A stretch of 45,667 nucleotides of DNA from Candidatus Doudnabacteria bacterium. GTDB taxonomy: Bacteria; Patescibacteriota; JAQUNI01. Numbering within the stretch: the stretch's first letter is position 1; every line of letters starts with the position of its first letter. Shown here one piece after another: positions 1 through 45,667 of this stretch. A program made the translations under genes and the position numbers. The notes under the pieces were generated by a model. That model worked only from the letters and a program-made list of their open reading frames with translations, had not been told where the DNA came from and searched no databases. The stretch covers positions 73,530 to 119,196 of the forward strand of contig JBAZQX010000003.1 of NCBI GenBank assembly GCA_041644975.1. Reading direction: 5' to 3'.

Positions 1-761
1 AGAGATAAATATAAAAGAATGGGTAATACCGTGGGAAGTTTAACTCAATTTCAAAGATCAATCATTATCGGATCAGTTTTAGGTGATGGATATCTAAGAA
101 TAGTCCCAAAGAGAAAAAATGCATTCTTAGAAATCAATCATTCTTTTAATCAAAAGGAGTGTATTGATTGGAAATATTTGGCATTAAAAAATATTTCCGC
201 CTCCCCACCTAAAATGCGCAAGGGTAATGGTAAGAGGATGGCTTACCGTTTTCACACAAAACAGTCTTCAGTATTAGCCACAATTTACCGAAGGTTTTAC
301 CAAAATGGTAAAAAGACGATTCCTCAAAATATCATTTTAGATCCGATAAGTTTAGCAGTCTGGTTTATGGATGATGGGAGTAAATGTGGAAAATTTGATG
401 TCTATCTGACTGAATACTCAAAAATTCAGTATAGATGAACAAAAAATTCTCATTCACAGTTTAAGAAGGTTAGGGTTGGAAGCGACGGTGAATAAAGATA
501 AGATTTACTTCCGTTTAAGGTTCCGAAAGGTTTCATTGTCAAAATTAAGAAAGATTCTGAACGAAAATATCATTCCATCCATGAAATATAAAATTGAGTT
601 ATAACCCCGTAGAGACTTGTCCCTAAGAAGGGACGGATAGAAGTGGTGAATCAAATAAATTAAATTACGGCTTCTATAATATGTCAGCCCCCTCACTTTT
701 TAAAAAGGAGGGGTGAAGATATAGTCCGATCCTCTTAGTAATAAGAGAAAATGCCGACAAG
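1..761 (+). mobile_element. Group I intron interrupting 23S rRNA (3' part only; the 5' end lies upstream of the window); hosts a LAGLIDADG ORF
   Basis: Group I core-like elements CCGTAGAGACTT (607-618) and GAAGATATAGTCC (715-727). The intron ends at G761, directly before 23S exon sequence CGATGTCGGCTCGTCGCATCCTGG (about E. coli position 2500). Confidence 0.75.
19..604 (+). pseudogene. LAGLIDADG homing endonuclease, frameshifted (ORF 19-438 continues in the +1 frame to stop 602-604)
   Basis: Two LAGLIDADG-type motifs (IIGSVLGDGYL and AVWFMDDGSK). The frame breaks at a CTGACTGA tandem 4-nt duplication (406-413). Removing one CTGA restores ...FDVYLNTQKFSIDEQKILIHSLRRLGLEATV...SMKYKIEL*, a typical C-terminal half. 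Confidence 0.8.
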
Positions 762-855
762 CGATGTCGGCTCGTCGCATCCTGGAGGTGAAGAAGCTTC
801 CAAGGGTTTGACTGTTCGCCAATTAAAGCGGTACGCGAGCTGGGTTCAAACCGTC
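762..855 (+). rRNA. rrl: 23S rRNA exon (domain V, peptidyl-transferase region)
   Basis: CGATGTCGGCTCGTCGCATCCTGGAGGTGAAG...GACTGTTCGCCAATTAAAGCGGTACGCGAGCTGGGTTCAAACCGTC aligns by eye with E. coli 23S about 2501-2594. Confidence 0.85.
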
Positions 856-1145
856 AACCAAAACCTATTTACTGTTAGATAGGTTTGGCGGCTTCTAGTG
901 GTAACACTAGAATGAAAAACTGACTCATATCGGTGAAATCCTAGTTGACAATTAACCTGTCGCATACTAGGATAATACCGAGGGAAGCATACTTTTTTAA
1001 AAGAGTATTGCCCCGTAGAGACTCAAGGATAAGAACAATCCTTGGATTTAATCTTGAAAAAAGATTAGATAATACGTCAGTGCTCCAAAAAATTATTTTG
1101 GAGTATGGTATAGTCCATGCCACTGGCAACAGTGGAAAAACATGC
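856..1145 (+). mobile_element. ORF-less group I intron (about 290 nt) in 23S rRNA at the ACGTC|GTGAGACAG site
   Basis: The exon sequence ...AAACCGTC stops at 855 and resumes with GTGAGACAGGTTGGTC at 1146. Core-like elements CCGTAGAGACTC (1013-1024) and GGTATAGTCC (1107-1116). Only spurious ORFs lie inside. Confidence 0.7.
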
Positions 1146-1445
1146 GTGAGACAGGTTGGTCTCCTATCTGATACAGCCGCATAAAGTCTTGAGGGAGCCC
1201 ATTTCCAGTACGAGAGGACCGAAATGGATAGACCTCTGGTGTACCAGTTATCTTACCAAAGGTAAACGCTGGGTAGCTACGTCTAGTTAGGATAAATGCT
1301 GAAAGCATATAAGCGTGAAGCCGTTCCCAAGATTAGGACTTTCCGCCGCAAGGCGGAGGATTTGGTCGGAGAAGACGACCTTGATAGGCTCTAGGTGTAA
1401 GTCCTGTAAGGGATTTAGCCGAGGAGTACTAATAGATCCATTTCA
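1146..1445 (+). rRNA. rrl: 23S rRNA 3'-terminal exon
   Basis: GTGAGACAGGTTGGTCTCCTATCTG...CCAGTACGAGAGGACCGAAATGGA...GCTGAAAGCATATAAGCG...TACTAATAGATCC matches the conserved 23S domain V/VI 3' end. The 3' boundary is approximate. Confidence 0.85.
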
Positions 1446-1777
1446 ATCATCTTTTGACCCCGTTAGATAAATTTATTTTCAAAAAGCGCATAAACTGAAC
1501 AAAGTCATAACCCAAAAATTAAATTTGAGTTTTAACCTTTTTAGTTTTGCGTTGCACTCGTGTCTTCCCAACAAAAATCAGCTTTTAAATTGGCTGGTGT
1601 GGTAGTAATGATTGCTGCCTTTATTACGATCGTCTTTTTGCTGACCCCTCCGGCGATCGGAATGAGGTAAAGTAAACCCCACAAAATCATAAATTTTGTG
1701 GGGGACCCCTGAAAAAACCCCAATCAATTCTGCAGTCAACGGAGATCTGTGAGCTAGAATGAATTAACTAATAGCTC

Positions 1778-1893
1778 TCCGGTGATTCTAGCGGAGGGGT
1801 TCCACTTGTTCCCATTTCGAACACAAAAGTTAAGCCCTCCAGCGCCGATGGTAGTGCCTCCCACGGGAGGTGTCAGAGTAGGTCATTGCCGGT
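1778..1893 (+). rRNA. rrf: 5S rRNA
   Basis: A 116 nt stretch with 5S hallmarks: ...CCCATTTCGAACACAAAAGTTAAGCCCTCCAGCGCCGATGGTAGTGC...AGAGTAGGTCATTGCCGG. The terminal helix CCGGTG/CATTGCCGG can pair. Confidence 0.9.
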
Positions 1894-1904
1894 TTATCAA
1901 AAAA

Positions 1905-1932
1905 CAACCCGAAAATTCGGGCTGTTTTTTGT
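1905..1932 (+). terminator. Rho-independent terminator after 5S rRNA
   Basis: Hairpin CAACCCG-AAAATT-CGGGCTG followed by TTTTTTGTTTG. Confidence 0.6.
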
Positions 1933-2125
1933 TTGTTTTATTTGACCCCTCACCTAGAAAAGATACGAATCGCGTAGGTGAGGGGTTTGACTTTACGACT
2001 TTAAAAAATTATGATGAGAGAGGAAGGGTCGCATAGTGGTCTAGTGCGGCGCACTCGCCCCGAGATAAACTCGGGGCGCCACGGGTTTATCCCGTGGCGA
2101 AAAGCTTTTTATATAATAATTCAAT

Positions 2126-2215
2126 GGAGAGGTGCCAGAGTGGTTGAATGGGCCGCTCTCGAAAAGCGGTAGAACCGCAAGGTTCTCGTGGGTTCAAATC
2201 CCACCCTCTCCGCCA
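2126..2215 (+). tRNA. tRNA-Ser (anticodon CGA), CCA encoded
   Basis: Acceptor stem GGAGAGG/CCTCTCC, anticodon loop CTCGAAA, long variable arm (TAGAACCGCAAGGTTCTC), T-loop GGTTCAAATCC, and a 3' G-CCA. Confidence 0.9.
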
Positions 2216-2299
2216 CCTTTCGCTAAAGCTTCAGGTGGCCTTTGGCCATATCAATAAAACGAAAGGTGTAACCCGAAGTTTTAACGAAGGGTTACAGAT

Positions 2300-2536
2300 A
2301 TGTATTACGTTTATTTATTAGAGTTATCCAATGGGAGAATTTATACTGGCTCTACACCGAAGCTCAAAGTGCGCCTAAAAGCACACGGCCAAGGATTATG
2401 CCTATCAACCAAAAATTTTAGACCGGTTAAGCTAATCTGGTGCGGCGTTTTTCAAAACAGGTTAATAGCCAGAAGGTTTGAAAATTATTTAAAATCCGGT
2501 TCGGGACAAGCATTTAGAAATAAAAGACTAATATAA
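2300..2536 (+). CDS. GIY-YIG domain nuclease (small UPF0213-like)
   Basis: N-terminal YYVYLLELSNGRIYTGST (GIY...YTG) followed by R/E-containing helices (LKVRLKAH, ARRFENYLK). Confidence 0.8.
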   Translation: MYYVYLLELSNGRIYTGSTPKLKVRLKAHGQGLCLSTKNFRPVKLIWCGVFQNRLIARRFENYLKSGSGQAFRNKRLI

Positions 2537-2547
2537 AAGTCCGCCAG

Positions 2548-2629
2548 TTAGGGAACGCTGGTTTAAGTGCATATAATATTCAAGAATTGGTATTTTTTAA
2601 AAAACAATTCGCAGAAAAACGAGTTATAT
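2548..2629 (+). repeat. attC-like imperfect palindrome, family T2 (copy 1)
   Basis: TTAGGGAAC-GCTGG-TTTAAGTGC...GCAGAAA-AACGA-GTTATAT, with inner inverted pair GAATTG/CAATTC. Its first 41 nt differ at 2 positions from the copy at 8823. Confidence 0.55.
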
Positions 2630-2704
2630 GCCATTGCCCAAGAATGGAGTTAAAGATGCTAAAAAAGGATTTTGATAATTATAAACTAGTAAATCGGAGT
2701 AACT

Positions 2705-3574
2705 ATGTATAATTTAATTGTTTCTGGCAGTGATGAATCGTGGAACGGAGACCCATTTATTCTTGAAACTGCACGTTGTGTTCGCGAATACACTGATCAA
2801 GATATTACAGAAAAATATAGCAAATTTACTCAATCCAATATTAATGAAATTACGCGATTTCCTTGCATTTTTGCTTATGAGGATAGATGTAGAAAAAATC
2901 CTAAATTTGGCTTAATTAAAGAAATAGCAAAAAGGCAAAAGAAAGTGAAAATAGTTTACGAGATTATTGATTTGGAAATATTTTTAACTTATTCTGATAT
3001 TTCTGACATACAATTTGAATTGGATATTTCTGATTGGGAAATGAATAGAACACATTGGGCAATCAAGAATGTCAACTTAGTAAAAGAATTGATCGTGAAG
3101 GGTATAAAGTTACCTCAATGGGCTAAAATAGATTCGAAGGCTGTTGATATAACGAAGCATCAGTTTGAAGTTGCATTATCATTTCCCGGTGAAATTAGAT
3201 CTTATATTGAGCCAATTATCGCCGAGCTCGAAAGGGAGGTGGGGCCCAACTCGTATTTCTATGATAATAATTATAAAGCGCAATTAGCGAGACCATCACT
3301 AGATATACTTCTCCAAGATATTTATAGAAAAAGATCAAAGTTAATCGTCATATTTTTATGTAAAAAATATCAAGAAAAAGAATGGTGTGGAGTTGAATTG
3401 CGTGCGATTAAAGAAATAATTATGAGTCGCCAACATGAAAAGGTAATGTTTATTAAAGTGGATGATGGAAATGTGGAGGGCGTATTTAAGACGGATGGAT
3501 ACATTGATGGTCATAGCTACAGTCCAAAAGAATTAGCTAGATTTATTAAGGAGCGTATAGATTTGCTCTCATAA
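2705..3574 (+). CDS. TIR-domain protein (C-terminal bacterial TIR; unrecognised N-terminal domain of about 150 aa)
   Basis: The C-terminal half carries FEVALSFPGEIRSYIEPIIAEL...FYD...LIVIFLCKKYQEKEWCGVELRAI. This is the (F/Y)DVALSFAGEDR-type start and the W..E catalytic-Glu context of bacterial TIR/ThsB-like domains. Confidence 0.75.
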   Translation: MYNLIVSGSDESWNGDPFILETARCVREYTDQDITEKYSKFTQSNINEITRFPCIFAYEDRCRKNPKFGLIKEIAKRQKKVKIVYEIIDLEIFLTYSDISDIQFELDISDWEMNRTHWAIKNVNLVKELIVKGIKLPQWAKIDSKAVDITKHQFEVALSFPGEIRSYIEPIIAELEREVGPNSYFYDNNYKAQLARPSLDILLQDIYRKRSKLIVIFLCKKYQEKEWCGVELRAIKEIIMSRQHEKVMFIKVDDGNVEGVFKTDGYIDGHSYSPKELARFIKERIDLLS

Positions 3575-3597
3575 CAATACAAAATACGGGGCAACGG

Positions 3598-3731
3598 CAC
3601 ATAACAAAGCGTAGATGTGTCGCTCGGAGTACGTTGCTCGGGTTACGCCACATTTTTTACTTGTCACGGTTTTTACAAAGAGTAAAAACGCGTGCCAGTC
3701 AAAAAACGTCGTCTACGCTCAAACGTTGAAT
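3598..3731 (+). repeat. attC-like imperfect palindrome (long variant)
   Basis: CACATAAC-AAA-GCGTAGA (3598-3615) ... TCTACGC-TCAAAC-GTTGAAT (3712-3731). Internal hairpin GTTTTTAC/GTAAAAAC. Confidence 0.55.
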
Positions 3732-3836
3732 AAAATGCCACTTACATTTCAAGAGGCAAGATTTAAATTTGTAAACTACCCCGCGGCAGAGACCGCAGGG
3801 TGTTAGAATTATAAACTATTTTTATTATTGTTATTT

Positions 3837-4763
3837 ATGATGATACCAGAATACATCGGAAACGGAGCATATTGTTATGCTAACTCTGTTTCAATGATGT
3901 TAAAACACGCAGGAGAAGATATTGCTCCTTCTTTGATTGAAGTTTTATCGGGAGTAGGGGTGGGGGCGTTTTGGAATGATAAAACCAAATTAATATTTTT
4001 TAGCAATTTGGCAACTTCTCCTGACAAAGGAATAAATAATACTTTTGAACAACTGGGCTTTCAATACAAGGAATCTGTGCAGGATAATGCCGAGAATCCT
4101 CCAATGGACGAACTAAAAAAATATCTTAAATATTCACTCGCTGTAATAGGACCGATTGATATTGCTTATCTAAAAACCAAAGGAGTGAGCGAAGAACCAG
4201 GGGGAGACCACTATGCTGTCGTTTATAAAATAACGGATAATGAGGTTTGGATGCATGATCCTCAAAAATACCCGGCATTAGCAATTCTAATAAGTGAATT
4301 TAAACAAATATGGAAAGCGGAGAATATTGGATATAGAAAAGGTTTCTATCATTACTGGACTTTACCCAAGAGGATAAGAAATTTTTCATCATCGGAGATT
4401 TACAAAAATGTTATTGAACTATGTAAAAAAGTTTATCGTGATAGCAGAGATCATTCAGACGATATATCTATTGATGAGCAAGCGATTGAATCTTGTGCCG
4501 ATTTTATCAAAAATGGTCCCCGACATCTAAAAGATCATTTATTAAAATTCTGCTTTCCATTGGGAGCAAGGAGAGCATTGGATTATGGGCATTTTTTTAA
4601 TAACCACAATAAAAAACTAACTAAAATTAAAGAAAACCAAGCTGTAATATTTAGTCGCTGCCAAATTGCTGGAATGGATAACGATTGGAAGAAAGTATCT
4701 TCTCTGCTAAAAGAGCTGGCGGAGTCAGAGAAAGAATTTAAAGATATTTTGTTTTTAACGTAA
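3837..4763 (+). CDS. Papain-fold cysteine peptidase-like protein (C39/BtrH-N-like), with a helical C-terminal domain
   Basis: Putative Cys-His-Asp triad: GAYCYANSVSMML, GGDHYAVVY, VWMHDPQ. An alternative TTG start lies at 3828. Confidence 0.55.
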   Translation: MMIPEYIGNGAYCYANSVSMMLKHAGEDIAPSLIEVLSGVGVGAFWNDKTKLIFFSNLATSPDKGINNTFEQLGFQYKESVQDNAENPPMDELKKYLKYSLAVIGPIDIAYLKTKGVSEEPGGDHYAVVYKITDNEVWMHDPQKYPALAILISEFKQIWKAENIGYRKGFYHYWTLPKRIRNFSSSEIYKNVIELCKKVYRDSRDHSDDISIDEQAIESCADFIKNGPRHLKDHLLKFCFPLGARRALDYGHFFNNHNKKLTKIKENQAVIFSRCQIAGMDNDWKKVSSLLKELAESEKEFKDILFLT

Positions 4764-4768
4764 ATGCG

Positions 4769-4851
4769 CCCGAACCTAAATGTTTAAGCGCATACAATAT
4801 TCAAGAATTTGTATTTTTTATAAACACAATGCGCATAACAACGAGTTGTAG
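4769..4851 (+). repeat. attC-like imperfect palindrome, family T2 (copy 2)
   Basis: CCCGAAC-CTAAA-TGTTTAAGCGCAT ... ATGCGCATAACA-ACGA-GTTGTAG. The stem GCGCAT/ATGCGC is perfect. It shares the core ATATTCAAGAATT..TATTTTTTA with copies 1 and 3. Confidence 0.55.
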
Positions 4852-4871
4852 AAAATAAATTCTAGCCTAAG

Positions 4872-5213
4872 ATGAAAAAAACAAACTTTTCATTTAAAAA
4901 AGATAAATATAAGTCTGCTCGAGGCGGTCATTCAAGACTGCTTAATGTTTGTTGCCGTAAATGCGAGAATGTTGTCCTTGTTTATCAAAAAGATGGTCCG
5001 GGTAATTTACGACGTTTATATATGGACAGGATATTTGATCCTGCCGAGTTAACCGGACTGCAAGCCTTGAGCATAAAAGACGTTCCGGCATTAAAATGCA
5101 AAAAGTGCGGCGAAGCGCTTGGCACGCCTTATATTTATATCAAAGAAAAACGAAAAGCTTTTAGGCTGTACCAAGACGCGGTCATTAAGAGATTAAGAAA
5201 GTTGAGCGAATAA
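4872..5213 (+). CDS. Hypothetical zinc-ribbon protein
   Basis: Two CxxC pairs (CRKCENV ... CKKCGEA), basic N- and C-termini. No family recognised. Confidence 0.5.
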   Translation: MKKTNFSFKKDKYKSARGGHSRLLNVCCRKCENVVLVYQKDGPGNLRRLYMDRIFDPAELTGLQALSIKDVPALKCKKCGEALGTPYIYIKEKRKAFRLYQDAVIKRLRKLSE

Positions 5214-5236
5214 CAACGGCGGCTGGAATTTACATC

Positions 5237-5313
5237 CCGCAACACCGAATATCTGTTTTCGCTTCGCTTCACCCAAATTGCTATGCAGCTTCAGATATGC
5301 CGATACGTTAGGC
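5237..5313 (+). repeat. attC-like imperfect palindrome, family T1
   Basis: CCGCAAC-ACCGA-ATATCTG ... CAGATAT-GCCGATAC-GTTAGGC. The central part is nearly identical to the copy at 8170-8247. Confidence 0.55.
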
Positions 5314-5338
5314 TAAATTGCCAAATTTAAATAATACT

Positions 5339-5551
5339 ATGGCTACTTACAAAAAAATAATAAATTATGTCAAGAATAAATATGGTTTTACTATAAAAAC
5401 TTGTTGGATTGCACATGTAAAAGAAATCTGTGGGTGTAACCCAAAAATTGCATTAAATAGAATTAGTTTGAATGATAGAGTTAATCCTTGTCCAAAAGAA
5501 AAATTGGAACCGATAAAGGATGCTTTAAGACACTTCGGAATGATAGAATAA
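5339..5551 (+). CDS. Small conserved hypothetical protein (about 70 aa)
   Basis: ATG at 5339 (MATYKKIINYVKNKYGFTIKTCWIAHVKE...); the ORF track starts at TTG 5318. No confident family assignment. Confidence 0.5.
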   Translation: MATYKKIINYVKNKYGFTIKTCWIAHVKEICGCNPKIALNRISLNDRVNPCPKEKLEPIKDALRHFGMIE

Positions 5552-5563
5552 TTTGGCCACATC

Positions 5564-5606
5564 GCCTAACACGGGATATCTAACTTCGCCTATCGATACA
5601 TTATGC
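5564..5606 (+). repeat. Short or degenerate attC-like element, family T1
   Basis: GCCTAAC-ACGG-GATATC ... TATCGATAC-ATTATGC. The 3' end aligns with GCCGATAC-GTTAGGC-TAAATTGCC of copy 5237-5313 but is mutated. Confidence 0.4.
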
Positions 5607-5649
5607 GAAATTACCAACAAATTTATATTCTAAAATTTAACATTATTTT

Positions 5650-6354
5650 ATGTCAGACAAAACTGAAGGGACATTTGCCCCAGAACAAGAAGGAGGGAGG
5701 GGTATAGAAGTCCTAAATTTGCCAGAAGTTAGAGTAAGCTCTGCCTTATTCGCTAGAATTCGTGATAGCCAAGGAAGATATGCGCTTCTTGTGAACAAAA
5801 ATAGAGCAAAAAAGGGAGATATCTTACTAACTCCGATTGGTGGCGCAATTGAAGCCACTGAAGAAGGTTTGCAAAGCCTTCAACAACTTCTTGAAATTGA
5901 GAAAATTGCTTTTGAAAAAGGAAATGATTTACGCTTCCGTATGCCAGGAAAAAAGGCCAATGAATTTAGGGCATGGTTTCTTCAAAGACAACAGAGAGAG
6001 ACGAACCCAATAAGAGAAGTTGTTGAAGAACTTGTTGATGAGGCAGAGCTATTAAAAAAAGAAGATCTTGGTGAGCTTCAGTGTGACTTGGTCGGCTTTG
6101 ATACTGAGCTGGAGGAAACAACACGTATAGGGCAAGAAGGACAAATGACCCTTCGCTTATTGGAAATATTTGAGGCGGGATTAAAAGCTGAAATTCTAAC
6201 CAAATTAGAAGAATTATCTAATCAACCAAACGCAGTTATTTATTTTGCAACCGCCGAAGAAATACAAGCTGGACAAACTAATGATGGAATTAAGATTAGT
6301 AAATCATCCAACTCTCTGCTGAATCCAAAAGAAACGATAGAACCGTTCATATAA
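5650..6354 (+). CDS. Hypothetical protein, possibly a divergent Nudix fold
   Basis: YALLVNKNRAKKGDILLTPIGGAIEATEEG resembles the Nudix strand plus GG..E. A REVVEEL motif follows later. The canonical Nudix box is not intact. Confidence 0.35.
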   Translation: MSDKTEGTFAPEQEGGRGIEVLNLPEVRVSSALFARIRDSQGRYALLVNKNRAKKGDILLTPIGGAIEATEEGLQSLQQLLEIEKIAFEKGNDLRFRMPGKKANEFRAWFLQRQQRETNPIREVVEELVDEAELLKKEDLGELQCDLVGFDTELEETTRIGQEGQMTLRLLEIFEAGLKAEILTKLEELSNQPNAVIYFATAEEIQAGQTNDGIKISKSSNSLLNPKETIEPFI

Positions 6355-6370
6355 ATTTATTGGCAACATC

Positions 6371-6462
6371 ACATAACAGCGTATATCTGGTGAGGTCTCT
6401 TTAGAGAGACCTCACCCATATCCTCACTTCGCTCGGACATCAGATATAGGCAAACGTTAGGC
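6371..6462 (+). repeat. attC-like imperfect palindrome, family T1
   Basis: ACATAAC-AGCG-TATATCTG (6371-6389) ... CAGATATA-GGCAAAC-GTTAGGC (6441-6462). The inner perfect hairpin is GTGAGGTCTCT-TTA-GAGAGACCTCAC. Confidence 0.6.
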
Positions 6463-6527
6463 AAAATCGCGCTGATTTTTATCTTAAATTTAAAATATAC
6501 ACAAACTAACTATTAACACGTACAATT

Positions 6528-7181
6528 ATGGAAAATCAAATTAATCCACAACAAACAAAGAAAACTCAAAGCTCTAAAATTATTTTGGTTGTTGTTATTT
6601 CTGTTATCGCTATAACTTTAATAGTCGGCGGCGGTATTTATTTGTGGCAAAATTCTAAACTGAAATCCGCAAAAAATAATTTACAACTCAAACAAAACGA
6701 GCCTTCTTCTGTTACAGCTGATAAAGAAGGATGGTCAAGTTACCAAAGTCAAAAATGGAATTTTCAGTTTCAATATCCATCAAATTATGTATTGGACACA
6801 ACTTATGAAAATAAGTATGCCGATCAAGGTCACCTCCATCTATATGACACCCCCATCTATGAAGCTATAAAAAAAGGAGAAATTATTGAGGGAGCGCCTT
6901 TAATTGAATTTTCAGCGTATAATAATCCGGATAAGCTTTCCGCGCTCCAATGGGCTAAAAAAGATACGGCGCGCTCTAATTTTTCCGAAGAATATAAAAC
7001 TACGCAGGTTGATAACAGAGACGCTATGTCATATTCTTGGACCGGCTTGGGTGGAGGAGACACAATTCTTCTGACAAGTGATGATTTGGAATATATTTAC
7101 AGCTTTCATGTTTTGTATATGAATGAGAATGAGAAAATAAGAAATGATTTTTTACAAATAGTTAAAACTATAAAATTTTAA
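6528..7181 (+). CDS. N-terminally membrane-anchored or secreted hypothetical protein
   Basis: One N-terminal TM helix (IILVVVISVIAITLIVGGGIYLW) followed by a soluble domain of about 150 aa. Confidence 0.6.
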   Translation: MENQINPQQTKKTQSSKIILVVVISVIAITLIVGGGIYLWQNSKLKSAKNNLQLKQNEPSSVTADKEGWSSYQSQKWNFQFQYPSNYVLDTTYENKYADQGHLHLYDTPIYEAIKKGEIIEGAPLIEFSAYNNPDKLSALQWAKKDTARSNFSEEYKTTQVDNRDAMSYSWTGLGGGDTILLTSDDLEYIYSFHVLYMNENEKIRNDFLQIVKTIKF

Positions 7182-7197
7182 AAATCAGCGCAACATC

Positions 7198-7285
7198 GCC
7201 TAACAGCATATATCTGACTCGGCTCTTACAGTCACTTGACCCATATCCACCTCGGAGGGACATCGGATATCTGTGAACTTGAGGC
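7198..7285 (+). repeat. attC-like imperfect palindrome, family T1
   Basis: GCCTAAC-AGCA-TATATC ... GGATAT-CTGTGAAC-TTGAGGC. The 3' box deviates from GTTAGGC. Confidence 0.5.
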
Positions 7286-7330
7286 GAAATTTTTCAAAAA
7301 ACAATCTATTTTTATAATTTGAACAATTTT

Positions 7331-8125
7331 ATGCCAGAAGTACCAGGCTACAATCCAGAAAAAGAAAAAACAGTTGAACTAAATCCAACGGAAATGGAGC
7401 CCCTGACAGCATACAATGAAGAATTTTTTATTTCACATGTTGAAGAAGGACAAGATGTATTGGTCGGTCAAGGATTAGCTGATGGAGATTTCTATATAAG
7501 ATGTGATTTTTCGGCCTTTGCTGAAAAACTAAAAGTGGTTACACCCGAAAAGTTGGCAGAACTTTTCGCCGCTGCCGGCAAGCTCGAACAACAGGCCCCT
7601 AATTTGGATGAAGATACTCGAAAATTATTAAATTCATGCTGGAGGACTACAAGAATAACAAGAAATCTTCTCGGTGATGTAGGTTCAGAATTCCAAAGAA
7701 ATCAAAGCTTTCATGAGTATTCAACAAGAACAGTGGATGGTAAAAAGGTTTGTATTAAGCCTATTTCCAAAAGTCAGGGGCAGGCAGTTTGTGCTGAATA
7801 CGCTTTAATGGCCCACCATGTCTTAGAGAAGCTGGGTATTCAATCATCAATTATTGTCGGTGCATTTTCAGAAAATCCCAACGATCCGCTTGCCGACAGA
7901 CACACTTTTCTTGTTTTGGAAAATGGCAAATATGTATTTGATCCAACCCACTCAGCACTGCAAAAAGACAGCTGGCCCCCAAAGGTATTTACCCCTGAAA
8001 CCCCCCTTACTGTTGAATCTCTAAGAGACATGGAAACGGACGATAATAAACCATTCGGCCGAAAAATCATATGTACGGATTTACTCACAAAAAAAGAAAG
8101 GATTTATGGATCGGGAGCAGTATAA
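7331..8125 (+). CDS. Transglutaminase-like / papain-fold thiol enzyme
   Basis: Cys-His-Asp arrangement: GQAVCAEYALMAHHVLEKLGI, ADRHTFLVLENG, YVFDPTH. The ORF track begins at TTG 7319; the ATG is at 7331. Confidence 0.55.
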   Translation: MPEVPGYNPEKEKTVELNPTEMEPLTAYNEEFFISHVEEGQDVLVGQGLADGDFYIRCDFSAFAEKLKVVTPEKLAELFAAAGKLEQQAPNLDEDTRKLLNSCWRTTRITRNLLGDVGSEFQRNQSFHEYSTRTVDGKKVCIKPISKSQGQAVCAEYALMAHHVLEKLGIQSSIIVGAFSENPNDPLADRHTFLVLENGKYVFDPTHSALQKDSWPPKVFTPETPLTVESLRDMETDDNKPFGRKIICTDLLTKKERIYGSGAV

Positions 8126-8169
8126 AATTGTTCAAACTATTTTTAGGGTATTTGTTTTGGAGATACATC

Positions 8170-8247
8170 GCCTAACACTGAATATACGGTTCCGCTTCGC
8201 TTCACCCAAATTGCTATCGCAGCTTCAGATATTCGGATATATTGAAT
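8170..8247 (+). repeat. attC-like imperfect palindrome, family T1
   Basis: GCCTAAC-ACTGA-ATATAC ... CAGATAT-TCGGATAT-ATTGAAT. The centre CGCTTCGCTTCACCCAAATTGCTAT.GCAGCTTCAGATAT is shared with 5237-5313. Confidence 0.55.
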
Positions 8248-8308
8248 AAAATACCACTTACATTTCAAGAGGTGAGATTCAAATTGATGATAAATTTATA
8301 AAATCGCA

Positions 8309-8438
8309 TTTCATGGCTACGCCAGATCTTTAGACAGTCCCGAGGCCGTTCAGGCTCCGAAGAGCCTTCAGGCTCGAGGAGACTTCAGGCTCGAGGAGAC
8401 TTCAGTCCGAAGGTCGTTCAGACCCGAAGGGATCTTTA
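8309..8438 (+). repeat. Palindromic repeat cluster (TTCAGNC.CGAAGG family) inserted in a cassette leader
   Basis: CATGGCTACGCCAGATCT is the reverse complement of 27660-27677. Tandem CTTCAGGCTCGAGGAGA units are present. The same family occurs at 27640-27720, 33925-34015, 38095-38215 and 39385-39500. Confidence 0.6.
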
Positions 8439-8471
8439 GAAAAAAATTATTAACTATTAACCAAAAAACAA

Positions 8472-8810
8472 ATGGAAAACCTTGAACAAGAGGGGGGAAA
8501 TATTAATACCGAAGAAATTAAGAGGGAAAATATTGATATCGAAGAAATCAAAAGATTTTATGATGTGATAGGCACCAAAATGCGTAATTTCACAAGACCA
8601 TCCGGAAAACTGAATGTGGAAGCCTATGGGAGATTTATGGATTTTATGGATAAATTGGAAGAGAAATACGGAAAAGAAGAATTACGAAAATACGCGGCAT
8701 TCCATGCGGCAAGCGGCAGCAGTATTCTGGAGGACGAATTTGTTGACATCACAAGGCTTGATCTTCCGGGTGGAGATTCCATAGAGGATTTTTTTGACTC
8801 ACAAAAATGA
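8472..8810 (+). CDS. Hypothetical acidic protein (paralog A)
   Basis: Full-length homology to the next ORF; the C-terminal FVDITRLDLPGGDSIEDF is identical in both. Confidence 0.6.
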   Translation: MENLEQEGGNINTEEIKRENIDIEEIKRFYDVIGTKMRNFTRPSGKLNVEAYGRFMDFMDKLEEKYGKEELRKYAAFHAASGSSILEDEFVDITRLDLPGGDSIEDFFDSQK

Positions 8811-8822
8811 GCTATCCACCAA

Positions 8823-8905
8823 TTAGGGAACGCTGGTTTAAGCGCGTATAATATTCAAGAATTAAAATTTTTTTAGAAAACAATTCATATAAGAACGAGT
8901 GAAAC
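8823..8905 (+). repeat. attC-like imperfect palindrome, family T2 (copy 3; 3' box degenerate, GTGAAAC)
   Basis: TTAGGGAAC-GCTGG-TTTAAGCGCGTATAATATTCAAGAATT...CAATTCATATAAG-AACGA-GTGAAAC. Confidence 0.5.
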
Positions 8906-8973
8906 GAAATTTTGTTCAATAAATATTTTTTTATTTTTTATTAAAAAATTATTAACTATTGACGAAAAAACAA

Positions 8974-9312
8974 ATGGAAAACTTGGAACAAGAGAGGGGA
9001 AATATTGATACCGAAGAAATTAAAAGGAAAAATATTGATACCGAAGCAATCAAGAGGTTTTGTGATGTGATAAGAACCAAAAAGGATAATGCTATAAGCC
9101 CATCCGGAGAACTGAGCGAGGAAGCCTGGGATAGACTTACGGATTTTATTCAACAATTGAAAAACAAATACGGACAAGAAGAATTACAAAAATACGCGGC
9201 ATTCCATGCGGCAACCGGCAGCAGTATTCCCGAGGGCAAATTTGTTGACATCACAAGGCTTGATCTTCCGGGTGGAGATTCCATAGAGGATTTTTTGGAC
9301 TCACAAAAATGA
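8974..9312 (+). CDS. Hypothetical acidic protein (paralog B)
   Basis: MENLEQERGNIDTEEIKR... parallels paralog A. The same roughly 35 nt leader (AAAAATTATTAACTATT.AC.AAAAAACAAATGGAAAAC) precedes both. The ORF track starts at TTG 8959. Confidence 0.6.
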   Translation: MENLEQERGNIDTEEIKRKNIDTEAIKRFCDVIRTKKDNAISPSGELSEEAWDRLTDFIQQLKNKYGQEELQKYAAFHAATGSSIPEGKFVDITRLDLPGGDSIEDFLDSQK

Positions 9313-9364
9313 ATAGACCAAGATAATATTTTTCTATCGGCAAAATAAAACTTTTCATTACATC

Positions 9365-9452
9365 CAGTGACAGCATATATCTGGCTCGCTCCCTGCAGTC
9401 AATTGACCCATATTCACTTCAGGCGGATATCGGATATCCGCGAACGTTATTG
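9365..9452 (+). repeat. attC-like imperfect palindrome, family T1
   Basis: CAGTGAC-AGCA-TATATCTG ... GCGGATATC-G-GATATCCGC-GAAC-GTTATTG. Confidence 0.5.
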
Positions 9453-9537
9453 GCAGTCGTTCGGGCTTAAAGAAAGGAGATAAGAAACATTTATTATTTA
9501 TTATTTAAATAATGATATTAAAAACATCGGAGGGTAT

Positions 9538-11538
9538 ATGAAAAAAATTCTAATCTTATTCTGCGCTCTAGCTGCTGTTTTTTTGATTATCCCAGTAATT
9601 CCAGATGCCAAAGCCGAGGACTTGCCGAGCGGGGTTATTCCCAAACTGCCGAAAACGCAAAATGACCCTATTCTTTCCGAAGGCAAGGTTTATCCTTTTT
9701 GGGGACCGGTATGCCAAAGATACACTTATTCCGTGATTTATCAAGATAAAGAAGGGAAGGCGCCGGAATATGTTAAGATTTATTTCAACGGCAAAATGAT
9801 AGACATGGAAAAAGCGGACACTCAAGATAATAATTATAAAAAAGGAGTGAAATATATTTACAAGAATGTCCCAAACAAATTTGGCTCTAATTTTTATTAT
9901 TTTGAGGCTTCGAATGGACTTGGCAAAACGCGCGATTCAATTATTGATTCGCCAGATAACGGACCAGTGCTTTTTGACGCTGATCTTAAAGAGAATGAAA
10001 TTATTTTGATTGATCCTGAAAGTGGAAACCTAAAGTGGCGCTATCCAATTCAAGAAGAGTGGGTCGGCGGAGTCGCTTTATCTTCCGATGGGAAATACTT
10101 GGCGGCGCAAACTTCCAATCATATTTATTTTTTTGATACGGAAAAAAGCGAGCCTTCTTGGAGCTATCAAGGTCCGGTCGGCGGCGCGATCGGCGGAGAT
10201 GTTAAAGGCGGAGTAGCGATTTCGGCTAATGGCGATAAAATTTTTGCCGCTTTAAATGGTAAAGCATTGATGTTTAACAAAGACTCCAATAAACCTATCT
10301 GGACTTATAATTTAGGTAATAATGGCGGTGGAGCTTATGGCGTGGATATTGCCAAGAACGGTGCATACGCGGCAGTGGCAATGGCCGGATCAGAGGAAGA
10401 TCAAAATAGTAATGTTTTGATTTTATTTGACGCCCAGGGTAAAAAATTATGGCAATATCATTCCGCGGGCAACTGGCATGAGGTTAATTTATCACAAGAT
10501 GGTTCATACATTGCCGGATCAACAGGTTGTCCGGATCGAAGGGGTTATCTTTTTGCCAAAGATTCGGCTGAACCAATAATCAAGTCCGAACCTTTATCTA
10601 AAGAATCACCAATTGACGAGGCGCGCATATCAGCTCAAGGCAATTTAGTCGCCTTCGGGGTTGAATCCAGTTATGGCGCGATTGTTTTAATGGACGCGCA
10701 AAAAAAGGAAATTTTGTGGAAATACAATACTGAATATGGGAAATCCGTGCGCGCGCTGGCAATGACGCCGAGTGGAAACTTGATCGGCGCAGGCACTTTT
10801 GGCGGCGATATTTTAATTTTTGAAAAAAATTCAGATAAGCCTATCGAAAAATTAAAAATTAATTCCGCGATTGGCGCTTTTGATTTGGCGGATGACGGAT
10901 CACTTTTCGCGACCGGCTCCGCGGATAAAAAAATCCGAATATTTGAAAAGGGAGCGGGAAGGGCAAAAGCGGAGATTTTAGCGAATGAATATGTTGGTGA
11001 ATTGGATATCGCAGGGAATGGAAAATATTTAGCCGCGGGTACAAGCGGTTCGGTGTATTTTTTTGAAACTATCACTGATTTAGCGAATAAGGGGATTTTT
11101 ACCTGCAAGGAAATTATAGAACCCAAAGCAGAAGATACCACCTTGTTTGGCGGACAAAATAGCGGAAATAATTTGGCGGACAATGCAGATAATCAAGAAA
11201 AGCCAGTGGAAAAAGAAACATCTTCTTGGCTTACGCGGGGCGCAATAATTTTTGGAGGGATAATGATGATCGTGTTGATTGGTTACATTTTAATTTGCCG
11301 CAAACGCGCGCGACCGCCCAAAAAGTTGATTATTATTTTAATATCATTTTTAATAATACTTTCCCTGATAATTGCTATTTATTTTAGCCAAGGGAAAAAG
11401 GTTGAGTCTGACAAAAACGCGAGTAAAGACCAAAATCAAAAAGAAACCCCTGAAAATATCTGTGGAAATACTTTGTGCGAGCCCAATTTGGGGGAAACAA
11501 AGGAGAATTGCGCCAAAGACTGCTTAGGCGGGGAATAA
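9538..11538 (+). CDS. Secreted, membrane-anchored beta-propeller (WD40/PQQ-like repeats) protein with a Cys-rich tail
   Basis: Signal peptide, then about 8 repeats of the type DGKYLAA.T...IYFFD / GSADKKIRIFEK. Two C-terminal TM helices and a CGNTLCEP...CAKDC tail. RBS GGAGGG lies upstream. Confidence 0.65.
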   Translation: MKKILILFCALAAVFLIIPVIPDAKAEDLPSGVIPKLPKTQNDPILSEGKVYPFWGPVCQRYTYSVIYQDKEGKAPEYVKIYFNGKMIDMEKADTQDNNYKKGVKYIYKNVPNKFGSNFYYFEASNGLGKTRDSIIDSPDNGPVLFDADLKENEIILIDPESGNLKWRYPIQEEWVGGVALSSDGKYLAAQTSNHIYFFDTEKSEPSWSYQGPVGGAIGGDVKGGVAISANGDKIFAALNGKALMFNKDSNKPIWTYNLGNNGGGAYGVDIAKNGAYAAVAMAGSEEDQNSNVLILFDAQGKKLWQYHSAGNWHEVNLSQDGSYIAGSTGCPDRRGYLFAKDSAEPIIKSEPLSKESPIDEARISAQGNLVAFGVESSYGAIVLMDAQKKEILWKYNTEYGKSVRALAMTPSGNLIGAGTFGGDILIFEKNSDKPIEKLKINSAIGAFDLADDGSLFATGSADKKIRIFEKGAGRAKAEILANEYVGELDIAGNGKYLAAGTSGSVYFFETITDLANKGIFTCKEIIEPKAEDTTLFGGQNSGNNLADNADNQEKPVEKETSSWLTRGAIIFGGIMMIVLIGYILICRKRARPPKKLIIILISFLIILSLIIAIYFSQGKKVESDKNASKDQNQKETPENICGNTLCEPNLGETKENCAKDCLGGE

Positions 11539-11608
11539 AAAATAATCAGAAAATTTTATGAATAGGTTAGCAAAAATACTTTTAATCACCAAGAGCGTGC
11601 GGACTTTT

Positions 11609-11678
11609 GGCTCGGCTCTTATAGTCGCTCGACCCATATCCGCTTCAGGCGGATATCGGATATCCGCGAACTTGAGGC
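11609..11678 (+). repeat. Truncated family-T1 element (3' half only) at the end of the array
   Basis: GGCTCGGCTCTTATAGTCGCTCGACCCATATCCGCTTCAGGCGGATATCGGATATCCGCGAACTTGAGGC aligns with the 3' two thirds of 7198-7285 and 9365-9452. The RYYYAAC / TATATCTG 5' part is absent. Confidence 0.5.
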
Positions 11679-11707
11679 GACATTTTCTTTTAAAAATTGC
11701 TTTTGTT

Positions 11708-11745
11708 TGAAAATAAAAAGGGTCACTGATTATACTTAGTGACCC
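11708..11745 (-). terminator. Rho-independent terminator of the minus-strand small membrane protein gene
   Basis: On the minus strand, GGGTCACT-AAGTATAATC-AGTGACCC is followed by TTTTTATTTT. Confidence 0.6.
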
Positions 11746-11782
11746 GGTGAAATCTCCGCTTGATGTTGGTTAAAAGAATTAA

Positions 11783-12019
11783 TTACTTGAAGGAAAACGA
11801 TACTCTGAAATGTTCTTTTATGAAAACCGCACTCTTGATGAGAGCATCTATAATGTGAACACCCATCATTAAAGCAACTGTGCTCACGAGAACATTCCAA
11901 AGCCCGATTTCTCCATATTGCGCGAATAACCACCCAATTCCAAAACACAGTATACAAAGCGAAAATGGATATAGTGCTAGCTTATTTCCATACATGAGCT
12001 GAGCCCTGCCACGTGTCAT
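11783..12019 (-). CDS. Small two-TM membrane protein, hypothetical
   Basis: AAGGAGG RBS 7 nt upstream of the ATG. Two hydrophobic helices. A terminator lies downstream. Confidence 0.55.
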   Translation of the reverse strand: MTRGRAQLMYGNKLALYPFSLCILCFGIGWLFAQYGEIGLWNVLVSTVALMMGVHIIDALIKSAVFIKEHFRVSFSFK

Positions 12020-12337
12020 TGCGCGCCTCCTTTAAAAGAATGAACAGTTTGGCGATTATTTAGATATTTTAATATAAGCACTTTTAAATCCATAAGTCAA
12101 CCTTCCCACCACGAAAAAGCAATTTTGAAAAGAAAACTCAAGGGGATGCTACGGTTTTTTGCCCCTTTTATCATTTATAATTACATTAAGGTAGGACAAA
12201 AGACCCTCGCCTTTTTAGGGGGACTGTCCCCGATTTACATTATTGTTTTGCCCTTGGCTTGCTTAATAATACTGTAAAAGGTAAAAAAATAAACAGGGGA
12301 AGTTTGAGTAACTGAAGATGCTGTCAATTTTTAATCT

Positions 12338-12973
12338 ATGCTTACCAAAAAACAGCTTGATTACATTACTAGACTCCAAATAGAGCGGCAACGGGAGTTT
12401 AAAAGGATACCTAAGAAGGGAATTAAAGTACGGTATTTGGGCAAAGAGTTTGTGGTTTTGAAAAATGTCTTTACGCCTTTTGATGACAGTATGCCTTTGG
12501 TAGAAAATTACCAAATAAACCCTGGCGAAGAAGTATTGGATGTCTGCACGGGCTCTGGGGTGATTGCCATCTTTTCCGCCTACAAGGGGGCAAAAAAGGT
12601 AGTGGCGCTAGATATCAACCCAGAGGCGGTGAAATGCGCAAAGATTAATGTGAAACTGCATGGATTTTCTCATATTATTGACGTCAGATTATCTAATGTT
12701 TTCAGCGCGGTCAGAAAGGATGAAAAGTTTAATGTCATTACAGGCAATTTGCCTTTCCGCGACAAACGCGCGCCCGATCTTGTTGCCGCTTCGCAATGGG
12801 ACACAAATCTTAAAGCGCACCGAGATTTTTTCTCTGTGGTCAAAAATTATTTAAAGCCAAACGGCAGGATCTACCTCTCGCAAGCAAACTTTGGCGCAGT
12901 GAAAGAAATGAAAAAGATGGCTCGCAAGGCTGGATTAAGAATAAAACTTATTGGTAAAAAAGAGATGCCCTAA
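12338..12973 (+). CDS. Class I SAM-dependent methyltransferase (HemK/PrmC-like small-domain type)
   Basis: Motif I VLDVCTGSGVIAI, acidic loop VALDIN, and motif IV variant ITGNLPF (NPPY-like). Confidence 0.7.
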   Translation: MLTKKQLDYITRLQIERQREFKRIPKKGIKVRYLGKEFVVLKNVFTPFDDSMPLVENYQINPGEEVLDVCTGSGVIAIFSAYKGAKKVVALDINPEAVKCAKINVKLHGFSHIIDVRLSNVFSAVRKDEKFNVITGNLPFRDKRAPDLVAASQWDTNLKAHRDFFSVVKNYLKPNGRIYLSQANFGAVKEMKKMARKAGLRIKLIGKKEMP

Positions 12974-13279
12974 AATGATCCACGGATATTTTATGCTTTT
13001 TTGGCGCACCCTAAAATTCCACTGAATAATTTAAATTTATGCCTAAAAAATCTTGGTGCAAAAAACTAAAAGACAATAAAGAAAGGAGGGATTATTTTGT
13101 CAGGATTATATCTTGAGGTAATGGAGTGGCCTGTGGTGGAAAGCCGCAAATTGGACGGCATAAGCTCTTATTATTTCAAATGGCTTTCCAAAATACCTTG
13201 CGCCGCACGGAATGAAACCGTAAAGCTCTTTATCGCCTTAGAAGAACTTGAGGATCAAAAAAAGGATTTTCATTGGTAA

Positions 13280-13437
13280 AGCAATTTCGGCTATCAATCT
13301 TGGCCATCAAATCAACTTTTAAATCGTCGGGACAGCCCACTTTGTTGGAAAAAACTTTAGAAGATGGCGCTAAAAGAGCGCGGGTTATCGCCCGCGAAAC
13401 AGTGGCAAAAGTAAAAAACGCTGGCCTTAGCCGTTAA
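13280..13437 (+). pseudogene. Possible remnant of a tryptophanyl-tRNA synthetase C-terminus
   Basis: The translation ...LLEKTLEDGAKRARVIARETVAKVKNAGLSR* resembles the conserved TrpRS C-terminal helix (..DGAEKA...A..T...V....G.). It is in frame with, but separated by a stop from, ORF 13097-13279. No N-terminal catalytic part is present. Confidence 0.3.
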
Positions 13438-13578
13438 AACAGTTTTTCAAGCCGGGTTTCAGGCGATTATTCTTTGGTTTTTGGTTTTGTCTTAATGGAC
13501 AAAGCTTTTTATTTGTGATAGTTTGAAATCAGAACATTAATACATTCTTCCAGAAATCCTTAAAAAGAAGGTGAAAAA

Positions 13579-14616
13579 ATGACTATAGAACTTGAAGAGG
13601 AAGAGTTGGAAGAAATGGAAGAGGAAGAAAAAACAGAAGAGGAAGACAGTTACAGTGCCCGGACATACAGTAACGATGAGACCGTTAACTGGTACCTGAG
13701 AAATACCGCCCGTATTCCTTTGTTAACAGCTGAGGAGGAAAAAATTCTGACCTGGAAAATCTGGAAAATCCAGGAAAGAATAGCCAAACTTCAGGAACAA
13801 ACAGAAGCCACTGATGACCTAACAGTTCTCCAAAGACTTGCCAGAGCAAAAAAGGCAGCAATAGCGGATTGTCTACCATTGCGAAACCAGATGTGGGAAC
13901 ATAATCTCCGGCTGGTCATCAGACCCGCCTATAAATATTGGCTGATGATTAACCACACAATGGGTTTCTCTGACCTAATTCAAGAAGGCAATATCGGCTT
14001 GATGAGAGCAGTAGAGAAATTTGACCCCCGCAAGGGCTGTAAGTTTTCAACTTATGCTGTCTGGTGGATAATGCAATCCATCTTGAGGGCGATTGCTGAC
14101 AAAGCAAGAACAATTCGATTACCTGTTCACATTCAAGAAATAGAACGGGTAATAGAACGGATTGAAAAAAAGATGGGCGCCATCACGCCTGAGTTATTAA
14201 AAGAACATAATCTTTCTGAAAAACAAATTGAAAATGCTCTTGGAGCCCGAAACCTCACCAGCATCCCCTCGTTGAATTTTCTCTTGTTTCCTCAAGAGGG
14301 AGACAAAAGTGATGAATTGGGCGATGTAGTTGAAAATATACAAAGCCCCTCGCCTGAAGACGAAGCCATCTCGGCTGATTTAAGAGAAAGGTTAAATGAA
14401 GTTTTACAGGAACTCTCGGAAAGAGAAGCTACGGTTCTTAGGCTTCGTGCCGGCTGGGACGGAAACGGTTCCCGCACTCTTGAAGAAATAGGCGCTGTCT
14501 TCAATGTCACCCGCGAAAGAATACGGCAAATTGAGGCGAAGGCCCTTAACAAATTGAGGCATCCGGTAAGAGTGCAGAAACTTGCCGGATTTCTCAAAGA
14601 TTATCTGGAAGAATAA
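13579..14616 (+). CDS. rpoD: RNA polymerase sigma-70 family factor (RpoD-like primary sigma)
   Basis: Region 2 DLIQEGNIGLMRAVEKFDPRKGCKFSTYAVWWIMQSI, region 3, and region 4 TLEEIGAVFNVTRERIRQIEAKALNKLRHP. The N-terminus is acidic. Confidence 0.9.
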   Translation: MTIELEEEELEEMEEEEKTEEEDSYSARTYSNDETVNWYLRNTARIPLLTAEEEKILTWKIWKIQERIAKLQEQTEATDDLTVLQRLARAKKAAIADCLPLRNQMWEHNLRLVIRPAYKYWLMINHTMGFSDLIQEGNIGLMRAVEKFDPRKGCKFSTYAVWWIMQSILRAIADKARTIRLPVHIQEIERVIERIEKKMGAITPELLKEHNLSEKQIENALGARNLTSIPSLNFLLFPQEGDKSDELGDVVENIQSPSPEDEAISADLRERLNEVLQELSEREATVLRLRAGWDGNGSRTLEEIGAVFNVTRERIRQIEAKALNKLRHPVRVQKLAGFLKDYLEE

Positions 14617-14618
14617 CA

Positions 14619-14659
14619 AGGACGACTTTCTGAAAAAGCAAAGTCGTCCAAATTTTTTA
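14619..14659 (+). terminator. Rho-independent terminator after the sigma factor gene
   Basis: GGACGACTTT-CTGAAAAAGC-AAAGTCGTCC followed by AAATTTTTT. Confidence 0.6.
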
Positions 14660-14806
14660 TATTGAAAAAGATTAGTTTTCGTTCTCAAGACCCAATTCCT
14701 GCTCGGTCTTTTTTCTTGCTCTTTTTTTATTGTCAAATTTTAATTTTTATGCTAAAGTCAAAACGATTTTAAGGAGGGAAGAATATAATCTAACCAAACT
14801 AAATCT

Positions 14807-15685
14807 ATGCCTAAAATCACCAAAGCGATTATTACTGCCGCGGGCTACGGCACCCGTTTCTTGCCCGCGACAAAGGTCCAGCCAAAAGAAATGCTGCCTA
14901 TCATTGATAAACCCATTATCCAATATTTAGCGGAGGAAGCCGTGGCGTCGGGAATAAAAGATATCATTATTGTCACCCGCGCGGGTTTGCATTCTTTAGA
15001 GGATCATTTTGATTCCGCTTTTGAGATTGAACACCGGTTAGAAGCTAGCGGTAAAAAGGATATTTTGGAAAAATTAAAACAGCTGACCCGAATGGCTAAT
15101 TTTGTTTACATCCGCCAAACCAAAGACCTGCCCTATGGCAATGGTTCGCCACTTTTAGCCGCTCAACACTTAATTGCCAAAAATGAAGCTTTTGTTTATA
15201 TGTTTGGCGACGATTTGGTAAAGTCAAAGGTGCCGGCGACAAAGCAACTCATTCAAACCTTTAACAAAACGAGGCCGCAAGCCGTGATCGGCGTGCAAGA
15301 AATACCCCGGGAAGAGACCAACCGCTACGGCATTGTTAAATACAAAAAAGGCACTAAAATCAACCAGATCGTAAAGCTGGTGGAAAAGCCTGCGGCGAGC
15401 GAAGCGCCGTCCAATATGGCTGTGTTCGGCCGCTACATTTTAACCGATAAGATCATTAAAATTTTAGAAAATCTCCCTCTGGGGAAAGATAATGAGCTGT
15501 GGCTTGCCGACGCTCTTAATAAATTAGCCCAGACTGAAAGAGTGGTGGCAACGCCTATTAACGGCAAATGGTTAACCACAGGCGATCCTTTACGCTATAT
15601 GAAAGCTATGGTAGAATTTGCATTAGATAGGAAAGACATTGGACCGGAATTCAAGGAATATCTCAAAAGTTTGAAACTGAATTAA
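14807..15685 (+). CDS. galU: UTP--glucose-1-phosphate uridylyltransferase
   Basis: KAIITAAGYGTRFLPATKVQPKEMLPIIDKPIIQY is the canonical GalU N-terminus. VEKP motif present. Confidence 0.9.
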   Translation: MPKITKAIITAAGYGTRFLPATKVQPKEMLPIIDKPIIQYLAEEAVASGIKDIIIVTRAGLHSLEDHFDSAFEIEHRLEASGKKDILEKLKQLTRMANFVYIRQTKDLPYGNGSPLLAAQHLIAKNEAFVYMFGDDLVKSKVPATKQLIQTFNKTRPQAVIGVQEIPREETNRYGIVKYKKGTKINQIVKLVEKPAASEAPSNMAVFGRYILTDKIIKILENLPLGKDNELWLADALNKLAQTERVVATPINGKWLTTGDPLRYMKAMVEFALDRKDIGPEFKEYLKSLKLN

Positions 15686-15918
15686 CTCGTTTTTTGCATA
15701 TCCCGATTTTAAATTTCATCCCTTACAGTTAAAAGTTCAAAATCCAAAATTAAAAGTTTAGTTTAAAATTCAAAATTGAAATAAAAGTTGTCAAATTAAA
15801 CTCCTGTAAATTCTAAACTTTGAACTATAACTTTGAACTTTGCCGCGCCCGCCAGCAGCTAAGAGCGTTGCGGGCGGGCACTTTTAACCTTGAACTCACT
15901 TCTCCAAATTAAAGTAAA

Positions 15919-17253
15919 ATGAAAATAAAAAAAATCCTTATTATTCTCTTGGTTCCCGTCCTCCTCGCTACGGTCGGTTTTGGCTGTAAAAGATCCTGCG
16001 CGCCAGGGCAACCCGGCGGAACCGCTAAAAAACAGCCCGTTGAGCTTACTTTTTGGGGAATTTTTACCGAGAGCAGCCAGATTGAACCTTTGATCAGGGC
16101 TTTTGAAGCGCAAAATCCCAACATCAAAATTAATTATAAAAATTTCGGCAATGACTACCCTAATTACCGCACCGAAATTTTTAACGCCCTTGCTCAAGGC
16201 AAGGGACCTGATATCTGGATGGTGCACCATACTTGGATTAAAAGGGATAAAGATTTCCTGACCCCTTGCCCTCCAGAATTATGCAACGTCCAAAACTTTG
16301 AAGAAACAATGGTAAAAGCGGTCGTAGACGACAGCATTGTTGACGGTTCTATCTATGCTATGCCTTGGAGTCTAGACACCTTGGCGCTTTTTTATAACAA
16401 AGATTTATTTAACCAGGCGCATATCCTGAACCCTCCGCGAACTTGGGAAGAATTTACAGAAGACGTGAAAAAACTCACCAAGCAAAATGAAAAGGGGCAA
16501 ATCATCCAAGCGGGGGCGGCTCTCGGCACAGGACAGAATATCAATCGCGCCCCTGATATCCTCGCTCTCCTAATGATGCAAAATGGCGCCCAAATGACAG
16601 ACGCGAACCGCGGCACGGTGACCTTTAACACCTCTGGCGCTCCCAACACGCCCTCCCCAAACGGCAGCCAACAGCAGGAAGCCTTGCCCGGCGAGGAAGC
16701 TTTTCAATTCTATACTGATTTCGCCTCGCCCAAAAAAGAAACCTACACTTGGAACTCTCTACAACATTATTCCATTGACGCTTTCGTAGAAGGCACTCTG
16801 GCGATGATGTTTTCTTACTCCTATCACGCGCCCACGATTCAATTAAAAGCGCCTAATCTGGACTTCGGGGTGACTTTACTGCCGCAGGTGTCCGGAGGAC
16901 GCGAGGTGAACTTCGCGAACTACTGGACAAATGTGGTTGCCACAAGGACTCCTTACAAAAAAGAGGCTTGGTCTTTCTTGGTTTTCGCCGCTCAAAAAGA
17001 AATGATGCAGAAGTTTTGCGAAGACAGCCGCCGCCCCCCGAGCCGGCGCGACCTTTACCAAATGTTTGACAACGACCCGGAATTGCAACCTTTTACCAAC
17101 CAAATTTTAACCGCGGAATCCTGGTACCGCTCGGATAACGACAAAACCGACGCAATCTTTGAAGAGATGATTGAAGACGTGGTTTTAGGCAAAAAGAATA
17201 TCCCCGAAGCGATGACGGAAGCCGCGGCAGAGATGCAGACGATGATGAAATAA
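15919..17253 (+). CDS. ABC transporter extracellular solute-binding protein (sugar family), probable lipoprotein
   Basis: Signal peptide ending in GFGC. ELTFWG...IKINY...PDIWMV and the SBP family-1 layout. No permease or ATPase gene is adjacent. Confidence 0.75.
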   Translation: MKIKKILIILLVPVLLATVGFGCKRSCAPGQPGGTAKKQPVELTFWGIFTESSQIEPLIRAFEAQNPNIKINYKNFGNDYPNYRTEIFNALAQGKGPDIWMVHHTWIKRDKDFLTPCPPELCNVQNFEETMVKAVVDDSIVDGSIYAMPWSLDTLALFYNKDLFNQAHILNPPRTWEEFTEDVKKLTKQNEKGQIIQAGAALGTGQNINRAPDILALLMMQNGAQMTDANRGTVTFNTSGAPNTPSPNGSQQQEALPGEEAFQFYTDFASPKKETYTWNSLQHYSIDAFVEGTLAMMFSYSYHAPTIQLKAPNLDFGVTLLPQVSGGREVNFANYWTNVVATRTPYKKEAWSFLVFAAQKEMMQKFCEDSRRPPSRRDLYQMFDNDPELQPFTNQILTAESWYRSDNDKTDAIFEEMIEDVVLGKKNIPEAMTEAAAEMQTMMK

Positions 17254-17426
17254 AAATAGAATCTAGAAGGTAAAAGATAAAATTTCTAATTGCTCTAATT
17301 GACCTAATTTCTAAATAATGACCAATACCCAATTTCTAATGTCTAAAACTTCTCTTTGGTCATTGGTTATTAGACATTCCTGATTTATTTAGAAATTAGA
17401 AATTAGGTTAATTAGAAATTCGTAAT
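17254..17426. repeat. Intergenic palindromic / low-complexity repeat block (AATTAGAA family)
   Basis: TCTAATTGCTCTAATTGACCTAATTTCTAAATAATGACCAA...TTGGTCATTGGTTATTAGACATT...TTAGAAATTAGAAATTAGG. Relatives occur at 25974-26210, 27606-27640, 32102-32313, 33901-34082 and 42795-42850. Confidence 0.7.
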
Positions 17427-17819
17427 ATGCTATTCAAATCCTTATCTTGTCTGTTTTTAATAGTTATTGGCTTCTCTTTATTCGCGCCCTCAAGCAACGC
17501 GGCTTTAGTGCCTTGCGGCGGCACGGGGCAAGACGAATGCAATCTTTGCCATTTCTTTGTCTTAATCCAAACTATCTTTCAATATCTGCTTGGATTTTTG
17601 GGAATCGTGGCGCTGCTCATCTTTGTCATCATTGGCTTTATGTTTTTATTCGGTTCCACCAATGAAGGTCTGCTCACTACCGGCAAAAAGGCTCTTACCA
17701 GCGCGATAATTGGTCTTGTCCTGGTGCTCGTCGCTTGGCTTATAATCAACACTGTGGGCCACGCCATAGGTTGGACGCAACAAGACAGCTGGTGGAAACT
17801 TGACTGCGTATCAGAATAA
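17427..17819 (+). CDS. TrbC/VirB2-like (T4SS-pilin-like) small membrane protein
   Basis: Signal peptide plus two TM helices flanking the loop FGSTNEGLLTTGKKALTSAIIGLVLV, which is the family signature shared by the five downstream genes. Confidence 0.65.
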   Translation: MLFKSLSCLFLIVIGFSLFAPSSNAALVPCGGTGQDECNLCHFFVLIQTIFQYLLGFLGIVALLIFVIIGFMFLFGSTNEGLLTTGKKALTSAIIGLVLVLVAWLIINTVGHAIGWTQQDSWWKLDCVSE

Positions 17820-17820
17820 A

Positions 17821-17850
17821 CCCCGTTAGAGAACTTTGTTTCTAACGGGG
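17821..17850 (+). terminator. Hairpin repeat (CCCCGTTAGA family), possible terminator or attenuator
   Basis: CCCCGTTAGA-GAACTTTGTT-TCTAACGGGG. The same arms recur at 34787-34890. The T-tract is weak. Confidence 0.4.
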
Positions 17851-17933
17851 TAAAAACATTTTTATAATTTCAAAGGATGTCACTCGCGAGCCACGTTGTT
17901 CGCGAACGACGTGGCGAGCGACATCCTAAAAAA

Positions 17934-20900
17934 ATGAACACAAAATCTGTTTTTAAACTTCTATTTCTTTGTTGTATAATCTCTATACTCGGATTTTCTG
18001 TTGCGCATTCTGCTCTAGCGATTAGTGTTGAATTGCAAAACCCCCTCAGTGGAACAGAAACGGTCACAGGGCTCATTAATAAAATCACGGGCTGGGTTTT
18101 AGGCATCGCGGGTTCTATTATGATGATTGTTTTGATTTTCGCGGGTTTTCGCTATTTAACCGCCGGCGCTAATGAAGACAGGGCCAAAAGCGCCAAAAAA
18201 ATGTTGACTTGGGCGATTATTGGCATTGCGGTAATCGTCGGCGCGGCCGCGATTACCAACGCGGTGATGGACGCGCTGGGCGTGCCTGACACTACTACCG
18301 GCGGGGGGGGAGGGCAGGCAAACGTGGCGGCGGCTTTGGACACAATAGAATTGGCTCCGGAGGGCGATCTCAATGGAGATGGAGAAATCAACGCCGGAGA
18401 TACGATAAATGTTGTTGCTAATTTAACTAATAATACTGACCAAGATATTACTCTAAACAACGTCCGTCTTATCGCGGTCGCGGCTGGCTCCGCAACGGGA
18501 ATGAATAATTTTGAGCAAGGGGACAAAAAAAAAGTAGCAGGGGTGAGCACATTAATCGCTGACGAACAAGAAATTCTTGAATGCGGCTACAGGGAATACT
18601 GGATTATCAGAGAATTTGGTCCGATTACCGTTAAAGCGCGGGAAACCGTCGGCTTGAACTCGGAATGGACAGTTCTCAATATTCCGGATGATATTTTGAT
18701 CCAATTAGAAACATCAGACGCAACCCAGCAACAAGCCTGCGAACTTTTAGGCAGGGTGCCGATAGATGGAGGCGAGAGCGGAACTAGCGGCTTATTAATT
18801 TATGCGAACCACACAGTGAAGAGAAGCAGCATCGAAGAGGGCGGAGAGCCTAAAGTCGCGCCCGGCGCAGAAGTCACAATAGAGGTCTGCCTAAAGAACG
18901 ATAACGCCGAAGGCGGCGAAGAAATCTCCGCGAGAGCAGTAAATCTCTCCCCGCAAGAGGAAGGGGTTAGTGTCTCCAATAACCCGCGTAGGTACGCGGG
19001 GGTAGATCCCCAGGAAGAAAAATGCGAAGACTACGACTTTTCAATCGCGGCAGATTACGAACCAACGTCAATCAATTTTAAAATTCAAGGGGCAGCGTCA
19101 GATGACAAAGTCAGCGAAGCTAATATCAAGGTGGATTTAGGTACAGGAGGAGGAGGAGAGGAAGGTGAATGCAGCAATAGCAGCGGCTGCGTGACTTTCC
19201 AAAAATATATCATTCAAGATAGCTCTATTGGCGGATCAAGGCCAAACGCCAAGGTCGTTCCCGGAGCGACCGTTATGATGGATGTTTATTTGGAAAATAA
19301 AACCAGCACAGACTTTGGGGACACTGTACAGGCAACTCTTAGCTCCAGCGACGTTGAGGTCAAAACGGGCAATCCGGGGGAATATAGAGGAATGGGTCCT
19401 AAAATTGAAGGTAAAAGAATAGAAGACGACCATAGCAGATACACATTTGAAATCCCGGTGGGTTATGCTAAAAATTCCATAAGTTTTACGATCCAAGGAA
19501 GCAAAGTAACCTCAACAAACTTTAATGTGCCGTTGGACACAAGTTTCAAACCGAATTTAACCGCCGGCGATTTCGGATCCGGAATAGGCAACGCGCTAGT
19601 GGTCAAGGGCACCATCCTGCATCCTACTTTTTCTATTAAGAACTCCGGCGCGATGGCTCTTGCCGCGAATCAAGATTTTAACGTTGAATTCTACGCCTGC
19701 TATGGCGCCGACGCGGCTGCCTGCGCTGGATTAACCAGTAATCCAGACTATAAGTTCCACTCTGGCAGCGCTAGAGGAAATGCCGCTTGGTGGTACCAGG
19801 ACGGAAGCATACCGGCAGGAGGAGACGTGATGGTGAAATATCCCTTAGATTTCAGAGTCGAAAAATCGGGCAATCTCTATTTCGGCATTAAATTAGACAC
19901 GGGCAACAGTGTTAATGAAAGCAACGAGAATGATAATACGGGCGGACCGTACGAAGTGGAAATCGCTAGCTGGAACGCGGAGGTCAAAGAATTGACTTTA
20001 GACGATGATCCGACCCAGGGGACTAGAATCACTTATATCGATCCTCCAGCAAATACCAAAATAGTTTATCGCGGTTCATTTAAAATCACGAACACCGGAA
20101 CGGGCGACACTAATCTGGGTTCAACGGATTTTTATTACAAAATTGACCTTATTGACGGATCTTGCGCGGAATCCACTAAAGGATTATATAATAGTCAGGA
20201 ACAACAATTAGAGGGCTATCTTCTTCCCGGCAACTCTGTGATTAAAAACTTGGGAATTGATACGAGGGAGAATTATCCGTTCACTTGGCAGCCTGGAAAA
20301 TCTTACAGAGTAAGGATTGTATTGAAGGATCACAGTACACTTAAACGAATACCCAATAAAGTGGTTTGCGCCAAGGCTTTCACCTATGGCGGGGAGGCTA
20401 TACCCACTTATAACGCCAAGGTTCTAAGCGCGAGTCTTGCTCTTACGGAAACAGGGGACGTTAACGTATATGGCAAGGTAAGAAATGACAGCACGAAAGA
20501 CGCGAACGTTAGCTATGCCTGGAGAATTGATAAAAACAGCAGTGGCGCGACGGATAGCTTTGGCTGTTTACAAAACGCTTCTACTTATAATTCAGGCGAA
20601 GGTATGAACACGGGAATGCCCACGGGCGCTGAAGTTACAATCAGTAAAAAAATCGCCAAACCAACTGAAAATGGATATTACCAATCAGTAGTCACGGCAA
20701 GTGTTTCCGGGGATACGGACGCAACGGATAATAAAAAATGCTCTATTCCTCTTAAAATAGAAAATGGCGGAACAATACCGCCGCCTACAGAACCTGCCAT
20801 ATATTACGACATGGAGGCAAGTAAGGCGGAATTGAGTTATGATCCTGCCGCTAACCGATTTAAGCTCAGTTTATGCGTCAAAAATCACAGCACTCAAAAT

Positions 20901-21659
20901 GGTCAAGTTTATAGCGGTTTTATAGGATATTACTCCTGGTCTTTAAGAAGAGGTGGCATCAAATCTGTGGACGCTTCAATGAGCGGTTTTACGGTCGGAT
21001 CAGGTGAACAATGTTTTGAGGATGACTCATACCAAACAGAGCTTGGCGATTATCGGTTTTCTTTAATTACCAGCCTGGGCAACCAAAATATAGATGTTAA
21101 TCCCGGCAATGATTCCATATGGTCCAATACGGTAACAATTTCCGAATCTCCCCCCGCACTACCCCCATCCGCTCCAGCTGACTACAAGACAGAAATCTCT
21201 ACTTACGGCATGACCGCTAATCCGCCGGATAACCCCGGGACTTATAATTACCGCATTATCTACCAAAACAAAAGCACCCAAAATGGTCAACCGATTAGGG
21301 CAAATGTGAGTTGGGGCGTTAAGATGCTGCGCAGCAGCTCTTGGTCAGAGAATTGCCCGGCAAGCGGCGGGTCTCCGGTATTCTCATATAACACAGTCAC
21401 CGATAGTCAGAATGGCATTTTCGTGGATATGTACGGCGATAGTTTTAAACCACCGAGCCAAGGATATTATCATTTAGAGGCTTGGGCTGGGGTTAGCGGT
21501 TACGAAGACAGTAAAAGCTATAAATGCACTAGCGTGGTGCATTATATTCCCGCCACTTCCGCAAGTTTAGACCTCTCCCGCGCTAATGCCTTCGCGCTGC
21601 CACTTTTGGACGAGCAAATCAAAAATTTCTGGCAAAAATTGCAGGAAGTGATAAAATAA
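17934..21659 (+). CDS. Giant surface protein: N-terminal TrbC/VirB2-like pilin domain fused to multiple CARDB-like beta-sandwich repeats
   Basis: Signal peptide MNTKSVFKLLFLCCIISILGFSVAHSALA, then IAGSIMMIVLIFAGFRYLTAGANEDRAKSAKKMLTWAIIGIAVIV. At least 7 repeats follow of the type V.PGA.V...V.L.N.....G. The ORF-track start 17877 lies inside a palindromic repeat, so ATG 17934 is preferred. Confidence 0.7.
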   Translation: MNTKSVFKLLFLCCIISILGFSVAHSALAISVELQNPLSGTETVTGLINKITGWVLGIAGSIMMIVLIFAGFRYLTAGANEDRAKSAKKMLTWAIIGIAVIVGAAAITNAVMDALGVPDTTTGGGGGQANVAAALDTIELAPEGDLNGDGEINAGDTINVVANLTNNTDQDITLNNVRLIAVAAGSATGMNNFEQGDKKKVAGVSTLIADEQEILECGYREYWIIREFGPITVKARETVGLNSEWTVLNIPDDILIQLETSDATQQQACELLGRVPIDGGESGTSGLLIYANHTVKRSSIEEGGEPKVAPGAEVTIEVCLKNDNAEGGEEISARAVNLSPQEEGVSVSNNPRRYAGVDPQEEKCEDYDFSIAADYEPTSINFKIQGAASDDKVSEANIKVDLGTGGGGEEGECSNSSGCVTFQKYIIQDSSIGGSRPNAKVVPGATVMMDVYLENKTSTDFGDTVQATLSSSDVEVKTGNPGEYRGMGPKIEGKRIEDDHSRYTFEIPVGYAKNSISFTIQGSKVTSTNFNVPLDTSFKPNLTAGDFGSGIGNALVVKGTILHPTFSIKNSGAMALAANQDFNVEFYACYGADAAACAGLTSNPDYKFHSGSARGNAAWWYQDGSIPAGGDVMVKYPLDFRVEKSGNLYFGIKLDTGNSVNESNENDNTGGPYEVEIASWNAEVKELTLDDDPTQGTRITYIDPPANTKIVYRGSFKITNTGTGDTNLGSTDFYYKIDLIDGSCAESTKGLYNSQEQQLEGYLLPGNSVIKNLGIDTRENYPFTWQPGKSYRVRIVLKDHSTLKRIPNKVVCAKAFTYGGEAIPTYNAKVLSASLALTETGDVNVYGKVRNDSTKDANVSYAWRIDKNSSGATDSFGCLQNASTYNSGEGMNTGMPTGAEVTISKKIAKPTENGYYQSVVTASVSGDTDATDNKKCSIPLKIENGGTIPPPTEPAIYYDMEASKAELSYDPAANRFKLSLCVKNHSTQNGQVYSGFIGYYSWSLRRGGIKSVDASMSGFTVGSGEQCFEDDSYQTELGDYRFSLITSLGNQNIDVNPGNDSIWSNTVTISESPPALPPSAPADYKTEISTYGMTANPPDNPGTYNYRIIYQNKSTQNGQPIRANVSWGVKMLRSSSWSENCPASGGSPVFSYNTVTDSQNGIFVDMYGDSFKPPSQGYYHLEAWAGVSGYEDSKSYKCTSVVHYIPATSASLDLSRANAFALPLLDEQIKNFWQKLQEVIK

Positions 21660-21730
21660 AATCACAGCGCAAGCAATGAGGCGCCGCGAGCGGCTAAAAA
21701 AACACAAGATTAAAATCAAATAAAAAACCA

Positions 21731-22285
21731 ATGAAAAAATCCAAATATCCACAAATTTTCTGCTTGAGCATCTTCCTGCTCCTCTTTGGTTTTTCTATTT
21801 TTACCGCGACGGCGGAAGAAGATCAAACTGGGTTGCACCGCCCTGACGCCGCGGCGGCTGGACTGCCCGCAGGAGACCTTGAAGCTTTGATTAACGGAAT
21901 CGTGAAATGGATCCTGATCCTAGCGGGGGCGGCTTGCACAGTAGCTCTTGTTTACGCTGGATTTCGCTATGCCTTTGCCGGAGGAAATGAAGAAAAAACG
22001 GAGCAAGCAAAAAAAATATTAAAATACGCTATCATTGGAGTTATAATCATTGTAGGTGCTTACGCTATGATCCAACTTATTACAGAACTTATTAAAGGCA
22101 ATGTTCCGCCAGCGCCAGATCTTACAACGCAAAATCAAAATGTCTGCGACGGTCAACCCTTTGACACCTGCAATGCTGAACGTGCCAGCGCAGGCTGCCA
22201 ATGTAGGCTAGCAGCAAATGCAGGTATTAGTGTATGTGCAAATATTGGTGGTATGCCTGTATGTAGAAGCGGTCCCCTCAATTAG
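21731..22285 (+). CDS. TrbC/VirB2-like pilin-domain protein with a Cys-rich C-terminal tail
   Basis: LAGAACTVALVYAGFRYAFAGGNEEKTEQAKKILKYAIIGVIIIVGAYAM. The tail carries 8 Cys (CDGQPFDTCNAERASAGCQCRL...). Confidence 0.65.
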   Translation: MKKSKYPQIFCLSIFLLLFGFSIFTATAEEDQTGLHRPDAAAAGLPAGDLEALINGIVKWILILAGAACTVALVYAGFRYAFAGGNEEKTEQAKKILKYAIIGVIIIVGAYAMIQLITELIKGNVPPAPDLTTQNQNVCDGQPFDTCNAERASAGCQCRLAANAGISVCANIGGMPVCRSGPLN

Positions 22286-22340
22286 TTGTTTAAATTTAAG
22301 TATTTTATATTATCCTAAAGAAAGGAGGTGAATTAAACTA

Positions 22341-22748
22341 ATGAACAACAAACTTAAAGTATGGGCAGGGATTGTGATGATGGTATTGTTTGGATTAATA
22401 GTCGGCAATCTCCCCTTGGCTAGGGCGGCTGACGTTACTCCACCTACTGATGTGCCCAAGGCCGGTTTCCAAGACTTTAAAATATCACAAGACGCTCCTA
22501 AAAACATAGCCGCTAATATAATGAATTGGTTTTTTGTGATCGCTTCTTTCTTGTGTATCGCCGTGATTGTTTGGGCAGGAGTTACTTATGCCACAGCGGG
22601 AGGAGATGAAGAGAAAGTCACCAAAGCAAAACAAAGACTGATCTATGGCATTATCGGTATTGCCGTGGTCGTAGCGGCCTATGCTATCATCTACTTCATT
22701 AAGACTACCCTTACAGGAGGAACCAATATTGCTCCGCCATCCCTGTAA
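22341..22748 (+). CDS. TrbC/VirB2-like pilin-domain protein (paralog 1)
   Basis: RBS AAAGGAGG. FLCIAVIVWAGVTYATAGGDEEKVTKAKQRLIYGIIGIAVVV. Confidence 0.65.
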   Translation: MNNKLKVWAGIVMMVLFGLIVGNLPLARAADVTPPTDVPKAGFQDFKISQDAPKNIAANIMNWFFVIASFLCIAVIVWAGVTYATAGGDEEKVTKAKQRLIYGIIGIAVVVAAYAIIYFIKTTLTGGTNIAPPSL

Positions 22749-22812
22749 AATAATATCCTTGCTGCCCTATGGTATAGGGAATTAAGTGTGGTTTTATATT
22801 CTTCCGGAAAAC

Positions 22813-22854
22813 AAAAACAGACCCCTAAACTTAATGGTCTGTTTTTGCTGTTTT
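22813..22854 (+). terminator. Rho-independent terminator
   Basis: AAACAGACC-(12 nt loop)-GGTCTGTTT followed by TTGCTGTTTT. Confidence 0.55.
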
Positions 22855-22912
22855 GTCAAATTATTCTGGATGCATTATAATAAAGCTAAATTGAGTTACG
22901 AAATTCATTTTT

Positions 22913-23030
22913 GTCATTGCGAGGGATCCGCCCTAGGCGGAGACCGAAGCAATCTCCTAAATCTGTATTAATACAGCTCGATGAGATTGCTTCGTCGTCC
23001 CTCGACAAGCTCGGGACTCCTCGCAATGAC
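22913..23030. repeat. Long palindromic element (CATTGCGAGG...CGAAGCAATC family)
   Basis: GTCATTGCGAGGGA...GACCGAAGCAATCTC...GAGATTGCTTCGTCGTCCCTC...CTCCTCGCAATGAC. The same family flanks the GIY-YIG gene at 24240. Confidence 0.7.
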
Positions 23031-23083
23031 GATACATTTTGTAATTCAAGGATAAAGATTAAAGCTAGGTTAAAATAAAAACC

Positions 23084-23473
23084 ATGAAAAATTTTGTAAG
23101 CAGCGCCAGAAATAACAACAAACATACTGAACTGACACATTGGGGACGATTTCTAACAGCCAGTTATGCTTTTACTCTGCCGGAACCAGCTCCTTTTCAA
23201 CCCGCCTACAATCCCAATACGCCTAAAAATTTAGTTATTAACGGTTTAAACTGGTTTTTTGCAATTATGGCTTTCTTGTGTATCGCCGTGATTGTTTGGG
23301 CAGGAGTTACTTATGCCACAGCGGAAGGAGATGAAGAGAAAGTCACCAAAGCAAAACAAAGACTGATCTATGGCATTATCGGTATAACTGTAGTAATCAG
23401 CGCCTATGCGATCATCCAGCTTATTAAAAGTCTTGCGCAAGGGAACACCACCTTCCCCTCACCAACTTTATAA
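23084..23473 (+). CDS. TrbC/VirB2-like pilin-domain protein (paralog 2)
   Basis: FLCIAVIVWAGVTYATAEGDEEKVTKAKQRLIYGIIGITVVI. It shares a 115 nt tract with paralog 1 that has a single mismatch. Confidence 0.65.
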   Translation: MKNFVSSARNNNKHTELTHWGRFLTASYAFTLPEPAPFQPAYNPNTPKNLVINGLNWFFAIMAFLCIAVIVWAGVTYATAEGDEEKVTKAKQRLIYGIIGITVVISAYAIIQLIKSLAQGNTTFPSPTL

Positions 23474-23490
23474 AATAATCTGGTCCAAAA

Positions 23491-23787
23491 ATGCCCAAAC
23501 TACCCTCCATTAATACTTACAACCTCTCCGCCCAAGTCTCCCAATTTGCCAATGAGAGCTTAATTACTTACCTTATTGGTCTCCCCATTATTTTTGGCAT
23601 TTTGCTTTTGATTTATGGCATTTTTAAGTTTGTATTTGCCGGCTCTTGCAAGCCGGATAAGGATGACGCCAAAAGATTGCTTTGGGTTTCTATAATCATC
23701 ATTATTGTGGCAATCTTGGCTTACGCGATTTATTTCTGGATCTACGGCGCCGCGAACTCCACTACTTTGCCTAATACTGTAGAATAG
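23491..23787 (+). CDS. Small two-TM protein, divergent member of the pilin-like family
   Basis: IIFGILLLIYGIFKFVFAGSCKPDKDDAKRLLWVSIIIIIVAILAYAI has the same TM-loop-TM architecture. Confidence 0.5.
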   Translation: MPKLPSINTYNLSAQVSQFANESLITYLIGLPIIFGILLLIYGIFKFVFAGSCKPDKDDAKRLLWVSIIIIIVAILAYAIYFWIYGAANSTTLPNTVE

Positions 23788-23800
23788 CAATCCCTACGGT

Positions 23801-23837
23801 AGAGACGTTGCATTGCAACGTCTCTTTTTTATTTTTG
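23801..23837 (+). terminator. Rho-independent terminator closing the pilin-like cluster
   Basis: AGAGACGTTGC-ATT-GCAACGTCTCT followed by TTTTTATTTTTG. Confidence 0.7.
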
Positions 23838-23960
23838 ACAAAAAGGAGGAAATCATTGACAATATAGAAAGAAACGCTACTCCCACCCCCTCCACCTCCC
23901 CCTCTGGCCCGCTACGCCAGAGCGTTAGCGAGGCGAGCAGGGGGAGAGGAGCTCTTTTTT

Positions 23961-24043
23961 GCTCCCGTGGCGGAATTGGTATACGCGTAGCGTTTAGAAC
24001 GCTATCCCCAAAAGGGTTGCAGGTTCAAATCCTGCCGGGAGCA
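23961..24043 (+). tRNA. tRNA-Leu (anticodon TAG)
   Basis: Acceptor stem GCTCCCG/CGGGAGC, anticodon stem-loop TAGCG-TTTAGAA-CGCTA, long variable arm, T-arm GCAGG-TTCAAAT-CCTGC. CCA is not encoded. Confidence 0.85.
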
Positions 24044-24065
24044 CACTCAACGCAAAACCACCTCC

Positions 24066-24116
24066 GTCATTGCGAGGAGCCCCCCACCTTTTGTAAAAGG
24101 TGGGGGACGACGAAGC
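24066..24116 (+). repeat. CATTGCGAGGAG...CGACGAAGC palindromic unit (left flank of the GIY-YIG module)
   Basis: GTCATTGCGAGGAGC-CCCCCACCTTTTGTAAAAGGTGGGGG-ACGACGAAGC. Confidence 0.65.
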
Positions 24117-24239
24117 CCGCCCGCCATCGCTTCGCCCGCCCGCAACGCCTTGCGGCTAGCATGGCGGGCGTGGCTTCAGGCGAGGCGGGCGGGCAATCGC
24201 CATTCAAGATAACCGTGATTTTAATCCACAAAGCTCTGT

Positions 24240-24533
24240 ATGCAAGAAAAGGAATTTTATATCTACATTATGACTAATAAATGGAGTACGGTATTTTATA
24301 CTGGTATTACTAATAATCTTGAAAGAAGAATTTTTGAACATAAAAACAAAATTTTTAAAGGATTTACAGCTAAATATGAAATTAATCGTCTGGTTTATTA
24401 TGAAACCTATGAAACAGCAGAAGAGGCGATCTTAAGAGAAAAACAAATTAAAGCCGGCTCAAGACAAAGGAAAATTGATCTGATTAAAAATGATAATCCC
24501 CATTTTGAGGATTTAGCTAGGGATTGGTATTAA
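24240..24533 (+). CDS. GIY-YIG domain nuclease
   Basis: FYIYIMTNKWSTVFYTGITNNLERRIFEHK...REKQIKAGSRQRKIDLI is the canonical small GIY-YIG (UPF0213-like) layout. Confidence 0.85.
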   Translation: MQEKEFYIYIMTNKWSTVFYTGITNNLERRIFEHKNKIFKGFTAKYEINRLVYYETYETAEEAILREKQIKAGSRQRKIDLIKNDNPHFEDLARDWY

Positions 24534-24554
24534 ACCACACTCTTCCTAGCGTGG

Positions 24555-24595
24555 CGATTGCTTCGTCGCTCCTTTTGGTCGCTCCTCGCAATGAC
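24555..24595 (-). repeat. Inverted copy of the CATTGCGAGGAG...GAAGCAATCGC unit (right flank of the GIY-YIG module)
   Basis: GCGATTGCTTCGTCGCTCCTTTTGGTCGCTCCTCGCAATGAC. A further copy at 24693-24734 overlaps the 3' end of the next CDS. Confidence 0.65.
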
Positions 24596-24683
24596 GATAC
24601 ATTTCGTAATTCGTAGAAAGTAGTAAATTTGAAGACTTGGAAGTGGATTGGTTTTAGAAAGCATCACATTTTCTAGGTTTGTG

Positions 24684-25973
24684 TTAATCTATGAGATTGC
24701 TTCGTCGCTCGCTCCACTCGCTCCTCGCAATGACAACAGCGACTAACACCCAAAACAGCGCCGATAAATCGTTTTTAAAATAAGGCGTATCCACGAGACC
24801 GTGTAAGAGCAACGCGATCATTGCCGCTAAAGCGTATTTCACTATGGGATTATCTTTCTTTCGCTCATCGCTACGCGAGATTTTCAGACAGCCTTGTTTG
24901 AAGAAGATAATGATGAGCCAGATAAAACTTGCTAAACCCAAAATACCCATCTCAATCCATAGAGCTAGATACAGATTGTGCGGCTTGACTACCAACCATT
25001 CCAGAGGCGGAAAAGCAACTCGCGGCACATATTCGCGGTAGGAGGCTTCAAAATTCCCCAATCCCACGCCCCAAAAAGGGTGTTCTTTTATAATAAGAAG
25101 TGAAGTCTGCCAAATTTCCGAACGGGTAGAAGAGGAGGTGCGGGTGCTAAAATCCAAAAGCCGGCCAAATTTGGGCGACTCGGACTCGCTAACGCTTACC
25201 AAAATTACAAGCAGAGTAAAAAGCAAGAGATATTTTAATCTTTTTATCGGGATTTTAATTCTAAACCAAAGGAAAATGAGAGCGCCGAACAATCCCAGCC
25301 AACCGCCATAAGATTTAGTGAAATAGAGAGCGAAAAGGATGGTAATAAGTAATAAGTAATAAGTAACGAGTAAAAATTTAGAATTGATTCTTTTCCAAAA
25401 TATCAAGGACAGAATTAGAATAGGGGCAATATACATCGCGACATAATTTGCCGGAATAAAAAACGAGTTCAACCGACCATCCGAATCAAGACCCACCCGA
25501 AAAATATACTCATAAAGCCCATAGATCGCAATGTAAGAGGCGGAAAGAAATAATGTGAGAACAACTACCTTAATCTCTCTTTTTCTTCTTATAAGATCCA
25601 AAAATAGAATTAAGACAAAAAGGGGATCAAGAAACCAACCCTTTAAAACCCCCAGGCTCAACCTTTTATCCGGGGAAATGACGGTCGCGAGAATCGCTGC
25701 CCCGAAAAACAAAGCTATAGGGATTAAAAAAGGACGGATGACGCGATAAACCCGCCTTATTTTTTTAACTAAATTTTTAGAAAAAATCGCTTTGAACAAC
25801 CAAACCAGAAAAACGAAATAAATGGATAGCTCTAAAAAAGTGGTAGGAACAGAAAAAATCTCTCCCCGAATTAAATAGGTAGGAAGTAAAAATAAAATCA
25901 AAAACAATCCCCAGCGGGTTTTAAATAAAGATATTATTAGAATAATCAACAGAAAGAGTACAAAAGATAGCAT
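24684..25973 (-). CDS. O-antigen ligase (Wzy_C/WaaL) family polytopic membrane protein
   Basis: Multi-TM protein with a loop HPFWGVGLGNFEASYREY...KPHNLYLALWIEMGILGL. The last roughly 14 codons run into a palindromic repeat. Confidence 0.75.
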   Translation of the reverse strand: MLSFVLFLLIILIISLFKTRWGLFLILFLLPTYLIRGEIFSVPTTFLELSIYFVFLVWLFKAIFSKNLVKKIRRVYRVIRPFLIPIALFFGAAILATVISPDKRLSLGVLKGWFLDPLFVLILFLDLIRRKREIKVVVLTLFLSASYIAIYGLYEYIFRVGLDSDGRLNSFFIPANYVAMYIAPILILSLIFWKRINSKFLLVTYYLLLITILFALYFTKSYGGWLGLFGALIFLWFRIKIPIKRLKYLLLFTLLVILVSVSESESPKFGRLLDFSTRTSSSTRSEIWQTSLLIIKEHPFWGVGLGNFEASYREYVPRVAFPPLEWLVVKPHNLYLALWIEMGILGLASFIWLIIIFFKQGCLKISRSDERKKDNPIVKYALAAMIALLLHGLVDTPYFKNDLSALFWVLVAVVIARSEWSERRSNLID

Positions 25974-26210
25974 AGATTCAATTTCTAATTGCTCTAATTG
26001 ACCTTATTAAGTAATTGTCACAAAGCGATCTTTAGACAAAGCAAATTTAACGGGGTGAACCTAATTAACCCAGAAAAATTAACCTAATTATTCTAATTGT
26101 TCTAATTATTCTAAATAATGACCAAATCCCAATTACCCAATGATCTAATTTGTGATGATTAATTTTGTTTATTGGGATTTGGGTATTGGGATTTATTTAG
26201 GTCAATTAGG
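25974..26210. repeat. Intergenic AATTAGAA-family palindromic repeat block
   Basis: TTCTAATTGCTCTAATTGACC...AAATAATGACCAAATCCCAATTACCCAATGA...TTGGGATTTGGGTATTGGGATTTATTTAGGTCAATTAGG. Confidence 0.7.
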
Positions 26211-27605
26211 TTAATTAGAATAATTAGAAATTTTATTCTCCTTATTTATCATTTCATGTAAATTTTGACTCCTCATAACCAACGCCAAAAATATCCAAAT
26301 CACTTCCATAAAATGCGGATACAAAAGACTATTGGTAAATTGGGAGTGAACAAGCATTCCGGATAACGCGCCAAGCATTCCTAAGCCCAAAGCCGCGGCG
26401 ACTTTATTATTGTTCTCCCTACGCCACGCCCTGAAACTTACCCAAAACATCGCGCCCAAAAGCCATAAATAAGCTAAAAAACCAAAAATTCCAGTCGTTA
26501 CCAAAATGGTCAAAAAAGAGGAATCACTGCCAAAATCGGAATGGCTCGCTTCGGATCCAATCTTGCCATATTCCGATTGGACATATTTAAAAGTGTTAAA
26601 ACCCACGCCCAAAAAAAGATGATCTTGGGCGATCTCCCAAGTCGCGAGCCAAGAAGCAATCCTGGCTTGCGCTGTCACGTCAACCTCGGTTGCCCCGGCT
26701 AATCTTGTTTGCAAACGATCCGAAACGCCAACCAAGATCAAAAGAGCCGCGAGACCTCCTAACAGCAACTTTTTGGACTTTAAAATGCCTAAAACCAAAA
26801 GCATCGCCAAAAAAGCCAAGAAGGCGCTGCGCGAATAGGTAAGGATCAGGGCGCCAAACAAAACCAGTCCTAAAATAGCCAAGAATAATCTGTGTTTGCG
26901 ATTTTGGGCAATCAGGAAAAAACTTAAAACAAAACTCAAAATAAAAACAAAAAAACCGCCCATAAAATTCGGGTCAAACCAAGTGGAAAGCAGGCGCTTT
27001 ACATGGGGATCCCACCCCGCTTTTGCCGCCATAGCGGAAAAATCAGGAACAAAAATGTATTGCAAAAAGCCCAAAATAGCCAAAATAAAGGAACAAACAA
27101 AAATCCAGGCAACATATTTTTTAACCCCCTTCGTGCCCCTTGCTACATCCAAGACGACATAAAACAACAAAGCATATTCCAAAAACCGCAGGTAGTAAAA
27201 ACTGGAAACTAAAGCCTCTTCCCAAGCAAGATTGCGAATACCCCAGATTAAAGAAATTAAAGCTATACCCAAAAAAAGAAAGAGAGGCGCGTCGAGGGGC
27301 GTGGATTGAATTTTAAAATCGCGCTTGACCAATTTTTCAAAAATCCAAAAAATAATCATTGCCGGAATAATCATGTCGTTGGGCAAGAAAAAGCTCTCCG
27401 TGCCAGGCAAAGGAATGCGCACTAATTGACCTAAAACTAAAGAAAAAATCACCAAGACTAAACCTAATTTTAAATCCAGAAAAATTAAAACACCCAGAAG
27501 CAAACCAAGGCAAGCCAAAAAGCCCAAAAGGGGATTGTAAGCTAATAGAAAAGAAACAGCTCCAGTAAATAAAAGAATGACTATAACTTTAGCAGGTTTA
27601 AACAT
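26211..27605 (-). CDS. O-antigen ligase family polytopic membrane protein (second paralog)
   Basis: Multi-TM protein with DHLFLGVGFNTFKY...SHSDFGSDSSFLTILVTTGIFGF. Confidence 0.75.
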   Translation of the reverse strand: MFKPAKVIVILLFTGAVSFLLAYNPLLGFLACLGLLLGVLIFLDLKLGLVLVIFSLVLGQLVRIPLPGTESFFLPNDMIIPAMIIFWIFEKLVKRDFKIQSTPLDAPLFLFLGIALISLIWGIRNLAWEEALVSSFYYLRFLEYALLFYVVLDVARGTKGVKKYVAWIFVCSFILAILGFLQYIFVPDFSAMAAKAGWDPHVKRLLSTWFDPNFMGGFFVFILSFVLSFFLIAQNRKHRLFLAILGLVLFGALILTYSRSAFLAFLAMLLVLGILKSKKLLLGGLAALLILVGVSDRLQTRLAGATEVDVTAQARIASWLATWEIAQDHLFLGVGFNTFKYVQSEYGKIGSEASHSDFGSDSSFLTILVTTGIFGFLAYLWLLGAMFWVSFRAWRRENNNKVAAALGLGMLGALSGMLVHSQFTNSLLYPHFMEVIWIFLALVMRSQNLHEMINKENKISNYSN

Positions 27606-27699
27606 AAAGAAAATTTCTAATTATTCTAATTATTCCTGATTTGGAGGTCGTGCGTCTGAAGATCTGGCGTAGCCATGAAAAGCGCGACACGAGTAATTG

Positions 27700-28815
27700 T
27701 CAGGCTCTCGCCTGACCTCCAATGGAAATTGTGACCCGCTCTAATATTTTTAGAATCTCCCTCGCTGTCTTCTCCCAACTAAACTTTTTTGCTCTCTCCC
27801 GCCCCAATCTAGCTAATCTAACCCTTAATTCCTGATCGGTCAATATCCGTTCGAGCATCCCAGCAATCTCCGCGACATCCTTAGGATTAACCAATAAAGC
27901 CGCTTGACCCGCCACTTCAGGCAGAGAAGAAATATTGCTTGTGATTACAGGGATGCCGCAAGCCATTGCTTCCAAAGGAGGCAAACCAAAACCTTCATAT
28001 AGAGAAGGATAGACAAAAACAGTGGCTAAATGGTAAAGGGCAATGAGATCTCTTCTCTCAATATAGCCCAAAAAGCGCACATACTGCTCAAGATTTAATT
28101 GTCGGACCCTCTGGAAAATCTCCTTATAATACCAACCTTCCTTACCCGCGATTACTAAGCCATATTCTTCTTTGAAGGACAATCTCTGGTAAGCCTCTAT
28201 TAAACGAACGAGATTTTTTCTCGGCTCCAGGGTGCCCGCGAAAAGAATGAACTCTGAGGGTAAATTATATTTCTGCTTCACTTCCGCTAAAAAAGAAGGC
28301 GATTTTTGCCGACATTGATTCGCGGCTAAATAAACCACATCTATTTTGGAAGAGGGAAGGGAAAACAATCTTTGCAGGTCTCTTTTGGTAGCATCAGAAA
28401 TCGCAATCACCCTCTGGCTTTGGCTAAGCGCTCTTTTTAAAAAACATCTCTCCAAAAAAACCGCCTTGGGATTATGCTTTCGAGGGAACAAAAAGGCAAC
28501 CAAGTCAGGAACGAACACAACCGAGTTTTTAATCCCTAAAGCGGGAATGATGTAACTAACTAGCGCTAAATAAACATCGGGTTTTAAAATCCATTTCAGA
28601 TCCAGCCAAACAAAAAAGTGCCATAGAATACCCGGCAATCCCACTCTTCTCGGCTTGAAATTGGCGCCAAAGCGACAAGGGAACTTTTCTCTGGAATATA
28701 AAAAATATTGATTCTTGGAATCAATCTTCGCTAAATGCTTAATTATTTGATAACTATATTCTCCCTTGCCCGCCCGCGCCCCCACAATCGCACGGGCATC
28801 TATCGCGATACGCAT
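27700..28815 (-). CDS. Glycosyltransferase family 4 (GT-B)
   Basis: [11 protein letters not shown]...[35 protein letters not shown] (EX7E region). Confidence 0.85.
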
Positions 28816-29073
28816 ATTGTGAATAATTTAGTAAACCTTAAATTACTAAATGCATCGTCTGTTAGCGAGGGATTTTTCCTCCCCTTACCAAGGGGAGGCG
28901 GGGAGGGGTCTAATTTATATCTAGATGTTTATAGCTAGATGACCATTCTCCCTCCCCCTCCATCTCCCCCTCGGGCAGGGGGAGTGTAATCAGGTTTCTC
29001 GCTAATAGACAGAATAAATTTCGTAACACAAGGTAGTAAACGATAAAAATTGCTAATTACTGATTACCGAATA

Positions 29074-29982
29074 CTAACTACCGCTTACCCTTTTATAACG
29101 CGCAAAACCTTTGAACTTACCTCGCACCCGCTGCCAATATTCCCGCTCGATGAGAGTAAGCAGACTGTAAATGAAAATCTGCCAAGCCTGGCAAGCGAAG
29201 AAGGCGACAAAAGTAAAAATATTTTGAAAAGCAATATTTTTTAAGCCAAAATAAACCTCATTGGCTTTTAAGTTCTTCACTGCTTCAAGGGGAGCGAGGC
29301 GCCCCCCTGGAGAATAGGAATGAACGACAAAAGCCTGACCATTGTAAAAAACTTTCCCTCCTATTTGCTTAATCCGGAAGCATAAATCCGGCTCTTCCAA
29401 ATTGGGACCTGGCAAAAAGTTTTTCTCAAACCCTCCCACCTTTTCAAAATAAGAGCTTCGCACCGCAAGGTTGCCAGCGCCGCCCCAATCGCAAAAGCCT
29501 TGGGTAGAAAGGGAGAGACGCGCGTCCACGCGACCATTAAAATAAATCGTGCCGCCTGCTCTTTTGCGACATAACAAATAAAACGGATAAAAAGGTAAAT
29601 TTAAGATTATATCAGAAAATGTACCCTGTTTGTTTCGCAAACGTTTCTCCACAATTTTACCCGCGACAACCGCTATCTCTCTATTTTTGAAAGGTTTCAC
29701 GATCTCCGCAAGCCAATGAGGAGAGGGGACACAGTCGTCATCTAAAAAAGCTAATACTTCCCCTCGCGCTATCCTCGCTCCCGCGTTTTTAGCCATTCCA
29801 GGACCAATCCTCCCTGGGGTTCTAATCACTTTAATTCCTTGAAGCTTATTTGGCGCCCCGGCGCAACTGTCATTAACAATAATAATCTCCCTAGGTTTCA
29901 AGGTTTGCCTTTTTAAACCCTCTAAACACAGGGTAAGTTCGCGCGTCCTGCCGCAAGTAGGAATAATAACCGAGATTTGCAT
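29074..29982 (-). CDS. Glycosyltransferase family 2
   Basis: ISVIIPTCGR...IIIVNDSC...VLAFLDDDCVP (DxD). Confidence 0.85.
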   Translation of the reverse strand: MQISVIIPTCGRTRELTLCLEGLKRQTLKPREIIIVNDSCAGAPNKLQGIKVIRTPGRIGPGMAKNAGARIARGEVLAFLDDDCVPSPHWLAEIVKPFKNREIAVVAGKIVEKRLRNKQGTFSDIILNLPFYPFYLLCRKRAGGTIYFNGRVDARLSLSTQGFCDWGGAGNLAVRSSYFEKVGGFEKNFLPGPNLEEPDLCFRIKQIGGKVFYNGQAFVVHSYSPGGRLAPLEAVKNLKANEVYFGLKNIAFQNIFTFVAFFACQAWQIFIYSLLTLIEREYWQRVRGKFKGFARYKRVSGS

Positions 29983-31436
29983 TATTTTTTAATACTCAAA
30001 GATTCTTTGAGGATATCTTTAGGCAAGCCGCCAATTAGATACAGCACCGCCAGGTAAAGCGCCGCGCCGCAAACAAACCGTACCGCGAAATTCCAAGAGG
30101 GAAATAAGATGAAAAACAAAAAAAGTACCGCGCCTGCCAATATACTCCGCCCCAAAATTCCTTTCTTCCAGGATAAATAATAGGACTTTCTGACAAGATA
30201 AAAACTCCAAATCAAAATTAAAAGTTCCACTAAAACCGTAGTCACCGCCGCCCCGATGTAAGAAAAAAGGGGAATCAGGATTAAATCCAGGGAGACTGCG
30301 AAAATGGCGCCCACTAAATATCCCCAAATCATCTTCTTTTGCTGATCCAGCGCCACAATAAGGTGAGACGGCAAAGCGGCAAGAAAAATAATCCCAATGG
30401 CGACGCTTAAAATCTGGAGCACTCTTATGGAAGGATCAAAGTCGGGACCAGAGATAATATGGATCATTTGAGGCGCGAAGAAAAAGATACAGATGGCAAG
30501 GGGCACCGTGCCCACAATCAAAAAATCAAAGCTTTTCTGGAAAATACGCTGGAAACGCGCGGGGTCGCTGCGGCGGTATAAAGCAAACTGCGGCAGAACC
30601 AAACTGCAAAACAGAATCGGGAAAGCAATTAAAAGCTCTAAAATTTTGTAAGCCGCGCCGTAAATTCCCACATCCGCCTCGGGTTTTAAAAGAGACAGAA
30701 TAATCGTGTCAAATTTAAAATAAACCAGGTTAAAAACCATAGAAAGAGCGAGAGGCCAAGAACGGTGAAAAATATATTTCCAAACCTTAAAATCAGTCTG
30801 AAAGCGAATTTTAGCGTAGGGTAGAGTAAATAAATAAACCAAAAGCGACTGCACAAGATTGCCCCAAGCCACCGCCCAAACAATATTTAATAACCCTTTT
30901 GCTTTCCAAACTGACCACAAAACCAGCCCCAGAGTCAGGAGACGCCCTGAAATCTCCGCCAAAACTAGCTTTGAAGTTTTTAATTCACGGAAAAATAAAC
31001 CGTCAAAAACATGGCGGAAAGAAAGGAGAAAAAAAGCAAAACAATCTACGGCAATGGCTTGCTTCACAAGCGCGGGGTAAGGCATTAAAAAACCCACCAA
31101 AGCTCCTAAACCTAAAATAGCCGCCGAAGTGAATATTCTCAAAGAGAAGGCGTTAGATAAAAATTTATTTAAGTTTAAATTTTTCTTGCCAATTTCATTG
31201 GTAACAACCAAAGAAATACCCATACCGGCAATAGTGGAAAAAAAACCGGAAAAAGCCATTACGGTCGTATATTGACCAAATCCCGCACGGCCAAGGTACC
31301 GCGCTGTTGCCGCGATTACTCCAAAACCGATGAAAGCCGAGAGCACTCGGCCCACAGATTGCACTAAAGTATTGTAAGCAATTTTGCGTGTTAGAGACAT
31401 ATTGGAAAAAACTCTTCTAGTTGACGTAACGTCCAA
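29982..31436 (-). CDS. Polysaccharide flippase (Wzx / MOP superfamily)
   Basis: About 14 TM segments with the typical N-terminus KIAYNTLVQSVGRVLSAFIGF. The stop overlaps the GT2 start by 1 nt (TAATG). An alternative start is M13, at about 31400. Confidence 0.75.
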   Translation of the reverse strand: MDVTSTRRVFSNMSLTRKIAYNTLVQSVGRVLSAFIGFGVIAATARYLGRAGFGQYTTVMAFSGFFSTIAGMGISLVVTNEIGKKNLNLNKFLSNAFSLRIFTSAAILGLGALVGFLMPYPALVKQAIAVDCFAFFLLSFRHVFDGLFFRELKTSKLVLAEISGRLLTLGLVLWSVWKAKGLLNIVWAVAWGNLVQSLLVYLFTLPYAKIRFQTDFKVWKYIFHRSWPLALSMVFNLVYFKFDTIILSLLKPEADVGIYGAAYKILELLIAFPILFCSLVLPQFALYRRSDPARFQRIFQKSFDFLIVGTVPLAICIFFFAPQMIHIISGPDFDPSIRVLQILSVAIGIIFLAALPSHLIVALDQQKKMIWGYLVGAIFAVSLDLILIPLFSYIGAAVTTVLVELLILIWSFYLVRKSYYLSWKKGILGRSILAGAVLFLFFILFPSWNFAVRFVCGAALYLAVLYLIGGLPKDILKESLSIKK

Positions 31437-31561
31437 ATATTACTATATTCTAGCCAAAAAAACAATAGAAGAGATAATTAAGGCATATTAAAAAGACCCC
31501 CTACGGAGTCAAAAAAATAGTCTGCCCTACGCGATGTGATAACTTCATCATCTATGTTAAA

Positions 31562-32101
31562 TTATCCTTCCGCTGCCGCCGCTCCGGCAGGTAAAACCTC
31601 TCTTTTTTTCTGCCAAATTTTAAAACCTTTCTTTATCGGCAGTACGTTATCCCGAACGATCACTGCCTCTTTTTTTAGAGCGACTACCTGGTCCTTATGA
31701 ATAATAAGCTGTCCCTTAAGCATATTGGCAAGCAAACCTGTTTTCACATAATATTTGACCACTTGACCATCAAGATCATCAAACTCAAAATCCCTAATTT
31801 CACCCAGGATATCGCCGCTCTCCGTCACGGCTTGATTTTTTAAGATTGCAAATTTCTCTCGGTCTAACGCTAAAACATGGGCATCCTTCTCAATTGGCGC
31901 AATAGCATTAGAAAAAGCCGCAATTTCATTATCCGCGAGATTTTTAATATTAGAGAACAAAACATATCTCTCTTCATTAATCTTGAAAGCGTATATTCTT
32001 CCTGTTTCCCTGACAATAAAAAAGCCCTTGACTATTCCTTCAAAGGGTCCCGCAGAGTCTTTAATCTTTCGGTTCAAAATTTTTTGGGCGGATAAAAGCA
32101 T
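31562..32101 (-). CDS. Probable PRC-barrel domain protein (two repeats)
   Basis: Two segments of the type ....V.d..G..lG.I.df.fd...g.V..y.V (AVTESGDILGEIRDFEFDDLDGQVVKYYV). Confidence 0.45.
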   Translation of the reverse strand: MLLSAQKILNRKIKDSAGPFEGIVKGFFIVRETGRIYAFKINEERYVLFSNIKNLADNEIAAFSNAIAPIEKDAHVLALDREKFAILKNQAVTESGDILGEIRDFEFDDLDGQVVKYYVKTGLLANMLKGQLIIHKDQVVALKKEAVIVRDNVLPIKKGFKIWQKKREVLPAGAAAAEG

Positions 32102-32313
32102 AATAAAAAAATTAACCTAATTATTCTAATTAACCTAATTGACCTAAATAAATCCTCCATCCTCCGTAGCAGTAGCTACTGCTACTGCGGAGGACGGGCA
32201 ATACCCAAATCCCAATGAACAAAATCAATTATCAAGTAAGAATTATTGGGTAATTCAAGATTTGGTCATTATTTAGAATAATTAGAGCAATTAGAATAAT
32301 TAAAAATTCTCCC
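32102..32313. repeat. Intergenic AATTAGAA-family palindromic repeat block
   Basis: It contains the hairpin CCTCCGTAGCAGTAGC/TACTGCTACTGCGGAGG and the arms CAATACCCAAATCCCAATGA / TGGTCATTATTTAGAATAATTAG. Confidence 0.65.
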
Positions 32314-32856
32314 TTACTCTTCTTTCGGCTTGATTATCACGCGTCTTTCTTCTTGTTCACCTTCGCTTTCTGTACTCACCTCCTCGCTACTTGCTAAGAA
32401 AAGATGAATAATTCTGCGCTCATAAGCAGGCATTGCTTCTAAAATAAGGGGTTTTTTAGTTTTAGCCACTCGCTCCGCAGAAACCTGGGCTAGTTTTTGA
32501 AGATAAACCATCCGATTCTCCCTATATTTATTCACATCTAAGATAAAATTGACAATTTGATTAACCTTGCGCCTCACCGCCAATCTCAATAAGTGCTGCA
32601 ATGCGTTTAAATTAGAACCTCGCTGTCCAATTAAAAGATTGGGGTTCTCCTTATTCTCAATGCTAACCCAGATTATCTCCTCATTGTCCTGATCCACAAT
32701 TTTTGCCCTCACTTTGCCAGAGAGGGACATCTTTTCCAGCATCCCCTCTGTAAGCCCACAAATCACTTCAATAATTTGGGGGTGATTCACCTTTGGATGA
32801 GAACTTTCTAATGCTTCTTTTTGCATATTTTTGGCATTAACCTTGATAGAACACAC
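32314..32856 (-). CDS. jag: Jag/KhpB-like RNA-binding protein (KH + R3H domains)
   Basis: LLIGQRGSNLNALQHLL (KH GXXG) and ERRIIHLFL (R3H). It sits downstream of yidC, as in many bacteria. Confidence 0.8.
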   Translation of the reverse strand: MCSIKVNAKNMQKEALESSHPKVNHPQIIEVICGLTEGMLEKMSLSGKVRAKIVDQDNEEIIWVSIENKENPNLLIGQRGSNLNALQHLLRLAVRRKVNQIVNFILDVNKYRENRMVYLQKLAQVSAERVAKTKKPLILEAMPAYERRIIHLFLASSEEVSTESEGEQEERRVIIKPKEE

Positions 32857-32883
32857 GAAATTATTTAAAAAGCAAGAAATATC

Positions 32884-33633
32884 TTAAGAAATGGGGGATG
32901 ACTCTTTATCTTTATCTGGATCCTTTCTCATCACCAACCACTGTTGAACAATGGAAAACAAAGTCGTCGCTACCCAATAGAGGGAAAGACCCGCGGGAAA
33001 GCTTAAGGCAATGAAAATAGTTAAGACGGGCATAATATAAACCATCTGGCTGGTCATATTGGCGGCAATAGCGCTAAAATCATTACCGCTCGCCCGCGCC
33101 GCGGGCTTCTTTTTTTTCATCAGCATCCTTGACTGCCAGAATTGGGTCACGCCTGCTAAAATCGCTAAATAAACGTTCCTCGCTCCTAAATCTAAAAAGT
33201 TCAAAAAGTAGGGATCTAGCTTACCCGGATTATGGACAAAAGAATATAAAAGTTTAAGCACCTCCGGGTTGTTAAGACCATCCCTTAAAACCTGATAAAT
33301 CGCGATTAAAAATGGAAATTGAATCAAAATGGGCAGACAAGAAGAAAGGGGATTGATTTTATTCTTGCGGTAAAATTCCATAGTGGCTCGACTCATTCCT
33401 TCTTTGTCGTTTTGATACTGCTTTTTGATTTTCTCAAGCTCCGGCTGTAAATCCTGCAAGGCTTTTTGCGATTTAACGGATTTCGCGGACAAAGGATAGA
33501 GGATGAATCTCAAAATAACGGTCAAAACAATAATCGCGATACCCAAATCATGGCCTGGAATAATATTATAAAAAAACACCAGCAGATTAAGAAGGGGTTG
33601 ATAAAGAAGAGTACGAAACAAATCGCCGAGCAT
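32884..33633 (-). CDS. yidC: Membrane protein insertase YidC (short form)
   Basis: GIAIIVLTVILRFILYPLSAKSVKSQKALQDLQPELEKIKKQY...NPLSSCLPILIQFPFLIAIY. Confidence 0.9.
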   Translation of the reverse strand: MLGDLFRTLLYQPLLNLLVFFYNIIPGHDLGIAIIVLTVILRFILYPLSAKSVKSQKALQDLQPELEKIKKQYQNDKEGMSRATMEFYRKNKINPLSSCLPILIQFPFLIAIYQVLRDGLNNPEVLKLLYSFVHNPGKLDPYFLNFLDLGARNVYLAILAGVTQFWQSRMLMKKKKPAARASGNDFSAIAANMTSQMVYIMPVLTIFIALSFPAGLSLYWVATTLFSIVQQWLVMRKDPDKDKESSPIS

Positions 33634-33666
33634 AATTTGGAATTATGAATTATGAATAGATAAGAG

Positions 33667-33900
33667 TTATCGCACGGGGTCGTAACCACCCTTGCTCCAC
33701 GGATGGCAACGCATAACCCTTTTTAGAGCAAGCCACGATCCGCGCAAAACGCCAAATCTTTGGATAGACTTAAAACCGTATTCAGAACAAGTAGGAATAA
33801 AACGGCAAAAGCCATAAGGATGGCGAAAGGCCGGAAAACCGTGATCCGGAGAGAGGGTGATTTGATATAAACGGATGATCTTTAAAAGAAGAAAACGCAT
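33667..33900 (-). CDS. yidD: Membrane protein insertion efficiency factor YidD
   Basis: YQITLSP....[37 protein letters not shown]. Confidence 0.9.
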
Positions 33901-34082
33901 AGCTAATTCAATTGCTAATTAACCATTTCGCACCTTGGAGGTCAGGCGAGAGCCTGACAATTACTCGTGTCAAGCTTTCGCCCTTCCAGGACCTTCGGCT
34001 TGACCTCCAAATACAGACTTTTATTTACCTGCCCGCTAACTTAAGCGGGCGGGGAAGTCAAATTTATTAGGAATTAGAAATT

Positions 34083-34421
34083 TTAAATCATCTTTGCCTG
34101 ACGCAATAATAATTCCATCGCCTCTTTAATCTCCTCAAACTTTTTGCCAATTATCACTGGTTGCGCAATAATGACCACATCGCATCCACCTTGTAAATGA
34201 TTTAAAAAAAACTTAACCGCCTCGCTCATTCTTCTTTTAATTAAATTGCGGCCGGTTGCTTTTTTAACCAATTTTTTAGAAACCACAAAGCCAAATCTCA
34301 CTACACCACGATCATTTTTGACTATTTTAGCAATGAAAAACTCAGATCTTAAACCCCAACCTTGCCTGAAAACATAATTAAAGTCTTTTTTATCCGTCAA
34401 ACGATGTTCTTTAGGCAACAT
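34083..34421 (-). CDS. rnpA: Ribonuclease P protein component
   Basis: LPKEHRLTDKKDFNYVF...RFGFVVSKKLVKKATGRNLIKRRM. Position is between rpmH and yidD. Confidence 0.85.
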   Translation of the reverse strand: MLPKEHRLTDKKDFNYVFRQGWGLRSEFFIAKIVKNDRGVVRFGFVVSKKLVKKATGRNLIKRRMSEAVKFFLNHLQGGCDVVIIAQPVIIGKKFEEIKEAMELLLRQAKMI

Positions 34422-34432
34422 ACGATTTACCT

Positions 34433-34567
34433 CTATTTACTCAATATTTTCCTGCCCTTACGGCGTCTGCGAGCCAATAAATTGCGGCCGGCGCTAGTTT
34501 GCATTCTTTTCCGAAACCCATGGACTCTCTTTCTCTTTTTTACTTTAGGCTGATAAGTTCTTTTCAT
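34433..34567 (-). CDS. rpmH: 50S ribosomal protein L34
   Basis: [44 protein letters not shown] (44 aa). The longer ORF-track start at 34669 is an upstream extension. Confidence 0.9.
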
Positions 34568-34924
34568 AAGAAAAAATAAATCCAGCGCATTCCGGCGGGG
34601 CGTTAATCGCCTAATCACCGAAAAGATTACAGCTTTCTGGCACCACCGAACAGACAGCGGGGTATTCAAAAAGGTGCTGGATAAAAAACATAAATTCTTA
34701 AATCCTCTTTTAAAAGTGTAACTGATATTATCCCTAAAGTCAAACCAATGTATCTGAACTTATTCAACTAACTTTACCCCGTTAGAGAAAGTCACCGACG
34801 AAGTCGGTGGTGAAAAAAATATAGACGCTGACCCCGTTAGAAATAAATTTCTAAACAGGGTTAGAAAACGAAGTTCTCTAACGGGGTTTACTGATTTAAT
34901 TTAATTTATTTCTTTCTTCCCTAA

Positions 34925-35047
34925 ATACTCCACAATTTATGCACACCTTATTAACATTTTAATATAGCCCTGTCTGATAACGAGATGATTTTTCCAGATT
35001 AACGCCAAAACAAGCCCATTTTTAATGATCAATTTACTTGTGGATAA
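34925..35047. promoter_or_regulatory. DnaA-box cluster upstream of dnaA
   Basis: A perfect box TGTGGATAA (35039-35047, the reverse complement of TTATCCACA) and a one-mismatch box TTATGCACA (34937-34945). The surroundings are AT-rich. Confidence 0.55.
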
Positions 35048-35174
35048 ATATATTGTATTATTATATAATTAGAGTCTTCAAGAGGGGGGCTGCGCATCTT
35101 CCACAAATGGAGTCGTTCACCCCGTCGTTCGCGAGCGACGGGGTTCGCGAACGACAATCCTAAAATAAAAACAT

Positions 35175-36566
35175 ATGGATAATCAACAAATTTGGCAGAA
35201 TGTTCTGGGTGAATTAGAACTCTCTATCAGTAAAGCGAATTTTACCACCTGGTTTACCAATACCGCCCTTGTTTCTTATAGGGATCGCCAAGCGCTCATC
35301 AGTGTCCCTAACCTCTTTACCAAAGAATGGCTGGAAAATAAATATCAAAAACCAATCTTGCACGCCCTGATAAACGCCGTGGGTGAACGCATTGAAGGAG
35401 TGAAATATGAAGTCAGGAGCCTCAAAGCGCAAACCCCGCCTCTACGGGAAAAGATGTCTCCAACAAAAGAGACATTTTTAAAAGACCTTCCAGACAATGG
35501 GAATGAGATGTCTACTCCTTTCAAACAAACTAGCGCCGCCCAGACCACAAATCTAAATCCCCGTTATACTTTTAATAATTTTATTGTCGGATCAAATAAT
35601 GAATTAGCCCGCGCCGCCTGTCATGCCGTCGCCTGCAACCCTGGCGAGACTTACAACCCTTTATTTATTTATGGCGGCGTGGGTTTGGGAAAAACCCACC
35701 TTCTCCAAGCAGTAGGCAACGAAATCACCAAAAAATTCCACGATAAGAAAGTAAAATATATTGCCAGTGAAAGATTTACCAGTGAACTCGTACGGTCCAT
35801 TGAAAAACACGACGTGAACTATTTTAAAGAACGATACCGCAATATTGATGTAATGATTATAGATGACATTCAATTTATTGCCGGCAAAGAAAAAACCCAA
35901 GAGGAGTTCTTTCATATCTTTAATGCCCTCTATGGAGAGAATAAACAAATTGTCATTTCCTCTGACCGTTCACCCAAAGCCATCCCCGCCCTGGAAGAAC
36001 GTCTCTCTTCGCGCTTTGAAGGAGGGATGATCGCCGATATCACCCCGCCAGACCTGGAAACCCGCATTGCCATCCTTAAAAATAAAGCTGAAAAAATGGG
36101 AATCACGCCCTGCGATGAAGTGCTGAATTACATCGCCATCAACGTTCAACGCAATGTGCGCGAACTGGAAGGAGCGCTAAACCGAATCATTGCCCACTAT
36201 CAGCTCCATCATCTAGAATTAAGCCTAGAAAATGCGCAGAAAATTCTTAAAAATGTGATTAATGCTCCCAGGTCCCATCTTATTTCAGCCAAAGAGATCA
36301 TTGATTCGGTCATTCAATTTTACAACCTCGACGTTAAAGACTTATTAAGCGAGTCCAGAAGAAAAGAGATCTCTTACCCGCGACAGATATTAATGTATCT
36401 TTTAAGATCCGAGGCTAAAATTTCCTACCCCTCCATCGGGCAAGAATTAGGAGGACGCGATCATACTACCGTGATCCATGCTTATAAAAAAATTAATGGG
36501 GAACTCGCTGAAAACGAAGAGCTGCGTCAAGAAATTGAGCTTATTAAACAAAGACTCTATAATTGA
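35175..36566 (+). CDS. dnaA: Chromosomal replication initiator DnaA
   Basis: Walker A GGVGLGKTHLLQAVG, box VII, and the C-terminal DNA-binding region GGRDHTTVIHAYKKI. Confidence 0.95.
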   Translation: MDNQQIWQNVLGELELSISKANFTTWFTNTALVSYRDRQALISVPNLFTKEWLENKYQKPILHALINAVGERIEGVKYEVRSLKAQTPPLREKMSPTKETFLKDLPDNGNEMSTPFKQTSAAQTTNLNPRYTFNNFIVGSNNELARAACHAVACNPGETYNPLFIYGGVGLGKTHLLQAVGNEITKKFHDKKVKYIASERFTSELVRSIEKHDVNYFKERYRNIDVMIIDDIQFIAGKEKTQEEFFHIFNALYGENKQIVISSDRSPKAIPALEERLSSRFEGGMIADITPPDLETRIAILKNKAEKMGITPCDEVLNYIAINVQRNVRELEGALNRIIAHYQLHHLELSLENAQKILKNVINAPRSHLISAKEIIDSVIQFYNLDVKDLLSESRRKEISYPRQILMYLLRSEAKISYPSIGQELGGRDHTTVIHAYKKINGELAENEELRQEIELIKQRLYN

Positions 36567-36975
36567 CCTTTCGTGAGAAGTGAACTTTAAGAATATCTAC
36601 TTGCCCGGTAGTTAAGACAGTCAGATATTAAGGGGATATTCAGTCTCTTCAGAGTCTGATGACTCTTCAAAGTCAGAAGACCTGAAGGATAAAATGGGGA
36701 TAACATATTGGATAAAAGGTGTAAAAACTGGTGAGAAACTAACCATTTATCCACAATTTTACTTACATAAAAACCTGCCATCATCTCTTTGCAATATTCA
36801 TCCACGTGTTATTCTTCCCTCATTCGCCATTTATCCTCTATCAAAAAAGCGCTCTTTTCTTGAATTGTTAGCTTGTTTTTTAGGAATATCATTTGAAATC
36901 CGAAGGTTATCAACAATATAATAATAACAATAATAATTAAATATTATAATTATTAAATACTATTAAATTTAATTT
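36567..36975. other. Candidate oriC (dnaA-dnaN intergenic region)
   Basis: A perfect DnaA box TTATCCACA (36747-36755), several 2-mismatch boxes (for example TCATCCACG 36799-36807 and TTATCCTCT about 36830), and a roughly 60 nt almost pure A/T tract (36914-36975) as a possible unwinding element. Confidence 0.55.
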
Positions 36976-38094
36976 ATGAAAATACTTTGCACACAGGAAA
37001 ATTTAAATAAAGGGCTAACCGCAGTTAGCAAATTAGCAACCTCTAATATTAATCTGCCGATTTTAAATAATATTCTTCTGGAAACCAAAAATGGTCGTTT
37101 AAGATTGGCAAGCACTAATCTAGAAACGGGGATTAACTACTTTGTGCGAGGAAAGGTGGTGTCGCAAGGCAGTATTACCGTTTCTTCCTCCTTAATTGCT
37201 AATTATATTAATTCACTTCCTGTAAACAAAGTAACTTTAAAGGTAGAAAATGATAATCTAAAGATAAAAACTGTATTCGATAAAGCGGTGATGCGCGGTT
37301 TGCCAGCCTCGGATTTTCCCTTCCAATATGCTTTAGTTAATAAAATGAAAAAGGGGATAATGTTTTCTATTAAAGAAAGGGATTTGCGGTCCGGGCTTCT
37401 AGGGGTTAGTTTTGCAACGACGCAAGATGAGCTCCGCCCAGAAATCGCGGGTGTCTTTTTTAATTTTGGAAAGCAAGATTTAACCTTGGTGGCAACCGAC
37501 AGCTATCGTTTGGCAGAGAAATATGTAAAATTTGAGCGGATAAACAAAGAAGCCGCGAAGGCTATTATTCCCCTGAAAGCGATTCAGGAGCTCGTTCATA
37601 TTTTGGAAGACAGTGAAGAGATGGTAAAAATCTTTTTTGTAGAGAACCAAGTTCTTTTTCAATTTAGAGAAATTGATTTTACCGCCCGTTTGGTTGAGGG
37701 TCAGTATCCTGATTACAAACAAATCATTCCTCAAAGGCTACTCTGCAAAGCGAAGGTGAAGACGCGCGACTTCGCCCAGGCAGTAAGACGAGCGAGTTTC
37801 TTCACCGCCCGGGAAACCAATGACATTAGAGTTAAGCTGGACCCTAAAAATAACGAGATTTTGATTTCAGCAGAGAGCGTGGGAATAGGCACCAATGAGT
37901 CTAGGGTAGAAGCCGAGGTGCGGGGCGAACCTCAAGAGATTGTTTATAATCATCGCTACTTCTTAGAGGGTTTAAATAATTTGCCTTCCGAGGAAACCAT
38001 TTTTGAGACTAATGGGCCTGATGAACCTGGAATCTTGAGGCCTGTTGACCCTGACGGTTCTTTCCTTTATCTAATTATGCCTATTCGGAATTGA
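36976..38094 (+). CDS. dnaN: DNA polymerase III beta sliding clamp
   Basis: Typical length and N-terminus (MKILCTQENLNKGL...LPILNNILLE...LRLASTNLETGI). Synteny dnaA-dnaN-recF. Confidence 0.9.
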   Translation: MKILCTQENLNKGLTAVSKLATSNINLPILNNILLETKNGRLRLASTNLETGINYFVRGKVVSQGSITVSSSLIANYINSLPVNKVTLKVENDNLKIKTVFDKAVMRGLPASDFPFQYALVNKMKKGIMFSIKERDLRSGLLGVSFATTQDELRPEIAGVFFNFGKQDLTLVATDSYRLAEKYVKFERINKEAAKAIIPLKAIQELVHILEDSEEMVKIFFVENQVLFQFREIDFTARLVEGQYPDYKQIIPQRLLCKAKVKTRDFAQAVRRASFFTARETNDIRVKLDPKNNEILISAESVGIGTNESRVEAEVRGEPQEIVYNHRYFLEGLNNLPSEETIFETNGPDEPGILRPVDPDGSFLYLIMPIRN

Positions 38095-38240
38095 ATTCCG
38101 GAAATCAGGAAGCAGGACATTCAGTCTTGAAGGACTTCGCGTCGTCAAGATCCTTCGGACTGAAGTCCTCGGGACTAAAGTCTGGCGAAGACAGACAAGA
38201 TCACCGTGTTTAATTTATTCCTAATTCCCGATTCCATTTT

Positions 38241-39383
38241 ATGCGCCTGAACCATCTAAAATTAGTTAATTTTCGCAATTATGATAGTTTAGACATAGGG
38301 ACAAAAAAGAGGGTGATTATTTTAGTTGGCGACAACGCGCAGGGCAAGACTAATTTTTTGGAGGCGGTTTATCTTTTGGCGATTACTAAATCTTTTCGTT
38401 TAAGAAGTGACGCGGATTTGGTTGGCGAGAAAGATGATTTTGTTCGGATCGAGGCAGGAGTCATAAGTCAAAACCGAGATTCTAAAATAGAGGTTGTTCT
38501 TAAAAAACAGGAGAATCGGGGTAATATCCAAAAAATAATTAAGCTTAATGGTCAGATGGCGCCTGTGCGCGCGATTTTAGGCGCTTTTTTAGCAGTTTTG
38601 TTTTGCCCGGAGGATATCAATTTAATTAAAGCGGTGCCTGGCGCCCGCCGCCGTTTTTTAGATATTGTTGCCTGTAAAGTAAATTCTACCTATTGCGAGA
38701 CACTGATGGGGTACAATAAAATTCTGAAAAATCGTAACCAGGTTTTGCTTAGGATTAACAGAGGAATTGGGAATCACGAAGAGCTTATTTTCTGGAATAA
38801 TGAACTCACGCAAAAAGGAAGTTTCATCATTAAATTCCGCCAGAACATGGCGCAAAGGCTGGCCTCTTTAACTAAGATTTATTACAATAAAATTGCTAGA
38901 GGGGCAGGGACCGCCCCGCTACCAGAGTTGAATTTGCATTATTTGCCTTCATTTCACGTTTCGCCTAAACTAAACGAGGAGGCAATCAGTTTGAGGTTTC
39001 GCGGTGAACTTTTAAAAAAAGAGGAGGTGGAAATCGCGCGTCAACAGACTTTATCTGGTCCGCATCGGGATGATTTCACTTTTATTTTAGGTCGGAAGAA
39101 TATTGTTTTCGAGGGTTCGCGAGGTGAATTTCGGAGCGCCATTTTATCTCTTAAACTATCGGAATTAGATTTTTTAAAAGAAAATTTAGGAGAACGGCCA
39201 GTTTTGCTTCTGGATGATGTATTTTCTGAATTGGATCGGGAACGAAAAAGACGGATAGCGGCCTTAGTAAAAAATCAACAGGTTTTTATCACGACTACCG
39301 ACCTCAAAGAAATCCCCCCTGATCTCCGGAGAGAGGCTTTAATTTTGGAGGTAGAGGCGGGGAAGATAAAAACTGCAATATAA
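38241..39383 (+). CDS. recF: DNA replication and repair protein RecF
   Basis: LKLVNFRNY...LVGDNAQGKTNFLEAV (Walker A), signature LSGPHRDD, Walker B LLLDDVFSELD. Confidence 0.9.
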   Translation: MRLNHLKLVNFRNYDSLDIGTKKRVIILVGDNAQGKTNFLEAVYLLAITKSFRLRSDADLVGEKDDFVRIEAGVISQNRDSKIEVVLKKQENRGNIQKIIKLNGQMAPVRAILGAFLAVLFCPEDINLIKAVPGARRRFLDIVACKVNSTYCETLMGYNKILKNRNQVLLRINRGIGNHEELIFWNNELTQKGSFIIKFRQNMAQRLASLTKIYYNKIARGAGTAPLPELNLHYLPSFHVSPKLNEEAISLRFRGELLKKEEVEIARQQTLSGPHRDDFTFILGRKNIVFEGSRGEFRSAILSLKLSELDFLKENLGERPVLLLDDVFSELDRERKRRIAALVKNQQVFITTTDLKEIPPDLRREALILEVEAGKIKTAI

Positions 39384-39535
39384 CTTGAAACTTGTCATCA
39401 AGTCGTTCAGACCCGAAGGGATCCCTCGGGACTGAATGTCCCTCGGGCTGTTCAGTCCCGAAGACTTCACAGTCGAAGGAACTGAAGTCTTTCAGATAAT
39501 ACAATATAATATGACAGTTACAAATTACAGGAGAT

Positions 39536-39838
39536 ATGTTTATTCCTTTAAAATCTGTTTTGCCTCAGATCACCAATAGGGTGGGCATTAGTGTGGCAAT
39601 AAAAGAAGACCAGATTCCATTGGCCTATAAAAAGGTTGTGGAAGAGATTCTCAATCAAAAAGCCGCGAGCGCGTCGCGGGTTTTATTTTTGCATCACAAA
39701 ATTTTGACCATAGAGGTGCCTTCTTCAGCATGGGCTTGTCAATTGCAATTCTCTCAAGCGGAAATTGTGGGGCAACTCAATGTATTATGCGGTAGAGAAG
39801 TAGTGGAGAGAATTATATTTAAAGTAACTGGTAATTAG
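39536..39838 (+). CDS. DUF721 / DciA-like protein
   Basis: About 100 aa following recF. The pattern ...HHKILTIEVPSSAWACQLQFSQAEIVGQLN... is typical of DUF721. Confidence 0.55.
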   Translation: MFIPLKSVLPQITNRVGISVAIKEDQIPLAYKKVVEEILNQKAASASRVLFLHHKILTIEVPSSAWACQLQFSQAEIVGQLNVLCGREVVERIIFKVTGN

Positions 39839-39847
39839 TAAGACGAT

Positions 39848-39876
39848 GTAGAGACAGGTTTAAAACTTGTCTCTAC
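39848..39876. terminator. Bidirectional hairpin between convergent genes
   Basis: GTAGAGACAGG-TTTAAAA-CTTGTCTCTAC lies between the DUF721 gene (+) and the PBP gene (-). Confidence 0.5.
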
Positions 39877-42794
39877 TACTTTATTTCTGCAATTACCCTC
39901 GCGCTTTGGGTAGTTTCGTTTTCGTTGGAGACCAAAATAGTATAGATTTCATACTGGCCGGGCAAGGGTTTTTTTCCCCAAGTTAAATCATATTCCTCTC
40001 CGTCGGGCGTCGTAGGCTCAAAACTGGACCCGATGAGGAAAGGCCTTTTGTCTCTGGTGAGGTCGCGGGCGTAAAAATTAATTTTTCGGATGCCATTCGG
40101 ATGGGAGGCAATTGCCTTTAATTTATAGGGGAAGTTTTCGTCTTGCAAAGTAAGCTGTCCGGCGGGTTGGCTCACATAGATGATTTGCTCGTTTTTAAGA
40201 TTAATGGTCACGGAATCTTGCGCGGTATTCCCCATTTTGTCGTAGGCAATAGCTTTAATGGTATGGAAACCGGGTTCATTATAATTTGCATAATGCGTTT
40301 TGAAGGGGGGGTCGCCGTTTTTAACATCAAAGAGTTTATTATCAAAATAGAATTCCACCTTGTCCAAGGCTAAAGGCGCCTCGCCATCGGCTTCAATATT
40401 AATGTTATTATCTTCAATTAAGTCATTGTCGGCTGGCGAGGTAATATTGATGGTGGGTTGATTCTTTTCTTCATGGTAATCGCAAGTTTCCGTGGGCACC
40501 TTTCCTGTCTCAATTTTTTCCCGCGTTATCCATTCTTGGATGGGTTTTTCCCAACGCTCATACATAGGGTCGTTCTCGGGATGCTCTGGAACGGGGCCGC
40601 GAGGATTGTCTTTGTCCGCATAGTAAAGAATCGTATGAATCTCGCGGAATGTTTTTTCAACCACTTGATCGGGGCGGCAGCAGGTTTCATGCAGAATTTG
40701 ATTATTTACATTACAGACCCGCGCCGTGGTTTCATTATATTTCCCGTGCAATATCATTTTGTCCGACTGGTATTTTGCGTAAGGGGTAAATTTTTCAGAG
40801 GGAGCGCCCTCTGAAGTTTTTTTCATAAAAGCCTGCCAGATCGGGGCGGCCACTTGAGACCCGTCGGCGCGGCGCATCTCGCTGTTGTCATTGTTGCCCA
40901 CCCAGACACCCGCTACTAACGATGGGGTGTAACCAACCGTCCATGCGTCGCGGTAATCTTGGGTCGTGCCAGTTTTAGCGGCCACCGGTATTCCTCCTAA
41001 ATTCAGATAATTATTGATTCCAAAAATCATCGCGCGGGCATTATTATCTGAAAGAACGCTGTTAATTTCTCTCGCGATTTGTTCAGGGAGAACCCTTTTG
41101 CCTTCTCCTTGCTGCCATTCTTCCAAAATTTGGCCATCTTTATCTTCTATTTTTATAATTACTGTTTTTTCTTGACGGATGCCATCGTTAGCAAAAACGC
41201 CGTAGGCAGGCACAAAATCAATCAATTTTACTTCACCGCCGCCTAAAACCAGAGAAAGTCCAAATCGCGACCGCTCCCCCAGTGTGGTGATGCCCATTTG
41301 ATTGGCAAGGTCGATAGTTTCGTCAATGCCCGCTAAGTAAAGTGTTTTTACCGCCGGAATATTGAGAGAGCTAGCAAGGGCTGTCCGCATCGTGAGGGGT
41401 CCGCGCTCTTTGCCGTCATAGTTTTTCGGAATATAATCCTTACCTCCTTGAAGACCAAAGTTAGTGGTGAGATCAAAAAGCAATGTATCAGGGGTGTATC
41501 CCTTTTGAAAGGCGCGAGCATAAGCAAATGGTTTAAAGGAGGAACCTGGCTGGCGAGGTCGAAGCGTAACATTCACATTGCCGTCATTTTGGAGGTCAAA
41601 ATAGTCGCGCGAACCGACCATCACTAAAATTTGTCCCGTCTTCGGGTCTGAAGCAAGAAGAGCGGCGTTGCGGGCGTTAAATTTTTGGGGATAATCACCG
41701 CTCATCTCGTAGACTAGATCTTCAGCTATTTTTTGTTTGTCATAATCCAATGTCGTATACACCCTCAAGCCTCCTCTTTCAATAAAGTCTTCGCCATATT
41801 TATCCGCGAGGATTTCTTTAATATACAATACAAAATGGGGGGCAATTATCCCTTCTCTATTTTCCGCGTAGCGCAACTCCTCTTGTTTCGCGTTATTTGC
41901 TTCCTCGGGCGTGATATAACCTAGAGTAGCCATGCGGTCTAAAATATGTTCCCTACGGGCAGCCAAAGCCTCTGGATGGGAGCCAAAAGGAGAGTAGTAA
42001 GTTGTGGCGCGGGGGAGAGAGGCGAGGGTGGCGGCTTCCCCTAAGGTTAATTCCGAGGCTTTTTTATTAAAGAAGGTTTGGCTTGCCGCTTCTATGCCGT
42101 AGGCATTAGAACCATAAGGAATTTCATTTAGATACATCTCTAAAATTTGATCTTTGGAGAACCGCCTTTCCAATTCCAGAGACAGGATTAACTCTTTAAA
42201 TTTGCGGGAGAAGGTTCGTTCAGGGGTTAAAATAGAGTTTTTAATAAATTGTTGAGTAATAGTTGAGCCGCCTTGGTACACGCCGCCGCCCTTCACATCA
42301 GACCAGGCTGCCCTTAAGATGGAGCGGAAATCAATGCCCTTATGGTTGTAGAAATCATCATCTTCAGCGGCAAGTGTGGCTTTGATTAAATAATTAGAAA
42401 TTTGAGTGAAGGGAACTACGGTGCGCTTTTCCTCGCCGTGGATTTCGTATAAGAGATGTTCGCCGGTGCGGTCATAAATTTTAGTGCTTTCCGTCATCTG
42501 GCGTTCCGTAAGTTTTTGGGGATCAGGCAGGTCTTTGGCAAAATAGGCAAAAACCGAGATTGCGCTAACGATTAAGCTGAAAATTCCCAATAAAAATAGG
42601 GCGACAACAATCTTCGCTATTTTTTTTGCGCGCCTCCTCCTTTTTATTTTTAGTTCTTCGCGGGTGATTACTAAATCTCCCCGCTTGTAGCGCGCGTAAC
42701 CTGTTTTTTTGCGTTTAGGCAAAGATTTTCGTTTATTTCGCGGATTTTTAAACATAGATAGCTTAATTCTACGAGATTTCGGGAGAAGTGTCAA
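39876..42794 (-). CDS. Class A penicillin-binding protein (PBP1A-type transglycosylase/transpeptidase) with a C-terminal extension of about 300 aa
   Basis: GT51 motifs EDDDFYNHKGID and GGSTITQQ. Transpeptidase motifs SSFKPF, SLN and KTGTT. The C-terminal Ig-like region is ...TINITSPADNDLI...HTIKAIAYDKMGNTAQDSVTINL. Confidence 0.9.
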   Translation of the reverse strand: MTLLPKSRRIKLSMFKNPRNKRKSLPKRKKTGYARYKRGDLVITREELKIKRRRRAKKIAKIVVALFLLGIFSLIVSAISVFAYFAKDLPDPQKLTERQMTESTKIYDRTGEHLLYEIHGEEKRTVVPFTQISNYLIKATLAAEDDDFYNHKGIDFRSILRAAWSDVKGGGVYQGGSTITQQFIKNSILTPERTFSRKFKELILSLELERRFSKDQILEMYLNEIPYGSNAYGIEAASQTFFNKKASELTLGEAATLASLPRATTYYSPFGSHPEALAARREHILDRMATLGYITPEEANNAKQEELRYAENREGIIAPHFVLYIKEILADKYGEDFIERGGLRVYTTLDYDKQKIAEDLVYEMSGDYPQKFNARNAALLASDPKTGQILVMVGSRDYFDLQNDGNVNVTLRPRQPGSSFKPFAYARAFQKGYTPDTLLFDLTTNFGLQGGKDYIPKNYDGKERGPLTMRTALASSLNIPAVKTLYLAGIDETIDLANQMGITTLGERSRFGLSLVLGGGEVKLIDFVPAYGVFANDGIRQEKTVIIKIEDKDGQILEEWQQGEGKRVLPEQIAREINSVLSDNNARAMIFGINNYLNLGGIPVAAKTGTTQDYRDAWTVGYTPSLVAGVWVGNNDNSEMRRADGSQVAAPIWQAFMKKTSEGAPSEKFTPYAKYQSDKMILHGKYNETTARVCNVNNQILHETCCRPDQVVEKTFREIHTILYYADKDNPRGPVPEHPENDPMYERWEKPIQEWITREKIETGKVPTETCDYHEEKNQPTINITSPADNDLIEDNNINIEADGEAPLALDKVEFYFDNKLFDVKNGDPPFKTHYANYNEPGFHTIKAIAYDKMGNTAQDSVTINLKNEQIIYVSQPAGQLTLQDENFPYKLKAIASHPNGIRKINFYARDLTRDKRPFLIGSSFEPTTPDGEEYDLTWGKKPLPGQYEIYTILVSNENETTQSARVIAEIK

Positions 42795-42858
42795 AAATGG
42801 AATTAGGAATTTGGAATCAGGAATAGGGAATAGGGAATAGGGAACAAGGAAGAAATTT

Positions 42859-42887
42859 TTGACTGTTTTGAGGAAAAAAGTTATAAT
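42859..42887 (+). promoter_or_regulatory. Sigma-70-type promoter upstream of the NifU-like gene
   Basis: TTGACT (42859-42864), a 17 nt spacer, and TATAAT (42882-42887), about 27 nt before the ATG. Confidence 0.5.
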
Positions 42888-42913
42888 CAGAACATATTAA
42901 TCAATTTTTTATT

Positions 42914-43141
42914 ATGAATCAAGATAAATTAAAAGAGATAATTAATTCTATTAATGAAAAGCTCGCTTTGCATGGCGGTAGTGTGAATTTGGTAGATTTT
43001 GACGAGAAAAAAAAGATAGTGAAGCTAAAATTACAAGGCGCTTGCGGTCATTGTCCGATGGCGCAATTAACTAGCGAAGGTTTTATTAAAAAAGAACTTT
43101 TAGCTAAGATGCCGGAGCTTAAAGAGATTGAGATGGTTTAA
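42914..43141 (+). CDS. NifU-like (Nfu) Fe-S cluster domain protein
   Basis: LHGGSVNLVDFDEKKKIVKLKLQGACGHCPMAQLT (CxxC). Confidence 0.8.
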   Translation: MNQDKLKEIINSINEKLALHGGSVNLVDFDEKKKIVKLKLQGACGHCPMAQLTSEGFIKKELLAKMPELKEIEMV

Positions 43142-43369
43142 GTAATAATTTTTGATTTTTGTTTTTTAACTAATTTTTAACTACTTAATTTTTAATGATT
43201 TCATTTTTTAATAATTCGTTAATTCAATAAGAATTAGTTAAAAATTACCTGCCCGCTCACGAGCTTCGCTTCAGGCGAGGCGGGCGGGAGAAATAAAAAT
43301 TAAAAATTGTAATTCATCAATATAGGCTAAATAGGCTAATCCGCCCAAGAAGGCGGAAAATTAAGATTT

Positions 43370-44572
43370 ATGTCTAGAGTTATTGTAGATAAGAAAAAAA
43401 TCGATGAACTCTTAACCCGCGGCGTGGCAGAAGTAATAGATAAAGAAAATTTGAGTAAAAAGCTTCAAGCGGGAAAAAAATTAAGAGTAAAATTAGGTAT
43501 TGATCCCACAAGTCCGAATATTCACTTGGGCCGCACGATTCCGCTTTTAAAATTGCGCGATTTTCAAAATTTAGGGCATCAAGTGGTTTTGATTATTGGC
43601 GATTTTACAGGTTTAATTGGAGATACAAGCGATAAAGCGAGCGAAAGGCCGATGTTATCCCGCAGTGAGATTGAAAAAAATATGCAGACATACTTGGAGC
43701 AAGCGGGTAAAGTTCTAGACACCAAGGATTTTGAATTTCACTATAACTCGGAATGGCTCAAAAAATTAAATTATTTAGAAATAGGGGAGCAAGCTGATCT
43801 TTTTTCGGTTTCTGAATTTATTGCTCGGGAAAATATCAAAAAAAGGCTTAATGAAGGGAAGCGCGTTTCTTTACGCGAAGTGCTTTATCCATTGATGCAG
43901 GGCTATGATTCCGTGGCTATCAGGGCAGATGTGGAGCTAGGCGGAACTGACCAGCGCTTTAACCTCTTGGCCGGCAGAAAATTGCAAGAGCATTTTAGCC
44001 AAAAACCACAGGATATTTTAATGAATAATTTGATTGCGGGCTTAGATGGGCGTAAGATGAGTTCATCTTGGGGCAACACTATTAATATTACTGATCCGGC
44101 GGAAGAGATGTTTGGCAAGGTAATGAGTATGGCTGATGATTTGATTATTCCTTATTTTATCCACTGCACGCGGGTGCCTTCAGAAGAAGTTGAAGAAGCC
44201 CAAAAAGCGCTTAAAGAGGGCAAAAATCCTAAAGAAATTAAGGGAAAGTTGGCCTACGAGATTACTAAGATGTATTGGGGCGAGGACGGGGCTAAGAAAG
44301 GCAAGAATAACTTTGATCTTGTTTTTCGCCAAAGTAAAATTCCGGAAAATATTCCCGAGGTTAGGTTTCAAGAAAAAGAACTGGATATTTTGGATTTATT
44401 AGTAAGGACTAAACTCTGCAAAAGTAAAAGCGAGGCGCGGGATATGGTGGAGCAGGGAGCAGTGAAGATTGACCAAGAAATTATTCGCGATTGGAAAATA
44501 GTAATTTCTGAACTGAACAATAAAGTTGTTCAGGTGGGAAAGAGGAAATTTTGTAAAATAAAAATCAAATAA
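43370..44572 (+). CDS. tyrS: Tyrosine--tRNA ligase
   Basis: GIDPTSPNIHLGR (HIGH-like), IGDFTGLIGDTSDK, KMSSSWGN (KMSKS), and a C-terminal S4 domain (SKSEARDMVEQGAVKID). Confidence 0.85.
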   Translation: MSRVIVDKKKIDELLTRGVAEVIDKENLSKKLQAGKKLRVKLGIDPTSPNIHLGRTIPLLKLRDFQNLGHQVVLIIGDFTGLIGDTSDKASERPMLSRSEIEKNMQTYLEQAGKVLDTKDFEFHYNSEWLKKLNYLEIGEQADLFSVSEFIARENIKKRLNEGKRVSLREVLYPLMQGYDSVAIRADVELGGTDQRFNLLAGRKLQEHFSQKPQDILMNNLIAGLDGRKMSSSWGNTINITDPAEEMFGKVMSMADDLIIPYFIHCTRVPSEEVEEAQKALKEGKNPKEIKGKLAYEITKMYWGEDGAKKGKNNFDLVFRQSKIPENIPEVRFQEKELDILDLLVRTKLCKSKSEARDMVEQGAVKIDQEIIRDWKIVISELNNKVVQVGKRKFCKIKIK

Positions 44573-44905
44573 TTTTGTCATTCTGATCCAAGCTCAGAAT
44601 CTTATCATCTAATGAGATCCTGAAATAAATTCAGCATGACAACTCTATTGTGTCATTCCGAACTTGGTTCGGAATCTTAAAATCCAACGAGATACTGAAA
44701 TAAGCCTGCCCTGATGAATATCAGGGTTCAGGTCGTTCAGATCTTCAGATTCTGAACGAACTCTGAAGAGAAGACAATTTAAAATGTCTTGCTGAATTCA
44801 TTTCAGCATCTTCAGGGGTAGATCCTGAAATAAATTCAGGATGACAAACCAAAAAGATCCTGAACCAAGTTCAGAGCTTGCCCTGAATTCACTTCAGGGA
44901 AGACA
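44573..44905. repeat. Field of GATCCTGAA.TAAATTCAGGATGACA-type palindromic repeats (left of the GIY-YIG gene)
   Basis: Copies at about 44612-44640 and 44820-44850, with variants (GTCATTCCGAACTTGGTTCGGAATC, CTGAACCAAGTTCAG, CCCTGAATTCACTTCAGGG). Confidence 0.7.
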
Positions 44906-44910
44906 AACCG

Positions 44911-45207
44911 ATGGTTTACACAAAAAACTACTATGTCTATATTTTAACAAATAAAAAAAGAGGGGTTTTATATATTGGAGTAACAAATGATTTATTAAGA
45001 AGAATGGATGAACATAGACAAGAGGTAGTCTCCGGGTTTACTAAAAAATATCATCTTAAAAAATTAGTCCATTATGAGGCGACAGATGATATCAATAGAG
45101 CAATTGAAAGAGAAAAACAATTAAAAAATTGGCATCGGCAATGGAAAATTAATTTAATAGAAAAAGAAAATCCGAATTGGCAAGATTTATATGATGATTT
45201 AATTTAA
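44911..45207 (+). CDS. GIY-YIG domain nuclease
   Basis: YYVYILTNKKRGVLYIGVTNDLLRRMDEHR...REKQLKNWHRQWKINLIE. Confidence 0.85.
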   Translation: MVYTKNYYVYILTNKKRGVLYIGVTNDLLRRMDEHRQEVVSGFTKKYHLKKLVHYEATDDINRAIEREKQLKNWHRQWKINLIEKENPNWQDLYDDLI

Positions 45208-45465
45208 GATGTCTTTTTAAGATGTCTTATTTCAGCATCTCCATTAAACTTCTGTCTTGCTGAACCCTGATATCCATCAGGACAAGTTTTATTTCAGCAT
45301 CTTCATTCTTTAGAGGAATCCTGTAGAAGAGATCCTGAAATTAATTCAGGATGACAAGCCGCTGTCTGTCTTGCTGAACCCTGATATCCATCAGGGCATG
45401 CTTGTTTCAGCATCTTCAAGGTTCAAAGGAGATCCTGAACTAAATTCAGGATGACAGAGCCGAGA
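45208..45465. repeat. Field of the same palindromic repeats (right of the GIY-YIG gene)
   Basis: GAGATCCTGAAATTAATTCAGGATGACAAGCC and GAGATCCTGAACTAAATTCAGGATGACAGAGCC, alternating with TGTCTTGCTGAACCCTGATATCCATCAGG...TTTCAGCATCTTCA units. Confidence 0.7.
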
Positions 45466-45667
45466 TTCCTTTTAAAGCACAGACTGTGGATAAAAACTTA
45501 ACTTAAAAATTAAAAAGTGGTATAGTAAAGTAGAAGTTGTTCTATATTGAAAATATTGAGTTTAGCGAAATATTGCTGTTGCTAAATTTATGGATGATTT
45601 GTGGCAACTTTTGTTTTTTCACATTTCCTCTAACTTTATGCAAAAAATAAAAATTAAAACGGGGGGG

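Follow-up and report, generated by a model that had tools for sequence, protein, structure and literature searches.

Integron integrases are thought to be defined by an IntI-specific domain, and a cluster of attC sites lacking an integrase is what Cury et al. (IntegronFinder, 2016) reportedly called a CALIN. In the XerS/difSL system the dif site adjoins the recombinase gene, and Xer/dif is exploited by IMEX such as CTX-phi and by the Acinetobacter pdif modules. PMC9668308 (citing Messier & Roy 2001) and PMC8138268 report that the IntI-specific region is necessary for IntI activity. Archaeal integrons are mostly CALINs in MAGs with a semi-conserved attI beside intI; their IntIs reportedly include the IntI-specific domain, IntegronFinder detects their attCs, and IntI1 uses these sites (Ghaly et al. 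2022, PMC9668308). The Xer-related recombinases of candidate phyla form a 'Cand' group that is presumed to substitute for Xer (PMC8138268). Here we describe a locus that shares features with all of these: positions 2540-11680 of the window, i.e. of the whole 45.7-kb stretch of DNA analysed, are probably a chromosomal array of about ten cassettes that belongs to an integron-like site-specific recombination system of CPR/Patescibacteria.

The array and its repeat families

Ten ORFs on the + strand span positions 2705-11538 in one direction, as an earlier note on this DNA had stated, and every one is followed by a repeat that is confined to the block within the window (Table 1). The repeats belong to two families, T2 (8 copies) and T1 (3 copies), both of which were found again by a mechanical repeat search (D3, D10 and D16 correspond to T2; D6, D9 and D11 to T1). 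A covariance model of T2 (R1) was run over the whole window with the filters off; it gave eight matches, all on the + strand and within 3588-11687, and none in the remaining ~34 kb, which agrees with the confinement claimed by the note. The boxes that the note had quoted are also present on the sequence, i.e. GCCTAAC at 5564, 7198 and 8170, ACATAAC at 3599 and 6371 and CCGCAAC at 5237 on the R'' side, GTTAGGC at 5307 and 6456, GTTGAAT at 3725, GTTATAT at 2623, GTTGTAG at 4845 and GTTATTG at 9446, as well as the inner pairs 6382-6389/6441-6448 and 3609-3615/3712-3718.

No tyrosine recombinase was found in the window, in line with the note, nor in the 10 kb that precede it on the source contig (regular expression search; tblastn, best E = 0.015). 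The place where related loci carry the recombinase gene, and where the note had expected one, is taken by a GIY-YIG gene; in one related locus (L026) a GIY-YIG homolog has the same place, ~70 nt upstream of the attI-type motif, and the recombinase gene is reduced to a fragment. Several sites in the window are decayed: E5 has an internal deletion, E11 has lost the AAC, E9 has GTG for GTT, and TTG replaces GTT in E7 and E11. With its recombinase gene gone, three sites of the attI type and mutations in several sites, the array counts as a CALIN-like, partly fossil member of the integron-like system. The two assemblies that contain the array do not differ in its sequence, hence we see no sign of current activity here, and any such activity in this genome could only be presumed.

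Table 1. Features of the array and its flank; bars mark crossover positions, paired scores refer to pairing at the junction
Feature	Position	Strand	Content and remarks
GIY-YIG gene, 78 aa	2300..2536	+	Pfam GIY-YIG, E = 6e-12; flanks array head
E1, attI-type site (T1), array head	2540..2629	+	predicted crossover G2623|T2624; box 1 GCATATAATATTCAAGAATT, box 2 CAATTCGCAGAAAAACGA|GTTATAT; fits motif TTCGCATAAnAACGA|GTT, found once per locus at array heads; alignment with recombinase-adjacent sites spans ~70 nt
Cassette 1	2624..3725	+	TIR-domain ORF 2705-3574 (Pfam TIR_2) and long attC-like E2; start after E1 is the complement of own R'' and trailer (score 13 vs 5)
E2, cassette 1	R'' 3599-3605 ... 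R' 3725-3731	+	R1 17 bits; structural parse AAC-1 nt-stem...stem-4 nt-GTT; R'' CACATAAC compared with E1 R' GTTATATG at junction
Unit 2	3726..4845	+	peptidase C39-like/YobF_C ORF 3828-4763 (Pfam) and internal attI-type E3; 5' end TTGAATAAAATGCCACTTACATTTCAAGAGG (3726) shared with unit 8 (8242)
E3, attI-type, unit 2	4764-4851	+	crossover G4845|T4846; motif 4830-4847; aligns with attI sites
Cassette 3	4846..5307	+	113-aa ORF 4872-5213 and attC-like E4 (5237-5313), R1 71 bits; leader downstream of E3 complementary to own trailer (11 vs 7); ORF homologs in L016 (directly downstream of an attC-like element) and L034 (beside one)
Cassette 4	5308..5600	+	77-aa ORF 5318-5551 and attC-like E5, R1 24 bits; R'' CGCCTAAC complementary to E4 R' GTTAGGC
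E5, cassette 4	5564-5606	+	internally deleted; R' ATTATGC
Cassette 5	5601..6456	+	SMODS-associated NUDIX ORF 5650-6354 (Pfam Sa_NUDIX, E = 6e-25; PADLOC effector models match) and attC-like E6 (6371-6462), R1 87 bits; leader/trailer pairing 18 vs 8
Cassette 6	6457..7278	+	217-aa ORF 6528-7181 and attC-like E7, R1 86 bits; R'' CGCCTAAC complements E6 R' GTTAGGC exactly; pairing 19 vs 8
E7, cassette 6	7198-7285	+	R' variant AAC|TTGAGGC
Cassette 7	7279..8241	+	268-aa ORF 7319-8125 and attC-like E8, R1 63 bits
E8, cassette 7	8170-8247	+	R' ATTGAAT; junction scores 10 vs 7
Unit 8	8242..8899	+	tandem repeats 8309-8438, 112-aa ORF 8472-8810, internal attI-type E9
E9, attI-type, unit 8	8811-8905	+	degenerate R' GTGAAAC; aligns with attI sites
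Cassette 9	8900..9446	+	117-aa paralog ORF 8959-9312 and attC-like E10 (9365-9452), R1 78 bits; 84% duplicate of 8435-8734 (repeat D1)
Cassette 10	9447..11678	+	666-aa secreted beta-propeller ORF 9538-11538 (Pfam PQQ_2/WD40) and E11
E11, last attC-like site, cassette 10	~11590-11678	+	R1 68 bits; R'' decayed to CCAAGAGC; R' AAC|TTGAGGC

Site structure and crossover position

A T2 site is attC-like and reads, from 5' to 3', R'' (C-NNN-YAAC), a single base, a covarying stem of 11 bp, variable inner hairpins, the stem complement, four bases and R' (GTTR-NNN-G), the whole site measuring 73-258 nt. Both sides of the L helix change in 11 of the 12 pairs and 96% of the cells are paired; covariation scores 0.374 here, as opposed to 0.120 in shuffles (0 of 500 as high) and at most 0.056 in slid controls.

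The boxes of consecutive sites are related in a particular way. If the crossover is at G|TT, R'' should pair with R' of the preceding element rather than with its own R'. This is the case: R''(n) is perfectly complementary to R'(n-1) in 32 of 51 consecutive pairs (63%, mean 4.20 of 5), as compared to 4 of 51 (8%) with its own R' and 6% of random inter-locus pairs (permutation p < 5e-5). Beyond the R box the complementarity goes on for 15-22 nt within the leader of the same cassette (mean score 12.4 vs 7.3, Wilcoxon p = 6e-7), and 7 of the 8 junctions in the window show the R''(n)/R'(n-1) type. Two related loci, L008 and L115, are 99.93% identical over 2923 bp, the homology ends right after ...GCCGAAACGTTA, and the point of divergence lies exactly at the R' box (...AACGTTA). 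This pair is a natural experiment for cassette gain or loss at the crossover position.

Related arrays and the recombinase at their heads

Co-oriented arrays of the T2 type are present in at least 132 other public loci, nearly all from CPR/Patescibacteria, with 261-269 T2 copies altogether and up to 8 per locus. A strict T2 pattern occurs in 14 loci among species genomes, again nearly all CPR (the chance expectation, estimated by hand from pattern length and collection size, is ~0.5 loci), and in at least 120 metagenomic contigs. The orientation of the repeats is one per array, with mixed strands in a single locus of the 132; the longest ORF runs with the array in 103 of 114 cassettes, the median cassette being 1.0 kb.

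A ~280-aa tyrosine recombinase is encoded divergently at the array heads, in 10 loci when the search begins from the elements. Starting from the recombinase, nine close CPR loci have an upstream flank of 1 kb or more, and T2 elements were found upstream on the opposite strand in 8 of these 9. About 20 related loci have the recombinase and an attI-type motif at the array head in the classical divergent intI layout. The motif, TTCGYATAAnAACGA|GTT (30 matches vs 4 in shuffles), is present as a single copy in each locus, at a distance of 28-150 nt from the start of the recombinase gene, and some archaeal MAGs (Methanosarcinales L165, Undinarchaeales L196) have the short recombinase with the same motif. 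The T1 copies of the window align with these recombinase-adjacent sites and fold weakly, so the note's description of the second family as palindromes with a GGGAAC/CCGAAC inverse core has to be replaced: by its sequence homology, T1 is an attI-type site and not an attC.

The recombinase is 32-42% identical to IntI1, conserves all catalytic residues (R146, K171, H277, R280, H303, Y312) and shares the Pfam architecture of IntI1 (Phage_int_SAM_4 + Phage_integrase). It is devoid of the ~42-aa IntI-specific region, including the ALER/patch III segment, and stays under the NCBIfam integron-integrase cut-off (TIGR02249, 201-224 bits vs 265).

Discussion

We think that the following model accounts best for the data. 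A cassette is a discrete unit that opens with TT-NNNNG and a leader, followed by a single co-oriented ORF and a terminal recombination site. As a single strand the site would fold into a long hairpin whose outermost stem joins the 5' leader of the cassette to its 3' trailer, followed inward by the R box (C-NNN-YAAC/GTTR-NNN-G), a 1 x 4 nt internal loop, the 11-bp L stem and variable hairpins. The ~280-aa recombinase, a relative of IntI and XerA without the IntI insertion, encoded divergently beside the attI-type site, would insert circular cassettes at attI and excise or reshuffle them between sites, with strand exchange at or beside G|TT; the array in the window could then be mobilised only by a recombinase encoded elsewhere. 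The sequences show the architecture, the covarying stem, where the crossover lies, that cassettes are gained or lost there, and the link to a recombinase and attI; we infer the single-stranded substrate, the choice of strand and the catalytic role of the head recombinase. The note's central claim, an integron-type array with no integrase in view, is borne out by the arrays elsewhere, the crossover signature, the L008/L115 breakpoint and the association with a recombinase and attI.

A different and, in our view, unlikely explanation is that the recombinase is a chromosome-dimer resolvase of the Xer-like 'Cand' type, the attI-type site is its dif, and the cassettes are IMEX-like or pdif-like modules exploiting this housekeeping enzyme and piling up there. 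The protein matches NF040815 (recomb_XerA_Arch) with 205-245 bits, 6 of 10 recombinases exceeding the cut-off of 220, it aligns end to end with XerA structures (146-148 bits), and both the missing IntI insertion and the presumed replacement of Xer by the 'Cand' group in candidate phyla (PMC8138268) suit this reading; moreover, the attI-type site, as read directly from the sequences, is arm, 6-nt centre, arm, i.e. dif-like, and directly adjoins the recombinase gene. However, the best match among solved structures is VchIntIA (2a3v, 169 bits), above XerA and well above XerD (90 bits). The gene is truncated or absent at L008/L082/L115, L026, L079, L107 and in the window, which is unexpected for an essential resolvase; one MAG carries two arrays (L003 and L015); and the GC skew of the window gives no terminus signal. 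Finally, a site on a cassette depends on a complementary second half, in which the stems covary and R'' and R' pair, and a double-stranded dif-type site has no need of such a half.

It is far less probable that we are dealing with an ordinary CALIN, in which canonical attCs are served by an insertion-bearing IntI elsewhere in the genome and the short recombinase is incidental. Many R boxes do fit RYYYAAC/GTTRRRY (e.g. GCCTAAC, GTTAGGC), the crossover position is the canonical one, CALINs are common, and IntI1 can use attCs from distant taxa (PMC9668308). On the other hand, 14 aligned canonical attCs have spacers of 5 and 5-6 nt and an 8/7-nt L box with a bulged base, whereas T2 sites have 1/4-nt spacers, a perfect 11-bp stem and no bulged (extrahelical) bases. 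The attC architecture proposed by the note has to be corrected in this respect: the R boxes are separated from the inner pair by 1 nt at the 5' end and by 4 nt at the 3' end, the inner stem counts 11 bp, and this spacing is non-canonical. R2, our own canonical class 1 attC model, which serves as a proxy, finds the ereA2 and arr-2 attCs it had not seen, but has no match in the window at E <= 10 and detects none of the T2 sites. The note had named a lack of attC-model matches as grounds against its own reading; for the canonical model such matches are indeed lacking, while the mechanism-level evidence is positive. The short recombinase heads the arrays in nearly all testable CPR loci, as given above, and no insertion-bearing IntI was found in the ~200 loci examined.

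That the repeats are REP/MITE-like intergenic elements, intrinsic terminators or structured 3' UTR RNA is the least credible reading: they do follow stop codons directly, on the coding strand, some form a good single-strand fold (E6, z = -4.5) and their sequence is unusually conserved across CPR lineages, but they have no Rfam match even at permissive thresholds, they are clustered in one strict orientation per array and not dispersed, R'' pairs with an upstream R' 0.5-3 kb away, for which RNA or terminators offer no rationale, the L008/L115 homology breaks exactly at GTTA, and a recombinase and an attI-type site go with them.

In its mechanism the array resembles an integron, yet it does not qualify formally: the canonical attC model does not find its sites, and the recombinase of the related arrays is without the IntI-specific domain and scores below the integron-integrase cut-off. 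An integron-like gene-capture system would be common in ultra-small CPR bacteria, with an integrase that is without the domain thought definitive.

Comparison with known systems

It is instructive to compare the general features of the CPR arrays to those of integrons (class 1 and Vibrio chromosomal). Both have a divergent, related tyrosine recombinase with an adjacent primary site and co-oriented single-ORF cassettes of ~1 kb, each closed by an imperfectly palindromic site with AAC...GTT boxes; the crossover at G|TT makes every R' a hybrid, and the structure of the sites is conserved above their sequence, with a variable central part. The differences lie in the recombinase (no IntI-specific insertion, score below TIGR02249), in the sites, where stem, spacers and extrahelical bases depart from the canonical pattern and pairing runs 15-22 nt past the R box, and in mutual recognition, since the canonical model misses the CPR sites and the T2 model misses the aadA1 attC.

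Like a CALIN, the window carries 8 or more attC-like sites, all pointing the same way, and no recombinase turned up in it or in the 10 kb upstream; unlike a CALIN, it keeps three attI-type sites, and its sites are of the non-canonical CPR type. With the archaeal integrons the CPR arrays have in common that they are integron-type arrays beyond the classical bacterial hosts, mostly seen in MAGs as CALINs, with a semi-conserved attI beside the recombinase gene, but the IntI-specific domain is missing from the CPR recombinase. Xer/dif systems with their exploiters (XerS/difSL, XerA, IMEX, pdif modules) and the 'Cand' group also have a short 'simple' tyrosine recombinase without an arm-binding domain whose gene lies beside its site; the primary site is likewise arm-centre-arm, and modules gather at it in tandem. 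In contrast to Xer/dif, the site on each CPR cassette is a long hairpin in which stems covary and R'' pairs with R', the arrays reach 8 or more single-gene units, and the recombinase, whose gene is decayed or absent at several loci, scores closer to IntI than to XerC/D.

The array in the window

Ten ORFs and eleven sites (E1 to E11, numbered in window order in the table) make up the array in the window. The earlier note had described it from the sequence alone, and the observation is confirmed: every coordinate and box is correct on the sequence, the ten ORFs placed on the + strand are all genuine open frames, and both repeat families were recovered by repeat finding, i.e. T2 (the attC-like family, eight sites) and T1 (the attI-type family, three sites). 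T2 is indeed confined to the block: R1, a covariance model of T2 run without filters, matches the eight T2 sites on the + strand and nothing else in the window. The absence of a tyrosine recombinase holds for the window and for the 10 kb upstream of it.

Repeat sites of the array, in window coordinates
Site	Family	Position	Strand	Detected by	Remarks
E1	T1	2540-2629		repeat finding	attI-type motif 2608-2625
E2	T2	3599-3731	+	repeat finding, R1	
E3	T1	4764-4851		repeat finding	attI-type motif 4830-4847
E4	T2	5237-5313	+	repeat finding, R1	
E5	T2	5564-5606	+	repeat finding, R1	most of its centre lost
E6	T2	6371-6462	+	repeat finding, R1	
E7	T2	7198-7285	+	repeat finding, R1	reads AAC|TTG
E8	T2	8170-8247	+	repeat finding, R1	
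E9	T1	8811-8905		repeat finding	degenerate motif, GTG replaces GTT
E10	T2	9365-9452	+	repeat finding, R1	
E11	T2	~11590-11678	+	repeat finding, R1	AAC lost; reads AAC|TTG

The array, which is identical in two assemblies, is best described as CALIN-like and partly fossil. A CALIN has at least two attC sites and no integrase nearby, which is what the eight T2 sites amount to if T2 counts as attC. The place of the recombinase gene is taken by a 78-aa GIY-YIG gene (2300-2536). A homolog (1001-1234) is in the same place in the related locus L026, where only a recombinase fragment (residues 96-217) lies beside it, and in both cases some 70 nt separate the gene from the attI-type site downstream. The GIY-YIG gene has the appearance of a mobile one that displaces the integrase. 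Exact-protein look-ups for strain variants of the array gave only the same arrangement, in the two assemblies.

The cargo is accessory, with a TIR-domain protein, a C39-like peptidase, a secreted beta-propeller protein, a paralog pair and small unassigned ORFs; a SMODS-associated NUDIX ORF is the sole PADLOC match among it. The paralogs, of 112 and 117 aa, belong to adjacent cassettes and stem from an 84% identical duplication (8435-8734 and 8937-9236); an attI-type site closes the first unit, a T2 site the second. Short tandem/palindromic repeats (TTCAGGCTCGAGGAGAC-like, 8309-8438) lie in the leader of the unit with the ORF at 8472-8810.

The window starts within a 23S rRNA gene with a LAGLIDADG ORF, followed by the 5S rRNA and tRNA-Ser (2126-2215) genes. 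These features, the pilin-like paralogs described below and the relatives of the array are consistent with a CPR/Patescibacteria genome. The same sequence occurs on a 103-kb ENA metagenome contig and on a 6-kb Logan contig. The 23S rRNA gene is intron-bearing, since the Rfam LSU match spans only model positions 2048-2912, from 617 on. Both here (19-438) and in the related locus L017 (7537-8034 and 9001-9624), the 23S rRNA gene harbours ORFs for LAGLIDADG homing endonucleases. Beyond the array there is a five-ORF cluster (17427-23473) with T4SS-pilin (TrbC/VirB2-like) domains, in which one of the proteins has 1260 aa and which has an 83% internal duplication (22497-22702 and 23222-23427). CTAATT-rich direct repeats (TCTAATTGNTCTAATT) that may be a promoter or regulatory motif are found near gene starts outside the array (17275-17309, 25974-26127, 27606-27640 and 32098-32151), and four intergenic copies of another small palindrome family (GATCCTGAAATAAATTCAGGATGACA) occupy the far end of the window (44608-45456).

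The T2 family beyond the window

For a search, the two halves of E4 and E6 were combined into a pattern with 23 fixed bases and a gap of 30-60. It matched 14 loci in one-genome-per-species contigs, as opposed to about 0.5 by chance according to a hand estimate from pattern length and collection size. The loci belong to Peribacteria, Magasanikbacteria, Yanofskybacteria, Komeilibacteria, Gracilibacteria, Parcubacteria and to MAGs labelled 'uncultured Gammaproteobacteria'. A similar pattern is present in at least 120 metagenome contigs, and R1 together with an nhmmer profile gave 261-269 copies in 132 loci, up to eight in each. A genome scan with the pattern of the E7/E10/E11 sub-family gave nothing.

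All copies of a locus lie on a single strand (132 loci, one exception), successive copies are a median of 1.0 kb apart, and the longest ORF is co-oriented with the array in 103 out of 114 intervals of the related arrays. Dispersal over the genome in both orientations, which the earlier note had named as an argument against its own reading, is not seen: the repeats are clustered, with one orientation per array. When 118 cassettes were compared all-against-all, sharing was found only within the group of L008, L082 and L115 and in one other pair. Rfam 15 gave no family matches for the window and 12 loci at gathering as well as permissive thresholds, so a known RNA is rejected.

A number of MAGs (L003, L004, L006, L015, L141, L145, L146, L152 and L158) are labelled 'uncultured Gammaproteobacteria/Pseudomonadales', one of them being an 886-kb chromosome. 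These labels look doubtful because the MAGs carry CPR-type elements and recombinases.

Architecture of the T2 sites

Read on the top strand, the 5' half of T2 consists of the outer box R'' (C-NNN-[T/C]AAC), one base (A), an 11-bp stem (L) and variable inner hairpins, and the 3' half consists of the stem complement, four bases ([A/G][A/T]AC) and the outer box R' (GTT[A/G]-NNN-G). The spacers are thus 1 and 4 nt long (151 out of 185 distinct elements), and the sites measure 73-258 nt from R'' to R', with a median of 98. The 11-bp L stem is ungapped, with 86-100% Watson-Crick pairs per position; as its positions pair without gaps, there are no extrahelical bases. The RYYYAAC/GTTRRRY boxes proposed in the earlier note were upheld, with AAC in 149 and GTT in 140 out of 156 parsed elements; the four outer bases follow the R/Y pattern only loosely. 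E7 (7279-7285) and E11 (11672-11678) have an odd R' variant in common, AAC|TTGAGGCG for AAC|GTTAGGCG, as if G and TT had changed places at the crossover point.

The predicted folding of T2 is supported by covariation. In the stem (124 distinct copies) both sides change in 11 out of 12 pairs and 96% of the cells are paired; the covariation score is 0.374 as compared to 0.120 in column shuffles (0 out of 500 reached it) and at most 0.056 with slid partners, in an alignment that was fitted to the model and is therefore biased towards the structure. The stem was also recovered from a MAFFT alignment made independently. We used comparative covariation because the minimum-free-energy folds of single elements had uneven z-scores and often missed the R/L architecture. 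Wobble-pair asymmetry across the T2 sites singled out neither strand as the folding strand.

It is instructive to set T2 beside canonical attC sites. Fourteen of these, from plasmid-borne class 1 arrays (aadA1, aadA2, aadA5, aacA4, arr-3, dfrA12, dfrA17, dfrA27, gcuF, blaOXA-1, estX, psp, cmlA1 and qacL), are all built alike, with R'' (7 nt), spacer (5 nt) and L'' (8 nt, fourth base bulged) followed by L' (7 nt), spacer (5-6 nt) and R' (7 nt). T2, with its spacers of 1 and 4 nt and its ungapped 11-bp stem, departs from this geometry of ~5-nt spacers and a 7-8-nt L box with extrahelical base(s). Nor does an attC covariance model recognise the sites: R2, a home-made canonical attC model based on these fourteen sites that is only a proxy because it is narrower than that of IntegronFinder, matches no element of the window at E <= 10. 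R2 does detect canonical attCs that it had not seen (ereA2, 25 bits; arr-2, 32 bits). Conversely, R1 run on a class 1 integron did not match the aadA1 attC.

Many cassettes of other CPR loci (L013 2030-2160 and 893-1010; leaders of L003, L005, L038 and L116) have conserved leader and trailer modules of ~100-130 nt. The trailer module reads GTTTTGGGCTCGGGCATTCACCCC...GCCCAAAAC and is followed by a covarying hairpin, the leader module reads GAAATATTCCTTTTCTTTTTCGGGCTATCGCCC...AAGGTGTTTTC..GAAAAC, and the two are inverted repeats of each other, so that in a circular cassette the palindrome would extend over several hundred nt.

The crossover point

The 8-mer repertoires of R'' and R' are mutual mirror images, yet the two boxes of one element do not match each other. 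If exchange takes place at G|TT, as in integrons, whatever follows GTT is already part of the next cassette, and R'' pairs with the 5' end of its own cassette when this is circular. We compared the five variable positions in 51 consecutive element pairs. R'' matched the R' of the upstream element perfectly in 32 cases (63%; mean 4.20 of 5), as opposed to 4 cases with its own R' (8%; mean 2.65), 2 cases with the downstream R' (mean 2.53) and 6% of random inter-locus pairs (mean 2.61); the permutation p for the upstream complementarity is < 5e-5. Such a pattern in the sequences is what strand exchange at G|TT would predict.

The complementarity runs 15-22 nt past the R box into the cassette's own leader (mean local score 12.4 vs 7.3; upstream higher in 37 out of 51 pairs; Wilcoxon p = 6e-7). 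It is seen at 7 out of 8 junctions in the window, e.g. R'' of E7 (CGCCTAAC) and its trailer score 19 vs 8 against GTTAGGC of E6 and the leader that follows.

A direct comparison of two loci points to the same position. L008 (a Yanofskybacteria MAG) and L115 (a metagenome contig) are 99.93% identical over 2923 bp, a part that comprises a recombinase remnant, an attI-type site and two cassettes, and the homology ends completely right after ...GCCGAAACGTTA, at GTTA. It is thus precisely at the predicted crossover point that the two loci begin to differ in their cassettes.

The attI-type site

The motif TTCG[C/T]ATAAnAACGA|GTT[A/G]nnnGAAAT is located on the array side of the recombinase gene, 28-150 nt from its start codon (30 matches vs 4 in shuffled sequence). 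In 29 other loci it occurs only once, at the head of the array; the window has three such sites. T1 carries this motif and aligns with the recombinase-adjacent sites over ~70 nt, including a second box GCATATAATATTCAAGAATT, and we therefore consider it an attI-type site and not an attC. On the strength of this alignment, T1 was rejected as a second class of attC. A possible alternative is that TATTCAAG is an R'' box of T1; it would match the TTGAATA with which units 2 and 8 open, in two related copies.

In the cassettes after E1 and E3, the first bases are complementary to the R'' and trailer of the same cassette, which indicates that both sites were used as insertion points. The two internal T1-bearing units (3726-4845 and 8242-8899) have a common 5' end, TTGAATAAAATnCCACTTACATTTCAAGAGG (3726-3775 and 8242-8290), which would adjoin T1 in the circular form. 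This suggests units that carry a complete attI-type site and were inserted at attC sites, or else fused, decayed platforms.

The recombinase of the related loci

A box II motif screen found a tyrosine recombinase of ~280 aa in ten element-bearing loci, in all ten at the 5' end of the array and transcribed away from it. Its relatives in species genomes (at least 47% identity) are almost all from CPR, and where the upstream flank is at least 1 kb long, T2 elements lie in it on the opposite strand in 8 out of 9 cases; the same holds for the more distant CPR loci L182, L189 and L214. Many other recombinase matches are at contig ends, which is expected because repeats break assemblies.

The best solved relative is VchIntIA (2a3v; 169 bits), aligned in two pieces, with 16 residues where VchIntIA has 59. 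XerA structures give 146-148 bits in a continuous alignment, and the XerD structure 90 bits. The identity to IntI1 of R100 is 32-42%, with R146, K171, H277, R280, H303 and Y312 conserved, so all six catalytic residues R-K-H-R-H-Y are kept, and three gaps (~42 residues in total) face IntI1 207-259, the segment that contains the ALER/patch III region. The Pfam architecture is the same as that of IntI1. The NCBIfam integron-integrase model (TIGR02249) gives 201-224 bits (cut-off 265) with a match split in two, the XerA model (XerA_Arch) 205-245 bits (cut-off 220, 6 out of 10 above it) and the XerC/XerD models 175-202 bits (cut-offs 330-335). The intI_Cterm profile of IntegronFinder is based on the IntI-specific additional domain. 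This domain lies around patch III (Messier & Roy 2001, as cited in PMC9668308; PMC8138268). Taken together, structure, alignment and family-model scores indicate an enzyme that is IntI-like but lacks the IntI-defining domain. By analogy with published structural work on IntI, this absence would fit sites that have no extrahelical bases for the domain to hold.

The same short recombinase (44-47% identity) was also seen in Thermodesulfobacterium (L161), Spirochaetota (L162), Methanosarcinales (L165) and Undinarchaeales (L196), with the same attI-type motif downstream of the recombinase gene and co-oriented with it; L161 has two T2-like model matches downstream. The system is thus not confined to CPR, and an 'inverted integrase' layout exists.

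Comparison with known systems

In integron biology, single-strand, structure-specific recombination is ascribed to two features, the extrahelical bases in attC and the IntI-specific domain, and standard surveys define integrons by them. The reading of the array as integron-type is sustained as a mechanism, but not as formal membership. Cassettes of co-oriented ORFs and palindromes, crossover at G|TT and an attI-type site are all present, and an adjacent catalytic tyrosine recombinase is found in the related loci, the gene being absent from the window. Three defining features are lacking, namely canonical attC geometry, detection by an attC model (with R2 as proxy) and the IntI-specific domain.

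A serious alternative is that the recombinase is the cell's Xer ('Cand' group), the attI-type site is dif and the cassettes are their exploiters. The classification of tyrosine recombinases indeed treats the candidate-phyla enzymes as Xer-like (PMC8138268). However, recombinase genes next to the sites are truncated or missing, one MAG has more than one array, the cassette site requires a paired, covarying second half, and the recombinase is closer to IntI. A dif site would be single and at the terminus, with an indispensable recombinase; the sites here occur in arrays, with pseudogenes or absences of the adjacent recombinase. The GC skew of the window tracks the coding strand and so gives no location for a terminus or dif. 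The logic of recombination is the same in the Xer/dif and the integron-like readings. The data agree poorly with a classical IntI encoded elsewhere, and likewise with explanations that involve no recombination (REP/MITE, terminator or RNA); the clustering and the one orientation per array speak against dispersed REP/MITE-type repeats.

We consider it an even bet that the arrays represent a distinct, unrecognised 'minimal' or proto-integron lineage, widespread in CPR and with relatives in some archaea, Thermodesulfobacteria and Spirochaetes, in which a short IntI/Xer-like recombinase that lacks the IntI-specific domain runs attI, folded attC without extrahelical bases, and arrays; this short recombinase may be the very enzyme that is assumed to be the Xer of candidate phyla. 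If true, the proto-integron would either stand between Xer and IntI as the ancestral state or have arrived independently at a way to recombine folded single-stranded sites, and the lineage would be invisible to integrase-based integron surveys. The same cassette logic without either defining feature would widen the definition of the integron, and such a system would give a testable model for the origin of integrons from Xer-type recombinases. For CPR, whose genomes are very small, the array would be a platform dedicated to gene capture; among its cargo are surface or secreted proteins and defence-like domains (TIR, SMODS-associated NUDIX).

The full-text literature, in which our coverage was incomplete so that an earlier description is possible, gave no integrons in CPR/Patescibacteria, and the candidate phyla are not listed in IntegronFinder 2 (PMC9024848). 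In permafrost, 97% of the contigs with 'integron-type' recombinases have no complete integron, and undetected attC types were suggested (PMC13323075); arrays of the kind described here could help to explain such metagenome recombinases without a detectable attC array. The archaeal integrons differ in their enzyme: their IntIs were reported with the IntI-specific domain (PMC9668308), whereas the short recombinase at the heads of the present arrays does without it.

Follow-up and report, generated by a model that had tools for sequence, protein, structure and literature searches.

Integron cassettes are cut at G|TT and can circularise, a long-established principle that is said to go back to the work of Hall in 1991 and of Stokes in 1997; it is textbook matter, and not a novelty of the present study. 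The recombination site, attC, is defined as an imperfect palindrome that lies between RYYYAAC and GTTRRRY and whose R and L boxes are paired (PMC3053210). The locus described here is like chromosomal (sedentary) integrons and CALINs, of which the Vibrio superintegron is an example, in its co-oriented, mostly single-ORF cassettes, its attC hairpins, its RYYYAAC and GTTRRRY boxes and the G|TT crossover, and in that the 5′ TTRRRY of a cassette belongs to the cassette's own attC (PMC9024848). Arrays without a nearby integrase are common (IntegronFinder, PMC9024848). The locus also resembles the archaeal integrons of Ghaly et al. 2022, likewise attC arrays in uncultivated lineages, with 539 attCs and only six IntIs in 75 genomes (PMC9668308). 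A further likeness is to the delta-attI-type gene cassettes of mobile integrons, whose units end in an attI-derived site instead of an attC (PMC12901181), much as two of the present cassettes end in a repeat named T2.

The window (the whole 45,667-nucleotide stretch of Candidatus Doudnabacteria DNA that was analysed) very probably contains, between positions 2540 and 9458, an integron-type array of mobile gene cassettes with no nearby integrase gene, belonging to an attC family with a split outer helix. In IntegronFinder terms the array is a CALIN, and the genome that carries it is probably one of the candidate phyla radiation. On one side it is bounded by a tRNA-Ser(cga) gene (2126..2215), which comes after the 23S 3′ end and the 5S rRNA in the left chromosomal flank, and by a 78-aa GIY-YIG ORF (2300..2536; PF01541, E=5.8e-12); on the other side lie housekeeping genes. 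No tyrosine recombinase was found among the ORFs scanned in the 45.7-kb window and in the 4.3 kb upstream. A covariance model (R1) detected seven attC sites in the window, all in the same orientation (E 1e-14 to 3.5e-3). The nine cassette ORFs are all on the + strand, as are the two flanking genes, and every cassette begins with the TT of a G|TT junction, ends with the G of the following one and has its own attC at the 3′ end. The inner stem of attC shows abundant compensatory pairs (103 sequences), and in the folded bottom strand GTTT faces T in the stretch that separates the R box from the L box, while a T.T and a G.T are conserved on the outer side of the R box. Pairing with the adjacent partner reaches 85-91% at the variable positions of the inner helix (columns 25-28), as against 45-66% at the RRRY of the R box (columns 12-14).

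An earlier note on this DNA claimed that each RYYYAAC box fits the 5′ end of the cassette to which it belongs better than it fits the adjoining GTT box. The boxes quoted in that note were all found where it placed them. Over 49 positions, own pairings yield 38 matches and adjacent pairings 30. In an exact permutation of the 7-mers from the seven cassettes having both ends, the mean is 29.9 (P=0.0024); with RRRY alone, the own and adjacent counts are 21 and 14 (P=0.0024). The true pairing remains the unique maximum of the 5040 permutations even when the 7-mer, or 12 nt, is excluded, and inverted repeats of 19-28 nt link cassette starts to their own ends. The original observation is confirmed and was understated: complementarity continues for about 25 nt, beyond the 7-nt box. 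Redefining the boundaries with the covariance model gave the same junctions (3725, 5307, 5600, 6456, 8241 and 9446), and the complementarity persisted.

The first cassette, C1 (2624..3725), carries a TIR-domain ORF (2705-3574) and attC1 (3594-3737). Its boxes are GTTATATG at 2623 and CACATAAC at 3598-3605, embedded in a helix that joins 2623-2639 with 3589-3605 (15/17), both mismatches being G.T on the bottom strand. C3 (4846..5307; 113-aa zinc-ribbon-like ORF, 4872-5213; attC3, 5232-5319) has GTTGTAG at 4845 and CCGCAAC at 5237-5243, and its ends pair over 4845-4867 and 5221-5243 (17/23). In C4 (5308..5600; 77-aa ORF, 5318-5551), which has a short attC4 (5559-5612), GTTAGGC at 5307 and GCCTAAC at 5564-5570 lie within a 21-nt match (5307-5327 with 5550-5570, 81%); the own box is as the earlier note had it, but the adjacent ATTATGC agrees with GTTAGGC at five of seven positions, not four. 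C5 (5601..6456) encodes a SMODS-associated NUDIX protein (5650-6354) and ends in attC5 (6366-6468); its boxes are ATTATGC at 5600 and ACATAAC at 6371-6377, and its ends match over 28 nt (5601-5628 with 6349-6376, 82%), with 28/30 positions paired once bottom-strand G.T is allowed. C6 (6457..7279; 217-aa ORF, 6528-7181) begins with GTTAGGC at 6456 and has GCCTAAC at 7198-7204, its ends matching over 26 nt (6456-6481 with 7179-7204, 85%). The R′ of its attC6 (7193-7291) is deviant, reading CTTGAGGC at 7278 and aligned by the covariance model as TTGAGGC at 7279. C7 (7280..8241; 268-aa ORF, 7319-8125; attC7, 8165-8253, R′ ATTGAAT) shows a gapped pairing over about 54 nt (7279-7332 with 8122-8176) that includes 19 nt at 95%; its own-end score of 33 is the best in its column.

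The remaining three cassettes, C2, C8 and C9, had been flagged as fitting poorly, and with canonical boxes they indeed do. C2 (3726..4845; C39-like/YobF_C ORF, 3828-4763) has T2b (4761-4845) instead of an attC, and C8 (8242..8899; 112-aa ORF, 8472-8810) has T2c (8815-8899) at its end. The two share a leader (TTGAATAAAATGCC, 3726-3769, in C2; TTGAATAAAATACC, 8242-8285, in C8), and the T2 copies contain ATTCAAG, the complement of the TTGAAT with which both cassettes start. C9 (8900..9446; 117-aa ORF, 8959-9312), the final cassette before the chromosomal genes, has an attC9 (9360-9458) with the deviant R″ CAGTGAC, and its ends do not match each other. The first T2 copy, T2a (2540..2623, + strand), lies directly downstream of the GIY-YIG ORF and ends in the G of the G|TT junction that it shares with C1.

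A likely role for T2 is suggested by the arrays of relatives, which start beside a divergently transcribed Xer-like tyrosine recombinase gene, the first cassette being joined 51-138 bp from its start codon; these loci show the complete recombinase-attI-cassette layout. In one subgroup (L126, L011 and L061) an element homologous to T2a lies between the recombinase gene and the first cassette, and this location argues that T2 in the window is an attI-type site. By this reading the window has three copies of an attI-type repeat that looks new. T2 differs from the delta-attI-type cassettes in being unrelated in sequence to attI1, and in occurring here as three attI-type copies with no integrase. 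The GIY-YIG ORF occupies the position of the recombinase gene in relatives. Complementarity between the ends of this ORF was looked for and none was found, so that its status as a cassette is unsupported.

The array-adjacent recombinases of the relatives fall below the TIGR02249 cut-off and are matched in two stretches. They have 16 residues in place of IntI4 residues 181-239, and a spacing of 91-92 aa between the catalytic R and HxLRH. The IntI-specific additional domain (around patch III) was looked for in these proteins and is absent. Xer-like recombinases of this kind beside such arrays look new. Since they are without the domain, they should fail IntegronFinder's IntI-specific criterion, and the related elements should not be called complete integrons by that program. 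Ghaly et al. 2022 required the IntI-specific domain for integrase calls, whereas the recombinases here do not have it; a term search of that article found no mention of an outer helix or of own-end complementarity past the box (PMC9668308).

The own-end matching was followed into 149 further cassettes from 67 other loci, with boundaries set by the covariance model. The pattern used to retrieve the related loci was derived from the window attCs, which biases the survey to this sub-family, and its figures describe that sub-family rather than integrons at large. Among these cassettes RRRY matches the own box at 3.17 of 4 positions and the adjacent box at 1.83, the latter value equalling that of random pairings. 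At positions 13-30 the means are 9.9/18 (own) and 5.6/18 (adjacent; P ~1e-16), and at positions 13-25 identity is 60-70% and 23-40%, respectively. Of the 113 cassettes with ACATC in the attC, 68 have at least 10 of 13 matches with their own end and four with the adjacent one; gapped end alignments scoring at least 30 number 61/150 (own) and 0/150 (adjacent). Cassettes do occur in other contexts, as seen in two homologous pairs (L108/L081 and L082/L117) in different genomes and with different neighbours: similarity begins at the 5′ GTT and stops at the 3′ GTT, so that each attC goes along with the ORF upstream of it. Homologues of the NUDIX cassette in L126 and L127 have arms altered on both sides. 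Cassette ORFs of relatives lie on the top strand in 71/74 cases, with a median length of 726 nt and a coding fraction of 0.82. Long own-end matching (about 25 bases, up to about 75) recurs in similar arrays of dozens of uncultivated bacteria and archaea, the hosts being mostly candidate-phyla-radiation bacteria; pattern-scan matches also occur in MAGs labelled Altiarchaeales, Woesearchaeota, Methanophagales, Methanosarcinales, Thermoplasmatota and Candidatus Argoarchaeum.

Real plasmid arrays with the class 1 cassettes qacF, aadB, blaVIM-2, arr-3, dfrA27 and aadA16 served as control. The class 1 integrase, IntI1, carries the additional domain. In all six cassettes the 5′ end perfectly matches the cassette's own R″ region; the uninterrupted match is just 8-12 nt long, with no more than background agreement (3-5 of 13) across positions 13-25. 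The outer helix is thus present here and absent in this control (n=6). Permutation, replication, junction breakpoints, the layout in relatives and the class 1 cassettes all agree with the circularisable cassettes that the earlier note had proposed. That note overlooked the 25-nt complementarity, the attI-type nature of T2 and the long-established status of the principle.

The chromosomal integrons differ from the present family, in which the stem runs about 18-70 nt past the R box, integration cutting it in two, with a GAAAT/ACATC extension. The latter is an imperfect but conserved element of 5 nt, with GAAAT following R′ and ACATC preceding R″; on the bottom strand it contains a T.T mismatch and a G.T pair, and 81% of cassettes have a bottom-strand G.T at position 11. 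Past it the outer helix is cassette-specific and about 13 nt or longer, up to about 75 nt in some cassettes, own identity dropping to background at about positions 26-27. An outer helix of at least 13 nt beyond GAAAT/ACATC appears to be new. These features fit a scheme in which cassettes enter and leave arrays as circles. The 5′ TTRRRY, being the other half of the cassette's own R box, agrees with the RYYYAAC of that cassette rather than with the neighbouring box; the stem continues past the R box, via the 5-nt element, into the outer helix; and, since integration splits this helix, its halves flank the ORF. Possibly, and we propose it tentatively, the helix re-forms in the single-stranded or circular cassette. 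In that state it might hold the R box together for a recombinase without the IntI domain, or zip the ends of one cassette, aligning both flanking sites for precise excision. When the bottom-strand DNA is folded, 130/153 cassettes have a reconstituted circular junction of greater stability than the same ends have in the array (mean -31.8 versus -23.5 kcal/mol, P=6e-23).

Alternatively, the pairing of own ends might act in RNA, the UTR ends of each cassette transcript pairing much as the processing stems around 16S and 23S rRNA do. RNase III cleavage of a polycistronic transcript of the array might in this way release stable mRNAs of one cassette each, the co-variation of the 7-bp boxes still stemming from integron recombination. 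We consider this rather unlikely. The arms are mostly untranslated, with a median of 72 nt from junction to start codon and of 51 nt from stop codon to R″; some helices reach start and stop codons (e.g., 7314-7332 with 8122-8140 in C7), the 5′ module of one family ends in a Shine-Dalgarno-like AGAGGGG, and overall wobble counts show no strand preference (189 vs 179 over all cassettes), all of which would suit an RNA element. However, the 5-nt element forms G.T and T.T on the bottom strand but A.C and A.A on the transcript strand, internal arm mismatches lean to the bottom strand (12 bottom-strand G.T against 4 top-strand, with 13 transversions; P=0.08), and the R box from which the helix extends without a break belongs to a DNA recombination site.

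Still less probable, in our estimate, is that the outer arms do nothing in themselves and simply make up the periphery of a palindromic attC module, which is unbroken in the circle and inherited as a unit. Cargo genes would be swapped in and out, and the arms would co-vary by descent. Near-identical end modules (about 80 nt per side) do enclose unrelated cargo (NUDIX; a DUF3267-like protein; a methylase with MvaI/BcnI and HNH), and clear compensatory substitutions are few, only six compensated arm positions being found among homologous cassette pairs. Descent accounts for co-variation between cassettes, but not for the complementarity of arm to arm; moreover, arm sequences are very diverse while arm length is consistent, and between the NUDIX cassettes of the window and L126 the changes in one arm are mirrored in the other.

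Ordinary palindromes (terminators, REP-like) or small transposons with terminal inverted repeats, with no integron-type recombination, are highly improbable: although the window has no recombinase and inverted repeats do flank each ORF, a self-contained hairpin should pair with its neighbour, whereas adjacent pairings in relatives are like random ones, and the partner with which the arms and the variable R-box positions do pair lies at a distance of 0.2-3 kb; a terminator scan gives 3 sites against 5.2 expected from shuffled sequence; the inverted repeats vary from unit to unit, with a conserved hairpin at one end only; and relatives have the recombinase-attI-cassette architecture, with similarity ending exactly at GTT junctions. 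The own-versus-adjacent test rules out a REP-like palindrome or terminator identity, as intergenic palindromes do not predict own-end co-variation. A transposon or MITE identity, which requires the same terminal repeats in all copies, is rejected because the arms differ between units.

Returning to the cassette array, the co-variation is the classical proof of integron cassette boundaries, and here it mainly certifies a genuine cassette array in this lineage, for which literature searches found no integron description. The long split outer helix offers a means, from sequence alone, of pairing cassette ends and of detecting missed or hybrid sites, and it maps attI junctions to the base, as was done here for relatives, where the junctions so placed are 51-104 bp from the start codon. 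Recombinases without the domain may explain why surveys of uncultivated lineages see many attC arrays but few integrases, and their Xer-like character bears on the evolution of integrons from Xer-type recombinases. It is conceivable, if doubtful, that the arrays represent a distinct and widespread integron-like lineage in candidate-phyla-radiation bacteria, DPANN and other uncultivated microbes, with an Xer-like recombinase, an extended stem, a cassette-specific zipper and end modules recording cassette creation, in a near-ancestral state. Were this so, an Xer-like recombinase without the IntI-specific domain would recombine hairpins whose stem extends far past the R box; the split helix would zip cassette ends for excision and restore a long duplex once the cassette is circular; end modules conserved around differing cargo would record the making of new cassettes; and such a system could be near the ancestral state of classical integrons. 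One end module with different cargo is, in any event, a lead on the unsolved question of cassette creation. As to the cargo of the window, the TIR and SMODS-associated NUDIX cassettes suggest a reservoir of anti-phage genes in reduced genomes. The ORF of C9 is a paralogue of that of C8 (84% repeat), and C8 also contains tandem repeats of 17-18 nt at 8338-8423.

The earlier note held that, in the cassette array of the window (2540-9458), each RYYYAAC box (R″) matches the 5′ end of its own cassette better than the GTTRRRY box (R′) physically beside it. All the boxes it quoted are present where it had placed them, and a single one of its counts was found wrong, the adjacent match between ATTATGC and GTTAGGC being 5/7 rather than 4/7. 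Permutation of the seven window cassettes with both ends defined (5040 permutations) bore out the claim: over the 7-mer, own pairing scores 38 against 30 for adjacent pairing and a permutation mean of 29.9 (P=0.0024), the score of 38 being reached by only 12 of the permutations. The match continues past the box. A repeat finder identified inverted repeats of 19-28 nt between the start of a cassette and the stretch immediately preceding its own R″ (6456-6481 with 7179-7204, 5307-5327 with 5550-5570, 5601-5628 with 6349-6376, and 7314-7332 with 8122-8140). For the TIR cassette, 15 of 17 positions agree between GTTATATGCCATTGCCC at 2623 and the reverse complement of 3589-3605. In local alignments of 5′ against 3′ ends, the true assignment is the single best of the 5040 even when the 7-mer, or the first 12 nt, are removed. 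On the coding strand, each unit opens with G|TTRRRY and RAAAT, continues through a variable arm to the ORF, and closes with the complementary arm, then ACATC and RYYYAAC, followed by the hairpin core and G|.

Related arrays were sought by scanning one genome per species with a pattern drawn from four window sites; the loci were thus fetched by the window's own motif. The scan returned more than 118 loci, all but one clearly carrying the same kind of site, mostly from metagenome-assembled genomes of the candidate phyla radiation, with some labelled archaeal and some assigned to other phyla. Alignment of 103 sites revealed a conserved L box (ATATCTG/CAGATAT) and, neighbouring it, a 4-bp helix with abundant compensatory changes, while the RRRY of the R box is paired with its physical neighbour in only 45-66% of the sequences. 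A covariance model (R1) built from this alignment finds exactly seven sites in the window. Its junctions are those of the earlier note; therefore, redefining the boundaries does not remove the own-end effect. One of the window's sites, attC4 (5559-5612), is unusually short at 54 nt including flanks; it still scores 26.8 bits with R1 and has a perfect own R box.

Applied to all loci, R1 identified 282 sites, yielding 149 non-redundant cassettes from 67 loci outside the window. In this set the own-end preference recurs, both in RRRY (3.17/4 own, 1.83/4 adjacent, 1.76/4 random) and at positions 13-30 (9.90/18, 5.58/18 and 5.49/18, respectively; Wilcoxon P ~1e-16 for each contrast). Own identity amounts to 60-70% over positions 13-25 and reaches background at about 26-27; a mismatch is conserved at position 10, and position 11 forms a bottom-strand G.T pair in 81% of the cassettes. 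These data show the existence and the extent of own-end pairing. Among attCs bearing ACATC, the arm matches at 10 or more of 13 positions in 68 of 113 own pairings and in 4 of 113 adjacent ones; where another motif takes the place of ACATC, arms are largely absent (4/36). Gapped end alignments score at least 30 in 61 of 150 own pairings (at least 60 in fourteen) and in no adjacent pairing. By their gene content these are typical cassettes, with 71 of 74 ORFs on the top strand, a median of 726 nt and a coding fraction of 0.82.

Three class 1 arrays from plasmids (six cassettes, boundaries set by hand) served as control. Counted from the G, their own ends match perfectly and contiguously over 8-12 nt; at positions 13-25 the match is at background (3-5 of 13). 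Thus, the signature described in the earlier note is an ordinary integron signature, common to class 1 cassettes and to the window's family. In contrast, the long outer helix, that is, own-end complementarity beyond the R box and the GAAAT/ACATC element, is missing from these six class 1 cassettes and, as far as this small control goes, is out of the ordinary. The 8-12 nt of the class 1 match exceed the usually quoted 7-bp core and equal the length of the R box plus GAAAT/ACATC element in the window's attC family.

Folding of the bottom strand with DNA parameters compared each attC joined to its own 5′ end with the same attC in its array context. Joining lowers the energy from -30.9 to -40.2 kcal/mol in the TIR cassette (C1), from -21.4 to -33.4 in the NUDIX cassette (C5) and from -13.6 to -25.9 in C6; in the wider set, the reconstituted junction is the stabler in 130 of 153 cassettes (means -31.8 versus -23.5 kcal/mol). 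In single-stranded or circular DNA the outer helix may re-form, which would lend the R box stability. A further possible role is to keep both ends of a cassette joined, with the flanking sites aligned for excision. A serious rival places the helix at the RNA level, as a stem between the 5′ and 3′ UTRs used in processing. Strand evidence from G.T bias is mixed. Pairing of the GAAAT/ACATC element is better for the bottom strand, and mismatches inside the arms tend in that direction (12 against 4, P=0.08); overall wobble counts show no strand bias (189 against 179). Homologous cassettes offered only 6 pairs for the analysis of compensatory changes, with 6 compensated positions.

One cassette family carries an end module of approximately 80 nt on each side, made up of the arm, a small local hairpin and a second helix of 32 nt, its 5′ part ending in a ribosome-binding-like motif, AGAGGGG. 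Members are found in different phyla (loci L014, 116-1810; L060, 1732-3709; L078, 742-3349; L072, L079, L096 and L097), and the reconstituted junction of one example reaches -77.6 kcal/mol over 264 nt. Their cargo is unrelated, comprising a NUDIX protein, a DUF3267-like protein, and a methylase with an MvaI/BcnI nuclease and an HNH protein. A common end module around unrelated genes suggests exchange of cargo within a module that is already in place. In the window, the ORF at 2705-3574 has a TIR_2 domain scoring below the Pfam cut-off, and that at 5650-6354 encodes a SMODS-associated NUDIX protein also matching the PADLOC CBASS-effector and DRT NUDIX models. Judging from these domain matches, the two cargoes look defence-related.

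A tyrosine recombinase gene lies beside the array in twelve of the related loci, mostly divergent and immediately upstream of the first attC; none was found among the window ORFs scanned. The archaeal XerA/integron-integrase model and TIGR02249 give these proteins about equal scores, the TIGR02249 match being in two stretches and below cut-off. In alignment with the sequence of the solved IntI4 structure, residues 181-239 are replaced by 16 residues, whereas the XerA alignment is uninterrupted. All twelve recombinases have a spacing of 91-92 aa between the catalytic arginine and HxLRH, as against 131 aa in IntI1. The IntI-specific domain, which defines integron integrases, is therefore absent. 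To place the first-cassette junction, the upstream region was searched for a complement to the left arm of the first attC; in five loci this put the junction, always of the form ...|GTTRRRY, 51-104 bp away from the start codon of the recombinase. A literature search, most subscription journals being outside its coverage, returned nothing specific on integrons in Patescibacteria, on XerA-attC links or on extended attC stems.

The window holds three copies of a repeat, T2 (2540-2623, 4761-4845 and 8815-8899), and no recombinase. T2 aligns with an element separating the recombinase gene from the first cassette in the groundwater contig L126 (1195-1260); similar elements are likewise placed in loci L011 (845-908) and L061 (2508-2571), and one occurs in L062 (3074) without a recombinase. 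The position of these homologues marks T2 as a putative attI-type site. In the relatives, the arrays are associated with both Xer-like recombinases and attI-type sites. T2 was also considered as a third kind of attC; this reading was dropped, as R1 detects none of the copies, they fold weakly (-15.1 versus -11.0 and -11.4 versus -7.0 kcal/mol), their own-end complementarity is modest and the homologues occupy the attI position. A promoter scan against shuffled sequence gave no support to a promoter role for T2. The sequence TTGAATAAAATRCC... follows both attC1 (3725) and attC7 (8241), its first bases complementing ATTCAA inside T2. The 44-nt leader found there, TTGAATAAAATRCCACTTACATTTCAAGAGG (3726-3769 and 8242-8285; 91% identical), precedes both units that end in T2 (C2 and C8) and may represent the right half of a T2 site. 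The arrangement fits either insertion of cassettes into a T2|TTGAAT site or the use of T2 by C2 and C8 in place of an attC. The ORFs of the neighbouring units C8 (112 aa) and C9 (117 aa) are paralogues, with 84% DNA identity over 300 nt (8435-8734 and 8937-9236); C8 ends in the third T2 copy, C9 in a canonical attC whose R″, CAGTGAC, is deviant. Within the leader preceding the 112-aa ORF, a 17-18-nt unit, CGARGAGNCTTCAGGCT, is repeated in tandem about five times (8338-8423).

Direct evidence of mobility comes from two pairs of homologous cassettes, L108/L081 and L082/L117, whose members belong to different genomes and have different neighbours. For each pair, the similar stretch extends from the TT of the 5′ junction to the GTT of the 3′ junction, and the hairpin core is kept together with the upstream ORF. 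Therefore, the attC belongs to the 3′ end of the cassette and exchange takes place at or next to G|TT, which shows the cassette structure and the cut site; a crossover on the left (R″) side of the hairpin is ruled out, since the core stays with the upstream ORF. Homologues of the window's NUDIX cassette (59-66% amino-acid identity) are cassettes in other metagenome contigs. That of L126 has an own-end inverted repeat of 31 nt, with arm sequence unlike the window's on both sides. L126 (1-2399) is a 2.4-kb contig comprising a 271-aa recombinase, a T2-like site and one NUDIX cassette with its attC, bracketed by 193-nt inverted repeats (91-283 and 2164-2356; 98% complementary); it may be a mobilisable mini-integron, or else an artefact of assembly.

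The window array lies downstream of the 23S rRNA 3′ end (617-1440, preceded by a LAGLIDADG ORF), 5S rRNA (1778-1894), tRNA-Ser (2126-2215) and a 78-aa GIY-YIG ORF (2300-2536). The latter, examined as a candidate T2-ended cassette, shows no end complementarity. Beyond the nine co-oriented ORFs that follow (2705-9312) come housekeeping genes, coding for a beta-propeller protein, a methyltransferase and sigma-70, with dnaA-dnaN-recF farther on. An Rfam scan matched rRNA and tRNA only, with no RNA family over the array's sites, and promoter and terminator scans gave site counts not above those of shuffled sequence. The 4.3 kb upstream on the source contig contain only further LAGLIDADG ORFs. Three such ORFs within the 23S rRNA region (window 19-438 and 617-1440; L001, 1906-4789) presumably sit in introns; intron LAGLIDADG ORFs in 23S rRNA are common in candidate-phyla-radiation bacteria. 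Together with the T4SS-pilin-like genes and the taxa of the related loci, these ORFs point to a host that probably belongs to the candidate phyla radiation. Elsewhere in the window, three clustered ORFs (17427-22285) have T4SS-pilin/TrbC domains, and one of these encodes 1260 aa.
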